Below are positions 1 to 64,000 of a stretch of DNA of 64,000 nucleotides, piece after piece. The stretch spans positions 1-64,000 of the IMG/VR virus record IMGVR_UViG_2806310985_000007. One strand, given 5' to 3'. How positions within the stretch are numbered: position 1 is the stretch's first letter; the number at the start of each line of letters is the position of its first letter. The notes beneath the pieces were generated by a model, which saw nothing but the letters and a program-made list of their open reading frames with translations, searched no databases and was not told the DNA's origin. Source of the stretch: a virus. Its lineage: Duplodnaviria; Caudoviricetes. The translations under genes and the position numbers were made by a program.

Positions 1-123
1 ATAGAGAACTACAGCGAACAGGACATCCAACGCATTCAGGATTGGATGAACCGCTACCCCCGCAAGATTCTTGATTACAAATGCTCTGACGATCTTTTTC
101 TTGCCCACCTGAAAACCCTATGA
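1..123 (+). CDS. IS30-family transposase, 3' end (partial)
   Basis: Frame 1 reads IENYSEQDIQRIQDWMNRYPRKILDYK...*, matching the IS30 C-terminal 'WxNxxPRKxLxY' motif; TGA at 121-123. Confidence 0.75.
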   Translation: MENYSEQDIQRIQDWMNRYPRKILDYKCSDDLFLAHLKTL

Positions 124-127
124 CTGT

Positions 128-844
128 TTGAGGATGTGTGACGGTATGTATTTTTATCTTTTTAGCTTATATCTGTGCTTCATACTGTCAATTTTTCCTG
201 TGGGTTGCTTTATCGTTTTGTATGTTCGGATTTCCGGTTATTTGAAGGCAACAGGTTTTTCTTTTCTTTCGGTACTTCTTAATACGGGACGATATGGTGA
301 GGCTTTGTTGTTTTCAATGCTTGATTCCCGAAAAGGTCAAAAATATATCCTTCCCAATGTGTATTTAAATACATGTTCGGGTACCTTAACCGAAATAGAT
401 TTGATCTTAATTACCCACAAGGGCTTATTTGTCTTTGAAAGCAAGAATTACAGTGGGGAAATTTATGGCAGTGATCATAAACTTTATTGGGATGTATATT
501 ATAGGCGAAAAAAGTATCAAATTTACAATCCGGTTTTGCAGAATCGCACACATGTTAACGCTTTGCTGTATAAGTTTCCAATGTTAAGGGCTGAGGATGT
601 TTACTCTTTTGTAGTATTTGGGAATCGGAGTGTATTAAAAGTAACATCCAATGAAATCGTTATACATCGAAAAATGCTTTCTTCTGTTTTGGATAGATTA
701 GGGAAGTCTTTACCAGATATTTTTGATTTAGATGAAATGTCTTTTCTGCATGCAAGTTTAAAGCTATGTTCTAATCCCGAAGATTTTGTAAAGAACAGGC
801 ACCTTGAATATGTTTCCAGTTTAAAAAAGAAGCATTCTCAATAA
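128..844 (+). CDS. NERD (nuclease-related domain) protein with N-terminal membrane segment
   Basis: GRYGE...EIDLILITHKGLFVFESKNYSG...NPVLQN..H motifs; hydrophobic N-terminus; start codon uncertain. Confidence 0.85.
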   Translation: MRMCDGMYFYLFSLYLCFILSIFPVGCFIVLYVRISGYLKATGFSFLSVLLNTGRYGEALLFSMLDSRKGQKYILPNVYLNTCSGTLTEIDLILITHKGLFVFESKNYSGEIYGSDHKLYWDVYYRRKKYQIYNPVLQNRTHVNALLYKFPMLRAEDVYSFVVFGNRSVLKVTSNEIVIHRKMLSSVLDRLGKSLPDIFDLDEMSFLHASLKLCSNPEDFVKNRHLEYVSSLKKKHSQ

Positions 845-972
845 AGAGATTGCTTCTTTTTTGGTTAAGTGTACAAATCTTTACGAATGCATTAAAATTT
901 TCGCAATTTCACTTGCAATTCACCGCAAACCACTTGACTTTTTGCTTGGTTTGTGGTATGCAATTTCGGCTT

Positions 973-1281
973 GTGGCCAAATGCCCACTTTTGTTCGCCT
1001 TATTTATTTAAATATTAAAACTTTTTATCGCAATTAATAAGAAATAAAAGTGGGCAAGTGGGCTTTTGGGTGATCTTCCGGCACCTAATTTGCGCAAATC
1101 GGCCAAAAATGGCCCAAAAACGCCAAAAAAGTGCCGTTTTCAGAAAATGCACCCGATTTTTTCTGCCCACTTTTGTTCCCCGGATTTGACCAAAAGCCCA
1201 TTTTTTTGGGCTTTGTCCACATGTTACAGTGTGGGCATTTTACGATAAACCCGGTTTTAGCCCGCTTTTTACCCACTTTTT
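973..1281. repeat. Iteron-like GCCCACTTTT/AAAAGTGGGC repeat cluster with AT-rich spacer (putative origin of prophage A)
   Basis: Copies at 983, 1046 (inverted), 1056 (inverted), 1165, 1192-1214, ~1231 and 1260-1281; AT-rich tract at ~1000-1045. Confidence 0.65.
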
Positions 1282-1303
1282 CAAGCAAAATTGGCCAGCA
1301 AAC

Positions 1304-1570
1304 TCACCGTCTTTCTCCGTCCGAACAAAAGAAATCATCCGGGCGAGAGGCACAGAAATCGTCTTCATTGCGATGAACACAAAATTTACACCTCACTACC
1401 CGCACTACAGTTGGGTATTTTAACCCGTTGATATAGGCGTGCCGAATGTTCTCCTTTCTTGTACACCATTCCAGATTGGAAAGTTTGTTGTTCAACCGGT
1501 TGCCGTCTATAAGACTTCCAAGAGCACCAACAACCATTAGAGCTGGAAAAAGTATCTTTAGAATATCCAA
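1304..1570 (-). pseudogene. Chimeric small ORF: membrane peptide + HNH fragment + Cys-rich tail
   Basis: GAGGAGG then TTG start; ...VGALGSL | IDGNRLNNKLSNLEWCTRKENIRHA | VVRCKFCVH...DFFCSDGERR. Confidence 0.5.
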
Positions 1571-1574
1571 AAGC

Positions 1575-2327
1575 TTAGTCCTCCTCATAGCCAGTAATAA
1601 CCTCACTATAGGGCAGCTCTTCAATCCAGTCGCAGAATGTACGCCACTCGTCCAGCTTATGGTTCCTCCGGCTCTTATAAATATTGGCCAGAACCTCGTA
1701 ATTGAGCATCACTGTCCGTTTTTGGTTGTAAGAGGAGGGGAGGAGCTGGATCATCTGCCACCAGTGTTTCTTGTCATTGGTCTCAAGGTATTTATTCCTG
1801 TAATAGTTGAGAACGTTAATTGTTAGGTTAAGTAGGTGAATCCCACCGCAACTAATATGAGGGGCTTCATTGATTACGGGTTCATCGACCTCGTTACAAG
1901 AATATAGATCATAGTCAATTAAATGATTATAAGAGAAATCCTCCAGCGTAAACTCCTTCTCTGCAATCTTGTGCATGGTAGAACAGGAATTAGCCACTGT
2001 TCCCACCTTATAGGTATCAAATTCTTTCCACCAGTACAGCGGAGCAGTAATATCAAGATAAACTACAATCATCCGCATGAATTTTCGATGGTCAGTTCCG
2101 GCATTGCGAAGACGTTTCATAAGATTTAAATCGTTTAATCCAAGCACAAAGCCCCCATTCATGTCGGGTTGGTTTTGACAATCAATATCAATGCATTCAT
2201 CGCAATTCCCGTAGCAATTTAGAATATAACTATCGCTCTTTTCCCAAGAATTCATAGGATTGCGCATTCCACGAATGGCGTGCTCCCAGCCCATAACTTC
2301 AAAATTACTGATTTTCAGCATAATCAT
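1575..2327 (-). CDS. ThyX-like (flavin-dependent thymidylate synthase-like) phage protein
   Basis: HRKFMRMI..ITAPLYWWKEFDTYKVGT..NSCSTMH and RRNHKLDEW motifs. Confidence 0.65.
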   Translation of the reverse strand: MIMLKISNFEVMGWEHAIRGMRNPMNSWEKSDSYILNCYGNCDECIDIDCQNQPDMNGGFVLGLNDLNLMKRLRNAGTDHRKFMRMIVVYLDITAPLYWWKEFDTYKVGTVANSCSTMHKIAEKEFTLEDFSYNHLIDYDLYSCNEVDEPVINEAPHISCGGIHLLNLTINVLNYYRNKYLETNDKKHWWQMIQLLPSSYNQKRTVMLNYEVLANIYKSRRNHKLDEWRTFCDWIEELPYSEVITGYEED

Positions 2328-2781
2328 TCTCCTTTTCTACATACACGCTAAATTCCTTATTAAAGTTTTTGGCATGGTCAATATCAGTTGTATGATTACA
2401 TTCATTTGAACAAGTCTCGCACTGTCCGCCATCGCAAAGATATAAAATCTTCTTTGGTGATTTATCGTCATACCAGAAATTCCGATCATCAATGTACATG
2501 TTCGCAAATATTTTTCGTGTGTCGCTGCCGAAGCGTTCGATGATATGAGGAAGATTCTCATTGACTGTATCAAACTCGAGTCCATGTTCTGAGCACCAGT
2601 TCACAGCTCTATCAAGCATTTCTCCAATGCGACAGGTCCACAGAATAATCTTAGCGCCAACTGTTTTTTGCATCATAATGAGATAACCGATAAGCTCAGT
2701 ATTTGGCTCTCCGATTTCCGGCCACTTGTTTTCGCAAAGGGTACCGTCGAAGTCAACGGCTATGATTTGCTTATGCATCAT
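2305..2781 (-). CDS. HAD-superfamily hydrolase
   Basis: IIAVDFDGTL (DxDxT), LWTCR, YIDDR. Confidence 0.85.
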   Translation of the reverse strand: MMHKQIIAVDFDGTLCENKWPEIGEPNTELIGYLIMMQKTVGAKIILWTCRIGEMLDRAVNWCSEHGLEFDTVNENLPHIIERFGSDTRKIFANMYIDDRNFWYDDKSPKKILYLCDGGQCETCSNECNHTTDIDHAKNFNKEFSVYVEKENDYAENQ

Positions 2782-3185
2782 TTGCCCTCCTTTATGTATT
2801 TGTCGATGACTTTCTTAACCTGACTGGTAGAGCCAAACATTTTCTTAGCTACAGCGGCGCAGAAACCAATATAACCATCATATGTATCGTCCTTACTACA
2901 AGAAACAATGGTTTTACTGCCATCCGACCAAATTACAATTGTTTTGGGTCCAATAAAAATGATTTTTCTAATAGCGTCGTCTCTAATCGCATTTGTTGGA
3001 ATCACGGCCAGACTTTCTTCTCTAAACCAGAAAACACCAAACTCACTTTCTGGATTTTTGCATCCGTCGATTTTTACTCCAACTTTATTGTGATAATATT
3101 TTTGAACGATTCCTTGGGTTCCGATAAAACGGTTTCTATAGTCATCACAAGGAAGAATTGCCACTTTTGTTCCAATAGTAATCAT
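2778..3185 (-). CDS. Phage hypothetical protein
   Basis: RBS, overlapping stop/start; 'IIF.GP.TIVIWSDGSKTIV' phage-type motif. Confidence 0.75.
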   Translation of the reverse strand: MITIGTKVAILPCDDYRNRFIGTQGIVQKYYHNKVGVKIDGCKNPESEFGVFWFREESLAVIPTNAIRDDAIRKIIFIGPKTIVIWSDGSKTIVSCSKDDTYDGYIGFCAAVAKKMFGSTSQVKKVIDKYIKEGK

Positions 3186-3213
3186 TGTTTTTTTCTCCTT
3201 TTGGTTGTCAGTA

Positions 3214-3339
3214 TCACAAAATCCACAGAATAAGTTTCACAGTCAAAGCGACTAAAATAGCTGCAACACAAAGCCCAATCACAAACGCCAAAGCCTGTCC
3301 GACTTTATATCCAAAGCTGTTTTTGTTATTGTTTTCCAT
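3214..3339 (-). CDS. Small membrane protein (41 aa; not in ORF track)
   Basis: MENNNKNSFGYKVGQALAFVIGLCVAAILVALTVKLILWIL*, GGAGG RBS. Confidence 0.65.
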   Translation of the reverse strand: MENNNKNSFGYKVGQALAFVIGLCVAAILVALTVKLILWIL

Positions 3340-3341
3340 GA

Positions 3342-3611
3342 TTAACCTCCAAACTGAAGACCGAGATGAGAATACAACTCTTTACAAAGCTGCTTCTCAA
3401 TCTCGTCCTTATACACTTTGACAACTTTACCGTCAATAATCGTATTTACAGTCTCTCGAAGAATCGGTTGAGTCAATTCAGAAGCAGACGACGCACCTGC
3501 TTCAGCTACAATCGGCTCCGGCAAATATCCGAGTGCTTCCATTCGTTTGTTTTTACAATTATCTTTGAACGGGCATTTTCGACATTGCTCCGCTAGTCTT
3601 GACAGCCCCAT
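3342..3611 (-). CDS. Phage hypothetical protein, Cys-rich N-terminus
   Basis: GGAGG RBS; CRKCPFKDNC. Confidence 0.7.
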   Translation of the reverse strand: MGLSRLAEQCRKCPFKDNCKNKRMEALGYLPEPIVAEAGASSASELTQPILRETVNTIIDGKVVKVYKDEIEKQLCKELYSHLGLQFGG

Positions 3612-3798
3612 CGTTGCCGCCTCCTTTCTTGACTGTAATCAGCTTTTCATAAATATCAAAAGCTTCCTTGCCCTGAAAAGCGTTAATGATTGTGACTTCT
3701 CCGTTCTTTTGACGGCCGACAATCAGCACTCCGTCGTCTCGTTTGGAGAAATCAACGCCAATAATCAGGCTTTCATTGATTTTCGGATTTTTCATCAA
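3559..3798 (-). CDS. Phage hypothetical protein
   Basis: Operon packing; LIIGVDFS motif. Confidence 0.65.
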   Translation of the reverse strand: MMKNPKINESLIIGVDFSKRDDGVLIVGRQKNGEVTIINAFQGKEAFDIYEKLITVKKGGGNDGAVKTSGAMSKMPVQR

Positions 3799-3973
3799 GA
3801 TTCACCTGCTTTCTCAAATATCGAACTAGGTTTTCGCATAATTTGCGATGTTCACAGCGAACAAGAGTATCTGTCATTTCAATAATATCGAAACCATCGA
3901 ATTCCTTCACGTCAGCCGTAAAATTGGCGCATCCATGACAGTATTCTTGGACATCCAGTTTAATCATTACCAT
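3773..3973 (-). CDS. Phage hypothetical protein
   Basis: GGAGG RBS; YCHGC..RCEH..C. Confidence 0.65.
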   Translation of the reverse strand: MVMIKLDVQEYCHGCANFTADVKEFDGFDIIEMTDTLVRCEHRKLCENLVRYLRKQVNLDEKSENQ

Positions 3974-3981
3974 CCTCCTGA

Positions 3982-5217
3982 CTAAGCAGCTCTTTTGGAA
4001 TAACTGTTTACATACTTAGTTTCATTGAAATTCCGTTTCTCACTCAAAGCTCGACTAATTGCCAAATCGATAGCGGATCTTGATTTTAAGTGATAGTAGT
4101 ACAGTTCTTTGAAAGGCGTATTTAGCCTATCAGTTCTTCCGGCAGACTGCTTCATAATTTTGTAAGAGTAATTTTGCGAGTAGAACACGATGGTGTCAGT
4201 GCTTATGCAGTTCCATCCTTCGGCTCCGGCCGTATACTGCACCAGATAGACCCAACTATCGGAAGTAGGGATTGGCTGATGCTTATGACCATTCCATTCC
4301 GCAACCTCGACATTATCCCCATAATAAAGATTCTTGAGAATATCAAGTTCATAGTCGAAGTTATAGAAAACGATTATTTTTGGATGTTTCTCGAATAGCT
4401 CCATCAAAGCAACTTGTCTGGAATCATCCGAATTCACGATTCTGCGCAACACATAGCACAACTCGCCGGCATTCGTAATCGGTTCGTTTTTATAAGGGTT
4501 CCATCGAAGCTTTGAAGCGTCCTTATACTTGGCGACATCGTACTTCACGCAAATATCTTCGTGGTGTGAGATAGTTTCCCGTTTGAAATCCATCTCCATG
4601 AGAATTCGATTGCGAAGACGTATCAAACGCCCGACGCCTAAATACCGATCCACCTTCGGATACTTGCCGTTTACCCAGGTCATGACCATGTGCTCTTCTT
4701 TGAAAGCTGTTCTGTTTTTATAGAACCCATTGGCTACAAACACTGGAATATAATCCTCCCAGGTATCTCCTGGTGTGGCGGAAAGTAGAATCCACTCATT
4801 AAGCTTGGCTATCTTCAGAAACGCCTTTACCCAAGCTCCGGAACCCACGACCCTCTGTTCATCAAATATAAAAAAGGCGTCCGTTACCGTTGCATACTTT
4901 CCGATGTTGTTCCACGAATCGACTACCACTTTATTGGAATATGAACTTGCTTCTGGATGAGTAGAAAGAAGGAAGGGCGAAAGCTCACCCTCCCATTCCT
5001 TCGTATCCCTTTTTCTTGCCGTTGTGATGATGTACAAGTCTTTAGGGCTTTTCATCTTCACGTATTTTTTTGTTCCGAGTTCGCCTCCGTTTTGTTTGTA
5101 GTAATAGGCTAACGCGGTTCTGGACTTACCGCTTCCAACGCCGCCGCACAGAATGCAGCCGTTTTTCATCCTGTCAACGGCGTCTAGTTGATAATCTCTT
5201 AAAGATATACCGGCCAT
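3982..5217 (-). CDS. SF2 (SNF2/DEAD-like) helicase
   Basis: GGVGSGKS Walker A, FIFDE, LSATPG, QSAGRTDR. Confidence 0.85.
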   Translation of the reverse strand: MAGISLRDYQLDAVDRMKNGCILCGGVGSGKSRTALAYYYKQNGGELGTKKYVKMKSPKDLYIITTARKRDTKEWEGELSPFLLSTHPEASSYSNKVVVDSWNNIGKYATVTDAFFIFDEQRVVGSGAWVKAFLKIAKLNEWILLSATPGDTWEDYIPVFVANGFYKNRTAFKEEHMVMTWVNGKYPKVDRYLGVGRLIRLRNRILMEMDFKRETISHHEDICVKYDVAKYKDASKLRWNPYKNEPITNAGELCYVLRRIVNSDDSRQVALMELFEKHPKIIVFYNFDYELDILKNLYYGDNVEVAEWNGHKHQPIPTSDSWVYLVQYTAGAEGWNCISTDTIVFYSQNYSYKIMKQSAGRTDRLNTPFKELYYYHLKSRSAIDLAISRALSEKRNFNETKYVNSYSKRAA

Positions 5218-6098
5218 TACAAACTCCTAAGAAGTCGCCGCATTGACCATATATCGGAAAAATACATCATGGTGAACCAATAGTTGTCCAGAGAATCATT
5301 TTCAGTCATTGGTTCGGTCAGTGAATTTCCGACTTTGATGTAAGCGGCAACGCCGAGGAGAGATAGCTGAATATAACACATCAGAGCCACCACCATGTCG
5401 ATATCCTGAGCAGCCACCAAAATATGATTCTGGTAATTCAGGTTGGCTTTTTCCAGCCTTTTTCTAGCTGCATGAATACCGGCAATCAAAGTAGCTCCAG
5501 CACCGCAGCAAGGGTCGTTCAGGGTGATGTACCCGTCTTTCTTGACCTTTTCAACAACATCTTCCATGGTGATTTCCGCCATCAGCTCGCAAACATGGTA
5601 AGGTGTAAAAATCTGCTCATGTTCTTTGCTGTTAAGGCCAAGTTCGGTGTAAATACTTCCTAAAAAGTCCTGCTCTTGATTTTCTTCCAAAGCCACCACC
5701 GTATATGCAGCAAGTTCGGAAAACAATGGCTGCTCCTGTTTGTTGTATCTTTTGATAGTCCGCAAATATAACGCCTCTCTCTCGTCGAAGTGGTCTTTAT
5801 CCACCGGATTCGATAAAGCGCAAGCGAACATAATAATGAAGTCGCTCCATACATCCCAAGAGCGATGCCGGTAGGTTAGCTGTCTGAACACTCGCAGAAA
5901 TTCTTTTCGAGCGTCTAAATGCTTTTCCGAATTCTTACCGGCGGGCTTTTTTCGGTTAGGCTTTTCCGAAACCTCAGAAACACCTTTTTTTAATCCTTCG
6001 GCTACACTCTCTCCATATTTCAGATTGTCAGCGATATGCTTCGGAATTTGTTTTTTAACCGGTTGTTTTCGTTTAGGTTTTTTCTTTTTCCAAAACAA
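5217..6098 (-). CDS. N-6 DNA methylase-like protein lacking an obvious NPPY motif
   Basis: QIFTPYHV, DPCCGAG (motif I), QDID, GNSL; protein ends without (N/D)PP(Y/F). Confidence 0.75.
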   Translation of the reverse strand: MFWKKKKPKRKQPVKKQIPKHIADNLKYGESVAEGLKKGVSEVSEKPNRKKPAGKNSEKHLDARKEFLRVFRQLTYRHRSWDVWSDFIIMFACALSNPVDKDHFDEREALYLRTIKRYNKQEQPLFSELAAYTVVALEENQEQDFLGSIYTELGLNSKEHEQIFTPYHVCELMAEITMEDVVEKVKKDGYITLNDPCCGAGATLIAGIHAARKRLEKANLNYQNHILVAAQDIDMVVALMCYIQLSLLGVAAYIKVGNSLTEPMTENDSLDNYWFTMMYFSDIWSMRRLLRSL

Positions 6099-6153
6099 TT
6101 GATTTCGCCTCCTTTATGCTGTTTGTTTTTCTCCCTTCGGTAATTGATGGAAC

Positions 6154-6242
6154 GGGGCTGTTTCCTCTTACCCTCATAGACACACGTATCTAGTCAAGAC
6201 CTTACTGGACATTTAACCGGACATGCACTAAGCCAGCACCCC
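6154..6242 (-). ncRNA. Candidate structured RNA
   Basis: Closing GGGG/CCCC stem, internal hairpins, UGUCCAGUA...GAGGAAACA pairing; intergenic between SSB-like and methylase genes. Confidence 0.45.
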
Positions 6243-6254
6243 TATTTCACTTAA

Positions 6255-6803
6255 TTAAAACGGAATATCTTCGTCATTCTGAGGATTGAAATTTATATCA
6301 TCATCCTCGTCATGCAACTGCCGACCTCTTATTGCGTACTTAGCAAGAATTGGATCATCCTCAGTACGTTGAAAAACTTCCAGAGTTTTAATATAAAGTG
6401 ATTTACCACGATCACTTTCGTATTTGTTCAGCACGACATTGACCTTATCAATCCAAATATAGTCAATGCATTTAACAGATTCTTCGTCCAATTCGGTCAT
6501 GTTGTCTTCAACAATCAGTAGAACCTTAGGCGGCCATTTTTTAGGCTCACCATTTCGGTCTCGATAAGCTAGTTTGATAACGACATAGTAAGTAGGAATA
6601 AATTCCTCTTCTTCACCCTCTTTAGGTTTGGTCATTTTCACATTAAAGCCTTCGTCGATAAGTTGACGAGCTATGTTAATATCTGGAATAACTAAATTTG
6701 CTTTTCGTTCGGCACTACCGTATTTATCACGTTCAGGATCTCCAGAGAAATTTGTGCTGAAAATGAATCGGGTATCTTCGATAAATACATGATTGTTTCT
6801 CAT
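6255..6803 (-). CDS. Single-stranded DNA-binding-like protein
   Basis: TNFSGDP N-terminal motif, acidic C-terminal tail ending DEDIPF; next to the replicase. Confidence 0.7.
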   Translation of the reverse strand: MRNNHVFIEDTRFIFSTNFSGDPERDKYGSAERKANLVIPDINIARQLIDEGFNVKMTKPKEGEEEEFIPTYYVVIKLAYRDRNGEPKKWPPKVLLIVEDNMTELDEESVKCIDYIWIDKVNVVLNKYESDRGKSLYIKTLEVFQRTEDDPILAKYAIRGRQLHDEDDDINFNPQNDEDIPF

Positions 6804-6826
6804 AATAATACTTTCTCCTTTTTTTT

Positions 6827-6958
6827 TTAATTTTCGTGTTTTTCACATGGGAACGGACACGATCTGCACTCTTCATCGGTACAGTCGCAAGAAGTGTTGC
6901 TAAAGTCGGATTTAACCAATACAAATATCACAAGGGCAATCAACAATAATACCGGCAA
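6827..6958 (-). CDS. Small membrane-anchored Cys-rich protein (not in ORF track)
   Basis: GAGGTG RBS; (M)PVLLLIALVIFVLVKSDFSNTSCDCTDEECRSCPFPCEKHEN*. Confidence 0.5.
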   Translation of the reverse strand: MPVLLLIALVIFVLVKSDFSNTSCDCTDEECRSCPFPCEKHEN

Positions 6959-6963
6959 ATATA

Positions 6964-9900
6964 TCACCTCACATCAAATGGCGTTGACTCTTCTTCATGT
7001 GGTTCTCCGGCTCCGAACCATGGGGGAGTGTTGTCGGAAACAAACGGCTCGGCAGCAACAAACCTTTCGAAATCCCCATAGGAAGACAGAGATTTAACAG
7101 CCTCGTCCACAAGATTGTTGTAATAAGTACGATCGATGTCATTTTCCTTGCCAAGTTCCCGAACCATCTCAGACTCCAGCCATCTGAAACCTTTTGAGCC
7201 TGTCGCGGCCGCATATCCTTTTTCTCCGGTTTTCTTATTCTCTGTTTCACGAAGCAGGATACCGCCTCCGCATCCGGGTTTGATAGGGCAGAACTGACCG
7301 ACTTTACCAATGAAATGATAGTTGTGGCCTTTAGCGATTTCTTTAACCAACGGATCTAGCTCGGCATCTCCACTGTTACCACTGAGATCCATCGTAACGC
7401 CAAATTCTTTTGCTCTTTTCACAATGCGTTCCAGCTCTTTTTCAAGTTCGCTTACATCCGGCAATCCTTCGTTCATATCGAGGTACAGCGCGGAAGTTAC
7501 TGACTTGGTCTCGCACATATCTTCGAATTCAATCGGCTCCTTGCTGAACAGTTTCTTAAAGACATAAGGAACCTGGAACTGGGTACCAGTTGCGGTCCAT
7601 TCCCCGGCGTGCTTACCGTCCTTATACTTCGCAATATAGACAGCGTCGTTCACAAGACACATGCGGTCGTATGTAGCCTCGTGTTCAAAGTTGTAGCCAT
7701 ACTGCTTTCCGTAATCCATAACGAACTGAATGATTTCCGGAGTCGCGTCCGGAATCTTAATGGAGTCCGTCTTAATATGGGCAACAATAAAGCCCCGTCT
7801 CTGGACCTCGTGTTTGAGGTTTACCATAAACAGGGCGCCGCGTTTAGCCACAATATTATCTTTGTTACGATTGTCTCGGAACGGATGGTCAAAGCTTGCT
7901 GAAGTAAGACCATATACAGAGTTGATTGCGATTTTCAGAGCCTGAGCCAGATCAGCCGCAGCAGCTTCATCCGTCAGATACTTTGCTAATGCGCCGTTCA
8001 ACATCTTTTTCGCCTTGTCGAACTCCTTATGCTTAATCGCAATTCTGGCCTGAAGAATATCATTGAATCTCTTCGTATACTCAGGACCAAAGAGTTCTTC
8101 TGCTACAATGCTACTCGGATGCATGGATGCAATATCCAACAGAGCGATGTTGCTGTACATTCCCGGTTCAGCATAGACATAACCGCCTTCACCGACTTCT
8201 TCGCCGCGATAAATGGACTTACCGCCCTCGAAAGTGTAGCCAGGGAACACCGGCTTTCCGTCTTTATTAAACAGGGTAAAGTTTTCGTCCCCTAATCGGT
8301 CGTACAAAACCATATCTTCTGTAATAGTCCATGGTTCGCAATCGGGGGTCACATCACCCATAAAACGGTAGCTGAATTGATCCTGCGGTTTTCGGTTGTT
8401 GCCAAATATAATCTTGGTGGTCAGAGAATTGGTCGTGTCATTGACCGTCATTCCGGCCACGTCCGCCAGAATCTGCCGAGCTGTAAAGTCAGCTTTTCTC
8501 GCATTGAAAACAGCTTCGGTAGAAATAACATCGTTGTCGCAGTATTCGGCGACTTTCGTCCACATCTCTTCCGGAACAGGTTGGTCCCACGGAAGCCCAA
8601 GTTCCTGATGGTGGATACCCAATTCAATTTCCCATTTCTTCAAAGATTGTTTCTTTGAGCAGAAATCGTAAACGTCCGTATAAGAAACGTTATAGGCTTC
8701 ACCAAAGAAGCAGTTGGCGCTCCCATTGATGATTCTGTTGGAAAGCGAGAATAGCTGCTCGTTCGTATAACCCATTAGCCTGGCATAGAGAATGTGATTG
8801 TCGTATCTGCGGCAGTTAAAACCAACCAGACGAAACCGCATTAGCTCCTCAATTTCAGCCGACGTAGGGTTAATCATACGGACAACCGGCTTTCCTTCAC
8901 CTTCAATTTTCCAGTTGACCAGGAACAGGTTCGGAAACACCTCAACATCATAAAACACAAGTTTAGCGTCATCGTTTTTTGTTCCGGAAGACTTGTCGGC
9001 AGATTTGAACTGCATCTTATTGACCAACTTGATACAGTAATCCGCCTGATGCGTGCTGCTTGCGGCGAAGGCCAGCACAGCGTTCCGCATATCTGTAACA
9101 TCATAATGAAGATCGCTTGCGTAAGCGTCCTCAAGAATTTTATAGATGAAGTCGATACTGGGTTTAGTTGCCGGATGGTATTCCTTGTTCAGATTCCGTT
9201 TGATTTGCGTTCTAAGACCTTTCTCGCTCTTCACCCCTTCAAAATTTATCACTTGCTTTTCTCCTTTCAGTGGCAAACCAGAATTGATGGTTGCGATGGG
9301 CAGGTTATTGCACTTTGTCAATTTCCGGCGCAGAGAGCTTTTGCCGTTGAAAACCTTAACTTCGATGTGGTCGTCATAGATTCTGCTCAGCTTTGCCGGA
9401 TCTTCCGCATAAATATAATGCAGATGAATGCCTTGCCCGCTTTTGCTCAGTTCTGCATAAGTGGGCGGCCATTTGCTCGCCTCCTTCAGATTCAGTTCAA
9501 AAGACTTGTTTCCATCCTTATCCGGAATATCAAAGTCGATAACAATATGATTTTCCGGAACTTTGACATAGTGGAGTTTCGACGTATCAATACTGCTCAG
9601 CTTCGTTTTTACTTTCTCCCATTTGGATGTGGGGATTTCTGATGAAGTCGCATACTGAGCAGGACAGTCCGCGCACTCTTTGTCGAAAACAGACGGCTGC
9701 GCTTTGAATTCAATGAGCTTCTGTTCCGGCTCCTCCTTTTCCGAAATCGTCTGCTCTTCAAATTTCTCCGTCCGAAAACCGATATAATAGCTTCGGACAC
9801 GAGTGCCATCGTCCAGATTGAACCGCTCTTTGTAATCGCGGAAATAGTTTTTCAGTTCTTCTTTAAAAATCCTCTGAGAAAACGGAAACGGCACCTTTGC

Positions 9901-11055
9901 CTCATCACAGTACGTTTTGTACATTTCCCAAGAGGCTTTCAGTGTCGTTCCGTCTTCCTTCTTAAACACGTGGTAAGAATCAATGATGAAGTTGTAGAAA
10001 TCATTGGATGCGCCAAGCATCGCGACCGGAATATAATCATCGTACATGCCTGGATTTGCCAGATATACATTTTGGCAGTGGTATGCGATAGCGCCAAGTT
10101 CAAACTCAATTTGTTTCATTACCGTTTTGTATTCCTTCGGGCTCAATTTATCGCCGGATGGAGACACATCAATCAATCGTCGAATCAAACCCGATTTTGC
10201 GTCAGTTATTTTCACCGGCTTATTCGTGCCCATAAACAGAAAACATTTAAAACGGTTTGCGTAAGTAGACTTGAACTTTTCATTTACCGTCATCAACTCA
10301 TGGGAAACAAGGCTGTTCAGCCTGGTATTATCCTCAATGCGCGATAAATCCCCATCGTGCTGAATAGCAACAAGCGGATTGCTCTTGAACGCCTCCAAAG
10401 CAAACGAATTGCTTGAGGAACCCAGCGCTTTTGCGTCGAACACGGAATAGTACCCGTCAAAGAGCTGCTGAATGATGTTGAGAACCGTGGATTTACCGGT
10501 TCCTGCGGCGCCATACAAAACCATAAATTTCTGCAACTTTTTAGAATCCCCGCAGACTATGGAACCGATTGCCCATTCGATTTTTTCTCTCTCCGTTTCA
10601 GAGTAGAGAGTGGACATCAGCTTGTCATAGGCATTGATGGTTCCTTCTTCCAGGGGATACTTCAGCTTTTTGCTTGCGTAATCTTTTTTGTTCGTAGGCG
10701 TATTTGAAAATATCAGTTTTTCATCCAGCATGTGGAACGAATCTCTCATTTGTTTCTGACAGTATTTGTGCCACGAATCGATCATTCCAGATTCAGAGTC
10801 CCACATGTGCAGGACTTTAACACTTGAATCAAAATTCTTGCGATTCTCTTCTGCATACCGATCGAGTTCCCGGTCGATAAGCTGCAAAGCATCCTGCTCG
10901 TCCGTAGACCATAAACCCCGGTCTTCCAGCCATATGGCATAGAAGTCGCCGCCTCTAATCATAAGATCAGAGCTTTTCTTAATGATAAACTTCGGGTAGA
11001 TTTCTATTACACCACGCTTCGTACTACGTGTTGAAATCATTAAAAAGTCGATCAT
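6964..11055 (-). CDS. Helicase-primase-family B DNA polymerase fusion (1363 aa)
   Basis: GAAGTGKS P-loop (SF3-like); DFD...SKSG.GIHLHY prim-pol motifs; FYDVEV exonuclease; DIASMHPS, KIAINSVYG and HIKTDS PolB motifs A/B/C. Confidence 0.85.
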   Translation of the reverse strand: MIDFLMISTRSTKRGVIEIYPKFIIKKSSDLMIRGGDFYAIWLEDRGLWSTDEQDALQLIDRELDRYAEENRKNFDSSVKVLHMWDSESGMIDSWHKYCQKQMRDSFHMLDEKLIFSNTPTNKKDYASKKLKYPLEEGTINAYDKLMSTLYSETEREKIEWAIGSIVCGDSKKLQKFMVLYGAAGTGKSTVLNIIQQLFDGYYSVFDAKALGSSSNSFALEAFKSNPLVAIQHDGDLSRIEDNTRLNSLVSHELMTVNEKFKSTYANRFKCFLFMGTNKPVKITDAKSGLIRRLIDVSPSGDKLSPKEYKTVMKQIEFELGAIAYHCQNVYLANPGMYDDYIPVAMLGASNDFYNFIIDSYHVFKKEDGTTLKASWEMYKTYCDEAKVPFPFSQRIFKEELKNYFRDYKERFNLDDGTRVRSYYIGFRTEKFEEQTISEKEEPEQKLIEFKAQPSVFDKECADCPAQYATSSEIPTSKWEKVKTKLSSIDTSKLHYVKVPENHIVIDFDIPDKDGNKSFELNLKEASKWPPTYAELSKSGQGIHLHYIYAEDPAKLSRIYDDHIEVKVFNGKSSLRRKLTKCNNLPIATINSGLPLKGEKQVINFEGVKSEKGLRTQIKRNLNKEYHPATKPSIDFIYKILEDAYASDLHYDVTDMRNAVLAFAASSTHQADYCIKLVNKMQFKSADKSSGTKNDDAKLVFYDVEVFPNLFLVNWKIEGEGKPVVRMINPTSAEIEELMRFRLVGFNCRRYDNHILYARLMGYTNEQLFSLSNRIINGSANCFFGEAYNVSYTDVYDFCSKKQSLKKWEIELGIHHQELGLPWDQPVPEEMWTKVAEYCDNDVISTEAVFNARKADFTARQILADVAGMTVNDTTNSLTTKIIFGNNRKPQDQFSYRFMGDVTPDCEPWTITEDMVLYDRLGDENFTLFNKDGKPVFPGYTFEGGKSIYRGEEVGEGGYVYAEPGMYSNIALLDIASMHPSSIVAEELFGPEYTKRFNDILQARIAIKHKEFDKAKKMLNGALAKYLTDEAAAADLAQALKIAINSVYGLTSASFDHPFRDNRNKDNIVAKRGALFMVNLKHEVQRRGFIVAHIKTDSIKIPDATPEIIQFVMDYGKQYGYNFEHEATYDRMCLVNDAVYIAKYKDGKHAGEWTATGTQFQVPYVFKKLFSKEPIEFEDMCETKSVTSALYLDMNEGLPDVSELEKELERIVKRAKEFGVTMDLSGNSGDAELDPLVKEIAKGHNYHFIGKVGQFCPIKPGCGGGILLRETENKKTGEKGYAAATGSKGFRWLESEMVRELGKENDIDRTYYNNLVDEAVKSLSSYGDFERFVAAEPFVSDNTPPWFGAGEPHEEESTPFDVR

Positions 11056-11064
11056 CGAGGTTCT

Positions 11065-11298
11065 TTAGTCTCCTTCCGTCTGCTTTAGCTCCTTAATTTC
11101 AGTTTTCAGAGCCTCGATTTGGCAACGCATATTGCGAATCTCAAACTCTTTGACAATCAGGTGCGCCGTTACGACCGTTACCCAAAACGTAACATTGTGG
11201 TTAAACGACTGCTGCTTCCTGATGGATTTCCCGATTGCCCGGAACATCGTTTCCGAATTCCGAAGGCTTCCGAAAATATAACGGGCCATTTCATCCAT
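11065..11298 (-). CDS. Phage hypothetical protein
   Basis: RBS, operon packing. Confidence 0.65.
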   Translation of the reverse strand: MDEMARYIFGSLRNSETMFRAIGKSIRKQQSFNHNVTFWVTVVTAHLIVKEFEIRNMRCQIEALKTEIKELKQTEGD

Positions 11299-11506
11299 GA
11301 ACTTTTCCTCCTTTCATTCCTGCGAGAAACTGGTCGATAGTTTCAAACCGCCAAGTTTTTTCTCCGTTAAACGAAAATATAAATTCCTTGCCGTCTTTTT
11401 GCCGCACGCGGATACTGTTTTTCCCGTTCGGAAAATAGGTTTCAACCTTTTCGGCAAACGCCGGCATATGTTCTTGAAAACACTCAAACACTTTGCTGTG
11501 AACCAT
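11291..11506 (-). CDS. Phage hypothetical protein
   Basis: AAGGA RBS; YFPNGKNSIRVR. Confidence 0.7.
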   Translation of the reverse strand: MVHSKVFECFQEHMPAFAEKVETYFPNGKNSIRVRQKDGKEFIFSFNGEKTWRFETIDQFLAGMKGGKVHG

Positions 11507-11522
11507 AGCAGAATTCCTTTCT

Positions 11523-12071
11523 TTACAGGATGCTGTCCAAATACCAATTCATCTGATACCAAATCTCAACCGATCTCATATCGTACTTGCAGTGCTCAAT
11601 CGTGAATAGGCCGCCTTCACCGTCCCGTTTGTATTTACGGTACATAAAGCGAAATATAACATAGTCCGTATACCTCGGATCGAATCTGGAATCGCTCATG
11701 GAACCCAAACCAAGATTTACAATCATGTTCCAAAACCATTGGCCCATTCGATTGCCAACGTCAGGATTGTTCATAATGTTTTCTTCACAACGAAACGCCA
11801 AAGCAATCAGCATCTCCAGCACACTACAAGGCCGATTGTCCAGAAAAGAGGCAATCATAGGACGCTCGTATGATTTTTCATATCCAAAACGGTAACGGAG
11901 GTCTATCCCGTCTTCAGCCCTGTTGCCATCCATTGGAATCACATATTGGAAATCAATATTGTGAAGATGCCTCAGCAGCTTTTTATAGGATAGACCCCTA
12001 GAATACCGTTCATTGCATACGAGCTGACACATCCATTCAAAATATTCGTTGTTCAGCTCTTTCTCTGTCAT
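11523..12071 (-). CDS. Phage hypothetical protein
   Basis: 182-aa ORF, GGAGG RBS; DGNRAEDGIDLR...GGLF. Confidence 0.8.
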   Translation of the reverse strand: MTEKELNNEYFEWMCQLVCNERYSRGLSYKKLLRHLHNIDFQYVIPMDGNRAEDGIDLRYRFGYEKSYERPMIASFLDNRPCSVLEMLIALAFRCEENIMNNPDVGNRMGQWFWNMIVNLGLGSMSDSRFDPRYTDYVIFRFMYRKYKRDGEGGLFTIEHCKYDMRSVEIWYQMNWYLDSIL

Positions 12072-12680
12072 TTAATCCTCCATCTGACCGGGGTATCTGC
12101 CTGTGACATCCGAGTAGGAACGATTATCCTTCAGAATCTCATAATCACATTTCAGTCTGTCGTTACGGACAAACACAGAATCGTCCTCATACTCGCCGAA
12201 ATGAGCTGCAAAATCAGCGCCCACGGTCTCATCAATATCATCGACAATCTCGTCGTTTTCATCCGCCAGAACCTCGTCCGAATAATAAGTCAGACTGAGC
12301 TTGGTATATTCGTCGAAATCGCCGAATTCCTCTGGCGAGATAATATAAGGCTTTTCAACCATATTTACCTTCTCCTCTTTCGCGTTTTTATTGTTTGTCG
12401 AGGCATAATTCGTATAGCCTTCCTCCGCGAGCTTAGCCGCATAGTTAATTAGATCCGGTTTCAATTTAGCCTGGTCTGCCTTGATTTTGTTGTCTTTGTC
12501 AAGGTTCTCGTTTTCCTCTTTTCGAATCACCGTTTCCGGCTTCTTTTCAGCAAAGACCGCTTTCACCGAATCGATTTCCTCCTGGGCAATTTGCTCGTAT
12601 CGCTTTTTAAGGCAAAGCCATGTTGCGGCCGACCCGATAGTCAGACCGGCCATAAACATAGCGAAGTTAATCTTGCTCAT
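12072..12680 (-). CDS. Phage protein with N-terminal membrane anchor and acidic C-terminal domain
   Basis: Hydrophobic N-terminus; PYIISPEEF...SVFVRN. Confidence 0.8.
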   Translation of the reverse strand: MSKINFAMFMAGLTIGSAATWLCLKKRYEQIAQEEIDSVKAVFAEKKPETVIRKEENENLDKDNKIKADQAKLKPDLINYAAKLAEEGYTNYASTNNKNAKEEKVNMVEKPYIISPEEFGDFDEYTKLSLTYYSDEVLADENDEIVDDIDETVGADFAAHFGEYEDDSVFVRNDRLKCDYEILKDNRSYSDVTGRYPGQMED

Positions 12681-12834
12681 AGTAATCCTCCTCGTTTTTT
12701 ATCGTAACAACAGTTACGGCGAGACCTCCGAACAGCAATGCAGCGCTTAGGAGAATCCCGCCGGTAATATGTCTTTTCCGCTTGCTGTCCAATATAGAGT
12801 CAAGCAGATTTATGAAATCATCGAGCATATCCAC
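12667..12834 (-). CDS. Small membrane protein (not in ORF track)
   Basis: GTG start; MDMLDDFINLLDSILDSKRKRHITGGILLSAALLFGGLAVTVVTI... Confidence 0.6.
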   Translation of the reverse strand: MDMLDDFINLLDSILDSKRKRHITGGILLSAALLFGGLAVTVVTIKNEEDYYEQD

Positions 12835-12840
12835 GTTTGA

Positions 12841-12930
12841 TTACTCCCTTCCACCGGATAAAATGGCAATACCGCCGATTAAGCACAAACCGGCCATGGT
12901 AGAAAACACATAAGAAAATAATGCTTTCAT
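12841..12930 (-). CDS. 29-aa membrane peptide (not in ORF track)
   Basis: AAAGGAG RBS; MKALFSYVFSTMAGLCLIGGIAILSGGRE*. Confidence 0.5.
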   Translation of the reverse strand: MKALFSYVFSTMAGLCLIGGIAILSGGRE

Positions 12931-12944
12931 GATAAACGCTCCTT

Positions 12945-13511
12945 TCAATCATAGCTTGAAAAATAATGGCGGCATTCCTGGAACATCGGAACACCGTAAT
13001 TGCTGTATCCGCCTGCGGTGAAAAACACGCATTCGTAATTCGTCCGTTCCAGCAGCTCTTCCTTTACAAGCTCTACAAGTTCTTCTTTCACATAACAGCG
13101 GTCGACTCTCCCATTCCACATAGATGTGAACTGATTCGGCTGAAATATAACATCAGTTACATTATCCGGAAAGTGCGAATCGTCGACTCGGTTTAAAATC
13201 GTGTCAATTACCAGCCTCTGTCCGAGCTCCGTTTCACCTTCTGCTTCCGCCATTGTTACCAGCGCGATAAGTTCAATTTCTTCCTGCGAAATAGGGTACG
13301 GCCACTCTTCCTCAATCTGTTCCGGTTCCTCGGCAGGCGGCGAAGGTTCCGGCACGGTTTCAACAGGGGATATAGATACCGTCGAAGACTCATCGTTATA
13401 TGTATCCTCGACGGGTTTCTCTTTTACCGGGGCTGCGGCTATCCTCGCTATAATAATGAAGCAAAGGATAAGGCTCAGAAGAAACACCGCGCCCTTTAGT
13501 ATAGTTCGCAT
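12945..13511 (-). CDS. Cell wall hydrolase (SleB/Hydrolase_2-like) with signal anchor
   Basis: MAEAEGE...VIDTILNRV...FP..VTDVIFQPNQF motif. Confidence 0.85.
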   Translation of the reverse strand: MRTILKGAVFLLSLILCFIIIARIAAAPVKEKPVEDTYNDESSTVSISPVETVPEPSPPAEEPEQIEEEWPYPISQEEIELIALVTMAEAEGETELGQRLVIDTILNRVDDSHFPDNVTDVIFQPNQFTSMWNGRVDRCYVKEELVELVKEELLERTNYECVFFTAGGYSNYGVPMFQECRHYFSSYD

Positions 13512-13570
13512 TTTTTAAACTCCTCTCTTATAAAGCGACCACCTCCAGTATCGATCTGAAAGCGTTAAAG

Positions 13571-14491
13571 TTACATCTTCTCCCAAATATTTCCCTCTAC
13601 GTTGAAATCGAGCAAAAAAACCGGCTCGTGTCTGCCGTCTTCAGTTTCTCGCTCGACTTCTACAATTCGGAAATTGACATATCCGTCCGGACCATCGGCG
13701 GTCCAGCCTACAATCTGACCGGCAGGTGTACGAGGGAGATCCAGATCGTCCAGAACTTCGTTCAAGAACAGATGCCCACGGGTCTGAAGTTTATCGTTGG
13801 CAAACGCCTGCTGCGCCTTCAGGAACATGCGGTTGTAATCCTGATTGGTCTCGTAATTGCGGCTCTTCGAGTCAAAGTAAACGGCATAATCGCTCTGAAG
13901 ATTTGGGTCAACCACTTGGACTGTTTTCTTTACCTTCTTTTCCTTTCCAGTTTCAGGATCAACCTCAACCTCTTCAAACTTCTTCGCTTTGATGTTGTAC
14001 TTCAGTTCCTGGTCTACCTGCTCGCCAAATCGCTCAACCACCCGGCTGCGGTACTCTTTAAAACTCTTATCGATAGCCGCATAAGCCGCGCCAAGCGCTA
14101 CGTTTCTCTTGCGAAGAATGTTGTTGGACGCAAGGATACTGGTAATGGACAGAGTCCCGAGAATAACGGCAGGAGCATACAGCTTGGCGAACTTAATGCC
14201 AGTCTGCACATAAATGATGGTGAGGTCCTTCTTGGAATCCTCAGCGGAATAAGATTCGCCAGCTTCTGTAACGCCGGTTTCCGTTGCGGTATGGACCTTA
14301 TCGATATCGTTCTTGGTATCCTCCACAATCTTGTTTACTTTGGTCGTAGCTTTGCAAGCGATAATGGCGCTCACAACCGTCCCCGCGATTCCGGCCACTA
14401 CGAGAATCTCAGGGCTATGCTTTCTGACCTTCATCATGGTCTTATTCATAGCGCCGCTGACGCTCTTTACAATTTCGGTCTTATTTTTCAT
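13571..14491 (-). CDS. DUF6353-like phage protein, paralog 1
   Basis: KHSPEIL..GIAG..A.KAT and RNVAL.AAY motifs; start at MKNKTE behind GGAG. Confidence 0.75.
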   Translation of the reverse strand: MKNKTEIVKSVSGAMNKTMMKVRKHSPEILVVAGIAGTVVSAIIACKATTKVNKIVEDTKNDIDKVHTATETGVTEAGESYSAEDSKKDLTIIYVQTGIKFAKLYAPAVILGTLSITSILASNNILRKRNVALGAAYAAIDKSFKEYRSRVVERFGEQVDQELKYNIKAKKFEEVEVDPETGKEKKVKKTVQVVDPNLQSDYAVYFDSKSRNYETNQDYNRMFLKAQQAFANDKLQTRGHLFLNEVLDDLDLPRTPAGQIVGWTADGPDGYVNFRIVEVERETEDGRHEPVFLLDFNVEGNIWEKM

Positions 14492-14744
14492 AGTTTTCAT
14501 TCTCCTTTTCGAGTTTTCTGAGATGGTCGATAAGATGCTGTGTATACCACATAATCTTTTCGAGGTCCTGAATGCCGTTTTTCTGTTTCCAACGGCAGGC
14601 ATATTTGATGATGTTGCCGGTATCGGTTGCTTCGATGCCTTTAAGGTCAAAAGTAAAAGCCTCTATTACATCAATAACTTCCAAACCGGTTTCAGATTGA
14701 TAATGTGCCGGATGTGACACCATTTTGTCAGGAGATTCGTACAT
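14481..14744 (-). CDS. DUF3310-like protein
   Basis: HPAHYQ...EVIDVI...GNIIKY..R..KNG..DL.K. Confidence 0.8.
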   Translation of the reverse strand: MYESPDKMVSHPAHYQSETGLEVIDVIEAFTFDLKGIEATDTGNIIKYACRWKQKNGIQDLEKIMWYTQHLIDHLRKLEKENENYEK

Positions 14745-14971
14745 TACTCTTCGTCCTCCTCACAGGTTTCACAGTAAGGGATATAGGTTCTCTTTCGTTC
14801 CTGAACCGCAATCTGACAGCCGCAGGAAGGGCAGTCAAAAGTGTCGTACAGTTTTTCCTAGGATTCCGAGCCAAAGGCTGCTGCTAACCCGCTTTTCCCG
14901 TTGTCACGGGAAATATAATGACGCTCCTCAATAGCGTTGAATTTGCATCCGCAGATTTTACACTCAAGCAT
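14744..14971 (-). pseudogene. Zn-finger protein interrupted by one in-frame TAG (codon 38)
   Basis: MLECKICG...GSES*EKLYDTFDCPSCGCQ...; stop at 14858-14860 and frame continues to a second CxxC. Confidence 0.7.
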
Positions 14972-14984
14972 ATTTTTTCTCCTT

Positions 14985-15584
14985 TCAGTTCAATGGGATA
15001 GCTCTTGGAAGTTTCAAAATATAACCGTCCCGAACCCTTACAGCAGTTGCTCCGGCAATATTTGTCCAGCCGTAACGATTCATTGTGTAGTTGTCGTTCG
15101 CAACATTAGCCAAATCATAAAAATCCGACACGCTTACCATACCGTACTGGCTGATAATATCATTCATGGAATCCAGCACTGCTTCCGCATCCCCGCGAGT
15201 GTCGAACAAAATATCATCGTAGTCAAAACTTGTCCGTCTGATAGCGGAGCCGGCGCGGGTGCGTTCGCTTTCCCGTTCGTAATAATTCCGATACGATACC
15301 TTGGATGCTGAACCGTTTTTCCTTGTTCTTCCTGCCTCACCGTAAAGAATCATATCGATTCCGGTAGTAACGATATCAGAAATAGCCTTTTTGATTGCCG
15401 GCACAATGACTTCCAGCAAAATATAAGACTTTACATTGTTGGCGTCCTCGGCAATGAAAACATCGGCGAATTTCTGCATTTCACCCTTTTTCCGGGTTTT
15501 CGCTTTTCCGCTTATGACTGCCTCCACTTTTTTCTCAGACTGCTCTTGACGAGACTTATCTGAATTGGTTTTGTATTCCTCCAC
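14985..15584 (-). CDS. Phage protein sharing the DUF6353-like C-terminal motif
   Basis: YGMVSVSDFYDL...YGW resembles YVTLNEFY.LG...GW in the paralogs. Confidence 0.75.
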   Translation of the reverse strand: MEEYKTNSDKSRQEQSEKKVEAVISGKAKTRKKGEMQKFADVFIAEDANNVKSYILLEVIVPAIKKAISDIVTTGIDMILYGEAGRTRKNGSASKVSYRNYYERESERTRAGSAIRRTSFDYDDILFDTRGDAEAVLDSMNDIISQYGMVSVSDFYDLANVANDNYTMNRYGWTNIAGATAVRVRDGYILKLPRAIPLN

Positions 15585-15600
15585 TTAGGTTTCTCCTTTC

Positions 15601-15789
15601 TTAAGCCGGGATCAATTTGCCAGGCAGAGTGATTTTGGTATTCGGCGTCATGCCATTCTCTTTTTTATACCGATAAGCAAGATTGCTCTTGGCTTTCGCT
15701 TCCGACGGGGCGTAGGTGGACGCTTTCCAGCGATTTTGTACGCAGTTTTCAAACCGCATGACTGGTCCGTCGTAGTAATACGCTTTCAT
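15601..15789 (-). CDS. Phage hypothetical protein
   Basis: GGAGG RBS; MKAYYYDGPV...WKASTYAPSEAKA. Confidence 0.75.
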   Translation of the reverse strand: MKAYYYDGPVMRFENCVQNRWKASTYAPSEAKAKSNLAYRYKKENGMTPNTKITLPGKLIPA

Positions 15790-15810
15790 TCTCGTACCCT
15801 CCTTTTTGGT

Positions 15811-15854
15811 AAAAAGAAAAAAGGGAAAGCACATTGTTTAAGGCACTCTCCCTT
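15811..15854 (-). terminator. Intrinsic terminator closing cassette
   Basis: AAGGGAGAGTGC...GCTTTCCCTT followed by TTTTCTTTTT. Confidence 0.7.
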
Positions 15855-15878
15855 GTCCGAATTTCACAGATTCAAATT

Positions 15879-16133
15879 TCAGTTTTCTTCTGTAGAAACG
15901 TCTGCTTCGTCAACAATGATTGTCTTCTCCTCAGCAGCCATCTTTTTCAGCTCGATCTGGGTTTTGATATTCGCAATCACCGGTTTTGCTACGTATTTAT
16001 AGACCACAAAGCCTACAATTACGCTCAAACCAATGCCTGCTGCAATCTTGATACCCTTGCTCATACCTGTGTTTTCAATGACTTCCTCGGTAGTTTCGAT
16101 AACCTCGTTGTTCATAATCGCATTATTTTCCAT
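15879..16133 (-). CDS. Cassette ORF: small single-TM protein
   Basis: AAAGGAG RBS; acidic N-terminus, TM helix, charged tail. Confidence 0.75.
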   Translation of the reverse strand: MENNAIMNNEVIETTEEVIENTGMSKGIKIAAGIGLSVIVGFVVYKYVAKPVIANIKTQIELKKMAAEEKTIIVDEADVSTEEN

Positions 16134-16175
16134 TTTATGTTCTCCTTTCAAATTCTGAAAATGTGGAACTTCTTC

Positions 16176-16200
16176 CATTAAAGCAATTGTAATTTTCGCG
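16176..16200 (-). promoter_or_regulatory. 25-bp cassette-head motif, copy 1
   Basis: CGCGAAAATTACAATTGCTTTAATG. Confidence 0.75.
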
Positions 16201-16220
16201 CGGTTTTCTCAGTGATGTTG

Positions 16221-16988
16221 TTATCGGGAGTGATAATCGTAAACCGGCGCAACCCGATAATCAATAACCAGGCAAGGGGTGCCGTTCGCGTCAAGATGGG
16301 AACTAAAATCAAGTTCGATATATCCCTTTTCGATGCTCCAACCCAGATCGTCTCCCAATTTCGTCCCGTCTAATCCGAGCGCATAGTAAAACTCGTTGAG
16401 CGTTACATACATGTCATCCCGCATTTGCCAGTTCAATTCATTTACGGCTCGGTTGATGGTATCTCTGTCCGACTTAAAATATCTTCCCGAGATAGCGTCA
16501 TAACAGATGGTATTTCCGCCTTTTTCAGTCAGAATCACTTCCCGAACAGGATTCTTCACGATTTTTTCTTTCGCCATCGACTCCCGTATCGTCTGCTCCT
16601 TCTTATCGCCAATCGCCTCTACGACCTTTTCCTGATATTCTCTTAAAGTTGATTCAGAAAGTGTGTAAGCGGTTGCAAGCGCTGCGTTCCGACGCAGATT
16701 TGTCGAGCTGGCGCCAATAAGACAGAAAATGGAAACCGAGCCAACGATTGCGGCCGGAATATAACAAGGCCATGCTGTCTTTACGATTTCCTTTCCGCTT
16801 AACTGGTCTGTTTCAAGTTCGTCTTTTTTCTCCTCGATAAGAATCAGTGCTTTTGGCGTTGCCCTCACCGCCATGACTGTAGTTGTAATCATTCCAGCAA
16901 TGCCGATACCTGTAAGTATCTCTGGACTATGCTTTTTCATCGCCGTCCGTACACTCTTGGCAATGCTGGATAAACTGTATTTTCCCAT
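16221..16988 (-). CDS. DUF6353-like phage protein, paralog 2
   Basis: KKHSPEILTGIG...AVRATPKA...CYDAISGRYF...LNEFY. Confidence 0.8.
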   Translation of the reverse strand: MGKYSLSSIAKSVRTAMKKHSPEILTGIGIAGMITTTVMAVRATPKALILIEEKKDELETDQLSGKEIVKTAWPCYIPAAIVGSVSIFCLIGASSTNLRRNAALATAYTLSESTLREYQEKVVEAIGDKKEQTIRESMAKEKIVKNPVREVILTEKGGNTICYDAISGRYFKSDRDTINRAVNELNWQMRDDMYVTLNEFYYALGLDGTKLGDDLGWSIEKGYIELDFSSHLDANGTPCLVIDYRVAPVYDYHSR

Positions 16989-17003
16989 TTGAGTTCTCCT
17001 TTC

Positions 17004-17183
17004 TTATTCAGAAACTAAGTCATCTAAAAGTTTATCGACTCTGCTTTTTATTTCGTTTTTGCATTCATCAGACTGAAGATATTTCTCCATCGATTTTAAG
17101 ATGCATTTTTTAGAGACAACAAATCCGCCGGCTAATCCTGCAAATACTCCAATACCGAAAACAACACACAACTTACTCTTCAT
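17004..17183 (-). CDS. Small membrane protein
   Basis: Starts inside the 19-bp RBS repeat; hydrophobic N-terminus. Confidence 0.65.
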   Translation of the reverse strand: MKSKLCVVFGIGVFAGLAGGFVVSKKCILKSMEKYLQSDECKNEIKSRVDKLLDDLVSE

Positions 17184-17199
17184 GTTTTTCTCCTTTCGT

Positions 17200-17496
17200 T
17201 TAAACAAATAACAAAATCAATTCTTCGGCTGTTTCAACCGCTGTCTGAAATATCAAACTGCGATGCTCGTCCTCGCCGTAACAAGCATACATAGCCATTT
17301 CGCAGATAAAACTTTCGATAATACAGATAGGCATTTCAAAGGGCTTATCCATAATTCGATTGATGATTTCATAAGCGGCCCATTGTGAATACGAACGTTT
17401 TTCAAATTCGTTTTTAGGCCACGAAAATGATGGACTAAATAAATATCGATCTACATATTCCTTGATAATCGAAACAGCCGTCTCCGAATCGCACAC
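17200..17496 (-). CDS. Phage hypothetical protein (SYSQWA family, copy B)
   Basis: FEKRSYSQWAAYEI, paralog of 19067-19387. Confidence 0.75.
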   Translation of the reverse strand: MCDSETAVSIIKEYVDRYLFSPSFSWPKNEFEKRSYSQWAAYEIINRIMDKPFEMPICIIESFICEMAMYACYGEDEHRSLIFQTAVETAEELILLFV

Positions 17497-17510
17497 GATG
17501 CCTCACCGGG

Positions 17511-17541
17511 TAAAGAAAAAAGAGCCCCTGTTAGGACTCTT
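17511..17541 (-). terminator. Terminator with CTAACA loop
   Basis: AGAGTCC-TAACA-GGGGCTCT then TTTTTCTTT; the upstream ORF's stop codon lies in the loop. Confidence 0.7.
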
Positions 17542-17698
17542 CCTCTTCGTCATTAAGTGCGGCGAGCTTTTCGTTAATGCGTTCATCGATTTTCTCTTCC
17601 ATTTTCTTTTCGTTCACCCAGTCGGTTAGCAGTGTTGCACCCATACCTACTGCGGTGGCGACAAGACCAAGAATTTTTACCATTTTAGCGTTAATCAT
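17531..17698 (-). CDS. Cassette ORF: 55-aa single-TM protein (not in ORF track)
   Basis: GGAGG RBS; MINAKMVKILGLVATAVGMGATLLTDWVNEKKMEEKIDE...EEES*. Confidence 0.75.
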   Translation of the reverse strand: MINAKMVKILGLVATAVGMGATLLTDWVNEKKMEEKIDERINEKLAALNDEEEES

Positions 17699-17716
17699 AA
17701 AGCGCTACCTCCTTTT

Positions 17717-17741
17717 CATAATACGACTTGTAAATTTTGCG
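17717..17741 (-). promoter_or_regulatory. 25-bp cassette-head motif, copy 2
   Basis: CGCAAAATTTACAAGTCGTATTATG. Confidence 0.75.
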
Positions 17742-17744
17742 GAT

Positions 17745-18569
17745 TTAAAGATCTTCCATCCATTCAGCGGTCGGTTCGAAGACCATGTCAATGACGAAGA
17801 TTTCCATCCCGTCTTCCAGCGTTAATTTATGGTGGTTGAAATCAATCCAGTAAATATCACCATTGCAGGACGACCAGCCTACGGTTTCTCCCAATTCGGT
17901 TTTTTCAAGCCCAAGGAACTCATAGAAGTCGTTTAATAGAATTACACCTTGAAACATAAAATTACGGTTCAAATGGTATTCCGCCTCTATGACCTTGGCG
18001 ATGGTTGTCTCAAAATACCTCTGAGAAAAGCTGTCGTAGAAAGTACGAACTATCTCGGGTTCCATGCCTTCGCCAAAGTCGAGACTTGAATTGCTGATGA
18101 AACTTGGCGACGAAATATAAACGTCCTTACACTTTTCACTCACTATGGAATCCACAATCGCATTGTGCGCCTCTTCTCCGTAAAGCTCTTTCAGTTTATC
18201 CTTATATTCCTTATAGGACTGGTTGATAAGAGCGTAGGCGCTTGTCAGGGCAACCTGTTTTCTGCTATTAAGCGCGTTGGCTCCCATAATACAGGCTATC
18301 GTGGAAAGGCCAAAAGCAGCAGTTGGAATATAATATTTCCACGCTGACATAAACGCCTCTTTTCTGGTGTAGGCGTATGGATCTCCATCGTGATTTTTTC
18401 TGCTGTCCGCTTTGACAAGTTCTACAGCTTTTGGAGTAGCTTTAACAGCCATAACGACAGTTACGATTACTCCTACGGACGCTACGCACGATAAAGCAAC
18501 AGGAGAATACTTTTTCAAATATAGTCCCGACTTGTGCAGCGCCTTTTGAATAACAGGGGTTTTGTTCAT
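17745..18569 (-). CDS. DUF6353-like phage protein, paralog 3
   Basis: KKYSPVAL...AVKATPKA...FYDSFSQRYF...LNDFYEFLGL. Confidence 0.8.
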   Translation of the reverse strand: MNKTPVIQKALHKSGLYLKKYSPVALSCVASVGVIVTVVMAVKATPKAVELVKADSRKNHDGDPYAYTRKEAFMSAWKYYIPTAAFGLSTIACIMGANALNSRKQVALTSAYALINQSYKEYKDKLKELYGEEAHNAIVDSIVSEKCKDVYISSPSFISNSSLDFGEGMEPEIVRTFYDSFSQRYFETTIAKVIEAEYHLNRNFMFQGVILLNDFYEFLGLEKTELGETVGWSSCNGDIYWIDFNHHKLTLEDGMEIFVIDMVFEPTAEWMEDL

Positions 18570-18585
18570 GTTTTTCTCCTTTCTT

Positions 18586-19050
18586 TTAGATTGGTATAAT
18601 TGCTAACGGATTAAGAACGACGATAGAATCGCAATCCCATCCATACAAACCGAAATACATGTCATCAGCTTTTTGCTCACTATATTCGTCCCCATACCAA
18701 CAAAGCTCGACAGCGTCATAACCTTGTCTAACACATTCTTCAAAATCAATAACAGTATCCCAAAAACTCGATGTGCTGCTTTTAATGGTGGGAAGACAAC
18801 GCAAATCTTTCATATTATGGATAACGGCTACTTTTGCATTATCACACAGTAGAAATTTAAAAGAATTATGCTCATCGCAGTCTCTAAATTCCTCTTGTTC
18901 ACACCACGTTTTCCAACCAAAAGTCGAGTTTTGGCGAGAAGCCCAAAGACCTCCACGTGGTTTGCTCCAGTTAGCTTCGTTTCTTATCGGAAAGCCTTTT
19001 GAAGAATCAAAAACAGTAGAGCCATAATGAATGTAAACAATTCCTTTCAT
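18586..19050 (-). CDS. Hypothetical protein, possible ADP-ribosyltransferase-like fold
   Basis: YIHYG...KPRGGLWAS...GYDAVE...GWDCDS; the fold assignment is a guess. Confidence 0.7.
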   Translation of the reverse strand: MKGIVYIHYGSTVFDSSKGFPIRNEANWSKPRGGLWASRQNSTFGWKTWCEQEEFRDCDEHNSFKFLLCDNAKVAVIHNMKDLRCLPTIKSSTSSFWDTVIDFEECVRQGYDAVELCWYGDEYSEQKADDMYFGLYGWDCDSIVVLNPLAIIPI

Positions 19051-19066
19051 GTTTTTCTCCTTTCGT

Positions 19067-19387
19067 TCATCTCATAGCTCTCAGTAAATCCAGGATATCT
19101 ACAGCCATGTTGCCGGCCGATTTAAATATTTGGCTTGTTCTCGGATTTACTTTTGAATAAGCAAACATCTTCACCATGAATTTGTGGGCGAGTTCACAGA
19201 ATTCATCGATTGATCCCGATGTTCTCGGATATATTTTTTCGGCGATAAAATCTCTGAGCTCGTCGACAGCCCATTGTGAATAACTGCTTTTCTTGAATTC
19301 CTCTGTCCATTTTCCGAACAACGGAGGCATCCAAGCATCCATGTGATACATGTCGTACAAAATTAGTTCAAGGTGATCGATGCTCAT
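19067..19387 (-). CDS. Phage hypothetical protein (SYSQWA family, copy A)
   Basis: AAAGGAG RBS before MSIDHL; FKKSSYSQWAVDEL. Confidence 0.75.
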   Translation of the reverse strand: MSIDHLELILYDMYHMDAWMPPLFGKWTEEFKKSSYSQWAVDELRDFIAEKIYPRTSGSIDEFCELAHKFMVKMFAYSKVNPRTSQIFKSAGNMAVDILDLLRAMR

Positions 19388-19404
19388 TGTCTTCTCCTTT
19401 CGTG

Positions 19405-19491
19405 AAAAAATTGAAAGAGAAAGATGTAAGCCAAGCATAAACTTACTATTATGGCAACCTCAACTATCCTAATCAGTTACTCTCTTTCCCT
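19405..19491 (-). ncRNA. Candidate small RNA (ORF-less cassette)
   Basis: Directly after motif copy 3; 5' GAGGGAAAGA..GTAA pairs with 3' TTAC..TCTTTCTCTT, followed by a U-tract. Confidence 0.4.
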
Positions 19492-19516
19492 CATAATAAG
19501 CGTTGTAATTTTCGCG
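19492..19516 (-). promoter_or_regulatory. 25-bp cassette-head motif, copy 3
   Basis: CGCGAAAATTACAACGCTTATTATG. Confidence 0.75.
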
Positions 19517-19520
19517 CGGC

Positions 19521-19550
19521 AAAAGAAAAGAGCCGTTGCTAGCGGCCCTT
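19521..19550 (-). terminator. Terminator with CTAGCAA loop
   Basis: AAGGGCCG-CTAGCAA-CGGCTCTT then TTCTTTT. Confidence 0.75.
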
Positions 19551-19554
19551 CTCC

Positions 19555-19770
19555 TTACAAACCAATGCTCTTTAAAATTTTCATAAGTTCGTCTTTTTCG
19601 AGTTCAGCATCTACATCCAGATGGACATGTGTCTTTCCGTCGATAACCGTTGCGTTCACCTCATTAAGTTTGAGTTCTACATCATACCCAAACTTCTTTC
19701 GGATTAGCATAGCTATCAACTTCGACAGAATACCCGTCGTGAATTTCGACCCTATTTTCATTTCGTCCAT
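19555..19770 (-). CDS. Cassette ORF: 71-aa hypothetical protein
   Basis: AAGGAG RBS; MDEMKIGSKF...HVHLDVDAE. Confidence 0.75.
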   Translation of the reverse strand: MDEMKIGSKFTTGILSKLIAMLIRKKFGYDVELKLNEVNATVIDGKTHVHLDVDAELEKDELMKILKSIGL

Positions 19771-19805
19771 ACTCCTTTTACTCCCTTCAAATATCCATTG
19801 ATTTC

Positions 19806-19830
19806 CGTAAAAGAAGATGCGATTTTTGCG
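19806..19830 (-). promoter_or_regulatory. 25-bp cassette-head motif, copy 4
   Basis: CGCAAAAATCGCATCTTCTTTTACG. Confidence 0.7.
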
Positions 19831-19833
19831 AAC

Positions 19834-20193
19834 TTAAATCTCCCGTCTGTCAAAGACTGTTTCCCATCGCTCCCGTTTGATAGGTTTCATTTTCAGCGCC
19901 CACATAATTTGACGGACAGTAACGGTGGGGTAGAGGCCGTCCGTACAAGTTCCGGAACGGGCGTCAAAGTATTCCCGAAAATCGGGGTGCAAATATAAAG
20001 CGTCGGTAATCCATGGATCAACCTCGCTCCACCATGTACTCTTGGTTTCTTCATCAAACCTTTGCTGTATCACAGCCAGTCCTTTTTCACCAATTTTGTA
20101 TAGTGTACAACTGTTGTAAACGGGATGATCGCAAATATAACGGTTGCCGTACATAGACAGATAGATTTCCGGTTTATCAAAATGGTATCTCAT
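19834..20193 (-). CDS. Phage hypothetical protein
   Basis: MRYHFDKP...CDHPVY..CTLY...GLAVIQQRF. Confidence 0.75.
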   Translation of the reverse strand: MRYHFDKPEIYLSMYGNRYICDHPVYNSCTLYKIGEKGLAVIQQRFDEETKSTWWSEVDPWITDALYLHPDFREYFDARSGTCTDGLYPTVTVRQIMWALKMKPIKRERWETVFDRREI

Positions 20194-20202
20194 ATACACC
20201 AC

Positions 20203-20246
20203 CAAAAAGAAAAGAGAAAGAGCCCTCGTCAGGACCCTCTCCCTTT
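20203..20246 (-). terminator. Terminator with CTGACGA loop
   Basis: GAGAGGGTCC-TGACGA-GGGCTCTTTC then TCTTTTCTTTTT. Confidence 0.7.
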
Positions 20247-20261
20247 TGCTAATAATCTTAT

Positions 20262-20489
20262 TTAGTCTTCGTCAAATTCTCCGCAAACTTCTTCTCTGGT
20301 AGGATACAGAGCTTCATATTCCTCATCATCTTCCATTCCATACTGTTCCAATTCTACGGAATGGCCGCATTCGAGGCATACTAATATATCTTCCCATTCA
20401 TCCTCGAACTGCATTCTTGCTCCGCATTTACTGCAAATATACCTGCCAGTAAGTAATGCGTCCTTTTGCGCGTCGTTAAAAAAGCTCAT
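20262..20489 (-). CDS. Cassette ORF: acidic Zn-ribbon protein
   Basis: CSKCG...CLECG; GGAGG RBS. Confidence 0.8.
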   Translation of the reverse strand: MSFFNDAQKDALLTGRYICSKCGARMQFEDEWEDILVCLECGHSVELEQYGMEDDEEYEALYPTREEVCGEFDED

Positions 20490-20525
20490 TGCAAATTACC
20501 TCCTTGATACCGTGTGGCAATTCTA

Positions 20526-20553
20526 AGTATAACCGCCACCTTTGAATTATCAA
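20526..20553 (-). promoter_or_regulatory. Possible sigma-A promoter of the Zn-ribbon gene
   Basis: TTGATA-16-TATACT. Confidence 0.45.
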
Positions 20554-20579
20554 GAGATAAAAAGCACTTTTACATCTCT

Positions 20580-20604
20580 CATAATAGCAGATGCGATTTT
20601 AACG
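20580..20604 (-). promoter_or_regulatory. 25-bp cassette-head motif, copy 5
   Basis: CGTTAAAATCGCATCTGCTATTATG. Confidence 0.7.
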
Positions 20605-20658
20605 GAGAAAAACGAAGAGGCCGTGTAATATCCACGAACTCCTCGTTTCGGAATCATT

Positions 20659-21051
20659 TTACTTCTTGGTTGGTTTAAAACGGCTAAACAAACCTCTGAA
20701 TGTCGTAGAGGTATACGTTCCTTTCTCTTCGAACTTGAATCCCTTTCGCATCCAGAATGCGTAGAACATTAACGGCAGCACAAGCTCGGCGGCTGCAATA
20801 CCAATTTTGACATACCGATCTTTAACATTCTCTTCAATCTGAGCAACCTTAAAGCCCTTATCGCTTTCACGATTCTGAGTTTTATCCAGATACTCCATTG
20901 AAGTTTTGTCTTCGTCGAGCTTCACCTTGTAAAGTTTCGCTAAGCTTTCCACTGCTATAGAGTGTTTTTCACTTCCTGGATCGAGGGAGGCCAAGTTTTC
21001 GATTTCGTTCTTGATTTCCTCTTCCAACAATTTTTTAATTTCTTCGCCCAT
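20659..21051 (-). CDS. Cassette ORF: coiled-coil protein with C-terminal TM
   Basis: AAAGGAG RBS before MGEEIK; KGFKFEEKGT tail; hairpin at ~20605-20650 downstream. Confidence 0.75.
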   Translation of the reverse strand: MGEEIKKLLEEEIKNEIENLASLDPGSEKHSIAVESLAKLYKVKLDEDKTSMEYLDKTQNRESDKGFKVAQIEENVKDRYVKIGIAAAELVLPLMFYAFWMRKGFKFEEKGTYTSTTFRGLFSRFKPTKK

Positions 21052-21081
21052 TTTGCATTTCTCCTTTCGTTTACTGGGTTC

Positions 21082-21106
21082 CATAAAAGGAAGTGTTATT
21101 TGTGCG
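21082..21106 (-). promoter_or_regulatory. 25-bp cassette-head motif, copy 6 (overlaps upstream stop codon)
   Basis: CGCACAAATAACACTTCCTTTTATG. Confidence 0.7.
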
Positions 21107-21314
21107 GAATGAAGTCTTTAGCCCTGACTCTCAGCAAGACATACTTCTTTGAAATTACTGCTTCAACCCGCTTTGATAGTTCCAAAAATAAAAAAGGACC
21201 ATCCGGATCTGAATTGTCAACTCGAAGTGTTCCGACTGAGAAAAGCCGAAATACGATACCCGTAAAAATGGCACCTACCAAAACGCCGAGAACAAAGATG
21301 ATTACCAAGTTCAT
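21096..21314 (-). CDS. Small membrane protein
   Basis: GGAGG RBS; TM helix then GTLRVD.SDPDGPFLFLEL. Confidence 0.75.
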   Translation of the reverse strand: MNLVIIFVLGVLVGAIFTGIVFRLFSVGTLRVDNSDPDGPFLFLELSKRVEAVISKKYVLLRVRAKDFIPHK

Positions 21315-21423
21315 GCGCATCCTCCTTTTAAAATGTTTTTTCGAATTTTCAACCCGGGGAATTTTTCAGATATCAATTTAACATGTTTTTCCGTCACCTG
21401 CGTACTGAATTTTAATCTAGGAT

Positions 21424-21451
21424 AAAAAGAAAGAGCCGTTGTTAGCGGCTC
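21424..21451 (-). terminator. Terminator with CTAACAA loop
   Basis: GAGCCG-CTAACAA-CGGCTC then TTTCTTTTT. Confidence 0.75.
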
Positions 21452-21460
21452 AGTCTTTTG

Positions 21461-21745
21461 TTAGGACTTGTGTAATATGTCGATGTAAATTCTTTCTCCG
21501 AGTTTCTTGTCATAGATAATAGATATTTCGAGTTCTCCATCTCGTTCCCATATCCAGTAAGTATTATCATTATATGGATTCCATTTTAAGCCGAACAGCT
21601 CATATATCTTATTCAGATAAATGTAGCCATAAGCCCTGTAACAATCCATGATGTATATTACCTTGGATTTAGTAAAAAGTTTGTTAAACTCAAAATCCTT
21701 TTCCCATGACGAACTGCTTTTGTCAAATGTAATTTTAATGTGCAT
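21461..21745 (-). CDS. Cassette ORF: stand-alone DUF6353-like C-terminal domain; separated from its motif by IS110
   Basis: FDKSSSSWEKD..FN.LF...GYIYLNKIYE.FGL resembles FDSKSRNYE...YN.MF...GHLFLNEVL.L.L in paralog 1. Confidence 0.7.
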   Translation of the reverse strand: MHIKITFDKSSSSWEKDFEFNKLFTKSKVIYIMDCYRAYGYIYLNKIYELFGLKWNPYNDNTYWIWERDGELEISIIYDKKLGERIYIDILHKS

Positions 21746-21771
21746 ATTTTTACACTCCTATTACAATAAAT

Positions 21772-21990
21772 TTGGACAGGAAAGCCGGACAGCCAGTCCG
21801 GCTTTCCCTCCATCTCGTGCCTAAGCTACAATGAGAGGAGCAACTGGCTGACCAATCACTCCTTGGGCTTGTATGTCCGTGTGAAAGACTGTTAGCCATC
21901 CTCTCGTTGCAGCGTTCGATTTAAGCAGGTTGAACCACCGGATGTCGGAGAGTTCGTGTCACACAATAGATTGAATCGGCAGCGAGAAAA
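21772..21990 (+). ncRNA. IS110 bridge RNA (5' hairpin, target-binding loop, donor-binding loop)
   Basis: Hairpin ~21779-21808; target guides CACTCCT 21857-63 and TGTGAAAG 21880-87; donor guides AGCAGGT 21924-30 and AATAG 21965-69; ends approximate. Confidence 0.8.
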
Positions 21991-22032
21991 GATGGATTCC
22001 GGTTGCAGATTCTTTGTATTGGAGGAATGTGA

Positions 22033-23241
22033 ATGAACTGCGTTGGCATCGATGTTTCCAAGGGTAAGAGCATGATTGCAGTCATGCGGCCCTTCGGAGA
22101 GGTAGTGGTTTCACCCTTTGAAGTACGTCACACCGCCAATGAACTGAGCGAGCTGGCAGGACTGCTCAAAAGCCTGGACGGCGAGACCCGTGTGGTGATG
22201 GAATCCACGGGTAATTACCATGCTCCGGTGGCCTGGCTGCTCCACGACGCGGGCCTTTATGTCTCGGTAGTCAATGCAATGCTGGTGCATGACTACGGAA
22301 ACAACAGTTTAAGACGGGCCAAAACCGACAAAAAGGATGCCGTAAAGCTGGCCAACTACGGTCTTGACCACTGGCTCACATTGCCGAGATATATCCCGGA
22401 GGAGGATACCCGACTCATGCTGAAAATCTGCTACCGGCAGTACCAACAGTATTCCAAAGTTCAGACCATGCTGAAGAATAACCTGATCTCCCTGCTGGAC
22501 ACCACCTTCCCAGACGCAAATCGCTTGTTTACCAGTCCGCCCCGCGCCGATGGCAGCGAGAAGTGGGTGGACTTTGTCGCTACTTTTTGGCATTGCGAGT
22601 GCGTTTGTGGCCGGTCTGAGAAGGCCTTTACTACCCAATACCAGAAGTGGTGCAGAAAGCACGGCTACAATTTCAGCGAGGATAAGGCGCTGGATATTTA
22701 TGCCTCTGCTTGCAGACACTTCGGTGTCATACCGAAAACGGATACGGCAAAACTTTTGGTAGAACAGGCCATTTCTCAACTCCAGACAACTTCTTCCGCG
22801 TTAGCTGCTCTCAAACAGGAGATGCAATCCCTGGCAGCTTCTCTGCCGGAGTATCCTGTAGTGATGGGGATGTTTGGTGTTGGCCCAACCCTCGGCCCTC
22901 AACTCCTGGCTGAAATTGGCGATGTACGCCGTTTTCATTCCAAAAAAGCGTTGGTTGCCTTTGCGGGTATTGACGCCCCGCCCTACCAATCCGGTCAAAT
23001 AGATGTCCGTAGCCGTAGCATTTCCAAGCGAGGATCTGCCTCACTGCGCAGGACGCTCTTTCTGGTGATGAGCGTCATCCTGCAATGTGCTCCAATAGAC
23101 GAGCCGGTGTACCAGTTCATGGACAAGAAACGCTCTGAAGGCAAGCCATATCGTGTCTACATGATGGCCTCTGCCAACAAGTTCCTGCGCATCTACTACG
23201 CTTCTGTGAAAGCCTACTTGGAATCCCTGGAGCACGACTGA
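22033..23241 (+). CDS. IS110-family DEDD recombinase/transposase
   Basis: GIDVSK, MESTG, KTDKKDA (DEDD) and YQSG in the C-terminal domain; GGAGG RBS. Confidence 0.95.
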   Translation: MNCVGIDVSKGKSMIAVMRPFGEVVVSPFEVRHTANELSELAGLLKSLDGETRVVMESTGNYHAPVAWLLHDAGLYVSVVNAMLVHDYGNNSLRRAKTDKKDAVKLANYGLDHWLTLPRYIPEEDTRLMLKICYRQYQQYSKVQTMLKNNLISLLDTTFPDANRLFTSPPRADGSEKWVDFVATFWHCECVCGRSEKAFTTQYQKWCRKHGYNFSEDKALDIYASACRHFGVIPKTDTAKLLVEQAISQLQTTSSALAALKQEMQSLAASLPEYPVVMGMFGVGPTLGPQLLAEIGDVRRFHSKKALVAFAGIDAPPYQSGQIDVRSRSISKRGSASLRRTLFLVMSVILQCAPIDEPVYQFMDKKRSEGKPYRVYMMASANKFLRIYYASVKAYLESLEHD

Positions 23242-23372
23242 TTTTTACACTCTATACCATCTGGCTGGCCGCCGTTTTAATTTTGAGATGCTCAGCGGCT
23301 TGATTTTGTATTGCATTTTTTCGCCTCCCTAAAAATCTGAAATTTCTACTTGACTTTTATTAGCAGGTCTTT

Positions 23373-23397
23373 CATAAAGGAGCTTGTTATTCTTGCG
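23373..23397 (-). promoter_or_regulatory. 25-bp cassette-head motif, copy 7
   Basis: CGCAAGAATAACAAGCTCCTTTATG, 2 bp from the IS110 right core. Confidence 0.7.
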
Positions 23398-23590
23398 AAC
23401 TCTCATAAACGATTTTCTTCCGCAAATCCGACCACGAAATATAACGGTCTTTGCGACACACTGGACAATAAAACTTATTGACCTTGCCTCCAATGTCTAT
23501 AATCTCATTGCTATCCGCTTCCAGTCTGCTCTGACAATTCGGGCAGTTGAAGCGATAGACCTTCTTAACAGCCACGTCTACAATCTTCAC
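23387..23590 (-). CDS. Small Zn-ribbon protein
   Basis: CPNC...CPVC. Confidence 0.75.
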   Translation of the reverse strand: MKIVDVAVKKVYRFNCPNCQSRLEADSNEIIDIGGKVNKFYCPVCRKDRYISWSDLRKKIVYESSQE

Positions 23591-23594
23591 GCCA

Positions 23595-24014
23595 TCACCC
23601 TCTTTCTTGGCTGAGCAGCCAGAAGAACCGTCTGTACAAGCTGTAATAAGTATCCTTGCAGCATGGGATGGAAAATTTAATCCTCATGTAATCATAGGAA
23701 ACTTCTTCCGTCACACCTTTCAAAATATAACAGGAAAGTTCCTCGTCTGTTTCTTTGGCCATTCGCTCGATCATGTCCATTCGATTCGAGTAAAATAACC
23801 TTGCCATCGCACATTTAGCAATCGGATCGCTGACATTATTTGTCCTGCTCGGCGGTATCAATTTGGGCCAACTACTCGGAAACCCATCCAGCATGGCATA
23901 CGATTTTCTCCATATCGGATACTGTAGACAGAAATGCTTTAGCTCGTAATAGCGATGTTTTTCAATCCAGTATTGGTTCTTCTCGGATATTTCCGGTCTT
24001 ATCGTTGTGCTCAT
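23595..24014 (-). CDS. RinA/ArpU-like phage transcriptional regulator
   Basis: YYELKHFCLQY..W; C-terminal HTH-like VSYDY...YY..YRRFFWLL. Confidence 0.65.
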   Translation of the reverse strand: MSTTIRPEISEKNQYWIEKHRYYELKHFCLQYPIWRKSYAMLDGFPSSWPKLIPPSRTNNVSDPIAKCAMARLFYSNRMDMIERMAKETDEELSCYILKGVTEEVSYDYMRIKFSIPCCKDTYYSLYRRFFWLLSQERG

Positions 24015-24262
24015 ACCCGTTCACCTCGCCAGACATAACCTGTTTCCTGCCACAGTAACTTTGGAGAGATGTAAAAGTTGATTCGTCCATACCTCGAATT
24101 CATCTCTTCCAGATTGGTGATAAGTTTTCCGTTCCTGGTTGCTTTACCGATGGGTAGCCATCCCGATATAATGCCGGCTCGAATCCATGAAGCGTCTTTC
24201 CCATAAACTCTCGCTGCTACGGCTACCGGTACTGAGCCAGATGCAAATATAACTTCATCCAT
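24011..24262 (-). CDS. Excisionase/HTH-like DNA-binding protein
   Basis: VPVAVAARVYGKDASWIRAG...FYISPK; near the integrase. Confidence 0.6.
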   Translation of the reverse strand: MDEVIFASGSVPVAVAARVYGKDASWIRAGIISGWLPIGKATRNGKLITNLEEMNSRYGRINFYISPKLLWQETGYVWRGERV

Positions 24263-24285
24263 TGGCTTTTGCCTCCTTTCAACTG

Positions 24286-24624
24286 CTATTCTAGGTTAGA
24301 AACAGCTTTTAGTGAAAACAACTCAGGTGGAGACAGCCGCCATCGAATCATTGTCATTTCGCAAGGATAATCTTCAAAACCAAGCATTTCGCAAGTAATA
24401 AGTCCTTCCAAAACACCGATGATGATTTCCGCTTCATATTGTTTGTATGGAAATATAAAGTCCGGAAGTTCCCGATGCATAGCGCTGCATTTTTGGCATC
24501 GGAATCTTCGAATATCCACTTTGTTTTTGACGCCGTATTTTGTCCGTACGATTCTTTTCACGCTGTCGTAATATTTCAACTGTCCGCCGCACTTGGGGCA
24601 GGTTGATTTGCTGTCATTAATCAT
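24286..24624 (-). CDS. Zn-ribbon protein (DUF6431-like)
   Basis: CPKCG...RFRCQKC..HRELPDFIFPYKQY. Confidence 0.7.
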   Translation of the reverse strand: MINDSKSTCPKCGGQLKYYDSVKRIVRTKYGVKNKVDIRRFRCQKCSAMHRELPDFIFPYKQYEAEIIIGVLEGLITCEMLGFEDYPCEMTMIRWRLSPPELFSLKAVSNLE

Positions 24625-24665
24625 GTCTCATCTTTTCCTCCGATCACAGCAAGAAAAGTTGTATG

Positions 24666-24701
24666 TAGGAGTTGACAATTCCTATACTTATGATATATGA
24701 T
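24666..24701 (+). promoter_or_regulatory. Integrase promoter with overlapping inverted repeat
   Basis: TTGACA (24672)-18-TATGAT; TAGGAGTTG-A-CAATTCCTA dyad spans the -35. Confidence 0.6.
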
Positions 24702-24734
24702 TACTAATAGCAAATCAATGGAAAGGTGGTCTCT

Positions 24735-25976
24735 ATGCTTATAAAATGTCCGGAGTGCGAATTGCAAGTAAGTGACAAAGCTGTTTCCTGTCCGCATTGC
24801 GGATATCCGATGCAGCCAAGCGCCAAATCAAGAAAACCTCGAAATAAAAACAACAAACGGCGTCGTTTACCAAACGGATTCGGACAGATCAGCGAGATTA
24901 AAAATCGTAATCTTCGCAATCCTTTTAGGGCGATGGTGAGCGTAGGAAAATCAGAAAACGGACGGCCAATATGCAAACCTCTGAAGCCGGAATCCTATTT
25001 TCCTACCTACAATGACGCCTATGCCGCTCTCGTGGAATATAACAAGAACCCATATGATCTTGAGCCGTCTATCACTGTCAAAGAATTGTACGAACGATGG
25101 AAACCGGAATACTTGAAAACTCTGAAAAACGAAGCGAGCGGCAGAGCTGTGGAATCGGCTTGGGGGTATTGTTCATCCGTATACGGCATGAGAGTAATTG
25201 ATGTCAGGGCACGTCATATAAAAGGCTGCATGGAAGAAGGAGTATCTGTAGTACGGGGAAAAGAGCAAACCCCAAGTGCGTCAATGAAGAACAAGATTAA
25301 ATCTCTGTTTAACTTAATGCTTGATTACGCTTTGGAGTATGAATTGGTAGACCGCAACTACTCGAGAACGTTTAATCTAACCGAGGAAACCATCAAAGAA
25401 ATTGTAACGGTAAAGAAAGAACATATACCGTTCACACAAGAAGAGATGGAATTGCTCTGGCAGCATGTAGATGATAAAATGTATGTGGACGTTATCCTGA
25501 TTCAGTGCTATTCCGGATGGAGACCACAGGAAATTGGTTTGCTGGAATTGAAAGATGTGGATCTTGAAAATGGTACATTTAGCGGAGGAATGAAAACAGA
25601 TGCAGGTATCAATCGTGTCGTTCCTATCCATTCAAAAATAAGGCACTTGGTAGAACGGCACTATAAAGAGGCTCAGAACATGGGAAGCATATACCTGTTT
25701 AATTACGCCAATCCAAGCAGCAGGATTAAGAATACGGTCTTGACCTACAATAGATATCAAAAAGCATTTGGGATGATTCGGGATGAACTGAAACTCAATC
25801 CGGAGCATAGACCCCATGACGGGCGCAAGCACTTTGTCACCATGGCTAAAAAATATGGCGTTGATGAATACGCCATCAAGTATATGGTTGGGCATAAGAT
25901 TTCTGATATAACCGAAAAGGTTTATACGCAGAGAGAATTTGAATGGTTGAAGGACGAAATAGAAAAAATAAAATAG
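24735..25976 (+). CDS. Tyrosine integrase with N-terminal Zn-ribbon
   Basis: CPEC/CPHC; SGWRPQE, GMKT, HDGR, VGH...VY catalytic residues. Confidence 0.93.
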   Translation: MLIKCPECELQVSDKAVSCPHCGYPMQPSAKSRKPRNKNNKRRRLPNGFGQISEIKNRNLRNPFRAMVSVGKSENGRPICKPLKPESYFPTYNDAYAALVEYNKNPYDLEPSITVKELYERWKPEYLKTLKNEASGRAVESAWGYCSSVYGMRVIDVRARHIKGCMEEGVSVVRGKEQTPSASMKNKIKSLFNLMLDYALEYELVDRNYSRTFNLTEETIKEIVTVKKEHIPFTQEEMELLWQHVDDKMYVDVILIQCYSGWRPQEIGLLELKDVDLENGTFSGGMKTDAGINRVVPIHSKIRHLVERHYKEAQNMGSIYLFNYANPSSRIKNTVLTYNRYQKAFGMIRDELKLNPEHRPHDGRKHFVTMAKKYGVDEYAIKYMVGHKISDITEKVYTQREFEWLKDEIEKIK

Positions 25977-25991
25977 CTTGTAATTTTTGCC
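25967..25991 (-). promoter_or_regulatory. Degenerate motif copy 8, pointing antisense into the integrase 3' end
   Basis: GGCAAAAATTACAAGCTATTTTATT keeps the AAAWT-RCA-N5-TWTWAT spacing. Confidence 0.55.
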
Positions 25992-25995
25992 TATA

Positions 25996-26065
25996 ACAAA
26001 GAAAAAGCCTCCTCACAGCGGGACACCGGTTAGGGCATCCGAAGCCGCAAGGAGGTTCTCTTTTG
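25996..26065. terminator. Long bidirectional hairpin with CTAACC apical loop (minus strand)
   Basis: GGATGCC-CTAACC-GGTGTCC inside a longer CCTCCT/AGGAGG stem; U-tracts on both strands. Confidence 0.6.
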
Positions 26066-26067
26066 TA

Positions 26068-26102
26068 TAGGAATAAATATAATAGGAATAATGCAGGAAT
26101 AA
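26068..26102 (+). repeat. Three YAGGAATAA direct repeats (putative integrase arm-type sites)
   Basis: Copies at 26068, 26083 and 26094, about 100 bp from the inferred att junction. Confidence 0.5.
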
Positions 26103-26198
26103 TATATAAACTACCTACATTTCTCGACTTTTTCTCACATCTAATTGCTCTTAAAACCGCGTATTTACTGGGTTTTAGAAGTCGATAAATCGAGATAA

Positions 26199-27096
26199 GT
26201 TTCTATTATAAATAAAAATAAAGAAGTTGTTGTTTTTCTTGAATTTAAGACACCCGAGGAACTGAACACACAGGCCAAAATAGATAAGGCTATTAAGCAG
26301 GAGATTTCTGTTGCGCAGGAAATTGGTGCCAAAATCTATGTTGTTGCCGATGGAGATAAATATATTTGGTTGAATCCAACTACTGGAAATTTAATTACGG
26401 ATGAAAATGGCACCCCTATTATTAGAAAGATTGATCCAAAGGCAGAGCCAAAGAAACTGGCTGAATTTATTGACCTGGTATCGCTGTCTGTTTCTTCTGA
26501 GAATGATACCATCCTCAGATTGGAAGATATAGATCCTACCGATTTGGCCAAAAAATTGCCCGCATTTTAAAACGAATGACGTTTGCATCTTCCAAAATGT
26601 CTCTATATACATTTGTTGAGGTTTTTCTTTTCAAGTATTTGAGTGATATCAATGTGCTGAAAGATAAAAACTCTTTTAGCTATATTTACAGCTTATATTC
26701 TGTAGATGAGTCTACCCGCTTGACCAACGCAGATATTTTGGGTGCATATTTGGAAGGTCCAAGGGCACAGATGAAAATGCTGTTCCCTGATGGTGAAGAT
26801 GGTACTACTATCGTTAATGGTCAAATCTTTCATGTGAAAAAAGGTGTGGATGGCCACTATATAGAGGAAGATGCTCATGCCATGTGTTTTAAAAACATTA
26901 TGGATGAGTTTTATTCCTATGAGAAAGAAAATGGGAAGTTTATCAACATCAGTAAAGACTTTAAGTCAAAGCTGTTCGAAACTTTTATGAAAAACAGTGA
27001 TGACAAGTCTGATATGGGACAGTTCTTTACACCGCTAAAAATTGTCAGAGAAATGGTGAATATGGTCACTATTTCTAACGGCATGAAGATCTGTGA
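26199..27096 (+). pseudogene. Internal fragment of a host restriction-modification gene (nuclease + N6-adenine MTase)
   Basis: No start codon; ..IINKNKEVVVFLEFK.. (ExK), FLFKYLSD, GQFFTPL..V..MV...IC; breaks just before the expected DPxxG; -1 frameshift in A6 at 26550-26555; AT-rich. Confidence 0.75.
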
Positions 27097-27149
27097 AATA
27101 ATCTTACTGAGTTTAATACAATGCCGTGGAATAATTAAAAAGTGTTCCT

Positions 27150-27184
27150 TTGCGGTGTAAAATCAGTCGTTGCGGTGTAAAATC
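27150..27184 (+). repeat. 15-bp direct repeat TTGCGGTGTAAAATC x2 near the att junction
   Basis: Copies at 27150-27164 and 27170-27184. Confidence 0.8.
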
Positions 27185-27211
27185 CGAAACGGCTGTTTTT
27201 ATATGCACAGA

Positions 27212-27256
27212 AAAGCTCCTCACCGCCGTAATGGTAGTGAGGAGTATCTTTTTTAT
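27212..27256. terminator. Terminator downstream of the recombinases
   Basis: CTCCTCACCGCC-GTAAT-GGTAGTGAGGAG flanked by A and T tracts. Confidence 0.65.
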
Positions 27257-27258
27257 CC

Positions 27259-28830
27259 TTATGCTTTAATTTCCTGCCCGTCCTTAAAAGCAAACCGCAC
27301 ATCGTCCCTGGCATAGACTGTTACATAATCAATCAGCCCGCACCAGAGGGCAGGGTCAAATTTCTCCATCGGGTCAGCCTGCGCCAGCGTGTCCAGAAAG
27401 GCGTCGATTGCCGCCCGTCTGGATTTCTTGTCGGCAAGCGCGGCTTCAATTTCCTCCAGCCGAGCCTTCGCGGTATCGAAACGGGTGGTGAGACCGTCAT
27501 AGCGTTTCTGATATTCCGTTTGGTCGAGCGCCACATGAGCGTTTTCGTAGATGCATTTTTCGATAAGGTCTGAGACGACCATGATCTCATCCTGCAGTTC
27601 TGCGACTTCGGTTTCCAGTGCAGATGTGTCGAAAGCAACGTCCAGCGAATTTCGGAGCGGCGAGATAATCGCCGCTTTTTTGCCAATCAGCTTGTTTGCC
27701 GCTGAGACAAACATCGCTTTAATTTCATCCTCCGTCAAGTGCGGCGTGGAGCATTTTTCCTCGCCGTCATACTTATGATTGCACTGCCAGATAACCCGGC
27801 GGTATTTGCTGTTGGAATGCCAGACCTTCGAGCCGTACCACTCGCCGCATTGTCCGCAGCGTATCTTACCGGAGAAAAGATGGACGCCGCTGTGTCGCCC
27901 ACGGCTGCTTTTTCTACGCTCCAGTTCCTGCTGAACCAGCTCAAACACCTCCGGCTGGATGATGGCTTCGTGGTTGCCCTCCACATAGTACTGCGGAATC
28001 TCTCCCTCGTTGACCTTTTTCTTTTTGGTGAGGAAATCCACCGTGTAGCTCTTTTGAAGAAGCGCATCGCCTTTGTATTTCTCATTGGTGAGGATGCTGC
28101 GAACAGCTCCTGCGTTCCATTTATCCTTGCCGCCCGGCGATTTAATGCCGTCAGCGGTTAGCCTGGCGGCAATGCCGTGCGGCGTCATGCCTTGCAGGAA
28201 CATACTGTAAATGCGGCGGATGATAACCGCTTCGTCCTTGTTCAAAACCAGATTGCCGTCAGGACCCCGGTCGTAGCCGAGAAACCGTTTGAATGGCACG
28301 GTGACCTTCCCGTCAGCAAACCGTTTTCTCTGTCCCCATGTACAGTTCTCGGAAATGCTGCGGCTTTCCTCCTGTGCCAGTGAGGACATGATGGTAATAA
28401 GTAGTTCTCCCTTGCTGTCCAGGGTCCAGATGTTTTCTTTTTCAAAATAGATCTCCACGCCTTTTTCCTTGAGCTGGCGCACCGTGGTCAGACTATCTAC
28501 CGTATTGCGGGCGAATCGGCTGACCGATTTGGTGACGATGAGGTCTATCTTGCCAGCCAGTGCATCCGCCACCATGCGTTTGAATCCCTCGCGGTGCTTG
28601 GTATTCGTACCCGTTATGCCCTCGTCCGTATACACGGAAACAAACTCCCAATCGTCCCGGCTTTTGATATAGTTGGTGTAATAGTCCACCTGGGCGCTGT
28701 AGCTGGTGAGCTGCTCCTCGCTGTCCGTGGAAACACGGGCGTAGGCGGCGGTGCGGCGCTTTTTCTTTTCATTGATCGGCGTTGCCGTGAATCGGCTTAT
28801 CGTCGCCGGTATTGTCGTTACTTTCGCCAC
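27259..28830 (-). CDS. Large serine recombinase 1
   Basis: YARVST, SVSRFARN, recombinase domain, CGQCG Zn-ribbon, coiled coil. Confidence 0.95.
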   Translation of the reverse strand: MAKVTTIPATISRFTATPINEKKKRRTAAYARVSTDSEEQLTSYSAQVDYYTNYIKSRDDWEFVSVYTDEGITGTNTKHREGFKRMVADALAGKIDLIVTKSVSRFARNTVDSLTTVRQLKEKGVEIYFEKENIWTLDSKGELLITIMSSLAQEESRSISENCTWGQRKRFADGKVTVPFKRFLGYDRGPDGNLVLNKDEAVIIRRIYSMFLQGMTPHGIAARLTADGIKSPGGKDKWNAGAVRSILTNEKYKGDALLQKSYTVDFLTKKKKVNEGEIPQYYVEGNHEAIIQPEVFELVQQELERRKSSRGRHSGVHLFSGKIRCGQCGEWYGSKVWHSNSKYRRVIWQCNHKYDGEEKCSTPHLTEDEIKAMFVSAANKLIGKKAAIISPLRNSLDVAFDTSALETEVAELQDEIMVVSDLIEKCIYENAHVALDQTEYQKRYDGLTTRFDTAKARLEEIEAALADKKSRRAAIDAFLDTLAQADPMEKFDPALWCGLIDYVTVYARDDVRFAFKDGQEIKA

Positions 28831-30535
28831 GTTTTTCCCTCCATCTCTGTATCATTACTTCTCGCATATGCTGTTTTCGCTCCTCTGTATGCCGGGGCAT
28901 CTTCCGCTTGTTTTCCCATGCCGTCTCGAAGGTATGCCCGTCAAAGAAGCGGATGGAAAGCTGATATGGAGCCGTGATGTGAATGCAGACAATCTGCTCA
29001 CGGAAAACCGTCTCACTAAATTCCTCCAGACCCATAGCGTCCGCACAGAGGTTTTTGAGGGCATCTTCCTTGATGCTGGGGCTTTGGCATTTTCCGCCTG
29101 ACGCACATCGCCATACGGAATCAAAGCTGCCGTCTTTGTGCCGTGAACGCTGCCTGCGGTAGTTCTCGCCGCAGCTGTCGCAACGAACGCGGCTGGTAAA
29201 GCAGGAAGTGTTGGGGCCGAGCTGATGCTCCTGCACATACCGTCCCTTGGCGGCTCTGCGCTCATCCGTCCAGCAGTCCTTCCGCATGGTGGATTCCCAG
29301 TGGTGCGGAACGATGCGGCCATCCTTAAAATAGAAAATCATCTCATTCGGAGCAGGAATCTCAATGTGGTCGATCTGCTCTGAAAAGATGATTTCATCAA
29401 ACGTATCCAGTCCCATGACTTCAGCGCAGGCATCTTTGAGCATCTGCTCCGGGATGTCCTTGTTTTGACAATGCGCATTCCCGGTCTTTCTTCGGGTACC
29501 GCAGACCCAGATGGTGTAGTTGGCATTAGGGTCTTTTCTCCCCTTGCGGTTAGACCGCTGATAGCTCTTTCCGCACCGGCCGCACTTGATTTTGCTGGTA
29601 AAGCAGGAGGTGTTAATGCTCCAGTTTGCCAAGGCGCCAAGCTCACGACGGCGCGCTTTCTCGGCCTGCACCGCCTGGTAGACCTCCATTGGAATGATGG
29701 CTTCGTGGGTGTTCTCCACGAAATACTGCGGCAGCTCCCCGCGGTTGATCCTGCTTTTCTTGCTGATGGGGTCTGCCACATATTCCTTCTGGAACAGAAG
29801 GTTGCCCGTATAAGTGATATTTCCGAGGATCTGCCGTATGGAAGTGTTACCGAAATGCTGTCCCTTATAGGATTTTACACCCATCTCGGCAAGCTGCTTT
29901 TCTGTGGTCTCCGCCGACAAACCGTTCATGTAATTGTCGTAGATGAGCCGAACGATTTTTGCCTCCTCCTCATGGATGACCAGATGATCGCCCTCCCAGC
30001 GGTACCCATAGATTTGAAAGCGGCCGTTGGGGATACCTTTTTCAAATCGTTTCCGGGTACCCCATTTGACGTTGTCCGACAGGCTGCGTATTTCTTCCTG
30101 AGCAAAGGATGCTAAGAGGGTCAGCATCAACTCGCCGTCCTCGGTGAGGGAGTCGATGCGCTCCTTTTCAAACTGTACGGAAACGCCCAGCTCCTTGAGC
30201 CTGCGCACCGTATTCAACAGGTCAACGGTATTGCGCGCGAAACGGGAAATGCTCTTTGTCAGAACAATGTCGATTTTTCCGGCTTCGCAGTCGGCAATCA
30301 TCCGATTGAACTCTTCACGGGCTTCGGTTTTGGTGCCGGTTATTCCGTTATCGGCATATACGCCCACATATTCCCAGGCGGGATTGCTCTGAATCAAACT
30401 GCTGTAAAAGCTGACCTGTGCCGAAAGGGAGTGCTGCAGCCGCTCGGACTCCATTGAGACTCTTGCGTAGGCAGCGACCCTTTTGCGGCGCGGTATCTGC
30501 GGTGTTTTCGCTTCGATTTTATTTACAATCCGCAT
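28769..30535 (-). CDS. Large serine recombinase 2 with duplicated Zn-ribbon module
   Basis: YARVS, SISRFARN; NTSCFTSKIKCGRCG and NTSCFTSRVRCDSCG. Confidence 0.93.
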   Translation of the reverse strand: MRIVNKIEAKTPQIPRRKRVAAYARVSMESERLQHSLSAQVSFYSSLIQSNPAWEYVGVYADNGITGTKTEAREEFNRMIADCEAGKIDIVLTKSISRFARNTVDLLNTVRRLKELGVSVQFEKERIDSLTEDGELMLTLLASFAQEEIRSLSDNVKWGTRKRFEKGIPNGRFQIYGYRWEGDHLVIHEEEAKIVRLIYDNYMNGLSAETTEKQLAEMGVKSYKGQHFGNTSIRQILGNITYTGNLLFQKEYVADPISKKSRINRGELPQYFVENTHEAIIPMEVYQAVQAEKARRRELGALANWSINTSCFTSKIKCGRCGKSYQRSNRKGRKDPNANYTIWVCGTRRKTGNAHCQNKDIPEQMLKDACAEVMGLDTFDEIIFSEQIDHIEIPAPNEMIFYFKDGRIVPHHWESTMRKDCWTDERRAAKGRYVQEHQLGPNTSCFTSRVRCDSCGENYRRQRSRHKDGSFDSVWRCASGGKCQSPSIKEDALKNLCADAMGLEEFSETVFREQIVCIHITAPYQLSIRFFDGHTFETAWENKRKMPRHTEERKQHMREVMIQRWREKRGESNDNTGDDKPIHGNADQ

Positions 30536-30556
30536 GAAATCACTCCTTTCCGACAC

Positions 30557-30588
30557 TATATATCACTCTGAAAGCCGATTATATCAAG
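30557..30588 (-). promoter_or_regulatory. Variant copy of the prophage B 32-bp promoter-like repeat
   Basis: CTTGATAT-N11-AGAGTGATATATA upstream of recombinase 2. Confidence 0.55.
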
Positions 30589-30755
30589 TCATTTTCCGAT
30601 AATAATGTACCCAAAGATGGCGAGAACTCAGCCCTCAGATTTGTATCAATTACGGCATATTCCTCCTCGCTCAGAAGCCCCTTTTCCCGGAGATTCTTTG
30701 CGATGGAGAGGGCGGCAAGGTAGCTCATTTCAGAACGGAATTTGTCCTCACTCAT
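30579..30755 (-). CDS. SHOCT-like small protein
   Basis: MSEDKFRSEM...LREKGLLSEEEY..ID. Confidence 0.75.
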   Translation of the reverse strand: MSEDKFRSEMSYLAALSIAKNLREKGLLSEEEYAVIDTNLRAEFSPSLGTLLSENDLI

Positions 30756-31170
30756 GCCCGTCACCGCCTTTGTAGCGGTCTGCGATATAGCAGGCGTGAG
30801 AGCAGTATTTTCTTTTTGCGTTGCCGTAGGCAGTGAAGGGCTTTCCGCAGTGAGCGCAGGTGAAGTGGTATATGGCTCTGCGGTTGACCTTTTCCGGGTG
30901 TGCATTCCACCAGGCGGTACGGCAGTTATCCGAGCAGAACTTAACTCGCTTTCTGCCGGTAGTCTGCGTAAGCAAAGCGCCGCACTGTGGGCAGAATCCG
31001 GCGTCCAGTTCAATGCGGCTGTTATCCGCAGCCTTTGTGCCGGTCAGCCCCATCTTCCGGCAGAATGCGACAACGGTATCTTTCTTCAGTCCCACCGCCT
31101 TGGCGATGGTGGCGTATCCATATCCCTGTGAGCGTAGGGCGGTAATCTGTTCTTTTTGCTGATTTGTCAT
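30748..31170 (-). CDS. HTH plus Zn-finger regulator
   Basis: LRSQGYGYATIAKAVG HTH; CPQCG, FCSDNC, CAHCG, YCSHAC. Confidence 0.8.
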   Translation of the reverse strand: MTNQQKEQITALRSQGYGYATIAKAVGLKKDTVVAFCRKMGLTGTKAADNSRIELDAGFCPQCGALLTQTTGRKRVKFCSDNCRTAWWNAHPEKVNRRAIYHFTCAHCGKPFTAYGNAKRKYCSHACYIADRYKGGDGHE

Positions 31171-31289
31171 TGTGGCTCCTCCGTTCCGAGGGTTTCCCTC
31201 AATGACCCATCTGGACAAGGTAGCCCGTTTTGGCCGAAAAAATACGCCCACCGAACCGTCATGGCTCGATGGGCATTCAGCAGGTTAAG

Positions 31290-32228
31290 TTATTTAATTT
31301 TGGCTGCGTAGTCAAGCGAGATCCAACCTGCGCCGCTCTTCAAGCGTCCCCAGCCCGTCGTGGAGCCCTTGCCGGACTTCACCTCAACGATGGTGAATAC
31401 CCCTTTTCCGGTAAACTTACCGGTCTTGGCGTAGTCTGTTCCCGGTCCTTTTCGGATATTGAGGTCGGAGATGCTGACCTTTACGAGGAACGGAACCTCT
31501 GCGGCTATTGTTTTCGATGTATAGATGTTTACACCGTTTACATCAAACACACTATATCCCGGATTGGCATCAGCGCACTTCTTGGCGTTGGAGAGGATCT
31601 TGTATGCGCCTTTCTGCGACTTGCTGTCAGACCAGGTTTTGCGGACACGGTAAAGCTGCGTGGTTACAGTAGGAGTATCAGCTGAACCGCCAAGCTGTGC
31701 CGTGACCTTTTCCGCCAGATCGCCCATCCTGGCATACATCCAGTTTCCGGGGCAGGACTTGTTAGCAAACCAGCGATGCACCGTCAGCACCATCTCATCG
31801 GACTTCGGCTCATATGAGAGCGTCTTGTCCTTATCGCCAAGCCACAGGAGCTTTTTCTTGCCGTTTCTCTTGCAGATGTCTACGCAAAGGGTGATCAGCT
31901 TCTGGTAGACCACATCCTTAAAGGCATACGGCTCTGTGGTGTCGGATGCGCATTCGATGGTGATGGCCCGCTGATCGTTGGCGCTGGAAGAGGAACACCA
32001 GGAGCGGTTTTTCTCCTCCACATACATACCTACACGACCGTCCACGCCGATGCCGTAGTTGCAGCTTGCCTGTCTGGAAGTCGGAAGAAAGATATTCCCC
32101 AGTGTCTCCACCGAGCATTGCCCCACCACACAGTGGGGCGTGATGCGGTCGATGGAGTGCGTCCTCTGCCCGGAGTGGTTGGGGCTGAGTTTTGTGTAAG
32201 ATACCAATGAACTGTTCGTATAAGCCAT
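31290..32228 (-). CDS. Endolysin, N-acetylmuramoyl-L-alanine amidase with SH3-like C-terminus
   Basis: ITPHC..G, ITIECA, TVHRWFANKSCPG; LNIRKGPG...GWISL. Confidence 0.92.
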   Translation of the reverse strand: MAYTNSSLVSYTKLSPNHSGQRTHSIDRITPHCVVGQCSVETLGNIFLPTSRQASCNYGIGVDGRVGMYVEEKNRSWCSSSSANDQRAITIECASDTTEPYAFKDVVYQKLITLCVDICKRNGKKKLLWLGDKDKTLSYEPKSDEMVLTVHRWFANKSCPGNWMYARMGDLAEKVTAQLGGSADTPTVTTQLYRVRKTWSDSKSQKGAYKILSNAKKCADANPGYSVFDVNGVNIYTSKTIAAEVPFLVKVSISDLNIRKGPGTDYAKTGKFTGKGVFTIVEVKSGKGSTTGWGRLKSGAGWISLDYAAKIK

Positions 32229-32229
32229 A

Positions 32230-32649
32230 TTATTCGTCCTCCTTTTCGTTTTCCGCTCTGTCATGGAGCTGCTCCAATACTGCTTTCAGCTTTTCCGGGA
32301 TGGGCAGTCCAAGGTGTGCGACGTTCTCAATAATGCTCACGCCCTCGTTGGACAGATAAAAGAAGATCACTGCCGTGCGCAGTACAGAGCCTGTTCCAAT
32401 GACCTGCACGTCCAGGATGTGGGCGATCCCCACCAGCAGGAAGATCAGCACCTTGCGGCAGATACCCTTGAATCCCACCTGGCTGTTGAGCTTCTTGTCC
32501 GATACGGCACACATTACGCCCGTGATGTAGTCCGCTACTGCAAACACCACAAGGGCGATAAGCAGCCCGTCGTTGCCGCCAAGGAAGTAGCCAAGCCACC
32601 CTCCCACAGCGGTGAACACCATCTGGATCACATTCCAAAATTCCTTCAT
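32230..32649 (-). CDS. Phage holin (Phage_holin_4_1 type)
   Basis: DYITG, G..GI.RK, NEGVSI.EN..LG.PIP. Confidence 0.92.
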   Translation of the reverse strand: MKEFWNVIQMVFTAVGGWLGYFLGGNDGLLIALVVFAVADYITGVMCAVSDKKLNSQVGFKGICRKVLIFLLVGIAHILDVQVIGTGSVLRTAVIFFYLSNEGVSIIENVAHLGLPIPEKLKAVLEQLHDRAENEKEDE

Positions 32650-32726
32650 GTTGTTTACCTCCTCTTGGTTCTGTGTATGAAAAAAGCGGCCACCCCGCAG
32701 GATAGTCGCTGATTCCCAAAGTATAT

Positions 32727-35195
32727 TTAAATCTGCTTCGGCAGATATTCCCACAGCCGCATATCCTCCTGACCCAGGGACCACATACACATCCCCCGTA
32801 GTTTCCAGCGGTATGCCGCCTGGTTCGCCCAATAGACAAGGGAGTCCACGTCCTGGTAGTAAAGGATGGAGAATCCGTCCGCATCGCCGAGGAACAGCCG
32901 GGATATCCAGATGTTGATGTCCTTTGGTATGATCCTCGCCGTGTAATTCCCGCCGCAGGAAATCTCCAGAAGGTCAGAGTGGAAAAAGTCGTAGTCCAGC
33001 GAAATGTCCTCGCTCCGGGTAGAGGATTCCTCCACGTCGGAGGTCAGCGTGAATACCTGGAACTCCTCATCCCAGGTGCAGCTTGAGCGGGATATCCTGC
33101 CGTAGCTTTTAAAGCTGCCGTCCGGCATCTGAACATCAAACCGTTCATACGGCTCGTATGTCCAGGCGTCCCCCAGACGCAAAAGTTCGCATACGGTCGC
33201 ATTGTCCGAGCGGTATCCGGCATAGCCTCCTGTAAAGCCGCTGACCGCTGCCGTAAAGCGCAGGGTGTAGGAGGAGCCGGAATACACCCGCACCCGGTTC
33301 CCTCGGATACGCATCTCCACCGTGTACATGGATGGATTGTCCCGCAGATCCGCCGATGCGGTTCTTGCGATCTCCTGGCTGTAGCTGCCAAGGAGTGTGG
33401 AGCCATTGTATAGCTCCACCGCCTGGGTATCGTAGTTCAGACAGCAGAACAGGCTGCCGCAGAACACACCCGCCCTGCCGCTGCCATTTGCCGGGAATGC
33501 CAGCCTTGCCCGAAGATGCAGCTCGGAAAAGCCGTCATAGTTCCAGGCAAGCTCTCCTTTACCCTCAAGCTGGGAGTAGACACGCTCCATCGAGTATTCA
33601 TCCGAGCGCCATACCTTCCATGAGCCGGAGCGCACCGTCCAGTAGTCTGTCTCCAGCACGCCGTAATCCCGGAAATCCTCGTACCAGACAAGTGCGGAGT
33701 CAGGCTTTCTGCGGAGCATCTCCAATGTCAGCTTGAAGCCCTTATCGGGAACCGCCATGTTGCCGTCCACGTCCTTAAAGCTCCTGGGCGCAAGGGCAAA
33801 GATCGCTTCTCCGGCGGAGGGCTCCTCAGAGAAACCGGAGCAGACACGGAAGCCGTAAAACTGCACGCCTTTGACATCCACCGAGATCGTAATGGTATGC
33901 GTCCCGGCGGAAAGCGTTACGCCACCGGCAAGGGAAGTCCAGAAGGTACTCCGCCAGTACGGCCACCACAGGCGGCTTTCCGTGAAATATTTTGTGCTGC
34001 CGTCCAGAGCCACATAGATGCCGTTCTTGTCCCAGAAGGGATAGCAGAGCCGCACCGCCACATCGTAGGTTCCCGCCGACTCCACCTTAAAGCTGTAGGT
34101 CACCGAACCGTTATCGCCAAGGGTGGCGATGCCGTTTTCAATGGAGACGATGCCGGATGCAGAGGAATAATTGCCGGCGTCCCGGTCGATGTATATCGTT
34201 CCGAACTCTGTCTTCTGCTCTTTGCCGTAGGCAGTCAGATATCGCCTGCGGTTGTATGTCCCCACAAGCTGGGGATACTCACGGGAAACGGCGTCCGCCC
34301 CTTCCATGTAGTCATAGACATGGGGAAAGGCATAGGGTACCTTATCGTAATCGTCCCAATAGGCCACGATGGGGAGAAAGGGCTGCGGCGGCGCATCGTC
34401 CGTGAAATTGTAGCCTCCCGTCATCCACAGCTTGGCGGCATAGTAGGTGTTGGACGTTCCCCGGTAGGTTCTGCCAAGGTTCTCCGGCGTGTCGTAGATC
34501 TGCCAGTTCCAGCCATAGGCAGGCATACCGAGAAAGATCTTATTCGGGTCCATGACCCTCGTGGCGTAATCGTAGATGCCCTCCAGCCAGCTTCTTGGGG
34601 AAACCGGACCCGGTGCGGAGCCTGCCCATGCCATGCCGTAGGACATGATGGACGCGGTATCGCAGTAAGCGTCCAAGTCGCCGTAAACGCACCAGTTCTC
34701 ACCGCCCACCGAGCCGTTGACGGAAGTCATCCCCGGCAGGCAGATGTTCATGTGCTTTGCGGGGTCATAGGCTTTCACCGTATTGTAGATATTGCGGAAC
34801 ATCGCCGTGGACTCTGCGTGGGTGGAATAGCCGTCCCCACGTTCCAGGTCGATGTCAATGCCATCGCACCAGGGATACTTCTCCATGATGCGGATGATCT
34901 CCGAGAGGAACATCTCCTGCGCCCCGTTTGTGTTGTCCCGCAGGGCGCGGAAGATGCTGTTTGCGCCATCGTTGGCCACGGTCAAAAGCCACTTGATATG
35001 GGGCCACCTGTTGATGTAGGTGAGCATATCAGAGATCGCCACACCGCTTTCATAGATTTCTCCGGTCGCTCTTACTTTAAAGGAGAACAGCCCGATCTGG
35101 CTGATGCGGTCGCCGTAATCCCGCAGGGCTTCGTACATCCGGGCGTTGCCCATGAACGTCCATACCATGATCTGTTTGCCTTTTAATGTGTCCAT
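32727..35195 (-). CDS. Glycoside hydrolase family 18 protein with large beta-sandwich insertions
   Basis: DGIDIDLE catalytic motif, IMSYG, LGMPAYG, C-terminal GMCMWSLGQED. Confidence 0.85.
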   Translation of the reverse strand: MDTLKGKQIMVWTFMGNARMYEALRDYGDRISQIGLFSFKVRATGEIYESGVAISDMLTYINRWPHIKWLLTVANDGANSIFRALRDNTNGAQEMFLSEIIRIMEKYPWCDGIDIDLERGDGYSTHAESTAMFRNIYNTVKAYDPAKHMNICLPGMTSVNGSVGGENWCVYGDLDAYCDTASIMSYGMAWAGSAPGPVSPRSWLEGIYDYATRVMDPNKIFLGMPAYGWNWQIYDTPENLGRTYRGTSNTYYAAKLWMTGGYNFTDDAPPQPFLPIVAYWDDYDKVPYAFPHVYDYMEGADAVSREYPQLVGTYNRRRYLTAYGKEQKTEFGTIYIDRDAGNYSSASGIVSIENGIATLGDNGSVTYSFKVESAGTYDVAVRLCYPFWDKNGIYVALDGSTKYFTESRLWWPYWRSTFWTSLAGGVTLSAGTHTITISVDVKGVQFYGFRVCSGFSEEPSAGEAIFALAPRSFKDVDGNMAVPDKGFKLTLEMLRRKPDSALVWYEDFRDYGVLETDYWTVRSGSWKVWRSDEYSMERVYSQLEGKGELAWNYDGFSELHLRARLAFPANGSGRAGVFCGSLFCCLNYDTQAVELYNGSTLLGSYSQEIARTASADLRDNPSMYTVEMRIRGNRVRVYSGSSYTLRFTAAVSGFTGGYAGYRSDNATVCELLRLGDAWTYEPYERFDVQMPDGSFKSYGRISRSSCTWDEEFQVFTLTSDVEESSTRSEDISLDYDFFHSDLLEISCGGNYTARIIPKDINIWISRLFLGDADGFSILYYQDVDSLVYWANQAAYRWKLRGMCMWSLGQEDMRLWEYLPKQI

Positions 35196-35779
35196 TAGAG
35201 CAGAGCACCTCCATCCTGCATTTCCTGCATCTCAAACAATACCCGTGCTGTTTTTCCCTCCGCAAGCGTCACCCTGTGCTTGGAATCCCAGGCGGCGCTG
35301 TACTGGTAGAAGCCCTCTTTTTTCTCCGGGCTGCCGTTTCTGGTGCATTCCCGTGTGGATGCCAGAAGAGCAAGGTCATCTTCCGCAGAGAGCGCACCCG
35401 GAAAAGAAACCTTCTGGCCGCCCACACCCTGGGCCAGTTTGACCGAGCCGCCCTCCATATCCGACTTGGGATAGAGATGCACATCCAGCCCTGCGGAGGT
35501 CTGCCCAAGATTAAAGAGGATGACCGTTTCCTCGCCCCGCACCACGCCGTTGAACCAGACGGGCGCCTTGACCTCGCCGTTCTCCCGGAACTTTTGGAGG
35601 AACACCTCGGTGTGGGGCGTGTATCCCGTCAGGGCAGCGCCTTCCTGCAATTGCAGGTCAGTAAAATAAATCGTGCCGGAGCAGTCCGTGATGGTAGGCT
35701 TCACGGTGACGCTTACGACACGCATATCCTGTTTCCGGTTAATGACCTCCGCCAGCCGGATAAAAGCGACCTTACCCAT
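35195..35779 (-). CDS. Tail-tip accessory protein
   Basis: N-terminal half jelly-roll motif GTIYFTDLQLQEG..LTGY. Confidence 0.75.
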   Translation of the reverse strand: MGKVAFIRLAEVINRKQDMRVVSVTVKPTITDCSGTIYFTDLQLQEGAALTGYTPHTEVFLQKFRENGEVKAPVWFNGVVRGEETVILFNLGQTSAGLDVHLYPKSDMEGGSVKLAQGVGGQKVSFPGALSAEDDLALLASTRECTRNGSPEKKEGFYQYSAAWDSKHRVTLAEGKTARVLFEMQEMQDGGALL

Positions 35780-35969
35780 CCAGCGTCCACTTCATCTCAC
35801 AGGGATGGCCTACCCATCCCGTGGCCACCGCCCCTGCCTGCAGGAGGATGTCCGTGATATAAAGAATCCCGGTGCAGTTGGTGATGCATACCCGCACCGT
35901 GATGGATTTGACCCTGGCGGAGTAATTCTCCGGCATGATTTTGGCGGAGGTGGATGATAAATACGCCAT
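35772..35969 (-). CDS. 65-aa tail-tip peptide, in frame with the upstream tail gene
   Basis: GGAGG RBS; TGILYITDILLQAG.VATGW. Confidence 0.7.
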   Translation of the reverse strand: MAYLSSTSAKIMPENYSARVKSITVRVCITNCTGILYITDILLQAGAVATGWVGHPCEMKWTLDG

Positions 35970-35978
35970 AGCTGCCTC

Positions 35979-38504
35979 CTAATACAAATCTATAAATCGG
36001 CTCTCCGTGCTGCCGTCCTCATACTCAATGACCACTTCAATGCCCACCTGGGCGTCGTCGCTCAGCTTCTCCAGATTTTCCGAGCCGATCTGCGCCGACA
36101 GGGTGTAGCTGGAGCGGTTGGCGGGATAAACGGTCTGGGAGAGGCTTTTGGTCATGCCTGCCACGCCCTCTGCCTTGAAGGAAGCCGTGCCGGATGCGCC
36201 GTTTTCGCCGTCCGCTTCAAAGCCGGAGCTGACCCAATAGGCAAGCCCGTCATCAGCGCGGGAGTTTCGCAGCAGGTTAAAGGGAACCATTTCCCGGATA
36301 TCGTTATTGGACACCATACTGGTGCCCTCCAGGGAATCCGCCGCATTGTCCCACTGGCTGGCAGAGCTGCCCAGGTTTTTGAGCGTAGTGGAAAGCTCCA
36401 GCACCGTGTTCCACGGCTCCTGCAGGTTATACTCCCGGCGGACGATACGGGTGGTGACCGAAAGCCCCAGCTCCTTATCCTCCACACGGACATAATCCCC
36501 AAGCTCCCAGGCTTCATGCTCGTAGCCTGTCAGCACAGATAAGTCCATCGCATTCAGCACATAGGAGATGGTGGGCTTTGCGTAATCCGCCAGCCGCATC
36601 TCAGCGTATTCCTTCATCTGGTAGGGGTTCGTGAAGGAGGAGCAGTCCAGGGTGGAGATGCGCACCTCGTTTGTGTAGGTGAAATCCTCCACATAGGCTT
36701 TTCCGCCGTTGATGTCGGCAAAGGTCATCCCTTCCGCGCCTACAGCGTAGAGCCTTGTCACAAGCTCCCTGGTATCCACCACACGCTGGATGGATTTCAT
36801 GTTTTTCCTGTAGGCAAACAGCGCGCCGCTGTCCCTGCCGTTTACCGTCAGCAGATGCACCAGACGGTTGGGGCAGTCAAAGACCAGGTCGCCGCCGTGA
36901 AGGTCTGCTGTATTTCTGAGGATGGACAGGGCATTCTTTTCCGTACTGGTCCAGGTGCGCTTTGTCCGTACCGTCACCGTACCGACGCTCCACTCGGTGC
37001 CCTCTAAGGCGTAGGCCATCGCGGTTTCCGGGTATTCCGCTTCAAAGGTTCTTTCTTCCTTGCGGACAGAGAATGTCAGGTCATAGAACTCCGCCTCCGC
37101 ATACACCTCGGTCACGGCGCTGCCGTCCGTATCCCTGGTATCGGTGACCGTCCTGACCTTGTACACATCGTCCACGATCTGGATCTTCTTCTCGCTGTCG
37201 ATATACCCACGCTTGCCATCCCGGTAAGGGATCTTAAAGGAGAGGGTGTCCTCGCCGTTGATCTCGCCCGTGACAATGATGTCGTAGGCATTCTCCAGCA
37301 CCGCCTCCCATGCGCCATTCCTGTCCAGCACCACCGGCCTTGCGTAGCCGATCTTCTCATAGGGCGCTTTTGGGATGTCGTAGAGCCGGATATCGATGAG
37401 CTTTGGCGTCCGTGCAGTGTCGGAAGTCGTGAGCGTTACCCGGAAACGGATATACGCCCTGTTGGGAGAGGCCAGCCGCCCGTCTGCCGGGACTGCCGCC
37501 CAATCGCTCCAATCGGTCAGGTTATCACTGGTTGATGTCTCCACAAAGGAAACCGCCGTTGTGCCGGAAATATACTCGCTGGTTACGGACACACGTCCCG
37601 TGCCGGAGAGGTTGCACTCAGCCGCCGCTGTAGTCAGCACGCCCTCGGACGGATACACACCGCCGGATGCCCGGAGCGTGACTGCTCCCGGCTCGGTAAT
37701 GCCGTCTACACTCCCGGAGGTATCCCCGGCGTTCGCCACCAGGGAGGAGCGGAAATAGTCCATCAAGTCCTCTGCGGTAAGTGAGGTATCGCAGTCTAAA
37801 AACCAGTCGTCCAGCCCTCCGGCATACCAGTAGGAATCGGCGTGCATTCCAAGGATCAGATCCGCTGTGCAGGAGCGGTTCAGTTCCCCGGTAAAGGTGA
37901 AAACCTCCGATGCCCACACAGTGCCGCTTTCACGGTCGCCCACTACATACTGTGCCGTCTTGTTATCCGGCTCGATCAGGCAGGCGATAAAATACCAGCC
38001 GCCGTTTACCAGGGAGAAGGACGGCGTGACCGTTTCATCCAGAATCAGGGAGCCGGTATCGTCATAGAGCATGACCCTCGGCCTGCCGCGGAAAAGGGAG
38101 AGGTAGAAGATCGGCTGACCGGGACCGTATCTTGTGTTGAAGATCGGGCAGTAGGTGTTTCCCACAGAATAGGTGGTGGGGTTCATCCAGCCGCCGCAGA
38201 GGATACGCCCTCCAAGCTCTGCGAAAATGCTGCCGTCATTTGCGACCTTCAGATAGGTCTGCTCTGTGGCAGGGCTGTTGATATTAAAACGAAAGTAATT
38301 GCCTTTCTGCCCGCTCCGCATAGACGCGGTGGTGCCGCTCCAGTTGTTAATGAAGGCAGGTCTTCCCGCACCGGAGGAATCCAGAAGGTTGTTGTTTTCA
38401 TCGGGAGCGGATTCGTTCATCCGCCACAGGCCGTCCTTTGCCCACTCGGCTGGGAACTCGCCTGTGAAGTCTGTCTGTTGATTCAGTATTGTCTTTAGCG
38501 CCAT
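35979..38504 (-). CDS. Tail spike/Tal-like protein with LamG-like N-terminal domain
   Basis: LWRMNE, LamG-like core, VTRLYAVGAEG prophage-tail motif, GDYVRVED.ELG. Confidence 0.8.
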   Translation of the reverse strand: MALKTILNQQTDFTGEFPAEWAKDGLWRMNESAPDENNNLLDSSGAGRPAFINNWSGTTASMRSGQKGNYFRFNINSPATEQTYLKVANDGSIFAELGGRILCGGWMNPTTYSVGNTYCPIFNTRYGPGQPIFYLSLFRGRPRVMLYDDTGSLILDETVTPSFSLVNGGWYFIACLIEPDNKTAQYVVGDRESGTVWASEVFTFTGELNRSCTADLILGMHADSYWYAGGLDDWFLDCDTSLTAEDLMDYFRSSLVANAGDTSGSVDGITEPGAVTLRASGGVYPSEGVLTTAAAECNLSGTGRVSVTSEYISGTTAVSFVETSTSDNLTDWSDWAAVPADGRLASPNRAYIRFRVTLTTSDTARTPKLIDIRLYDIPKAPYEKIGYARPVVLDRNGAWEAVLENAYDIIVTGEINGEDTLSFKIPYRDGKRGYIDSEKKIQIVDDVYKVRTVTDTRDTDGSAVTEVYAEAEFYDLTFSVRKEERTFEAEYPETAMAYALEGTEWSVGTVTVRTKRTWTSTEKNALSILRNTADLHGGDLVFDCPNRLVHLLTVNGRDSGALFAYRKNMKSIQRVVDTRELVTRLYAVGAEGMTFADINGGKAYVEDFTYTNEVRISTLDCSSFTNPYQMKEYAEMRLADYAKPTISYVLNAMDLSVLTGYEHEAWELGDYVRVEDKELGLSVTTRIVRREYNLQEPWNTVLELSTTLKNLGSSASQWDNAADSLEGTSMVSNNDIREMVPFNLLRNSRADDGLAYWVSSGFEADGENGASGTASFKAEGVAGMTKSLSQTVYPANRSSYTLSAQIGSENLEKLSDDAQVGIEVVIEYEDGSTESRFIDLY

Positions 38505-38510
38505 CGCCGC

Positions 38511-39287
38511 TCACCTCCATCTGCTCCTTGCCTGTATTTCAAGCCCCGTAAACACAGCGTTTGACGCTGCCACGGAGACAGTATTGTTACCCACAGAAAG
38601 CGTGGGAAAATTCAGTTCCTCCAGATACGGCAGCCCGTTTCGCACCGTAATGCCGTTTTCATCCTCTACATAGGCGGTCATGCGGTCGGTATCCACCACC
38701 AGCGTTTCGCCCGCCGCAAGGGTGGCGTTAACGATCTTTAATTCCTGCCCGTTGGTCGTAATGCTGATATAGTTTCCTACTGCGGAGGTAATTTCTCCCT
38801 CAATACGGTAGATGGGATTCGACTCCATGTTCCCGGTATGCCGGGTTATGGTATGGCTGCCCTCCGCCGTGATGGAAAAGGTTTCATCCTCAATGGCGTA
38901 GCCAAAGGGGTCAGGGCAGAAAAAGGTCAGCTCAAAGCTGCCGGAGGAGCGCAGGAGCCGTTCGCACTCTACCGCAGCGTTCAGTCTTGCCATGAAATAC
39001 CGGTCCGGCACATCATCCAGAATCAGCTGCTTCAAACCGCCCACCGGGTCAAGCCACGCCGCAATATCATCCAGCGTGGAAACCAGGGCGGGAAAGCTGT
39101 GCCTTGGGAAGATGCTGCAGGAAACCACGATCTCCCGGTAGTCAAAGTCCGCTCCGAAGTCGGTAACGCCATACTTTCCGGGAACGGTCGTGGTAAAGTT
39201 GCGGAGCCGCCCGCTGACCTGCCAGGAGGTCAGCCTTGCTTTCAGTCCCATGCTCTTTGAAGTAATGTCATTGTATGAAAAGCCCAT
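38511..39287 (-). CDS. Distal tail protein (Dit)
   Basis: VPGKYG, L.LDD.PDRYF.A, F.CPDPF.Y; follows the tape measure gene. Confidence 0.85.
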   Translation of the reverse strand: MGFSYNDITSKSMGLKARLTSWQVSGRLRNFTTTVPGKYGVTDFGADFDYREIVVSCSIFPRHSFPALVSTLDDIAAWLDPVGGLKQLILDDVPDRYFMARLNAAVECERLLRSSGSFELTFFCPDPFGYAIEDETFSITAEGSHTITRHTGNMESNPIYRIEGEITSAVGNYISITTNGQELKIVNATLAAGETLVVDTDRMTAYVEDENGITVRNGLPYLEELNFPTLSVGNNTVSVAASNAVFTGLEIQARSRWR

Positions 39288-39301
39288 AGACTGCACCCCC
39301 T

Positions 39302-41965
39302 TTAAGCTGTACTAAATCTTCCCTGGGCGCGGGAACCGGTCTGGATCAGGTTGTAAAGCTCCTGGGAGATCCTGCGGATATCGTCCTCGCTGCGGACGAT
39401 CATCTGCTGAATGGTGATGAGGGTTCCGAAAGAGGTGCCGCCCGTTCCGCCCATGCCGCCGGCCACGGAACCCGCCATCCCGGCTGTGTCAAAGGCAAAG
39501 TTCGAGGGGACAGCGGACTGCATATCCGCCGCCAGGCCGTTCATCACGCCCAGGATGCCGTTGTTCAAATCCTCTGCGGCGCTGATAGCCGCGCCTGCGC
39601 CGTCCTCGATGCCGCCGGCAAGTCCCTGGGTCAGCATATCGCCCACCCACGCCATCTCTCTGGACGGGGAGGAAATGCCGAAGAAGCCCTTGATTTTACT
39701 AAGCAGGTTCGAGCAGAAGCCGCTGACCTTGTTCCACAGCCAGCTTGCCGCATTCCCGATACCGTTCCAGATGCCCTTGATGAGGTTCAGGCCGATATTT
39801 GCCATCTGGGACACACCGCTTGCAAAGCCCTTCACGATGGCGGAGATGATCTGCGGCACCGCCTTTACGATCTCCACAATGATTTTCGGAAGGTTGGCGA
39901 TCAGGGCCACAAAAAGCTGTACGCCGGCCAGGATGATCTTGTCGATGTTCCCGACAAGGGCGTTGATGATGCTTGTAATGATCTGTGGGATTGCTCCTAC
40001 AATGGTGGTAATGATGGTGGGCAGGTTCTGGATCAGGGAGATCAGCAGGTTTACCCCGGCTTCTATGATCTGCGGGATGCTGCCAAGGATCGCCGTCACC
40101 AGTCCGTCGATAATCTGTGGGATTGCCGCCACAATGGCTGTGATGATCTCCGGCAGTGCGGAAATCAGGGAGGTCAGAAGCTGTATCCCGGCGTCAATAA
40201 TTTGGGGGATCGCCCCGACGATAAACTCCACAAGTGCCGTGATGATGGCGGGCAAAGCCGCAATCAGAACAGGGATAGCATCTAAAAGCCCCTGTGCCAG
40301 TCCCAGAATCAGCTGCAGGGCAGCGTCTAAAATCATGGGCAAGTTTTCAATCAGCGTCTGCACGATCTGCGTCACCACAAGGACGATCTGCGGAATCAGA
40401 GTAGGAACCGCCTCGGCAATGCCCTGCGCCAATGTAACAATGATCTGCGCCGCGCCCTCCACCACGACAGGAAGGCTCTGGATGATGCCAGAAAGAAGCG
40501 AGGTCAATATCTGCATCCCGGTGTCCACAAACTGCGGCAGCATGGAAACCGCCGTATTCACAAGCCCCGTGATGGCTCCCGCAAAGGCTTCATCCGCACC
40601 GTCCACACCGTTTATCATATCGGTAAAGGCAGAGATGACCTCAGAAATGGCGGGAAGGAACTCCGCCCGCAGGCTGTTCTTCACATTGGAGATGGTCTCC
40701 CCAAGCCCCGCCAGCGTCTCATCCAACTGGGCCTGTCCCTCCCTGGAAGCCACCAGCGCCTCATTGTTGCGGTAAAACGCGCCGCTTGCCTCGTCATACG
40801 CCCCGGAGAGGGTCTCCATGATGAGACGGTTCCGTTCGCTCTCATCCGAGCAGGCCGCCAGCTTCTCGTTGAATTCGTCCTCGCTGATACCTACCCAGTT
40901 TAAGGCGTCCGCCAGGGAACCCGTGACCTGTCCCACCTTGGCAGTCTCGTTTGCCGACTCGATCATGCCCTCGATGGGGAGGGCGTCGCCGAAAGTGCCG
41001 TAAACGCCTGCGGCAATGTTCGTCCACTTGGTGATGTCCTGCTCATTTTGGGCAAGCTGCGCCAACAGCTGTGACGCTTCCGTGGCCGTGTCCGTATCGC
41101 CCAGGATTTTGTAAAACTCGTTGTAAGATTTCTGCGCCGCCTCGCCGCTGTAGCCGGCCGCCTCAAAGGCGGTGGTCAGCTTGCCCTGGGCTACCCGGTA
41201 TTCCTCCGTGGCTTCGTCCAAGTTCCAGATGGCGCTGCCAAGCTCCTTGATACCGTTTAATGCCGCCTGGATACCGGAGGAGATGAGGTTGCCCATCGCC
41301 ACCGTGGCTACCGAAAAGCCGGAGCCTAATTTATCCGCCCCTTCAGAGGCATCCTCCAGCGAATCGCCAAGATCCTCCGCCACATCCCCGGCGTCCTTCA
41401 TCCGCTCCCGGTTTTCCCGAAGTTCCACGGAAAGCCGGGAGATGCGTCCTTCCAGTTCCTTTGCCTCACTGGAGCCTTTACCGTACTGCAGCACGGCATT
41501 GGAATAGGCGCGCTTCATCCCTGCAAGCGCATCCTCCTGCCGGGCGATCTCCTGGGAGAGACGTTCCGTAGCGTCCGCTGCGTCTGTTTCCTCCCGGGAA
41601 AGGGCTTCAATGGCGCGCTCATTATCGGAAAGCTCCCGCTCCATGCTGTTTAAGGCGGCTTCTGCGTTATTGAGCTGGATCTGCCAGTTCTGCGTGCGGC
41701 GGTCGTTCTCCCCAAAGGAATCTGCGGCGTTCCGGAGGGCGGCCCGCAGGGTTTCCACCTTGTTTTTCTGTGCTTCGATTTCCTTATTCAGCACAGTGTT
41801 CCTTGCGGAAAGCGCCTGCACGGACTTATCGTTTTTGTCAAACTGTGAGGACACCAGCTTCATTTCAGAGCCAAGCACCTTGAAGGACTGGTTGATCTCG
41901 GACAAGGCCTTTTTAAATTCCTTCTCGCCCTCAATGCCGATCTTCAGACCGAAATTATCCGCCAC
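39302..41965 (-). CDS. Tape measure protein
   Basis: GLKIGIEGEKEFK N-terminus, coiled coil, LPxII periodic repeats, FFGISSPS. Confidence 0.92.
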   Translation of the reverse strand: MADNFGLKIGIEGEKEFKKALSEINQSFKVLGSEMKLVSSQFDKNDKSVQALSARNTVLNKEIEAQKNKVETLRAALRNAADSFGENDRRTQNWQIQLNNAEAALNSMERELSDNERAIEALSREETDAADATERLSQEIARQEDALAGMKRAYSNAVLQYGKGSSEAKELEGRISRLSVELRENRERMKDAGDVAEDLGDSLEDASEGADKLGSGFSVATVAMGNLISSGIQAALNGIKELGSAIWNLDEATEEYRVAQGKLTTAFEAAGYSGEAAQKSYNEFYKILGDTDTATEASQLLAQLAQNEQDITKWTNIAAGVYGTFGDALPIEGMIESANETAKVGQVTGSLADALNWVGISEDEFNEKLAACSDESERNRLIMETLSGAYDEASGAFYRNNEALVASREGQAQLDETLAGLGETISNVKNSLRAEFLPAISEVISAFTDMINGVDGADEAFAGAITGLVNTAVSMLPQFVDTGMQILTSLLSGIIQSLPVVVEGAAQIIVTLAQGIAEAVPTLIPQIVLVVTQIVQTLIENLPMILDAALQLILGLAQGLLDAIPVLIAALPAIITALVEFIVGAIPQIIDAGIQLLTSLISALPEIITAIVAAIPQIIDGLVTAILGSIPQIIEAGVNLLISLIQNLPTIITTIVGAIPQIITSIINALVGNIDKIILAGVQLFVALIANLPKIIVEIVKAVPQIISAIVKGFASGVSQMANIGLNLIKGIWNGIGNAASWLWNKVSGFCSNLLSKIKGFFGISSPSREMAWVGDMLTQGLAGGIEDGAGAAISAAEDLNNGILGVMNGLAADMQSAVPSNFAFDTAGMAGSVAGGMGGTGGTSFGTLITIQQMIVRSEDDIRRISQELYNLIQTGSRAQGRFSTA

Positions 41966-41983
41966 GGGCTGCACCTCCTCTCC

Positions 41984-42552
41984 TTAAATTCCATAGGGAA
42001 TCACATCGTCAATGGTCAGCACCTGCTTCGGTCTTGCGATCCCCATAAACTGCTTATGGCATTCCCAGAGGTCCATAAGCAGGCCAAACGGCATGAGCCA
42101 CACTTCATCCTGCGAGAGACTCAGATGGGCCATGCCGTAATACAAAAGCCGGGTAAACAATTCTTCATCGCTTACCCGGCCGCCGTGTTTTTTCCCTCCG
42201 GCTCACTTTCCACGTTCCGCTTGGTACCCCGGTACATTGCCTCCATGATGGCGTCCTTGTAATCCGTCAGCTCCATCGGGGAGGTGAGAAGCTCCACCTC
42301 ATCGGCAGTCAGCTCCGGCTTTTTGTCCTCCGGGTGTTTCAGGTTATGGACGAGGATAGGCTGGTTGCACAGAAGGGTGATCAGCCACACGATCTCGTCC
42401 AGAGCCATCTCAAAATTTTCCGCTTTCATCAGCTTCTCGCCCAGGTTCTCTAAGCCCCCGTAGCGTCCGGCGATGGCCTTGGTCGCCCTGGTGGTCAGGA
42501 GCATTTCGTATTCCTGCCCGCCGATATTGACAGTAGCTGTTCTTTCATCCAT
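41984..42552 (-). CDS. Tail assembly chaperone with -1 frameshift extension (short form 42172-42552)
   Basis: GGGAAAAAAC slippery site at 42187-42196; -1 frame reads KHGGRVSDEELFTRLLYYGMAHL...IPYGI*. Confidence 0.8.
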
Positions 42553-42568
42553 ATCTCCAAACCTCCTA

Positions 42569-43180
42569 TTACCCTTCGCCGCCTGCGCCCGACGTCTGAT
42601 CCGCATAGGACGGCTCATAGACCTCATCGTACCAGCCCGTGATAACCGTGGGAGACACGCCGGCGTCCCCCTCGGTGACCTCAGCCTTCCAGGGGTGCTT
42701 GCCCTGGCCGTCCACCTTGTTGCGGCGCATGACTGTTCCCTCGATAGTAGGCGTGGAGAATTCAATGCTCTCGCCCTTGGTGGTCAGGTTGGTGGCAGGG
42801 ATGCCGAACTTCACCTTGTACAGCCAGAAATAGCGGTACTTGCCGTTTGCTTTCTTTGCACGAAAACCAATGGCGACAGGTGCGCCGCCGTCCTCACTGG
42901 CGGAGATGATAACGCCGTTCTGGTCGATTACCGCTCCTGTCAGGTCAGACGCAGCGGCTGCGCCGATATCGTCCACGCCAAGGGTGAGGGTGCCGCTCTG
43001 GAACTCCTTCACCACCTCCGCAGCGCCATCGTCCGCATACAGCGTCGCCTCAGCAAGCTCCACGGAAAGCTCTGCGGTCATGGCTTTCGCAAGGGATGCC
43101 GGAGTGGCGTAGGTCTCGTTGCCATCCTCATCTTCCGTGATTTTTGAATAGAAAAGTTTATCAAGGCCAATGGTAGCCAT
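42569..43180 (-). CDS. Major tail protein (phi13-like)
   Basis: MATIGLDKL, LYADDG, VAIGFRAKKANG.YRYFWLY. Confidence 0.92.
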   Translation of the reverse strand: MATIGLDKLFYSKITEDEDGNETYATPASLAKAMTAELSVELAEATLYADDGAAEVVKEFQSGTLTLGVDDIGAAAASDLTGAVIDQNGVIISASEDGGAPVAIGFRAKKANGKYRYFWLYKVKFGIPATNLTTKGESIEFSTPTIEGTVMRRNKVDGQGKHPWKAEVTEGDAGVSPTVITGWYDEVYEPSYADQTSGAGGEG

Positions 43181-43183
43181 ATC

Positions 43184-43525
43184 TCATTCCTCCGTTTCAT
43201 AGGTTTTCGCCACGTCAATGGCGTAGTGGTGGTAGCCGGTATCGTCCTCATGCCCGATATACCGTCTGTCCGTAATGGTAAAATCAGCGGAAAGCAAAGC
43301 TTTGGAAAGCTGCTTTTTCCGCTTCAGATAGTTGCCCCTGGAGAACAGGGAGAGCCGTGCCTCCTGGGTCTCGTATTCCGGCAGGTTATCCGCATGAAGC
43401 TCGTAGGTATCCGCAAGCGGCGTGACTACCACATATTCGTCCGGCGGTTCATCGGAGAACACGCCTGTTTCAACAGGCAGACCAACCGCTTCTATCACAA
43501 TTTTCAGTTCCGAAAGTAAACTCAA
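43184..43525 (-). CDS. Tail terminator/completion protein
   Basis: Synteny; GHEDDTGYHHY. Confidence 0.75.
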   Translation of the reverse strand: MSLLSELKIVIEAVGLPVETGVFSDEPPDEYVVVTPLADTYELHADNLPEYETQEARLSLFSRGNYLKRKKQLSKALLSADFTITDRRYIGHEDDTGYHHYAIDVAKTYETEE

Positions 43526-43953
43526 ATGTTCTCCACCTCCTCGTCCAGCTTTGCCTTCATGGCGCTGATACAGGCGTTTTTGGATGCCGACCGGGCGGGC
43601 TTCAGAAACGGCTTAGCAGGCTGGCCGCTTTTGCCGTATTCCAAAATGGTGGCGATCTTGGCATTGCTGTCGCCGTCCGAACGAGGCTCGGAAAAGCCCA
43701 CCTTTATGTCAAAATCCCCGTTCCTGTCCTGCAGGGCGGGAGAAGTGCCAAGGGAGCGTAAAAGCTCCCCGGTGCTTCTGGAGTCATACTTTGTCCCGCT
43801 GCCAATGACAGACTGCAGGTTGGAGCGCACCTTGTCTTCCACGACCTCTGCACCTGCCTCCAGCACTTTCGGGATGATCTCATCCGTCTTATCCGCCAGC
43901 CGGGATACCTTCATCAGAAAATCCTCCGGCATTTTCATTTGAACCTTAGCCAC
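43522..43953 (-). CDS. HK97 gp10-family protein
   Basis: TGEL..S, LEYGKSGQPAKPFLKPA. Confidence 0.88.
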   Translation of the reverse strand: MAKVQMKMPEDFLMKVSRLADKTDEIIPKVLEAGAEVVEDKVRSNLQSVIGSGTKYDSRSTGELLRSLGTSPALQDRNGDFDIKVGFSEPRSDGDSNAKIATILEYGKSGQPAKPFLKPARSASKNACISAMKAKLDEEVENI

Positions 43954-44278
43954 CTGCTTTCACCTCCATCCCCAGCACCTCCAGATACATCCCTCTGCCT
44001 TTGACATCCTCCACAGAAGTGATCTCGAAGGTATGCCCGTCACAGAGAATACGCATATCTGTGGTGATTTCCACACCTGGGATCACACGGAACCGAAAAA
44101 GGTCGGTGGCAGTGGAGAAGGACGCCATGTTCGCCCATTTCTCACTGCCATGCCGACCTTCCCGGTATGCCCGTACCTCAGCTACGGTCACATCCGTTTC
44201 CGTCTTGAAGCCGTCCTCATCCTGTGTAAACCGTTTCTCTACGATGGAAAGGAAGGTGTTCATCTTGCCAAAGCTCAT
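43946..44278 (-). CDS. Head closure/head-tail adaptor
   Basis: MSFGKMN...ITTDMRI...FEI.SV. Confidence 0.82.
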   Translation of the reverse strand: MSFGKMNTFLSIVEKRFTQDEDGFKTETDVTVAEVRAYREGRHGSEKWANMASFSTATDLFRFRVIPGVEITTDMRILCDGHTFEITSVEDVKGRGMYLEVLGMEVKAGG

Positions 44279-44280
44279 AC

Positions 44281-44592
44281 TCACACCTTCCAATCTCGGT
44301 CAAGCCGTAAGAGAAGGTTGACCGTGTTCCACACCTGCTGCGCCGCATTGGTGTTGTCTGCGAAGAAGCCGCCTGTGGAGCCGTCCCTGGACTCATAGAA
44401 ATGCGATGCCAGCATGATCACCGCCTGTTCGGTAGTGGCCGGCATCGCATTGTCTGTATAGTGGCCCTCCGGGATATGCTGGTAGCTTTCCGCATAGGAA
44501 ACAGCGGCGGTGATGTAGCCCTTCAGAAGTTCATCATCCGCCGAATGCTCCAGAATGAGATTGGCTTTTACTTTTGAAAGCAGTTCTTCCAT
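44281..44592 (-). CDS. Head-tail connector (gp6-like)
   Basis: VKANL..EH..DD.LL..YI.AA..YAE; HFYESR. Confidence 0.88.
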   Translation of the reverse strand: MEELLSKVKANLILEHSADDELLKGYITAAVSYAESYQHIPEGHYTDNAMPATTEQAVIMLASHFYESRDGSTGGFFADNTNAAQQVWNTVNLLLRLDRDWKV

Positions 44593-44610
44593 CACCGTCG
44601 CCTCCTTTTA

Positions 44611-45813
44611 TTAGCCCGCAGACTTCTGCGCCAGCACCTTGATGGCCTCCGGCAGGATCAGCTTGCCGTCCACGCGCTGGGAAGCAAGGAAACCTACCTG
44701 GCCGGTAGCGGCATACAGCTCGTTCAGACGCTTGAAGGAACGTCCCTGTCTGTCCGCGATCCAGTAATAGCTAAAATCACCGAAAGCCACGGTCTTTGCG
44801 TCTGCCGCAATGGCAGGCATATACGCAGAGGTGCGTACCGGCTTTCCAAGCAGCAGGTCAGGAGCGCCTGCGGTCAGGGAAGGCTGCCACAGGTACTGGC
44901 TCTGGTTGTCCTTCAGCTTGCGAATCGCCTTGATGGTGGAATCGTTCAGCACCCACACAGCGTTTCTGCGGTAAGGGGCTTTCAGGGAGTAGAACAGGTC
45001 AATCAGCTCATCGGCAGTGATAGCTGTGGCAGATGCCGCAGTCACCCCGGTTTCCGCTCCGCCCGTGGCGGCAAGGATACCCAGCGGCTTGCCGGAGCCG
45101 TCCCCGGTAAAGAACGCTTCCTCCTCCTTAGCGCCGATGCGGCGGGCAAACTCACGGGAGATGTAGCTCTCCAGGTCAAAGACGCTGTCGTTCAAAAGCT
45201 CCTCAGATACCTTGATCATGGTGCCCAGCTTGTAAGCACCGATGGACACCTGACCGAAGGAATCATCGCTCTCCAGGTATGCACCTTCCTCATCAATCCA
45301 GGAGGCGGTACCCTTGGTAGCCACCACAGGGATCTTGCGGTCGCCGCTGGAGGTCTGGATGATCTTCGCCAGCTGACGGAAAATGTTCTCCTCCTCCAGA
45401 GCCTCTACCAGAGTGCGCTCGTACTCGTCAGGGACGAGATACCCGCCCTCGGAATCGGTGCCGATCTGCAATGCGTTCATCACAGTGGGCATGGGAGTCT
45501 TGGAGCGCATCATGTTCCAGAAGTTCTGGCGGTACTCATCGGTAGCGCGGCCGGTCTTGGCAGTTTCCTTGCCGTTCATGGGCTTGCCAGTGAGGGGCTT
45601 GTTCACCGGGCGGTTCAACTCCGCATCCAGCGCCTCCTGGCGCTCCAGACGGGCGATCTCCTTGCCAAGATCGGTGATCTCCTGCTCCATACGGGAGTAG
45701 GTGGCGTCATCCTCAGCGGACAGCATACCTTTGTCGTTTCTATGGGAATCCAGGAATGCCTTGGTGGCCTCCCACGCCTTGGCGCGCTTTTCGCGCAGTT
45801 CAAGAATAGTCAT
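44611..45813 (-). CDS. HK97-fold major capsid protein
   Basis: EGGYLVP, VSEELLNDS.FDLE, GDGSGKPLG, FGDFSYY. Confidence 0.95.
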   Translation of the reverse strand: MTILELREKRAKAWEATKAFLDSHRNDKGMLSAEDDATYSRMEQEITDLGKEIARLERQEALDAELNRPVNKPLTGKPMNGKETAKTGRATDEYRQNFWNMMRSKTPMPTVMNALQIGTDSEGGYLVPDEYERTLVEALEEENIFRQLAKIIQTSSGDRKIPVVATKGTASWIDEEGAYLESDDSFGQVSIGAYKLGTMIKVSEELLNDSVFDLESYISREFARRIGAKEEEAFFTGDGSGKPLGILAATGGAETGVTAASATAITADELIDLFYSLKAPYRRNAVWVLNDSTIKAIRKLKDNQSQYLWQPSLTAGAPDLLLGKPVRTSAYMPAIAADAKTVAFGDFSYYWIADRQGRSFKRLNELYAATGQVGFLASQRVDGKLILPEAIKVLAQKSAG

Positions 45814-45827
45814 AGTCGTTATCCTCC

Positions 45828-46568
45828 TTAAAATTTCATCAAATTAAGCCGCTCATAGAGACTGTCTACGGAGCGGCCCTGGGGTTCAGGTTTCGGTTTG
45901 GTTTTACATTTCGCTGCGATCTTATCCATAAGGGAATTGACCACAGCAGCCTTGGAATACAGCATGGATACCGCAGGCGGTTCCATATCCTCCGGCACTT
46001 CGGAGCGCTTGAGAATATCATCGGCAAAGCCAAGCTCCACCGCCTTGCCTGCATCCATCCAGGTTTCCGCATCCATAAGGTGGGAGAGCCTTGTGCGGGA
46101 GAGACCGGTCTTGATCTCATAGGCATTGATGATGGAATCTTTCACGCTCCCAAGCATCTCGATGGCTTTCTGCATCTCTGCGGTATCGCCCATTGCCACG
46201 GTCATGGGGTTATGGATCATCATCATGGAGACAGGGCTGACCAGCACCTTTGTGCCAGCCATCGCAATGACCGATGCGGCGCTGGCCGCAATGCCATCGA
46301 TTTTGACCGTAACGTTGCCCTTGTAATCCATCAGCATGTTGTAGATCTGAGCCGCCGCCACACAGTCGCCGCCGGGGCTGTTGATCCAGACGGTGATATC
46401 GCCGGAGCCTGCCATCAGTTCCTCCTTGAAAAGCTGCGGCGTGATGTCGTCGTCAAACCAGCTTTCCTCGGCGATGGTGCCGTTCAGGAACAGCGTTCTC
46501 TCCACTGTTTCCGTCTGATTCTCCTGATTCGTCACCGTCCTGTTTGTCCACTTCCAGAACTTCTTCAT
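45828..46568 (-). CDS. ClpP-like prohead protease
   Basis: INSPGGD, AASAASVI, MMIHNP, ETWM. Confidence 0.92.
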   Translation of the reverse strand: MKKFWKWTNRTVTNQENQTETVERTLFLNGTIAEESWFDDDITPQLFKEELMAGSGDITVWINSPGGDCVAAAQIYNMLMDYKGNVTVKIDGIAASAASVIAMAGTKVLVSPVSMMMIHNPMTVAMGDTAEMQKAIEMLGSVKDSIINAYEIKTGLSRTRLSHLMDAETWMDAGKAVELGFADDILKRSEVPEDMEPPAVSMLYSKAAVVNSLMDKIAAKCKTKPKPEPQGRSVDSLYERLNLMKF

Positions 46569-47823
46569 CGGGATTTTCCTCCTTTCCTGGTTGTGTATCT
46601 GCAAAAGCTCCGGCGTTACCAAGCGGGAGCATATTGCCATTGATAAGGTAGAGATCGCCGCCATCCTCGGCTGGGATGCGATCCATGTTCTCCAGTTCCC
46701 GGATGTCGTTGGCGCTCATCCAGCCGTTCTGCCTTGCTGTGGCATAGCCGGACATCCTGCTGGCATAATCACCACGAAGCAGCCCTTCCACGTTAAACTT
46801 GGCAAAGTACTGTTTCTTTTCCTCCGGTGAAAAGAGCGTCCGCTGGATGGACTGCTCCCAGCGCACCAGCCAGGGTTCCAGTGTGTATTTCACGAACTCC
46901 AGAGACTGCTGCTCAATATTGGAAAAGCTGGACTTTTCCAGGTCGCCCACCATATGAGGCGGCACTCGGAATATACGGGCGATCTCGTTGATCTGGAACT
47001 TTCTTGTTTCCAGGAACTGCGCCTGTTCCGGGGAGATGCCGATAGGCGTGTATTTCATGCCCTCCTCTAAAACGGCGATCTTGTTGGCGTTGCCGCTGCC
47101 GCCGAAGGTGGACTGCCAGCTTTCCCGGACACGGCCTGGGTCTTTGATTGTTCCCGGATGCTCCAGCACGCCGCCGGGAGCAGCACCGTTGGCGAAGAAC
47201 TTCGCCCCGTATTCCTCACAGGCGATTGCCATGCCGATGGCGTTTTTCGCCATAGCGATAGGCGAATAGCCCACAAGCCCGTCAAATCCAAGCCCCGGAA
47301 TATGCAGCACATCCGAGGGTTTCAGCCGCACGACTGTGCCCTTGACCGTTGGCGCATCGTCGGTGCTGACCGTGTATTCGTAGTAGAGCTTGCCGTCCCT
47401 GTCACGGTCTACCGTCATCCTGTCCGGCATCAGCGGATAAAGGGCAATGACCTCGCCCTTGCCGTTGCGGATGATCTGGGCGTAGGCGTTGCCCCACAGG
47501 AGAAGGTGGGTCATGAGCGTTTCCCGGAACACAAAGGAACTCATCTCCGGGTTCGGTTCATCATGCAAAAGCAGATACAGCGGATGGTCGATGCCCTTTT
47601 CCTTGCCGCCGTCCTCCTTATAGCGGTAGAGGTGGAGCGGCAGTCCCGCCACAGCCTCTGCCAGGATACGGACGCAGGAATACACCGCCGTCATCTGCAT
47701 GGCGGAGCGTTCATTGACCCGTTTGCCCGCCGAGCTGCTGCCAAAGAAAAAGCTGTAGGCGCTGCCCGTGGTGCGGTTCTGGGGCTTATCCCTGGAACGG
47801 AAAAGCCCTGAAAAGATACCCAT
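46453..47823 (-). CDS. HK97-family portal protein
   Basis: AVYSCVRILAE.VA.LP, EPNPEMS, IARIFRVPP; tail overlaps the protease start. Confidence 0.95.
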   Translation of the reverse strand: MGIFSGLFRSRDKPQNRTTGSAYSFFFGSSSAGKRVNERSAMQMTAVYSCVRILAEAVAGLPLHLYRYKEDGGKEKGIDHPLYLLLHDEPNPEMSSFVFRETLMTHLLLWGNAYAQIIRNGKGEVIALYPLMPDRMTVDRDRDGKLYYEYTVSTDDAPTVKGTVVRLKPSDVLHIPGLGFDGLVGYSPIAMAKNAIGMAIACEEYGAKFFANGAAPGGVLEHPGTIKDPGRVRESWQSTFGGSGNANKIAVLEEGMKYTPIGISPEQAQFLETRKFQINEIARIFRVPPHMVGDLEKSSFSNIEQQSLEFVKYTLEPWLVRWEQSIQRTLFSPEEKKQYFAKFNVEGLLRGDYASRMSGYATARQNGWMSANDIRELENMDRIPAEDGGDLYLINGNMLPLGNAGAFADTQPGKEENPDEEVLEVDKQDGDESGESDGNSGENAVPERHHRRGKLV

Positions 47824-47842
47824 ATGTGATCACCGTCCTTTC

Positions 47843-49444
47843 TCAAATAAACAAAAGGCCCCGGCTGTCATAAATCGAAGCTCCCGTATCGTTGCCACAG
47901 CGGATCGCCCGGTCAAGCCCCATGATGGTGGCGATTGCCCCGTCGATCTTCTCTGTGGATTTTTCCTTGTCCGCCTTGATGTTGCCTGCCGGGTCGGTGC
48001 GGATGTAGATGTTATCCATCATCCACCGCAGCACCGGGTGGCCACCGTGGGCGACCTTTTCCTCCAGCACCAGCTTCATCAGTTCTTTAGTCGGCGGAGA
48101 CATATCTTTAAAACCCTGCCCGAAGGGGACTACCGTAAAGCCCATGCCTTCCAGGTTCTGCACCATCTGCACAGCGCCCCAGCGGTCGAAGGCAATCTCC
48201 CGGATGTTGAACTTCTCGCCGAGCCTTTCGATGAATTTCTCAATGTAGCCGTAGTGGACCACGTTGCCTTCCGTGGTCATCAGCGTCCCCTGCCGCTCCC
48301 ACAGGTTGTAGGGAACATGGTCGCGCCGGACACGAAGATCCAGAGTTTCTTCCGGTATCCAGAAGTATGGAAGGATATAGTATTTGTCCTCCTCATCCAT
48401 CGGTGGGAACACCAGCACAAAGGCTGTGATATCCGTGGTGGAGGATAAGTCCAGACCGCCGTAGCAGATGCGCCCCTCCAGATCGTCCTCGGAAACAGTG
48501 AATGCACAGGCGTCCCATTTTTCCATCGGCATCCAGCGCACCGACTGCTTGACCCACTGGTTGAGCCTTAGCTGCCGGAAAGCGTTCTCCTCGCCCGGAT
48601 TCTGCTGGGCGGATTCACAGGCGGCTTTGACCTTATCGATACCCACCGTGATGCCGAGAGATGGATTGGCTTTCTTCCAGACCTCCGGGTCTGTCCAGTC
48701 CTCATCCTCGGCAGCACCGTAAATGATGGAGTAGAAGGTGGGATCGACCTTCCTGCCTTCCGCAATGTCGATGGCTTTCTGATGCACCTCATAGCAGATG
48801 GAGTTGGTGTCGTTTCCGGCAGTAGTGATTAGGAAATACAGCGGCTGCATCCTGGCGTCCCCGGAGCCCTGGAGCATAACGTCAAAGAGCTTTCGGTTGG
48901 GCTGGGTATGCAGCTCATCGAAAATGACGCCGTGGGTGTTGAAGCCATGCTTGTTCGCCACATCTGCTGACAGCACCTGATAGGAGCTGTTGGTAGGGAG
49001 ATAGGTGATCTTCTTCTGGGATTCCAGGATCTTTACGCGCTTTGAGAGTGCCGGGCAAAACCGCACCATGTCCACAGCCACATCAAAGACGATCTTTGCC
49101 TGGTTCCTGTCGGCGGCGCATCCGTACACCTCGGCGCGTTCCTCACCGTCCCCGCACAGGAGCAGGAGCGCCACAGCGGCGGCAAGCTCCGATTTGCCCT
49201 GTTTCTTCGGTATCTCGATGTAAGCTGTATTGAACTGCCGGTAGCCGTTGGGCTTTAGGACACCGAACAGGTCACGGATGATCTGCTCTTGCCAGTCGAT
49301 CAGTTCAAAGGGCTTGCCTGCCCAGGTGCCTTTGGTGTGGCAGAGGGACTCGATGAACATGACCGCATAGTCGGCGGCGTCCTTATCGTAGTGCGAGGTT
49401 TTCGCCATAAACCTGGTAGGCTTGTATTTCTTCAGTTTTCGCAT
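47843..49444 (-). CDS. Terminase large subunit
   Basis: PKKQGKS, IFDELH, ITTAG, GGLDLS, KIDG. Confidence 0.95.
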   Translation of the reverse strand: MRKLKKYKPTRFMAKTSHYDKDAADYAVMFIESLCHTKGTWAGKPFELIDWQEQIIRDLFGVLKPNGYRQFNTAYIEIPKKQGKSELAAAVALLLLCGDGEERAEVYGCAADRNQAKIVFDVAVDMVRFCPALSKRVKILESQKKITYLPTNSSYQVLSADVANKHGFNTHGVIFDELHTQPNRKLFDVMLQGSGDARMQPLYFLITTAGNDTNSICYEVHQKAIDIAEGRKVDPTFYSIIYGAAEDEDWTDPEVWKKANPSLGITVGIDKVKAACESAQQNPGEENAFRQLRLNQWVKQSVRWMPMEKWDACAFTVSEDDLEGRICYGGLDLSSTTDITAFVLVFPPMDEEDKYYILPYFWIPEETLDLRVRRDHVPYNLWERQGTLMTTEGNVVHYGYIEKFIERLGEKFNIREIAFDRWGAVQMVQNLEGMGFTVVPFGQGFKDMSPPTKELMKLVLEEKVAHGGHPVLRWMMDNIYIRTDPAGNIKADKEKSTEKIDGAIATIMGLDRAIRCGNDTGASIYDSRGLLFI

Positions 49445-49560
49445 AGGCACCACCTCCAAAATGGCATAAAAAAGAGCCGCATGACTGCGACTTCCAAAAT
49501 GTATCTGTACGAGAGAAAGAGCCGTGCGGCTCGTTCTCAGGGTATTGTTTTCGCTGTTAT

Positions 49561-49881
49561 TTACTGCTGCATCGCCCAGGCAATAGCGTGACCGCCATCC
49601 TCGAAAAGTTCCCCGCTCATGGCGATGAGGTTCAGTCGGCACTCGATGTGGCTGTATCCGGTTTCCTCCGGGGTCTCAATGAACTCGTACACTCCGGCGA
49701 TGAATCCCTTCCATGCGTGGTCGGTGACCAGTACCTTATCGCCCATCTTCAGCACTGCGCCTTCTCCGGCGGTAACCTTCATCGAAAGGTTCTCCATCGT
49801 GCTGGTGTTCGGTAGCCGGTAGTGGTTTTCGCAATTCTCGGTGTAGTCTTCGTATCTCTTAATTCCTGTGTTTTCCATCAT
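49561..49881 (-). CDS. Hypothetical protein
   Basis: GGAGG RBS; ECRL...FEDGGHAIAWA. Confidence 0.75.
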   Translation of the reverse strand: MMENTGIKRYEDYTENCENHYRLPNTSTMENLSMKVTAGEGAVLKMGDKVLVTDHAWKGFIAGVYEFIETPEETGYSHIECRLNLIAMSGELFEDGGHAIAWAMQQ

Positions 49882-49897
49882 CGTATCCTCCGATTTC

Positions 49898-50224
49898 TTA
49901 GTTGCTCCTGAGAACATCCACCAGCCATTCCGCTTCCTTGTGGTATTCGCCGGTGGCTTTCTCCAGAATGCTGCTGTCTTCATCGATGTAGCAAAGGGCT
50001 TTTCCGACCTTCACAAATCGTGTGTTCTCGTATCCGGGAAGGCTGGTGCGGTAGACCTTTGCGCTGCGGCTCTCACCGTCGTAGCTCTTGCCATCCCAGC
50101 CGTTGAAGGTGAAGCGGACGCTCTCGCGGGTCCTGGTAAAGCTCCCTTCAAAATCCTCTCTGGTGATTGCGGTGTTATGCTCCTTAAGGCTGAAGCTGTT
50201 CCTCATCTGGTAAATGTTCATCAT
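49898..50224 (-). CDS. Hypothetical protein
   Basis: GGAGG RBS, preceded by the 32-bp repeat. Confidence 0.75.
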   Translation of the reverse strand: MMNIYQMRNSFSLKEHNTAITREDFEGSFTRTRESVRFTFNGWDGKSYDGESRSAKVYRTSLPGYENTRFVKVGKALCYIDEDSSILEKATGEYHKEAEWLVDVLRSN

Positions 50225-50266
50225 GTTGGTTTCCTCCGTTTTTCTTTGTTTTCCCTTTCGGTGTGT

Positions 50267-50298
50267 ACATATTCGCTCTAAAAGCACAGAATAGCAAG
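50267..50298 (-). promoter_or_regulatory. 32-bp promoter-like repeat, copy A
   Basis: CTTGCTAT-N11-AGAGCGAATATGT. Confidence 0.7.
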
Positions 50299-50348
50299 TT
50301 AATTCCGAGCATAATCTGCACAAAGATCAGTGGAGGAAACTGTGTACA

Positions 50349-50549
50349 TTACTCCTGCATATGGCGGTGGATCGTCTCGATGATCTGTTCCTGCTCGGCG
50401 GTGTCCACGCCGATTGACCGGAGCGCCTGCCTTGTCCCACAGTCTGGGCAGATGAGGGTCTTGTTGTCCTCCCTGGAAAGCGCCGGAGCGCCATGATAAG
50501 TCCTGCCGCAAAGTGGGCAGACCGCCGTCCTTATGATGTTATCCTTCAT
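50349..50549 (-). CDS. Small Zn-finger protein
   Basis: CPLCG..PALSR.DN...ICPDCG. Confidence 0.75.
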   Translation of the reverse strand: MKDNIIRTAVCPLCGRTYHGAPALSREDNKTLICPDCGTRQALRSIGVDTAEQEQIIETIHRHMQE

Positions 50550-51015
50550 AGCCGCATACCTCCCTGCATTTTTCGTAGGCGTCGATCAGAATGTTCTTGT
50601 CGAAGTAAAAGGTGTCGTATCCCTCCAAGCAGGTCCTCATGTAAAAGTTGGTGGGGATGCCGATGGGGCGCTCCTCATGCATGATGTAGGCAAAGGCCGT
50701 CACCGTTCTGCGTTTCCCTGTACGGATTCCCTTGTATTGGAGATTGATGTCCTTCTTGTAGTAGAAATTGGGAAATCCCTCGTAGCGGTCGAGGGCGGCT
50801 TCATCCGCAGCCGTTACCTCCCAGATCACCACGGGAACCGTGCCGCTTTCGCATTCCTCAATCGTGAGGTAAGAGCCGGTCTTGCTTCCTTTGAACAGTA
50901 GCTCCCATCCCTTGAGAGCAGCTGTACCAAGGATCGTGGCGTGAGGGCAGCGCATCTGCATCTGCGGAACATTGAGGTTGCTGCCGTAGGCGATGTAGTA
51001 TCTTTTTTCTTTCAT
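50539..51015 (-). CDS. Gamma-glutamylcyclotransferase (AIG2-like)
   Basis: YIAYGSNL, LDRYEG. Confidence 0.9.
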   Translation of the reverse strand: MKEKRYYIAYGSNLNVPQMQMRCPHATILGTAALKGWELLFKGSKTGSYLTIEECESGTVPVVIWEVTAADEAALDRYEGFPNFYYKKDINLQYKGIRTGKRRTVTAFAYIMHEERPIGIPTNFYMRTCLEGYDTFYFDKNILIDAYEKCREVCGYEG

Positions 51016-51112
51016 GTGTATCCATCCTTTCCTGGAGGACTTAGGTTACTTGTCCTTCTACCACCCTAAGACCGCCGAAGCGGTCAGGGGCAGGGCATTT
51101 AACCTAAATCCT

Positions 51113-52063
51113 TCAAGCGGCTGCTCTGCCATGCCGGAAGGCTGTATCTCCAGTAAGGTTGCGGGTCAGGAAATCTCTGGCCGTTGCGAACTCCTCGCCG
51201 ATGAAGCCCATGCGGAGGAGCCAGGTTCTCATGGCGTACTTGGGGTTTTCGCTCTGCTGGGGCTTGGGGCTTGCCGTCCGCACATCCTTTGCCATCTGGC
51301 TCAGGGCCAGGCAAAGCTGAATGTAGCTTTTGAGCTGTCCTGCGTGGATGCCGCCCCGACGCTCTGTGGTCGGCTCGTCAAACTGGAAGAGCCTGAACTC
51401 GACTGTCCCTTTGGTAAAGGTGGCGTGGAGGTTGAGCATATGGTAGCGGCTGTCGTTGTAATGCTGGTTCCTGCCGTAGCTTGCGCCGTGGCTGGTGTAC
51501 CAGATGTCCGCAAGCTGTGCCATCGTCTTGGGCTTTCTGCTGTTGACCTTGGCGAGAAAGTTGGGGTCTACCGTGCGGCAGTAGCGGCTCATGCGGCTGC
51601 GGTCGAGCTTTAAAGCCTCGGCGATCAGGCTTTCGTGGCTTGCCATGATGTTGGCAAGGTTCCGAAGGCTCTGCGGCGTATGCCCCTGCGCACCGATGTG
51701 GATGTGGACTCCGCATCCCCTGGAGGCGTCGCTTTTCGCTCCCGCGTGTCTGAGCTGTCTGCAAAGCTCCTGCAGGGTCTCAATGTCCCCGTAGGTCAGG
51801 ATCGGGGTGACCAGTTCGCATTTCTGCTCGTCCGGTCCTGCGATGGAAACGTCCTTCTGGAATTTCCACTCGCGCCCTTGTGCGTCCCAAGCCGACCAGG
51901 TGCTGTAGCCGTTGCGGCCTGCGGTATTCTCAAATCTGCCTGTACCGAAGAAGTCGGCGGCAACCTTGGCTGCCTTCTGGCGGGTGATGCTGTTCATCTC
52001 GACCTCGACCCCGATGGTCTGGTTTTTCATCTCTGTGATCTGCCTTGCTGTTTTCTCGTTCAT
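51113..52063 (-). CDS. Amidoligase (COOH-NH2 ligase type 2)
   Basis: GVEVE, DVSI, ELVTP, CGVHIHIG, RY..LN, TVEFRLF. Confidence 0.9.
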   Translation of the reverse strand: MNEKTARQITEMKNQTIGVEVEMNSITRQKAAKVAADFFGTGRFENTAGRNGYSTWSAWDAQGREWKFQKDVSIAGPDEQKCELVTPILTYGDIETLQELCRQLRHAGAKSDASRGCGVHIHIGAQGHTPQSLRNLANIMASHESLIAEALKLDRSRMSRYCRTVDPNFLAKVNSRKPKTMAQLADIWYTSHGASYGRNQHYNDSRYHMLNLHATFTKGTVEFRLFQFDEPTTERRGGIHAGQLKSYIQLCLALSQMAKDVRTASPKPQQSENPKYAMRTWLLRMGFIGEEFATARDFLTRNLTGDTAFRHGRAAA

Positions 52064-52109
52064 GGTGAATCCTCCGTTTTCGTTTGGTGTGTTTTCCCTT
52101 TCGGTGTAC

Positions 52110-52141
52110 ACATATTCGCTCTAAAAGAGGATAATAGCAAG
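52110..52141 (-). promoter_or_regulatory. 32-bp promoter-like repeat, copy B
   Basis: CTTGCTAT-N11-AGAGCGAATATGT. Confidence 0.7.
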
Positions 52142-52192
52142 GCCATTTCCGATAATATACTACACAAAGATGACCGCAAAATATTGTGTAGT

Positions 52193-52441
52193 TTACACCT
52201 GTTTATTACCATCAGATGTGTTCTTAACCTTTTGGCACAGATCCTCTCCAAACGCCACGGAAAGGCCGCTGCCGTTGTCCCAGGCGACCATGATGGAGCC
52301 GATATCATCCACGCCCATCACAGTGCCCTGTGTGCCGATTGGCGGTGCCTGGGGATCGTCCATTTGTAGCAGCTCCACACGGGTGCCGGAAGGAAACTCC
52401 TTGCGGATGCGCTCCACAACTTCCTTACTCGGAAACCGCAT
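52193..52441 (-). CDS. DUF4314-like protein
   Basis: FP.GTRVEL..MDDP..PP.GT.GTV..VDD.G...WDNGSGL. Confidence 0.85.
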   Translation of the reverse strand: MRFPSKEVVERIRKEFPSGTRVELLQMDDPQAPPIGTQGTVMGVDDIGSIMVAWDNGSGLSVAFGEDLCQKVKNTSDGNKQV

Positions 52442-53135
52442 GGTCAGCACCTCCATTCTTAAATGCCGAAGAACCGGAGAGGTTCTTCAGCAGGATCTTG
52501 CGTTCGACTTTGTATTCACTGCCTATGAAGCCCAGGCGCAGGAGAAAGCAGCGGAAGGCGTACTTCTCATTATCCACCGCTTTCTCCGTGACCGTCACGC
52601 GCTTGGCGTTTTTGCTCATCTCGCAGAGTGCGGAAATGAAATGGGTGTAGGCTTTGACCGCATCGGCGTCAGGCATCTCTCTAAACCAGGGAAATGCTAC
52701 CCGGTCTTCCTGAATCTCAATTGGAAGTTCGCTAACACCGAGCGCCTTCTTAATCAGGCTACCTTTGGCATCCAGCAGTTTAGTGAGGTTGCCAACCGCC
52801 GCTTTGTCCAGCGGAATCTCCACTGTAAGCCCCACAGTTTCGCTCTGTGGCGCAGTGTCGGCGGCTTCGGATTCTTCCTCGGAGAGCTGTTCCTCGCCGT
52901 CCTGCGCCTCGCATTCAAAGCCTGCGGCGGTGATAGCTTCAAGTACCTGCTCGACCTCCTCGCTGTCGGCGCAGTCGTCAAACAGGAGCGTCCCGTCCTT
53001 GGTGACCGTGAAGTAGTCGATCTCATAATTGCAGGTGGGCATGAATTTGTATTCCGCCCTGGCACCTGTGGCATCCGAAATGACCTTGACCAGTTCCTTG
53101 CGCTTTGCGCCTGTCACATTGTATCTGATTTCCAT
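52425..53135 (-). CDS. Conserved prophage protein (often labelled 'virulence protein')
   Basis: RKELV..I, FPWF, NEKYAFRCFLLRLGFIG..YK..RK.LL..LSG tail related to the amidoligase C-terminus. Confidence 0.75.
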   Translation of the reverse strand: MEIRYNVTGAKRKELVKVISDATGARAEYKFMPTCNYEIDYFTVTKDGTLLFDDCADSEEVEQVLEAITAAGFECEAQDGEEQLSEEESEAADTAPQSETVGLTVEIPLDKAAVGNLTKLLDAKGSLIKKALGVSELPIEIQEDRVAFPWFREMPDADAVKAYTHFISALCEMSKNAKRVTVTEKAVDNEKYAFRCFLLRLGFIGSEYKVERKILLKNLSGSSAFKNGGADHAVSE

Positions 53136-53165
53136 GTGCGAAAACCTCCTTTGTTTTTGGTAGTC

Positions 53166-53197
53166 ACATATTCGCTCTGAACCCCTGAAATAGCAAG
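53166..53197 (-). promoter_or_regulatory. 32-bp promoter-like repeat, copy C
   Basis: CTTGCTAT-N11-AGAGCGAATATGT. Confidence 0.7.
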
Positions 53198-53234
53198 CGA
53201 TTTCCGCACATTTTGCTTTAGAATAGCTGCCTGA

Positions 53235-55172
53235 TCATTCGCCGGATAACTGTGCATAGTACACGATGCCGGAAAGCACAAAACAGACGTTGGGAAGCGC
53301 CACGCCGTTGCCCCACATCTTGTATTCCGCAGAATCGGAGTGAGGGTCTTTCAGCCACTTGATGATCTGATTGCGGCTCTTCGGCTTAGAGGAAGCTCCC
53401 ATGACCCTCCGGTGTGTCTCAAACACCTCCGTCCAGAACTCGATCTCTTCCTCGGTCGGTTCGTCAGTCTCTAAATTGGAACACCACCAGTCCGGGAACC
53501 CTTGCAGTCTGGCACATTCGGTAGGCGTCAGTCTGCGAACAATGTAGTCAGGCTCCTTGGATACGGTAGGCGGATCTTTGAAATCTGTAGCGACCAACGT
53601 TTCCGTCACATCATCATCCGTAAAATTGGTGTGAAAGGAACTCTTGCTTGAATGATAGATAGGCTGTCCGACCGCTCCCGGTCCTTTGGACACCATCGTT
53701 GGCTCGATCTCTGTTTCCACCGTGATTCCGAACTTGGCATTCCGTCCCATGTTGTATGTGGCACGGTCGATTCCGTAGGCTACCGCATGACGGTCGGTAG
53801 CATCCAGCGTGAAGGACACATCCTCATTGACGCCGCTGCCCTGGGGACCGTTCTTGTCGGATCTTCCGATCATGGAACCCTGCACAGCCACCACAGCCAT
53901 GCCGCCCTGGTTGCAGGAGGGATTGCCGCCCCCCCTGTCCAAACAGCGGGAAGTGTCCGCTTCATAAAAACCGCTGTGCGGATTGTCCGATTGCATGGCG
54001 TGGCTCTGCTTGGAGCAGATGCCGTAGACCTTCGGCACAAATACCGTCTGGTCATTGTTGCAGCCGAGGGTAGCGGATTTGTTCTCCTGAATTAATGCAC
54101 CCTTGCCGCCGCCCTCACAACCGGAGCGGATCTTCAGCGTCTTTGGCGTTTCCACCACGAAGGGCTGATTGTTGCCGCCCGTTCCGTAGGTAGACATGAC
54201 CGTTGGTGCCGTCTTCAATGGACCGGTGTATCTGGTGTCCTGGCTATGGTTCTCATAGACTGCTGCAGGGACTGTTCCTGCCCGGAGGGTGGGAGAGGTT
54301 TCCTCCTCGTAACCGATGGAGCGGCTGTGTGCGGAATGCTCGGTGCAAAATCCTGCCGATTCCATCACGCAGGGAGGATGATGGGCTTCTGCCCGGAGAG
54401 TGCAGGTGACGCCGTCCGTTACATCCATACGGTTTCCACCCTGGTCATTCAGGCAGACGCAGCCTGCCGCTCCAGAGCCTTTTTCAGAAGCTCCGGCAGC
54501 TCCTTGCCACGAACGGAAGCCCTGCGGAGTATACCCAGACACGCCTTCGGACTCAAATAGTATTTTTCCGGCACTCCCGCCTGCAAGATCTGCGACAAGG
54601 TAGATACGTTTTCTGCGCTGGGGAACTCCCCAGTACTGCGCATCAAATACCCGCCATGCGAGACTGAAATCATCTGCCACGATCTCTCCGGCGGTCGGCC
54701 ACCCCTCAGGTCGAGGAGTATGAATTTCGTATCCCTTGACCGAGCAGACCTCTTCGAGGACGGACTGGAAGTCCGCGCCCTTGTTGGAGCTGAACGCGCC
54801 GGGGACGTTCTCCCATATGATGTATCTTGGATATCTGCCATTGGTTTTGCACCTCATTTCCTTTACGATTCGGACGGCTTCATAGAAAAGACTGGAACGG
54901 GAGCCGTCCAAGCCCTCCCGCCGACCTGCGATACTCATGTCCTGGCAGGGTGAGCCGAAGGTGATGATATCCACCGGCTCAATATCTGCGCCGTTCATTT
55001 TCGAGACATCGCCGTAATGCTTTATAAACGGCAGCCGTTTGGTGGTCACCCGGATAGGAAACGGCTCGATCTCCGAAGCCCACACAGGGGTAATGCCGGA
55101 GATCAAGCCGCCTAAAGGAAAACCGCCGGAGCCGTCAAACAGGCTGCCGAGGGTCAGTTTATTCTGTTCCAT
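53235..55172 (-). CDS. C5-cytosine DNA methyltransferase with long variable region
   Basis: SLFDGSGG, GSPCQ, ENV, QRRKR, RLTPTECARLQGFP, GNGV. Confidence 0.93.
   Translation of the reverse strand: MEQNKLTLGSLFDGSGGFPLGGLISGITPVWASEIEPFPIRVTTKRLPFIKHYGDVSKMNGADIEPVDIITFGSPCQDMSIAGRREGLDGSRSSLFYEAVRIVKEMRCKTNGRYPRYIIWENVPGAFSSNKGADFQSVLEEVCSVKGYEIHTPRPEGWPTAGEIVADDFSLAWRVFDAQYWGVPQRRKRIYLVADLAGGSAGKILFESEGVSGYTPQGFRSWQGAAGASEKGSGAAGCVCLNDQGGNRMDVTDGVTCTLRAEAHHPPCVMESAGFCTEHSAHSRSIGYEEETSPTLRAGTVPAAVYENHSQDTRYTGPLKTAPTVMSTYGTGGNNQPFVVETPKTLKIRSGCEGGGKGALIQENKSATLGCNNDQTVFVPKVYGICSKQSHAMQSDNPHSGFYEADTSRCLDRGGGNPSCNQGGMAVVAVQGSMIGRSDKNGPQGSGVNEDVSFTLDATDRHAVAYGIDRATYNMGRNAKFGITVETEIEPTMVSKGPGAVGQPIYHSSKSSFHTNFTDDDVTETLVATDFKDPPTVSKEPDYIVRRLTPTECARLQGFPDWWCSNLETDEPTEEEIEFWTEVFETHRRVMGASSKPKSRNQIIKWLKDPHSDSAEYKMWGNGVALPNVCFVLSGIVYYAQLSGE
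54449..54841 (-). CDS. Nested alternate-frame ORF inside the C5 MTase (beta-subunit-like)
   Basis: GAGG upstream of ATG; GEFPS....STLSQIL...VPEKYYLSPKACLGILRRA..RGKELP..L..AL. Confidence 0.6.
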   Translation of the reverse strand: MADIQDTSYGRTSPARSAPTRARTSSPSSKRSARSRDTKFILLDLRGGRPPERSWQMISVSHGGYLMRSTGEFPSAENVSTLSQILQAGVPEKYYLSPKACLGILRRASVRGKELPELLKKALERQAASA

Positions 55173-56397
55173 CCGCGACCTCCTCATAGCTGTATGTCTT
55201 ACCGTCTCTCAGGACGCTTACGCCATCCGCAGAGCCGACCTGCTCGATGTAGCGGTTCACGATGACATCGCAGAACTTCTCGTCCAACTCAATGGTTCGG
55301 CAGATGCGGTCGGTCTGCTCACAGGCAATGAGGGTAGAACCGGAGCCGCCGAAGGGGTCCAGCACCACCGAGTTTGCCATACTGGAGTTGCCGATGGGAT
55401 AAGCCAGCAGTGGGATTGGCTTCATGGTGGGATGGTCGCCGTTCTTCTTGGGTTTGTCGAACTCCCAGATGGTGGTTTCCTTCCTGCCCGTGTACCACTG
55501 GTGCCTGCCGTTTTTCTTCCAGCCGTACAGCACAGGCTCATGCTGCCACTGGTAGGGAGAGCGTCCAAGTACCAGGGACTGCTTCTTCCAGATACAGCAG
55601 CCGGATAAATAAAATCCCGCATCGGCAAACGCCCTGCGGAAATTGAGTCCTTCGGTGTCGGCGTGGAACACATAGATGGATGCGTCCGCCGCCATGACCG
55701 ACTCCATATTCTGAAATGCGGCAAGCAGAAACTCATAGAATTTCTCGCCTGCCATATTGTCGTTCTTGATTTTGCCCGCCGAGCCTTCATAGTTGACGTT
55801 GTACGGCGGGTCCGTAATAACCAGGTTTGCTTTGACGCCATCCATGAGTGTGGTGTATGTCTCAGCCTTCGTGGAGTCCCCGCACACCAGACGATGCCTG
55901 CCAAGCGTCCATACATCGCCAAGCCGGGAGAACGCAGGTTTTTGCAGTTCCGCGTCCACATCGAAGTCATCCTCTTTGGCTTCCATGCCGTCATCAAACA
56001 GAGCTGCCAGTTCCTTTTCATCAAAGCCGGTGAGCAGAGGGTCAAAGTCCATGCCCTGCAAAGACTCGATCTCCACACGCAGAAGCTCCTCATCCCATCC
56101 GGCATCCATCGCCATGCGGTTGTCGGCGATGATGTAGGCTTTCTTCTGAGCTTCGGTAAGGTGGTCGGCAAAGACACACGGAACTTCCTTGATGCCTTCT
56201 TCTTTGGCAGCAAGAATACGTCCATGTCCGGCGATTACATTGAAATCCCTGTCAATGATAACGGGGTTGATAAAGCCGAACTCCCGGAGGGAGGAGCGGA
56301 GCTTCGTAATCTGCTCCGGGGAGTGGGTGCGGGCGTTGTTCACATAGGGTACCAACTTGGAGATTGGCACCAGCTGCATTTCCGTTGTCGTTTTCAT
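55159..56397 (-). CDS. ParB-like domain fused to an N6/N4 DNA methyltransferase
   Basis: NNARTH..GF..P.IID...AGHGR; DPPY, HPTMKP, DPFGGSG. Confidence 0.93.
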   Translation of the reverse strand: MKTTTEMQLVPISKLVPYVNNARTHSPEQITKLRSSLREFGFINPVIIDRDFNVIAGHGRILAAKEEGIKEVPCVFADHLTEAQKKAYIIADNRMAMDAGWDEELLRVEIESLQGMDFDPLLTGFDEKELAALFDDGMEAKEDDFDVDAELQKPAFSRLGDVWTLGRHRLVCGDSTKAETYTTLMDGVKANLVITDPPYNVNYEGSAGKIKNDNMAGEKFYEFLLAAFQNMESVMAADASIYVFHADTEGLNFRRAFADAGFYLSGCCIWKKQSLVLGRSPYQWQHEPVLYGWKKNGRHQWYTGRKETTIWEFDKPKKNGDHPTMKPIPLLAYPIGNSSMANSVVLDPFGGSGSTLIACEQTDRICRTIELDEKFCDVIVNRYIEQVGSADGVSVLRDGKTYSYEEVADGTE

Positions 56398-57179
56398 CGC
56401 ACCAGCCCCCATTCCGCAAATTTCTCAAAGCCGCCGAGGGACTGGATGTATCTCCGGGCAGTCTCCACGATCTCCGCATAGGGAATGCCGTCCACAGTAT
56501 CGTCTCCGATGGCGCAGCACAGTTCCACCGGCTTTCCCGTTTCCTGCGCCTTCAGCCAGGCGTAAATATTGACCGACACATCTGCCTTGGAGAGATCTTT
56601 TCCATGCAGACCGCCGCCTGTGACGGAGTCTGCCATGTCGCTGCCCAGCTTGCGATTGGTGGCACCCGTGTCCACGTCCGTGCCGCCCGTCCAATCACCG
56701 AGCGGATTGATCTCGGCGTGAGGATACACTTCCTTGAGGTGCTGAGTCCTGGCGTTGCTCTGACAGAGAATTAGCCTTGCACCGTCCAGAATGCACTTCC
56801 CGTCATAGGGATAAGTGTGATACACACTTTTGGCGATCTCGCAGAGTGCTTTCTGCTCCTCCGTAACCGGCACCCCTTTGAAAATGCCGTTGTCACCGCA
56901 GCGGATTCCTTCTGCCTGGTTATTGGCAAGGTGTCCGTCCTGCGGCACTTTCACATAGTCCGTGTGCAGATTTCCTGCAATGCGGTGAACAATTGATTTT
57001 ACTTCATCCAAAGAGATGTGTGCCGATGTCTCCGCAATGATATGGCAAACGCCGTGACCGATGAGAACCTCCACGGCGATCCTTGGATTTTCTTCTTTTC
57101 TGTACGCCGCATCCACCAGAGCGCCGGCGATACGGTCAGCCACCTTGTCCGGGTGGCACGGATTTACCTTTTCAAACAT
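56394..57179 (-). CDS. Short S-adenosylmethionine synthetase (MetK-like)
   Basis: E.V...HPDK.AD.I, GDNG, D.GATNRK, GGG..GKD.SK.D.S. Confidence 0.85.
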   Translation of the reverse strand: MFEKVNPCHPDKVADRIAGALVDAAYRKEENPRIAVEVLIGHGVCHIIAETSAHISLDEVKSIVHRIAGNLHTDYVKVPQDGHLANNQAEGIRCGDNGIFKGVPVTEEQKALCEIAKSVYHTYPYDGKCILDGARLILCQSNARTQHLKEVYPHAEINPLGDWTGGTDVDTGATNRKLGSDMADSVTGGGLHGKDLSKADVSVNIYAWLKAQETGKPVELCCAIGDDTVDGIPYAEIVETARRYIQSLGGFEKFAEWGLVR

Positions 57180-57183
57180 AGCT

Positions 57184-57732
57184 TTATCCTTTCCGCGCCC
57201 GCAGCAGACGCTCCATCAAATCATCCTGGGGAGATACCTCGCCGTAGTCGGTGCTGCAGTTTTCCTTTACGATCTGGAAGATCTCGTTCCAGAGCCGCAC
57301 CGCCTGGTTCATGTAGTTGATGCCGATGTTGATAAAAGGCGATGGGATCGGCTTCTGGGTGGTCGGGTGCTTGGAGAGGAAGCCCATGCGGTTGGTCATC
57401 TCCTCGCACTGAATCCAGCGGGCGCTGCACATGGCGTACCGCTCCAAAAGCTGTGGGGACACCTTAGCGGCACAGCCGATCTTCTTCAGCCACTCCCAGG
57501 TTTCTTTATAGATTTCCTCTGCCTGGAGCGTACTTCCGTCACGCTGCTCGGCAGAGAGGAACTCATGGGGTTTTGGCATATCGACACCCTCGACTTCGGG
57601 AATGTCCAGCACTTCTAATCTTCGTCCGCCCGGATTGCCGTTCTCGGCTTTCTCCTTGACGGCAGACTTTTTTCTTCCCGCACCGGGTCTCGCACCTCCG
57701 CGCCCGCCTGTGTTATTGGATTTTGTCGGCAT
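57184..57732 (-). CDS. Terminase small subunit (P27-like)
   Basis: RGGARPGAGRK, GNPG.R; position after HNH. Confidence 0.82.
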   Translation of the reverse strand: MPTKSNNTGGRGGARPGAGRKKSAVKEKAENGNPGGRRLEVLDIPEVEGVDMPKPHEFLSAEQRDGSTLQAEEIYKETWEWLKKIGCAAKVSPQLLERYAMCSARWIQCEEMTNRMGFLSKHPTTQKPIPSPFINIGINYMNQAVRLWNEIFQIVKENCSTDYGEVSPQDDLMERLLRARKG

Positions 57733-57779
57733 TTTCTCACCTCTTTTCCGTAAAAAATAAGCAGCCCTGACAGGCCGCC

Positions 57780-57866
57780 GTCAATTACCCTTTTGATTTC
57801 GCCTTTTTCGCGCACGAAGCCCCAGGCCGCTGCCCGCGTACAGGACTCGCAGAGATTTTGACCGCC
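57780..57866 (-). other. Putative cos/packaging region
   Basis: GC-rich non-coding gap between HNH and terS, the usual position in HK97-like phages; cut site not identified. Confidence 0.4.
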
Positions 57867-58214
57867 CTACCGGTCGCCAAGGTCGTGGTGGATCTTGGTA
57901 TGGCAGGAACGGCAAAGGCTCATCAGATTGTCCCTTGCATGAGTGCCGCCCTGAGAGATGGGAACGATGTGGTGTACCTCATCCACAGGAGTCAGCCGTC
58001 CTTCCTTCAGACACATCTCACAGAGAGGATGCGCCGCAGCATAGCGGTCACGGATGCGTTTCCAGGCTCTGCCGTACTTCTTATTTACGTCCGCACTGCG
58101 TTCGTATTTGTTGTACTGCCTGCGGGCGGCTGCTTCGTGTTCCTTGCAATACTGACCGTCCGTGAGGTTGGGACAGCCGGGGTAGGAGCATGGCCGCTTT
58201 GGTTTCCTTGGCAT
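57867..58214 (-). CDS. HNH endonuclease (terminase-associated)
   Basis: PLCEMC, VHHI.P...GG.H..NL..LC..CH..H. Confidence 0.92.
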   Translation of the reverse strand: MPRKPKRPCSYPGCPNLTDGQYCKEHEAAARRQYNKYERSADVNKKYGRAWKRIRDRYAAAHPLCEMCLKEGRLTPVDEVHHIVPISQGGTHARDNLMSLCRSCHTKIHHDLGDR

Positions 58215-58346
58215 CGTCTCACCTCCTTGGGGCATAAGAAAAGCCCCCACAGGATCGCTCCCATGAAGGCCGTTCTGTATTCTACTTCGCTATTGTAATG
58301 ATATCACAGGACGGGTGTGCCATACTGTGCCAAACCGTGCCAACTT

Positions 58347-58757
58347 TCAATCCGGGACAGAAAAATTCTGGAGAGCCGACCCGTGTATGCGGTGTACCGT
58401 GCGAAGCGACACGTTCAGCATCCGGGATATCTCCTCCCAGGAGCAGTTGTCCAGGTAACGGTAACGGAGTACCAGCTGCTCCTCACGGCTGGCAAGCCTG
58501 TCGATTGCCGCATTGATGGTTTCCTTGAGACACACCAGATACGCCACCTTTTCCGCCACATCCCTCTGGATGGCGTCGATTTTCTCAAGGCACCGGACAA
58601 AAGGGGCTTCTGTCGGCTTGTTTGGATTGTAGTGCGGTTCGAAATTACTGCCTGAGACGCTGCTCGATAAATCCCTCCAGTAGTCAATCTCACGCAGACG
58701 GCAGTTTATAAGGGCATCCAGGTGCCGCGCCTGGTTCAGATACTCTTTTGCGGTCAT
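58347..58757 (-). CDS. RinA/DUF1492-like late transcriptional activator
   Basis: MTAKEYL.Q; LRYRYL...WEEI...LNVS.RTVHR.H..AL. Confidence 0.82.
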   Translation of the reverse strand: MTAKEYLNQARHLDALINCRLREIDYWRDLSSSVSGSNFEPHYNPNKPTEAPFVRCLEKIDAIQRDVAEKVAYLVCLKETINAAIDRLASREEQLVLRYRYLDNCSWEEISRMLNVSLRTVHRIHGSALQNFSVPD

Positions 58758-58981
58758 GCGTCCACCTCCTTCTGCAGGGAGCGGATCAGCATCTCGCCTT
58801 TCACATCTGTGAGTGCCGAATACCACTGCGAACGGAAGAACCGCTCAATTTCGGCTTTATCCGCTTGCGCCGCCCTATTACGGGAGTTGGCTTTCAGGCT
58901 TTTCAGCGCCATGCGGTAATCCTTCACAGCTTGCAGGATGATGGCGTTCGCAAGGTCCTCGTAAATCGTGATATTGCTCAT
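58754..58981 (-). CDS. Phage hypothetical protein
   Basis: YE.LANAIILQAVKDY...FFRSQW. Confidence 0.8.
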   Translation of the reverse strand: MSNITIYEDLANAIILQAVKDYRMALKSLKANSRNRAAQADKAEIERFFRSQWYSALTDVKGEMLIRSLQKEVDA

Positions 58982-59036
58982 ATTCGCACCTCCGAAATTT
59001 TGATCCTCGGATTGGCACGGATTTTCTTAGATTGTC

Positions 59037-60401
59037 TCAGATTTTCAAGTCCGCTTTCACGGCATCGATCAGGGCCGTCTGGGTATGCTCCTTTTTGGAG
59101 AGGGCTTTCATGATGCGTTCGTCAATGGTGCCCTTTGTGACGATGTGTTGTACCACCACAGTTTCAGAAGTCTGCCCCTGCCGCCAGAGCCGCGCAATGG
59201 TCTGCTGATAAAGCTCCAGGCTCCAGGTCAGTCCGAACCACACGATGGCCGAACCGCCGCTCTGGAGATTCAGCCCATGCCCGGCGGAAGCGGGATGGAT
59301 CAGCGCCACCGGCAACTCGCCATTGTTCCATCTGCGGATACTGGCGGCGTCATCCAGCTTTGAGAACGGGATATGCAGCTTTCGCAGCCTTTCCGAAATA
59401 CGGGTCAGGTCATGCTTGAACCAGTAAGCCACCAGAAGCGGTTTGCCGTTGGCGGCTTCGATGATGTCCTCCAAAGCGTCAAGCTTGCGGTCGTGGATGC
59501 GGATGGTTTCGCCGCCGTCGTCATAGATTGCGCCGTTCGCCATCTGGGAGAGTTTCCCGGAGAGGGAGGCGGCGTTGGCGGCAGTGATCTCTGCGTCGCC
59601 CAGCGACAGCACCAGCTCCTGTTTCAAGTCCGTGTATTTTTTCTGTTCATCCTCGGAAAGCCGAACCGTGTATTCACTGCTGACCAGCTTTGGCATATGC
59701 AGGTGGTCGGCGGACTTCATAGAGATGGTGATGTCCGAAATCTGTCGGTAGATGGCGTCCTCTGCATAGGGCAGGGGTTTGTAGGAGTAGATGACCTGGC
59801 CGTTTCGCTTGTCCGGCGTGAAGTAATCGGTGCGGTACTTGGTGATGAACCGTCCAAGCCGCTGCCCCATGTCCAGGATGCGAAACTCCGCCCACAGATC
59901 CATCAGACCGTTGGACGCAGGAGTGCCGGTCAGTCCGACGATGCGGCTCACCTTTGGTCTGACCTTTAACAGTGACTTGAACCGCTTTGTCTGGTGATTC
60001 TTGAACGAGGATAGCTCATCGATCACCACCATATCGAAGTCAAAGGGAATGCCGCTCTCATCAATGAGCCACTGGACGTTTTCCCGGTTGATGATGTAGA
60101 TGTCAGCGCGTCTCATCAATGCCGACCGGCGCTGGGCTTCCGTCCCGACAGCCACGGAGCAGATGAGATCCTGAAGGTGATCCCACTTATCCGCTTCAGC
60201 CGTCCATGTGTCCCGCGCCACTCTTAAGGGTGCGATGACCAGCACTTTATGGACCTCGAAGCTGTCAAACAGCAGGTCGGCTATGGCTGTCAGCGTGATG
60301 CTGGTTTTTCCCAGGCCGCAGTCTAAGAAGATAGCGGCTGCGGGGTGTGTCTCAATGTAATCCACCGCATATTTCTGATATTCATGAGGTTCGTATCTCA
60401 T
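59037..60401 (-). CDS. SNF2-family helicase
   Basis: GLGKT, VIDELS, LTGTP, HGLNLQ, ARLWRQGQ. Confidence 0.92.
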   Translation of the reverse strand: MRYEPHEYQKYAVDYIETHPAAAIFLDCGLGKTSITLTAIADLLFDSFEVHKVLVIAPLRVARDTWTAEADKWDHLQDLICSVAVGTEAQRRSALMRRADIYIINRENVQWLIDESGIPFDFDMVVIDELSSFKNHQTKRFKSLLKVRPKVSRIVGLTGTPASNGLMDLWAEFRILDMGQRLGRFITKYRTDYFTPDKRNGQVIYSYKPLPYAEDAIYRQISDITISMKSADHLHMPKLVSSEYTVRLSEDEQKKYTDLKQELVLSLGDAEITAANAASLSGKLSQMANGAIYDDGGETIRIHDRKLDALEDIIEAANGKPLLVAYWFKHDLTRISERLRKLHIPFSKLDDAASIRRWNNGELPVALIHPASAGHGLNLQSGGSAIVWFGLTWSLELYQQTIARLWRQGQTSETVVVQHIVTKGTIDERIMKALSKKEHTQTALIDAVKADLKI

Positions 60402-60663
60402 CCAGTATCCCTCCAATCTGCTCCGTATCGTCCAGCACATACACCGGAAATCCCAGCCGCCGCAAAAGCCTGTGGCGGGAAAGCTGCAGAGGTCGCGGCT
60501 TTTCTCCCAGAGCCTTGACTTCAACAAAGCCTATCCGTCCATTCGGCAGCAGCACCATGCGGTCCGGCATACCGTCAAAACCGGGAGATACGAGCTTGGG
60601 GCAGATGCCACCGGCTTGTTTGACCGCCAGGGTCAGCTTCTTTTCAATTTCTTTTTCTCTCAT
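60382..60663 (-). CDS. VRR-NUC domain nuclease
   Basis: EKEIE, GMPDR, FVEVK, PLQ. Confidence 0.9.
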   Translation of the reverse strand: MREKEIEKKLTLAVKQAGGICPKLVSPGFDGMPDRMVLLPNGRIGFVEVKALGEKPRPLQLSRHRLLRRLGFPVYVLDDTEQIGGILDEIRTS

Positions 60664-61199
60664 GGCTGTATCCTTTCTATGGGGTCGGCTAATTCAAAAG
60701 CGGCATAGGCGGCCAAGACAAAATTGTCGAGGGGCTTGCCCTTGTAGCTCCAGGCGGTCCTGCCATCCACATATACGCTGTAGCGATTGCCGCCCTTGTT
60801 GTTGATAAACACCTTTCTGCCCCGATAAGTCAGCTGATAGTTTCCATACCAGTTCTTTCGCCATTGACGGTGGGGAAAGTTACGTTTCCGTTTGGCGCGG
60901 TTTTTCATAAGCCGCTCACGCTCTCTGGCGGCGAGGATATCGCCCTCCATAATCCCTGCGCAGATACAGCCGACTGCAACAGTCTCAAAATGCTCGTCAT
61001 GACGCATCACATGGACAGAGCGTACCTGTGAACAATCGCAGAGTTCGCAGGTGAACAGGTCGATGTGATCGGGATCTTCCTCTTCATCGGCCACATCGTA
61101 AATGTAGTCACAATACCAGCCGGAGAGAGGCGCTCCCCATTCCTGGAGCCGCTTCTGACACCTGCGGACATATGCGCTGTCTATTTCATACATTGACAT
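60660..61199 (-). CDS. Hypothetical Cys/His-rich protein
   Basis: CELC...HVMRH...VGCICA. Confidence 0.75.
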   Translation of the reverse strand: MSMYEIDSAYVRRCQKRLQEWGAPLSGWYCDYIYDVADEEEDPDHIDLFTCELCDCSQVRSVHVMRHDEHFETVAVGCICAGIMEGDILAARERERLMKNRAKRKRNFPHRQWRKNWYGNYQLTYRGRKVFINNKGGNRYSVYVDGRTAWSYKGKPLDNFVLAAYAAFELADPIERIQP

Positions 61200-61234
61200 T
61201 TTGATTTACCTCCGTGTTCTTAAAAACCTGAAAA

Positions 61235-61475
61235 TCCTTACGCGCGTGCATATGCGTGATTTACGGGTTCTGTACAGTCTTTTTTATACATTTTCAATTT
61301 GTATGCTTTTTTAGGAACACAGGAACGAAGCCTGTAAAGTTGCCTTGCGGCGGCACATTCGGTGTGTTCCTGGCGGCGTTCCCGGAGTCTCCCCTGGGAA
61401 CACTGCCGGAAGTCGGGAACTGTTCCTTATCCGCACTGTTCCCGAAAAATCAGTCAGGAACATCGCCGGGAACAA
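61235..61475. repeat. GGAAC(A)/(T)GTTCC repeat cluster with AT-rich tract (putative origin of prophage B)
   Basis: Numerous copies in both orientations at ~61314-61474, beside an AT-rich stretch, at the 3' end of the VirE gene. Confidence 0.55.
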
Positions 61476-63789
61476 AGACGAACTGCGGTCCGTAGGGCTT
61501 GACGCGCTCCTTTTTCTCCTTGCGCACCCAGCCGAGTTTCGTGAGCATGGCTGTGAGGTTGTTGGATTCGGCGCGGCCAAGGCTGCCCTGATCCTTCCCG
61601 AAAAGCTCACACCAGATCTCCATATTGCAGACCCGTGTTCTGGCGACCGTACCAGCACGGCCGATATTATTCACCCCGGCGAGGAAGGAGCGGCGGTCGA
61701 ACAGATCCATGCCGTCCCAATCCTCAGGGAGCAGAGTTTCCAGATACTCGCGCACCAGCCCTTCGCGCTCATCGGACTCCAGCGCTTCCCGTTGTTCGCT
61801 CTTGGCGAGTGTTTCCAAATCGGGAGCCAGATGCAGCTTCTCGCCGTTCTCCACAAACACCAGCACCTCCGCCCAGATCTGGCCGATGTCCTCTTGGGTG
61901 AGTTCCCAGGAGTGCTTTGCACCGCCGCCCGGCGTTTTGACCGGCCAGAACCGGCGGTTGCCCGTGGTATCCCGCAGATAGCCGGACTCGGCGTTGGTGG
62001 TGCCAAAGAAGATGCACTGCCTCGGATGTGGCGTTGCCCGTCTGCCGAATGCGGCGCGGTAGATATCGTTCTGTCGGGAGAGGAAGGAGCGCAGCGTCTC
62101 CACCTCGGCTTTGCGAAGTCCCGCCAGTTCACCGATTTCCAGAATCCAATAGCCCTGCAGCTTCTCGGCGGCGGTCTTGTCCTTGGTATCGCTCAGATTC
62201 AAACTGTCAGAGAACCATTCCCCGGCAAGGCGGGAGATGAGGGTAGACTTGCCGATGCCCTGGGGACCGTTTAAGACCAGCATGGTATCGAACTTCACAC
62301 CCGGCTCCTGCACCCGGCGCACGGCGGCGCAGAGGGTCTTTCTGGTCACAGCGCGGACATAGGAATTATCCTCCGCGCCCAGATAGTCGATGAGGAGCGT
62401 GTCCACACGGGGAACGCCGTCCCACTCCGGCAGAGCCGCCAGATATTCACGGATGGGGTGGTAGGAGCGGTCGTCCGCAACTTTGGTTACAGCGATCTGA
62501 TAATTGCGCTGGGAGAATGTGCCGTAGTGGGAATCCACATAGCTGATCAGCTGGGCATCGTCAGCGTCCCTCCAGTATTTGGACGGGTGCTTCCAGGGCA
62601 CCTCGCCCTTGATCTCCATGCCGTCCAGCTGCTGGTTGAATACGATATTCTGGAGCTGCGGGTCATTCTGGAGGATGAGCGTGATGTTGTGGAGGTTGTT
62701 CTTTAGCACCGTGGAGCGGGGTTCATACTGGAAACGCTTCTGCCAGTCGGTATCCTCGCTGCCGGAGAAATCCGTCTCGGCATCCGCCATCCGTTCGCTT
62801 GCCGCAAGCAGCTTTACCTCATCCTGCTGCATGGCGAACTCGCACATCGCCTTATAGGACGCTTTTTCGTCCAGATCGCCAAAGCGGTGGGTGCGGACGA
62901 TGTCAAAGGCGTTGCACAGCTTGAGGTAAGCCGGGTCTTTGGCGTGGTGGCTGTAGACGAACTTGTCCTCCTTGATCTCCACGCCCGCCATGCTGGAGGA
63001 TGCGATCAGGTGCCAGCGGTTCTCATTGTCGGTCGGCTCATAGATATCGGAGAGAAATGCCTCCAGCGCCTTGCTGATGGGATAATAGGTGCGGTTGAAC
63101 AGACCCACCACGCCCTCTTTGGTCAGCGGGTCCTGCACCTTTTGCTGTGCGGTGGTATTCGCCTTGCTTTCCCTGGAAGATGTGGGCAGTCTTGTAGGGT
63201 CGGTCCATTCCGGGTGCTTTGTGAGAATCGCATCGGGGTCGAGCCAGCCGCCGTCTGTCTCCTTATACACAAAGGAACCGTTAGCCGGCGTGGACGGCCA
63301 GTACATCAGCTGATTGGGCTGGTAGGAACATTCGTCGAAATAGTCGATGCCCAGCATCTGAGCCAGATAGCGGGACACCGCCACAAATTCCTCCGGGGTC
63401 ACATCCCTGGTCAGCGGGAATACCAGCCGGACGCGGGGATTCTCCTCTGTGCTGCTGTGAGTGGTGTACAGCGCAGAGGCATAGGGGCAGAGGGACTCAT
63501 AGCTATCCAGAAAAGCGGCGTCGATGCGGTCGCCGTCAAGCGCCACCATCGAGCGGCTTTCCACGGTATCGACCTTGCGTCTGCCGCCCTTCAGCACGCC
63601 CGCCACAAAGCCGCCGTGGTCTTTGGCGGCGTCACGCTGGGCGCGGCTCATCTTCGCATATTCCTCGGCGGACTCGGTGGTGCGGATGGTCACTTTGAGC
63701 CGCTCCTTTAGATTGTCAAATCGTATGGTCTTGTTGACCCATCTCTTTGCCTGCCGGTTGTTGCCGTAGGCGATGTTCAGTTCACGCAT
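61450..63789 (-). CDS. Primase-helicase (virulence-associated protein E-like)
   Basis: GPQGIGKST, EIGEL, GTTN..YLRD.TGNRRFWP; N-terminal YTTHS..PRVR. Confidence 0.9.
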   Translation of the reverse strand: MRELNIAYGNNRQAKRWVNKTIRFDNLKERLKVTIRTTESAEEYAKMSRAQRDAAKDHGGFVAGVLKGGRRKVDTVESRSMVALDGDRIDAAFLDSYESLCPYASALYTTHSSTEENPRVRLVFPLTRDVTPEEFVAVSRYLAQMLGIDYFDECSYQPNQLMYWPSTPANGSFVYKETDGGWLDPDAILTKHPEWTDPTRLPTSSRESKANTTAQQKVQDPLTKEGVVGLFNRTYYPISKALEAFLSDIYEPTDNENRWHLIASSSMAGVEIKEDKFVYSHHAKDPAYLKLCNAFDIVRTHRFGDLDEKASYKAMCEFAMQQDEVKLLAASERMADAETDFSGSEDTDWQKRFQYEPRSTVLKNNLHNITLILQNDPQLQNIVFNQQLDGMEIKGEVPWKHPSKYWRDADDAQLISYVDSHYGTFSQRNYQIAVTKVADDRSYHPIREYLAALPEWDGVPRVDTLLIDYLGAEDNSYVRAVTRKTLCAAVRRVQEPGVKFDTMLVLNGPQGIGKSTLISRLAGEWFSDSLNLSDTKDKTAAEKLQGYWILEIGELAGLRKAEVETLRSFLSRQNDIYRAAFGRRATPHPRQCIFFGTTNAESGYLRDTTGNRRFWPVKTPGGGAKHSWELTQEDIGQIWAEVLVFVENGEKLHLAPDLETLAKSEQREALESDEREGLVREYLETLLPEDWDGMDLFDRRSFLAGVNNIGRAGTVARTRVCNMEIWCELFGKDQGSLGRAESNNLTAMLTKLGWVRKEKKERVKPYGPQFVFVPGDVPD

Positions 63790-64000
63790 AGTCGGTTACC
63801 TCCTCGCACATAGTCGTAAAATATCTCAAACGGTAGTTCTTCCATTTGGCTCTGCGGATCTCCGCTTCCATGCCGGAAGAGATGTATTCTCCGAACACCC
63901 ACACCTCGGAGCATTTACTCATGAGGGCGTTTCCGAAGAACAGTCCCAGCTGGCGCTCCTTTGGATTTTCGTCACGGAGAAACTGTGGAAACAGCAGATG
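63782..64000 (-). CDS. DUF4406-like protein, 3' part (partial)
   Basis: HLLFPQFL.D....ER.LGL...C.EVWVFG..IS.GM..EI..A. Confidence 0.75.
   Translation of the reverse strand, partial: HLLFPQFLRDENPKERQLGLFFGNALMSKCSEVWVFGEYISSGMEAEIRRAKWKNYRLRYFTTMCEEVTDYA

Follow-up and report, generated by a model that had tools for sequence, protein, structure and literature searches.

A strand-exclusive 28-bp repeat in a siphophage prophage of gut Oscillospiraceae is most likely a phage-specific promoter

We identified a 28-bp element, CGCRAAAWTTACA-N5-TWTTATG-RAA, that recurs exclusively on the minus strand from position 16173 to 25991 of the 64,000 nt stretch of viral DNA analysed here (the window), and that most likely represents a phage-specific promoter. 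The element is conserved in a single orientation in related viruses and co-occurs with an RNA polymerase-like gene in several phage lineages, and we lean towards the interpretation that it constitutes a class of promoters recognised by the polymerase that the phage itself encodes. The array of repeats is located in the non-structural half of the prophage, a temperate siphophage of gut Oscillospiraceae that is roughly 60 kb long and has Faecalibacterium phage FP_oengus as a relative.

Repeat copies and the units they head

Seven strong copies and one weak copy of the motif were found, and no others in the 73.8-kb contig. A weight matrix derived from the seven strong copies scored these at 28.8–32.0 bits and the eighth copy at 18.2 bits, while the best remaining place in the contig reached 12.6 bits. 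The initial annotation had described seven copies of a 25-bp motif and a degenerate eighth; all eight places were recovered on the minus strand, but four of the seven strong copies differ from the written consensus by one or two letters, and are clear family members. The eighth copy is doubtful because its first C and final G are missing and it is positioned antisense in the 3' end of the integrase gene; it recurs in close relatives only. The IUPAC string as originally written matched exactly at three positions (16176, 17717 and 19492) and in none of 100 shuffles, and allowing up to three mismatches yielded eight matches, all on the minus strand, compared with a shuffle mean of 0.40 and a maximum of 3. 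Conservation extended three bases past the 25-bp motif, as R-A-A at positions 26–28, although these positions had no part in the matrix. The features of the region are listed below; the bit scores given there for motif copies come from a second scan, except where the seven-copy matrix is named.

15821..15854, minus strand: hairpin and T-run of the copy 1 unit (-16 kcal/mol, z -2.5)
16173..16200, minus strand: motif copy 1 (34.6 bits), heading an 84-aa membrane ORF (16133-15879)
17517..17536, minus strand: hairpin and T-run of the copy 2 unit, weak (-10.5 kcal/mol, z -1.2)
17714..17741, minus strand: motif copy 2 (36.9 bits), 3 nt past the stop of the DUF6353 gene
19489..19516, minus strand: motif copy 3 (32.7 bits), directly 3' of a terminator, with a ~105-nt leader
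19522..19556, minus strand: terminator-like hairpin of the copy 4 unit (-18.3 kcal/mol, z -3.2; Rfam match sub-threshold only)
19803..19830, minus strand: motif copy 4 (31.3 bits), directly 3' of the stop of a 119-aa ORF and heading a 71-aa ORF (19770-19555)
20210..20247, minus strand: terminator-like hairpin of the copy 5 unit (17 pairs)
20577..20604, minus strand: motif copy 5 (26.9 bits), 5 nt past a terminator hairpin
20609..20649, minus strand: terminator-like hairpin of the copy 6 unit (-20.9 kcal/mol, z -4.4)
21079..21106, minus strand: motif copy 6 (33.0 bits), overlapping the stop of a 74-aa membrane ORF and heading a 130-aa ORF (21051-20659)
21433..21451, minus strand: terminator-like hairpin and T-run of the copy 7 unit, 3' of an ORF (21745-21461)
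21758..23368, plus strand: IS110-family insertion sequence (transposase 22033-23241; ends uncertain by a few bases)
23370..23397, minus strand: motif copy 7 (34.2 bits), overlapping the stop of a Zn-ribbon gene, with the IS110-family element directly 3'
23595..24014, minus strand: g3, a 139-aa protein (PHROG 11237) whose C-terminal domain resembles sigma region 4; immediately precedes the array
24726..25976, plus strand: tyrosine integrase, at the end of the prophage
25964..25991, minus strand: weak eighth copy (18.2 bits with the seven-copy matrix, 11.3 bits in a second scan)

The earlier picture of self-contained single-gene cassettes held in part: at six of the seven strong copies begins a block that resembles a transcription unit and is closed by a hairpin and a T-run, and five copies each head one small ORF. 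It did not hold for copy 3, which heads three genes encoding 106, 154 and 274 aa (19387-19067, 19050-18586 and 18569-17745, the last being the DUF6353 gene), or for copy 7, which is split from its gene by the IS110-family insertion. Copy 2 heads a 55-aa membrane ORF (17698-17531), with an SD sequence beginning 4 nt past motif position 25, and copy 5 heads a 91-nt structured leader followed by a 75-aa Zn-ribbon ORF (20489-20262). Of this region, three RNA runs contained the insertion sequence alone, in the form of contigs.

The motif is organized as three conserved blocks ~10 bp apart with an unconserved spacer; the TTACA block and the hexamer are separated by only 5 bp, and purine-rich sequence is conserved at a fixed distance from the TATAAT-like block. 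As previously annotated, there is no canonical -35 element: a -35 hexamer would be expected 16–18 bp upstream of the -10, but no such conservation was seen upstream of position 1, only T-richness, and the T-rich character of the seven upstream bases is consistent with terminator tails.

Conservation and co-occurrence with a phage polymerase-like gene

The motif was present in all 80 related viral loci of a set picked through the neighbouring gene g3 (1.17 Mb in total), with 4–11 copies per locus and 654 matches on the gene strand versus one on the opposite strand. All five complete relatives carried it (50 forward and no reverse matches, with none for a reversed-pattern control), and the strict 28-mer occurred in at least 110 IMG/VR stretches. 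FP_oengus has 14 gene-strand copies, one of which is positioned 82 bp before the endonuclease-exonuclease-gp55 genes.

Variant forms were found in phages of other hosts. Arthrobacter phage Cheesy carries eight plus-strand copies. In Lactococcus phage 1706 all 11 copies are on the plus strand, in Gordonia phage Conley all 11 are on the gene strand, and in Streptomyces phage Scarif all 13 are on one strand. The initial proposal of a phage-specific promoter class is thus supported by strand-exclusive conservation in hundreds of relatives and in other phage lineages, and the element has the features expected of promoters for a phage-encoded RNA polymerase, namely a conserved sequence of 20–40 bp that lies upstream of genes, is repeated many times and keeps one orientation.

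The motif-bearing phages share a protein of ~900 aa, the FP_oengus gp55 family (PHROG 4291), with the predicted fold of the two-barrel RNA polymerases (QDE-1 and the Thermus phage RNAPs). A structural model of this protein (pLDDT 83.2) gave 25 Foldseek matches at E <= 0.001, and among the matches listed in that range all were two-barrel polymerases (RNAP or RdRP); the matches included QDE-1 (5e-8), Thermus phage P74 gp62, P32 gp64, plant RDR2 and P23-45 gp96. The protein contains an ADFDGD motif and helix-turn-helix (HTH) domains at its N- and C-termini, and its predicted fold and motif identify it as a putative RNA polymerase.

A gp55 homologue, 51–53% identical, was encoded in all five complete relatives, ~940 bp downstream of the best-conserved motif copy, and the same arrangement was seen in four other lineages with a ~50% identical polymerase homologue (250 phage records). 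Motif and polymerase occur together in the five complete relatives, FP_oengus, Cheesy, 1706, Conley and Scarif; each of the outside lineages is represented in this comparison by one to a few genomes. An Evtepia phage, SPbeta and 72 YonO loci had neither the motif nor a polymerase of this family; the Evtepia phage had no motif of at least 8 bits in 40 kb, and the 72 SPbeta-YonO-type loci had none of at least 14 bits in 812 kb. In the window prophage, the polymerase gene probably lies just beyond the contig end, given its presence in the relatives. The RinA-like, Xis-like and Zn-ribbon proteins originally put forward as binders are not conserved with the motif, whereas the RNA polymerase-like protein is.

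Promoter recognition and alternative interpretations

A possible but less probable interpretation is that the motif is read by the host sigma-A RNA polymerase together with a phage factor that replaces -35 recognition. This factor would be an activator or sigma-like protein, here g3, at the CGC...TTACA block (about -30 to -18), much as at T4 middle promoters or with activators of the Ltr/RinA type. In Cheesy, in Conley and in most copies of Scarif, the T/A block reads exactly TATAAT, and g3 is a candidate lineage-specific regulator. Its C-terminal 70 residues superpose on sigma region 4 (CnrH, Z 5.6, rmsd 2.2 Å over 64 residues; SigE region 4, Z 4.8), with sigma region 4 domains in about 18 of the best 50 rows, although these Z scores of 4.4–5.6, all below 6, can reflect a common helical arrangement. 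The language-model neighbours of g3 include DUF722 and DUF1492 (0.92–0.93), the latter being the LtrB family of late activators according to the available text of PMC3753634. The first motif copy of FP_oengus lies directly 3' of g3, and in one related locus (L031) we read g3 as having its own sigma-70-like promoter after a terminator. Host polymerase with such a factor would also explain the first expression of the polymerase gene. The TATAAT block of the actinophages, and the sigma-4-like domain of g3 encoded directly before the first copy, count against the phage polymerase as the reader.

However, g3 is not common to the motif-bearing lineages, whereas the polymerase is: a g3 profile found no match in Cheesy or 1706 (best E 1.8 and 0.032, versus 1.5e-41 in FP_oengus), and g3 itself matched no Pfam or NCBIfam family and no Ltr family model. 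The -11 A and -7 T of a sigma-70 -10 element, present in the actinophage TATAAT versions, are not consistently kept in the window lineage. Of 206 distinct cores, 51% have T and 42% have A at position 20, where the -11 A would be expected, so that the A is missing at half of the sites, and only three of the seven window copies have it; if the hexamer is instead read with a shift of three, it has no -7 T. Furthermore, an SD-like sequence begins 0–4 nt past position 25 at 84 of 424 distinct sites, and 0–4 nt past the hexamer in most 1706 copies. An RNA start 7 nt past the hexamer would remove the SD at these 84 sites, which argues against sigma-70 use. The SD argument is weakened because translation of these genes could also proceed from read-through transcripts.

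Interpretations in which the motif is not a promoter were also weighed. Strict single orientation, intergenic location and many copies per genome would suit an operator of the stoperator kind, at which one-orientation repressor sites block a passing polymerase; a prophage needs lysogeny control, and no classical repressor was recognised. We consider this very unlikely, as the motif is not confined to temperate phages with a cognate repressor but occurs equally in Cheesy, 1706, Conley and Scarif, for which no integrase is annotated in the records, and it is found 3' of terminators and not within operons; the TATAAT-like block and its fixed-distance purine-rich stretch also speak against it. We give slightly less credence still to a function in the RNA, by which the motif would control processing, antitermination or translation of transcripts from further upstream. 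The motif is near ribosome-binding sites in a fifth of cases, and conservation in Conley and Scarif continues into the leader and SD, but the distance to the start codon varies from 9 to 295 nt (median 35), and the ~10-bp block spacing around an unconserved spacer would suit a protein that contacts one side of the double helix. No internal pairing is present in the motif, an Rfam search was empty, and most copies are directly 3' of terminators, so that little upstream RNA would reach them.

The initial annotation had offered a recombination boundary, for exchange or excision of single-gene cassettes, as its other interpretation, and this we regard as the least probable of all. The comparison of cassette content that it suggested did reveal variation between close relatives, with 200-bp segments between motif copies present in 5 to 78 of 80 loci, and one shared breakpoint falls exactly at copy 4 (68 alignment ends at 19831). 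Nevertheless, only 8 of 110 homology breakpoint clusters lay within 40 bp of a motif centre, versus ~5.4 expected, and the excess of raw alignment ends near the motif (124 of 949, versus 46.9 expected) is mostly one inherited breakpoint. The motif itself has no inverted-repeat structure. No recombinases lie nearby apart from the phage integrase, which is of an ordinary kind and located at the end of the prophage, and the insertion sequence, which is unrelated; the motif also keeps fixed positions ahead of the polymerase operon even between distantly related phages. An integron-like cassette site was likewise not supported: the logo has no internal symmetry, and breakpoints are not clearly concentrated at the motif.

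Known systems and a proposed mechanism

In the available text on Thermus phage P23-45, two single-chain two-barrel polymerases (gp96, the virion RNAP, and gp64, the non-virion RNAP) each have their own repeated promoter motif, which occurs 7–14 times in the non-structural genome region, ahead of start sites that have been mapped, and these motifs are confined to relatives carrying the polymerase (PMC10770324). The phages described here resemble P23-45 as siphophages with a QDE-1/YonO-type polymerase and a repeated conserved motif (PMC10770324), and the polymerase model matches the solved structures of Thermus phage proteins P74 gp62 and P32 gp64. They differ in motif sequence, in the HTH domains predicted at both polymerase ends and in being temperate, and the motif is known here from sequence; no second, tape-measure-fused polymerase was found.

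The suggestion of an undescribed system, made in the initial annotation, was too strong, as the element is of a familiar promoter type and has already been reported as a TATAAT-containing intergenic repeat. In the cluster DJ Gordonia phages Vardy and Conley, a 43–50-bp intergenic repeat in five copies was read as containing a sigma-70 -10 element, and the available text of the announcements connects it neither with the polymerase-like gene nor with phages that infect other hosts (PMC9671010, PMC10868162). Our scan of Conley recovered the same element, comprising the CGC...TTACA block, TATAAT and a conserved leader, in a central small-gene region rich in membrane proteins and terminators. The window version differs in its degenerate T/A block (TWTTATG) and has no conserved leader.

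Late activators of the Ltr superfamily (RinA, ArpU, LtrA-C) have repeat sites upstream of terS, described in the available text as short tandem direct repeats at one promoter (PMC3753634). Similarly, the first copy of the phage-specific cis element described here directly follows the gene for a small protein with a sigma-4-like C-terminal domain, g3, and one motif copy precedes the endonuclease gene ahead of the late region. The present motif differs in consisting of single 28-bp units, 9–14 per genome, scattered over 7–26 kb, and g3 matched none of the Ltr family models and was absent from other motif-bearing lineages (Cheesy and 1706). An Ltr-type layout, with tandem repeats after the activator and upstream of terS at one promoter, was not seen, and no motif copy was found directly before the terminase gene in FP_oengus or the complete relatives.

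Promoters of the T7 type are contiguous conserved blocks, present in many copies and one orientation, that serve single-subunit phage RNA polymerases. The present motif is comparable as a block of ~25–40 bp that probably reaches up to and past the start, with a T/A-rich stretch before a purine, and we take the Scarif and Conley versions to resemble the T7 class III promoter around the start site. The polymerase fold is unrelated (two-barrel, not Pol I-like), and the sequence resemblance is probably convergent. Lambdoid morons are promoter-gene-terminator units inserted between core genes; they rely on standard host promoters, and expression from the prophage is usual. The units described here similarly combine a promoter-like element, a small gene and a terminator, are interleaved with core genes and vary in relatives, but they have in common a single phage-specific element, which is also found ahead of the polymerase operon.

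We infer promoter activity, the start point and the identity of the reading polymerase as follows. The reader would be the single-chain two-barrel phage RNA polymerase of the FP_oengus gp55 family and not the host sigma-A holoenzyme. The helix-turn-helix domains fused to this enzyme would bind the CGC...TTACA block, melting would take place in the T/A-rich block, and the RNA start would be at or beside the conserved G/A at motif positions 25–26. As the polymerase gene itself follows a motif copy, the first polymerase must come from another source of transcription, which we assume to be read-through or a host-type promoter. Each copy of the motif would then start a short transcription unit with its own terminator, usually comprising one small gene, often for a membrane protein.

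The 28-bp motif and its units in the prophage arm

The repeated motif described in the initial annotation is real and highly non-random. All eight sites listed there were recovered at ≤3 mismatches, every one on the minus strand, against 0.40 expected. The IUPAC string proposed for the motif was exact at three sites, but the remaining listed sites needed mismatches, with up to three allowed. A weight matrix built from the seven good copies (numbered 1 to 7 from 16173 to 23397) scored these at 28.8–32.0 bits and the eighth at 18.2, and nothing else reached more than 12.6 bits in the complete record, a single 73.8-kb contig that starts at window position 1. No copy was found in window positions 1–16000, where the best score was 5.3 bits. 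With relatives included, the element is 28 bp in length and consists, in order, of an upstream T-rich run, CGC, an A-rich stretch, TTACA, a spacer of five loosely constrained bases (C being usual at the last), T-W-T-T-A-T-G, and R-A-A.

The first ~26 kb of the window have a G+C content of 39–48%, compared with 52–58% past 28 kb, and carry nearly all of their genes on the minus strand:

24726-25976, plus strand: tyrosine integrase, at the prophage end
After the integrase, minus strand: DUF6431 Zn-ribbon protein, PHROG 6058 protein, g3 and a 67-aa Zn-ribbon protein
Next down the minus strand: ~8 kb of small ORFs, including three DUF6353 paralogues
Then, minus strand: cell-wall hydrolase and 1363-aa primase-polymerase
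Minus strand: helicase-like protein, with a sub-threshold match only to Pfam Helicase_C
Minus strand: 250-aa ORF without a Pfam match, in the position of the annotated ThyX of Faecalibacterium phage FP_oengus

The arm bearing the motif is the non-structural half of the phage, not the late region. The g3 protein (139 aa, PHROG 11237) lies directly upstream of the array and has no Pfam family. The arm encodes three full DUF6353 paralogues and a 94-aa ORF with the C-terminal part only (13571-14500, 16221-16988, 17745-18569 and 21461-21745), and FP_oengus likewise has three paralogues. Just outside the prophage, at the G+C rise, a large serine recombinase with Resolvase, Recombinase and Zn-ribbon domains (27259-28830, minus strand) probably marks the edge of a second mobile element.

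Each motif copy, together with the gene or genes behind it and a closing hairpin, was treated as a unit. The view that every unit ends in its own terminator held for six of the seven, which are closed by a hairpin plus T-run, and the view that each heads one small ORF held for five; copy 3 heads three genes, and its unit continues directly into copy 2. The single-helix membrane proteins proposed for some units were supported in part, hydropathy suggesting one helix in several small ORFs. Copies 6 and 7 each share bases with the stop codon of the gene before it. Describing the cassettes as interleaved among other genes is fair, because motif-free genes (74 aa, 119 aa and a 98/59/255-aa trio) stand between units; below 15800, all genes are motif-free.

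The 91-nt leader past copy 5 (20490-20580, minus strand) has a stable predicted fold (−25.4 kcal/mol, z −3.4) in which the Shine–Dalgarno (SD) sequence of the Zn-ribbon gene is paired, and may exert translational control of that gene; the fold of the 105-nt leader past copy 3 is unremarkable (z −1.0). A search of Rfam returned a single, sub-threshold hit, on a terminator. The weak eighth copy (25964-25991), found again only in close relatives, is directed antisense into the integrase gene and, if active, would produce an antisense integrase RNA.

Between copy 7 and its gene (21745-21461) stands an IS110-family element at 21753-23374, which encodes a DEDD transposase (22033-23241) preceded by ~280 nt of non-coding sequence. 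The insertion point lies between the last bases of the motif copy and the SD of its gene, and the junction reads ...TGAAAG / IS / GAGTG.... Identical flanking letters occur in RNA-library contigs from two other sequence contexts, and in an Evtepia phage the junction is GAAAG / IS / AAGGCG, which suggests that the element may target an SD-like sequence site-specifically. A sequencing-run search for the window yielded 14 runs. RNA runs X1, X5 and X6 match the window at 21753-23374 only, which is the IS, and run X7, probably DNA, contains a relative; these four are in the form of contigs, from which start sites are unreadable. The IS was also the sole megablast match to named phages, and a distant blastn search of these gave four weak records.

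Conservation in relatives and in phages of other hosts

Using g3 as a handle, we gathered 325 relatives in IMG/VR and kept the best 80 loci of the 325. The motif was present in all 80, at 4–11 copies apiece, with 654 matches on the gene strand and one on the other strand over 1.17 Mb. Five complete relatives (58–63 kb) each contained 9–11 forward matches, with no reverse matches and none for a reversed-pattern control. In these genomes the ~8 kb past g3 holds seven or eight copies, and two more lie ~21 and ~25 kb beyond; the last copy is the best conserved and stands ~940 bp ahead of a ~910-aa gene homologous to gp55, the polymerase-like protein of FP_oengus. Judged by synteny, the window contig ends just before the predicted place of this polymerase gene. 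The 3′ end of the DUF6431 Zn-ribbon gene contains a strong copy in some relatives (locus L031, 1402-1703), and in these g3 is preceded by a terminator and its own sigma-70-like promoter.

Segments between motif copies were present in 5 to 78 of the 80 relatives, and the cassette content is therefore mosaic, in line with the variability anticipated. The suggestion that the motif is a recombination boundary was not borne out, as only 8 of 110 distinct homology breakpoints lay within 40 bp of a motif, compared with about 5.4 expected. A raw excess of alignment ends near the motif was apparent, and stemmed mostly from one inherited breakpoint at copy 4.

The isolated phage FP_oengus, with a g3 of 41% identity, carries 14 copies, on the gene strand only: twelve within 2286-8273, one at 22540 and one at 27684, the last immediately ahead of the endonuclease, exonuclease and gp55 genes. 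No copy was found in its structural and lysis genes. By tblastn, polymerase homologues of ~50% identity were detected in 250 phage records, four of which, from four host genera, were compared across lineages. This same element was present in all four, at corresponding places and in an unchanged orientation: 8 copies in Arthrobacter phage Cheesy, one of them ~100 bp ahead of the endonuclease-exonuclease-polymerase genes, 11 in Lactococcus phage 1706, 11 in Gordonia phage Conley and 13 in Streptomyces phage Scarif, with none on the other strand in the latter three. These versions retain the upstream CGC, which is CAC in 1706, as well as the TTACA block and the 5-bp spacer; their T/A block is TATAAT or TATAGT, followed by purine-rich GAGA or AGAA.

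A g3 profile had no match in Cheesy or 1706, both of which bear the motif; therefore, the motif travels with the polymerase and not with g3. The motif was absent from the phages without this polymerase that were searched (an Evtepia phage, SPbeta and 72 YonO-type loci). Coding bias dominated a k-mer contrast of these YonO loci. YonO, the SPbeta polymerase, is reported to start the late operon at the yonN-yonK spacer, with a published start site (PMC5467207). This spacer contains the only two CATTTATGARGG copies in 72 kb; both lie on the late-gene strand, at a distance of 157 bp from each other (L086 ~10445 and ~10602; SPBc2 60445 and 60602).

Upstream of their endonuclease-exonuclease-polymerase genes, 1706, Scarif and Cheesy carry dense, iteron-like short repeats, both direct and inverted, that are lineage-specific and may represent an origin or regulatory region (record coordinates):

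L167, ~51620-52080: iteron-like repeats
L169, ~50330-50640: iteron-like repeats
L165, ~54455-54790: iteron-like repeats

A G-run / C-run element with CATCGC...GGTC and AAAATTTCCCCGG-like parts is found ~300–400 bp past the polymerase gene in all lineages (loci L159-L163, L082, L165, L167 and L168). In Cheesy, 1706 and Conley the linear record has its ends at this element, which suggests that it is probably the cos/terminus region, and that the polymerase gene would thus be the last in virion DNA.

The polymerase-like protein as candidate reader of the motif

The gp55 family is annotated as 'RNA-dependent RNA polymerase' and matches PHROG 4291 over its full length; in Pfam, the RdRP match is weak, and a C-terminal helix-turn-helix (HTH) domain and sigma-70 region 4 are clear. 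Preprint 10.1101/842583 reports an HHpred match to RdRP, a DxDGD motif and an HTH domain at each terminus, and assigns FP_oengus to one supercluster together with Lactococcus 1706-like phages and several actinophage clusters. A library search gave 2578 cluster representatives at 50% identity, and a 36-sequence alignment was built. An AlphaFold model (pLDDT 83.2) had its best Foldseek matches to QDE-1 (E 5e-8), Thermus phage P74 gp62, P32 gp64, plant RDR2 and P23-45 gp96, and further to the crAss-like phage virion polymerase and cellular beta-prime subunits, so that the protein is predicted to have a two-barrel RNA-polymerase fold. BLASTP of gp55 against YonO found nothing significant outside the DxDGD region, and family profiles matched only HTH domains among PDB sequences, with a sub-threshold match to P23-45 gp96.

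The motif is best explained as a phage-specific promoter class, one of the two functions first suggested for it: it is highly non-random, is conserved and travels with the polymerase. The class probably belongs to the phage's own two-barrel RNA polymerase. We consider it less likely that the host polymerase reads the motif with the help of a phage factor, but retain this explanation because actinophage versions have a perfect TATAAT, because a motif copy precedes the polymerase gene itself, and because of the features of g3. The latter protein is mostly helical, its C-terminal domain can be superposed on region 4 of many sigma factors (Z below 6), and late-activator families are among its language-model neighbours; it gave no match in Pfam, NCBIfam or a PDB sequence-profile search, and none in Foldseek against PDB at E ≤ 0.001. 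It may well be a lineage-specific regulator of temperate members. The announcements of Gordonia phages Vardy and Conley also take the repeat for a sigma-70 −10 element (PMC9671010, PMC10868162).

In the lineage of the window phage, the lack of a canonical −35 was confirmed, and half of the sites have T at the would-be −11 position. An SD-like sequence starts 0–4 nt past position 25 in 84 of 424 distinct sites, including window copy 2, and in phage 1706 almost nothing separates the hexamer from the SD. These SD leaders would be truncated by a sigma-70-type start ~7 nt past the hexamer, but left whole by one at the conserved G/A. We infer that the latter start would spare the close leaders, with some caution, since read-through transcripts could also serve these genes.

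We tentatively propose, with some reserve, that a two-barrel RNA polymerase family with built-in HTH domains has its cognate promoter in the motif, and that the pair forms a self-sufficient, sigma-independent system. In this mechanism, the built-in HTH domains of a biochemically untouched family (2578 clusters) would recognize the promoter, and polymerase and motif would constitute a transcription system nearly unchanged across phages of Actinobacteria and Firmicutes, driving swappable single-gene cassettes. The copy ahead of the polymerase gene could place the polymerase under its own positive feedback.

Relation to known systems and implications

Promoters specific to a phage polymerase are known from T7 and other phages. 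Polymerase-specific promoters are also described for P23-45 (PMC10770324). The repeat had been noticed in the two Gordonia phage announcements (PMC9671010, PMC10868162). The motif was not described in the main-text literature searched on FP_oengus, Faecalibacterium phages, phage 1706 and YonO-like or two-barrel promoters, and the word 'promoter' is absent from preprint 10.1101/842583. As far as these searches reach, it is new that the motif has a gut-phage version, that it is conserved across phyla and that it is linked to the polymerase.

If the proposal is correct, one short consensus would suffice to annotate transcription units throughout a very large, widespread group of phages, comprising gut Oscillospiraceae phages, Lactococcus 1706-like dairy phages and many Arthrobacter, Gordonia and Streptomyces phages, and would provide the first candidate promoter for their uncharacterized polymerase. 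Whether a YonO/QDE-1-like enzyme can recognize promoters alone, through fused HTH domains, would become testable; for YonO, unaided recognition was left open in 2017 (PMC5467207). A compact polymerase-promoter pair for Gram-positive hosts of widely differing G+C might also find use in orthogonal expression. Within the phages themselves, a promoter shared by small membrane and Zn-ribbon genes implies their co-regulation, and the genes behind the motif copies represent a variable accessory set worth ordinary phage-host assays.

What the first reader, a model, noticed from the sequence alone, without database searches (positions are those of the whole stretch)
21751..21913. IS110 bridge-RNA target loop is programmed against a Shine-Dalgarno sequence
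Seen: the reconstructed empty site is TACACTC-CT-TTCATA. In the non-coding left end, stem TGGCTGAC/GTTAGCCA (21845-52/21891-98) encloses CACTCCT (21857-63, identical to left target plus core), a small hairpin, and TGTGAAAG (21880-87, complementary to core plus right target with one G:T). Established: IS110 elements such as IS621 use a bridge RNA with this left/right guide geometry and a CT core. Inference: the encoded target, read on the other strand, is TGAAAGGAGTG, a Firmicutes RBS. This element would therefore home to translation starts, spare coding sequence, keep AGGAG intact, and uncouple genes from their promoters, as it has done here for 21461-21745.
Basis: partly seen in the sequence, partly recalled or inferred. 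Interest (0 to 1): 0.85.

Follow-up and report, generated by a model that had tools for sequence, protein, structure and literature searches.

The report
Insertion sequence homing to ribosome-binding sites
A jumping gene of the IS110 family, sitting in a gut-bacterial prophage, carries a guide RNA whose target loop spells a ribosome-binding site, so it and its relatives land just upstream of gene starts; the mechanism is known, and the choice of target is the notable part.

Summary
An intact 1.6-kb IS110-family element lies at 21760-23368, flanked by CT at both junctions.

The left end folds into a 5' hairpin and two internal-loop stem-loops, as in a bridge RNA. The first loop holds CACTCCT, identical to the left flank plus core. 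It also holds TGTGAAAG, complementary to the core plus right flank with one G:T.

Across more than 50 independent insertions of relatives in Clostridia and their phages, flank sequences change together with the loop sequences (0 of 10,000 shuffles reach the observed match).

About 80% of left flanks carry an ORF start 7-20 nt beyond the junction on the opposite strand. These counts are 43 of 54, 19 of 24 within one genome, and 18 of 22 in a second set.

Of 37 distinct target loops, 28 encode at least 7 contiguous bases of the complement of a host 16S 3' tail. Relatives down to about 55% protein identity share the habit, and a few lineages have retargeted.

Not shown: RNA expression, activity, and the claimed uncoupling of genes from their promoters. 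IS900, of the same family, was already reported to target translation initiation signals, so this is a new member of a known kind.

The parts
21461..21745 (-). Target gene (94 aa, weak DUF6353 match). Its start codon is at 21743-21745.
   Evidence: ORF list; Pfam; 91-97% identical proteins next to the uninterrupted site in L081 and L082.
21753..21759 (+). Left target half-site CACTC (21753-57) plus CT core (21758-59). On the minus strand, 21755-21759 reads AGGAG, the Shine-Dalgarno sequence of the target gene, 9 nt before its ATG.
   Evidence: Sequence; limit of homology with identical copies elsewhere; empty sites.
21760..23368 (+). IS110-family insertion sequence, 1609 bp between the two CT cores. 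It has no terminal inverted repeats and no duplication other than the 2-nt core.
   Evidence: Boundaries from 78 loci and from empty sites.
21762..21767 (+). TACAAT, a -10 box. In the circular form it would lie 17 nt after the TTGACT of the right end, making a junction promoter.
   Evidence: Read; spacing counted as 13 nt of right end + CT + 2 nt of left end. The concept is from PMC11208160. No circle junction was observed.
21773..21812 (+). 5' stem-loop of the predicted bridge RNA.
   Evidence: Consensus fold of 18 relatives, with compensatory changes at several pairs; single-sequence fold.
21825..21913 (+). Target-binding stem-loop. The outer stem is 21825-39/21899-21913 and the inner stem 21845-52/21891-98, enclosing an internal loop with the two guides.
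   Evidence: The variable columns of an otherwise 91%-conserved alignment fall in the two guide segments.
21855..21863 (+). Left target guide ATCACTCCT. Its last 7 nt are identical to the window's left flank plus core, and all 9 nt are identical to the flanks of L005, L008 and L009.
21880..21887 (+). Right target guide TGTGAAAG, complementary to CTTTCACA. The window's site is CTTTCATA, giving one G:T.
21914..21978 (+). Donor-binding stem-loop with basal stem CGATT 21917-21 / AATCG 21974-78. AGCAGGT (21924-30) is identical to the right end 23362-68. AATAG (21965-69) is complementary to CT plus the first 3 nt of the left end.
   Evidence: by eye. In 55-57% relatives both guides change together with their ends: TGCAGG with TGCAGG, and AACAG with CTGTT.
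22033..23241 (+). Recombinase gene, 402 aa, intact.
   Evidence: Pfam DEDD_Tnp_IS110 1.5e-32 and Transposase_20 2.4e-19; NCBIfam NF033542 'IS110 family RNA-guided transposase' 244 bits against a cut-off of 140; IS621 (8wt6) E 8e-19 and ISCro4 (9t56) E 5e-17.
23350..23355 (+). TTGACT, the -35 half of the predicted circle-junction promoter.
   Evidence: Read.
23369..23376 (+). CT core (23369-70) plus right target half-site TTCATA.
23387..23590 (-). Upstream gene of the interrupted operon (67-aa zinc-ribbon protein, phrog_2834). Its stop codon lies 16 nt from the insertion point.

Best explanation
The element at 21760-23368 is an intact IS110-group insertion sequence that chooses its target with a bridge RNA encoded in its 273-nt non-coding left end.

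The target-binding loop carries a left guide (A)AUCACUCCU and a right guide UGUGAAAG. The left guide has the same sense as the 3' tail of 16S rRNA, so it would pair with the DNA strand that carries AGGAGTGAT. The right guide would pair with the other strand just upstream. Together they specify about 14 bp, which on the gene strand reads TGTGAAAG-GAGTGAT, a strong Firmicute ribosome-binding site.

Recombination at the CT/AG core puts the element at the 5' edge of the Shine-Dalgarno sequence. The recombinase gene always lies antisense to the target gene. AGGAG and the start codon stay together, while everything upstream is moved 1.6 kb away.

The donor loop matches the element's own ends, and the circular form would rebuild a TTGACT-17-TACAAT promoter.

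This specificity is a trait of a whole clade of Clostridial elements spanning 55-100% recombinase identity. It gives them landing sites in any host, phage or conjugative element.

Shown here: the anatomy, the empty site, guide/flank covariation, and the association with gene starts. Inferred: that the RNA is made and used as in IS621, that the copy is active, and every effect on expression of the neighbouring gene.
For: Family membership: domain and family matches and IS621/ISCro4 structure matches.

RNA structure: the consensus fold has a 5' hairpin plus two internal-loop stem-loops, with 73 pairs of which 10 show compensatory changes. The single-sequence fold gives -92.9 kcal/mol against -62.9 +/- 4.6 for shuffles.

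Empty site: present in L081 and L082.

Covariation:
- 55 distinct left flanks with 17 left guides match at 5.71 of 7 positions, against 4.18 when shuffled (0 of 10,000 shuffles reach the observed value).
- 37 right flanks with 16 right guides match at 4.70 of 6, against 3.48 (0 of 10,000).
- Fully compensated examples are L072 (CTTAATTT, 8 of 8) and L071 (CTTATTTA, 8 of 8).

Gene starts: an ORF of at least 50 aa begins 7-20 nt past the core on the opposite strand at 43 of 60 left flanks. Six of the 60 are scaffold-join artefacts, giving 43 of 54. The same test gives 19 of 24 in the Intestinimonas massiliensis genome and 18 of 22 in a second set of viral contigs and a 57% relative. Random positions in the same flanks score 19%, other AGGAG sites 33%, and [TG][GA]AAAGGAG[TG] sites 8 of 9.

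SD-likeness: 28 of 37 distinct target loops encode at least 7 contiguous nt of the complement of the host 16S tail GGATCACCTCCTTTCT (read), against 4% of random 17-mers of the same composition.

Donor guides covary with the ends in distant relatives. The guide geometry agrees with PMC11208160.
Against: There is no direct evidence of the RNA or of activity.
- Contigs from three metatranscriptome runs contain the whole element with its flanks, but such contigs cannot show transcription, and no circle or excision joint was seen.
- No Rfam family matched the left end, so the RNA assignment rests on anatomy and covariation.

The ORF criterion is lax: 19% of random positions pass it. 11 of 54 flanks show no ORF start.

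The sites are not fully independent. They include related elements, shared mobile elements, and many copies from one genome.

RDG pairing in the window is only 5 contiguous nt.

Conservation of SD-like guides could be inheritance rather than selection.
Confidence: 0.88

Rival explanations
1. The SD-like guides are phylogenetic inertia. One ancestor happened to target a purine-rich motif, and its descendants keep it only because guides change slowly. On this view nothing selects for ribosome-binding sites as such.
For: All sampled elements are relatives. The best-conserved target positions are those next to the core, which could also reflect mechanistic constraint. Some lineages have left SD space and still have matching flanks: L071, L128, L133 and probably L127.
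Against: The guide segments are the most variable columns of a 91%-conserved RNA, yet 28 of 37 variants stay within the 16S-tail complement. The trait persists down to about 55% protein identity, where the surrounding RNA sequence and the donor ends have changed. The escapes show that the positions are programmable, so retention in most lineages needs a reason.
Confidence: 0.2
2. The element uses the IS900 strategy. It targets translation initiation signals so that a host promoter and ribosome-binding site drive an ORF on its own antisense strand (a 'hed'-type gene).
For: IS900 belongs to the same family. Its hed ORF on the strand opposite the transposase lacks its own RBS and start codon (PMC8141618, passages read). 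The title of Doran et al. 1997 in that paper's reference list says IS900 targets translation initiation signals to express hed; I saw only the title. The 57% and 83% relatives have antisense ORFs of 347 and 361 aa.
Against: In the window the longest antisense ORF inside the element is 156 aa, and none starts at the right end. The insertion leaves the SD with the host gene instead of presenting it to the element. What abuts the right end on the gene strand is TGAAAG followed by ACCTGC, which is not an SD with a start codon.
Confidence: 0.03
3. The conserved flanks are really the ends of the element (boundaries set 5-7 nt too far in), so there is no target specificity.
For: Identical copies share 7 nt on the left and 6 nt on the right beyond the boundaries proposed here.
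Against: The empty sites contain one uninterrupted copy of exactly these bases. Identical elements have differing flanks: WIN TACACTC, L004 TCTACTC, and right flanks TTCATA, TTTACA, TTCTCA. The flanks also follow the guides in diverged elements.
Confidence: 0.02

Closest known systems
IS621 of Escherichia coli (IS110 group; bridge RNA; PDB 8wt6)
   Same: Two-domain recombinase (E 8e-19). Left-end non-coding RNA with a 5' hairpin, a target loop and a donor loop. The left guide has the sense of the left target plus core, and the right guide is complementary to the core plus right target. CT core. A promoter is rebuilt across the circle junction (PMC11208160).
   Different: Only distant sequence relatedness: two aligned stretches, and 402 aa against 328 in the solved chain. 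PMC11208160 annotated REP elements to see how often the wild-type IS621 bridge RNA targeted them (methods passage). Here the natural target is the ribosome-binding site of protein-coding genes, and the right guide is informative over about 5 nt beyond the core.
IS900 of Mycobacterium avium subsp. paratuberculosis (IS110 family)
   Same: Same family. Reported to target translation initiation signals in one orientation (title of Doran et al. 1997, seen in the reference list of PMC8141618).
   Different: As I recall, IS900 separates the ribosome-binding site from the start codon and presents the site to its own antisense hed ORF; I could not read the primary paper. Here the element inserts at the 5' edge of the SD, leaves the SD and start codon together, and has no hed-like ORF. 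No link between an IS900 guide RNA and its target turned up in my searches.
ISCro4 / IS622 and CazIS110-1 (other characterised bridge recombinases)
   Same: ISCro4 recombinase matches at E 5e-17. CazIS110-1 comes from Caloranaerobacter azorensis (abstract of 10.1101/2025.10.25.684509); I recall this is a clostridial genus, and no call checked that.
   Different: No SD specificity appears in the abstracts and passages I read. I made no sequence comparison with CazIS110-1.

Membership tests
IS110 family, IS110 group (bridge-RNA-guided recombinase elements) | Recombinase with an N-terminal DEDD RuvC-like domain and a C-terminal Tnp domain | tested here: met
   PF01548 1.5e-32 and PF02371 2.4e-19; NF033542 244 bits against a cut-off of 140. 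In the alignment to IS621, the GID, E-(S/A)-TG, KTD..D and SG motifs line up. That these are the catalytic residues is recalled, not tested.
IS110 family, IS110 group (bridge-RNA-guided recombinase elements) | No terminal inverted repeats; no target duplication beyond a 2-nt core present at both junctions | tested here: met
   CT at 21758-59 and 23369-70, and a single CT (AG) in the empty sites L081/L082. The two ends are not inverted copies of each other, by eye.
IS110 family, IS110 group (bridge-RNA-guided recombinase elements) | Long non-coding left end upstream of the recombinase gene, folding into a 5' stem-loop plus two stem-loops with internal loops | tested here: met
   273 nt lie between the element's start and the ATG. 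Consensus fold and z = -6.5. RNAalifold drew the donor region as small hairpins; the basal stem CGATT/AATCG with an internal loop was placed by eye.
IS110 family, IS110 group (bridge-RNA-guided recombinase elements) | Target-loop guides match the left target plus core (same sense) and the core plus right target (complement), and covary with them | tested here: met
   0 of 10,000 shuffles reach the observed match, on either side.
IS110 family, IS110 group (bridge-RNA-guided recombinase elements) | Donor-loop guides match the element's own right and left ends | tested here: met
   AGCAGGT 21924-30 equals 23362-68. AATAG 21965-69 is complementary to CTATT at the left junction. In relatives L144-L147, TGCAGG goes with TGCAGG and AACAG with CTGTT (by eye). 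The right donor guide is short (5 nt contiguous).
IS110 family, IS110 group (bridge-RNA-guided recombinase elements) | Circular intermediate that rebuilds a sigma-70 promoter across the joined ends | tested here: inconclusive
   The joined ends would give TTGACT-17 nt-TACAAT. No circle joint was seen in the three RNA-library contig sets laid, and the raw-read run held no reads.
IS110 family, IS110 group (bridge-RNA-guided recombinase elements) | The non-coding RNA is expressed, binds the recombinase and directs recombination | not testable with these tools
   Needs small-RNA sequencing and a recombination assay.
IS900-type targeting of translation initiation signals (hed strategy) | Insertion between the ribosome-binding site and the start codon (feature recalled from the older literature) | tested here: not met
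   AGGAG (21755-59, minus strand) and ATG (21743-45) stay together on the same side of the element.
IS900-type targeting of translation initiation signals (hed strategy) | ORF on the strand opposite the transposase that spans the element and lacks its own RBS and start codon (PMC8141618) | tested here: not met
   The longest antisense ORF in the element is 156 aa (22309-22779); none opens at the right end.

The most novel reading that the evidence does not exclude
The left guide of this clade copies the 16S rRNA anti-Shine-Dalgarno tail (AAUCACUCCU against GAUCACCUCCU in a host). On this reading selection holds the guide there, and the mimicry does more than pick DNA sites. The abundant bridge RNA, or its truncated target-loop form, would also pair with Shine-Dalgarno sequences on nascent mRNAs. 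It would then either find its DNA target through transcription-coupled strand opening at gene starts, or damp translation initiation in trans.
Probability: 0.07. Interest if true: 0.85.

Novelty: new member of a known kind. Interest (0 to 1): 0.6.

Why it matters
This is a natural case in which a programmable guide has settled on a short motif that every gene-dense genome of the host phylum must keep in hundreds of copies. That fits the spread seen here. Copies identical over about 1.62 kb occur in six named genera and two metagenome-assembled genomes. Copies also lie in prophages and a sequenced phage.

It offers a mechanistic explanation for the old observation that an IS110-family element aims at translation start signals.

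Each insertion is oriented and sits at a fixed distance from a start codon. Such insertions therefore mark real translation starts and are likely polar mutations of the gene or operon behind them. This matters when reading gut-Clostridia and phage genomes.

For users of bridge recombinases, it shows that guides about 14 nt long with 1-2 mismatches are enough for productive natural insertion at many sites.

Tried and rejected
Rfam. The region 21400-23700 at E up to 1 gave one chance hit (Plastid-psbM, E 0.91) on the left-end hairpin and no bridge-RNA family.

Other collections. Plasmids gave no match. The window's own record holds one copy only.

Terminator or outward promoter in the left end. 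The simple scan found none on the gene strand inside the element. I therefore neither support nor reject polarity.

'Nested' elements in Intestinimonas massiliensis. At first these looked like insertions into the element's own target loop, or like a longer composite element. The whole-genome search showed duplicates of the last or first 130-140 bp with a single N at each join. I read them as scaffold joins of overlapping contig ends, not biology, and dropped those junctions from the counts.

RNA evidence. Three metatranscriptome contig sets hold the element and one raw-read run holds nothing. This is no proof of transcription and shows no joints. It did add one more insertion site, with an ATG nine nt past the AGGAG at its left junction (X18).

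Frames crossing the junction. The test is crude because open frames were not required to have starts, so I use it only as a caveat.

Literature. Seven searches found no paper that links a bridge or seek RNA guide to a Shine-Dalgarno target. Durrant 2024 and Siddiquee 2024 were read only as 'find' passages. Their supplementary target tables were not seen and may list SD-like targets. Mahillon & Chandler 1998 could not be fetched. Doran 1997 was seen as a title only.

I ran no structure prediction, complex prediction, large protein-database search or covariance model, since the question did not need them.

An exact 12-nt repeat joins the left flank (21746-57) and the sequence just after the recombinase stop codon (23241-52). 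I noticed it and did not test it against chance.

Full report
WHAT IS THERE

The window is part of a 73.8-kb provirus record. Between 21760 and 23368 lies one copy of an IS110-family element. Its 402-aa ORF (22033-23241, + strand) matches several family models:
- DEDD_Tnp_IS110 and Transposase_20;
- NCBIfam NF033542 'IS110 family RNA-guided transposase', 244 bits against a cut-off of 140;
- the solved IS621 and ISCro4 recombinases, E 8e-19 and 5e-17.

BOUNDARIES AND EMPTY SITE

A scan of one genome per prokaryote species returned 78 loci with 82-100% identical recombinases. Seven records are identical to the window over 1619-1622 nt and one more is 99.9% identical. They come from six named genera and two metagenome-assembled genomes.

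Their homology with the window runs from 21753 to 23374. That span is the element plus CACTC-CT on the left and CT-TTCA on the right.

Two related viral contigs (L081, L082) carry the neighbouring phage genes with the uninterrupted sequence ...TTTATGAAAGGAGTGTAAAAATATG.

The insertion lies between the stop codon of a 67-aa zinc-ribbon gene (23387-23590, minus strand) and the Shine-Dalgarno sequence of a 94-aa gene (21461-21745, minus strand). Both belong to a run of small phage genes of unknown function near a serine integrase.

THE RNA

The 273-nt left end is 91% conserved across 18 chosen relatives, and the variable columns fall in two short segments.

The consensus fold has a 5' hairpin, an enclosing stem, and a long stem-loop (21825-21913). 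The internal loop of that stem-loop carries the two variable segments on either side of a small hairpin. Of 73 predicted pairs, 10 have compensatory changes. The window's sequence folds at -92.9 kcal/mol, against -62.9 +/- 4.6 for shuffles.

A second stem-loop has basal stem 21917-21/21974-78. It carries AGCAGGT, identical to the last bases of the right end, and AATAG, complementary to CT plus the first bases of the left end. In 55-57% relatives both change together with the ends.

Joining the ends would give TTGACT-17 nt-TACAAT.

This is the published bridge-RNA anatomy. The sense of each guide agrees with the description for IS621 (PMC11208160, passages read). No Rfam family matched.

DO THE GUIDES SET THE TARGET?

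I extracted the loop guides and both flanks from all loci. I dropped duplicates, flanks with N, and scaffold-join junctions.

| Side | Distinct flanks | Distinct guides | Mean match | Shuffled mean | Shuffles reaching observed |
|---|---|---|---|---|---|
| Left | 55 | 17 | 5.71 of 7 | 4.18 | 0 of 10,000 |
| Right | 37 | 16 | 4.70 of 6 | 3.48 | 0 of 10,000 |

Examples of guide and flank changing together:
- GCCTCCT guides go with GCCTCCT flanks.
- TCACCTCT goes with TCACCTCT.
- TTCACTCCCT goes with TTCACTCCCT.
- Right guides encoding CTTAATTT (L072) and CTTATTTA (L071) have flanks matching 8 of 8.

Information extends about 7 nt left and 5 nt right of the core.

IS THE TARGET A RIBOSOME-BINDING SITE?

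On the strand opposite the recombinase gene, the left flank begins AGGAG(T/G)G in most cases. I asked whether an ORF of at least 50 aa starts 7-20 nt past the core.

- First set: yes at 43 of 60 distinct left flanks.
- Six of those 60 are scaffold artefacts (L021, L023, L031, and the inner junctions of L024, L025, L030). Removing them gives 43 of 54.
- Three of the 11 failures are one locus seen in three genomes (L003, L007, L010).
- Intestinimonas massiliensis genome alone: 19 of 24.
- Second set (a GenBank phage, IMG/VR contigs and a 57% relative): 18 of the 22 flanks my pattern caught. The pattern missed several loci, among them L125-L127, L131, L133 and L134.

Controls from the same flanking DNA:

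| Control | ORF start found |
|---|---|
| Random positions | 19% (the criterion is lax) |
| Other AGGAG sites | 33% |
| [TG][GA]AAAGGAG[TG] sites | 8 of 9 |

So the roughly 14-nt motif that the guides spell is close to a signature of real gene starts.

The 16S rRNA of I. massiliensis ends ...GGATCACCTCCTTTCT. Of 37 distinct target loops, 28 encode at least 7 contiguous nt of its complement, against 4% of random 17-mers of the same composition. The left guide is thus close to a copy of the anti-Shine-Dalgarno tail.

Relatives with only 55-58% identical recombinases, with different donor ends, still have ..CCTCC guides and flanks that read as a start codon followed by an SD. A few lineages have left SD space and have matching flanks: L071, L128, L133 and probably L127.

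WHAT IS NOT SHOWN

Expression of the RNA, circle formation and activity are inferred from IS621.

Three metatranscriptome contig sets contain the whole element with flanks. One of them adds a further site at a gene start. Contigs cannot show transcription, and no joints were seen.

The claim that the neighbouring gene is cut off from its promoter is plausible, since the promoter side is moved 1.6 kb away. It is untested. The scan predicted neither a terminator nor an outward promoter on the gene strand within the element.

'Sparing coding sequence' holds for the window, where the upstream stop codon is 16 nt away. It is only approximate overall.

KNOWN OR NEW

The machinery is the known IS110 bridge-RNA system. 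An IS110-family element aiming at translation initiation signals is also in print for IS900. I saw the title of Doran et al. 1997 and a description of the hed ORF in PMC8141618.

This element differs from that strategy. It leaves the SD and start codon together and has no antisense ORF opening at its end.

In seven literature searches and in the passages read, I found no statement that a bridge or seek RNA guide encodes an SD, or that a clade conserves this. Supplementary target tables could not be opened. I therefore file it as a new member of a known kind, with a noteworthy clade-wide target class.

VERDICT

- Observation: confirmed.
- Interpretation: supported in its main claim. The consequences for gene expression remain inference.
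- Interest: 0.6.

Noticed in passing
L018-L038, L073, L084-L113 (Intestinimonas massiliensis record): Many copies are followed or preceded by a duplicate of the element's last or first 130-140 bp, with a single N exactly at the join. This looks like contig ends joined by a scaffolder without merging their overlap, not like nested insertions.
   Followed up: partly
L003, L006, L007, L009, L010, L063; contigs of runs X15 and X16: The identical element sits at the same locus, with the same or nearly the same flanks and no ORF start at the left flank, in records from five different named genera. It probably travels inside a shared mobile element. L008 has the same right flank but a different left flank, as after a rearrangement between two copies.
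   Followed up: no
window 21746-21757 and 23241-23252: An exact 12-nt direct repeat (ATTTTTACACTC) joins the left flank and the sequence just after the recombinase stop codon. The internal copy differs in the 90% relative in the Evtepia phage, so this may be chance.
   Followed up: no
L071, L127, L128, L133: These relatives have target-loop guides that no longer encode a Shine-Dalgarno sequence. Their flanks match the new guides well in L071, L127 and L133, and less well in L128. They are natural retargeting events.
   Followed up: partly
L114 (PV036445.1, Evtepia phage) 1265-1494: The record annotates tiny same-strand CDSs left of the element. On the opposite strand a 139-aa ORF starts 12 nt from the junction behind AGAAGG. 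The deposited annotation may miss the real target gene.
   Followed up: partly
L118 1628-2671 (-) and L076 3130-4215 (-): Long ORFs (347 and 361 aa) lie antisense to the recombinase gene in two relatives. The window's copy has none longer than 156 aa. Whether they are real was not tested.
   Followed up: no
L080 (about 3995-4270): In this copy the match to the window's element is split in two, with about 275 bp of extra DNA replacing about 65 nt inside the recombinase gene.
   Followed up: no
window 27259-28830 (-): A large serine recombinase (phrog_95 integrase, 1.8e-152) lies about 4 kb from the element. It places the insertion in the small-gene region next to the prophage integration module.
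   Followed up: no
window 12937-12947, 23712-23722, 30541-30551: These are the only other sites in the window within one mismatch of the 11-nt core target. None is occupied.
   Followed up: no
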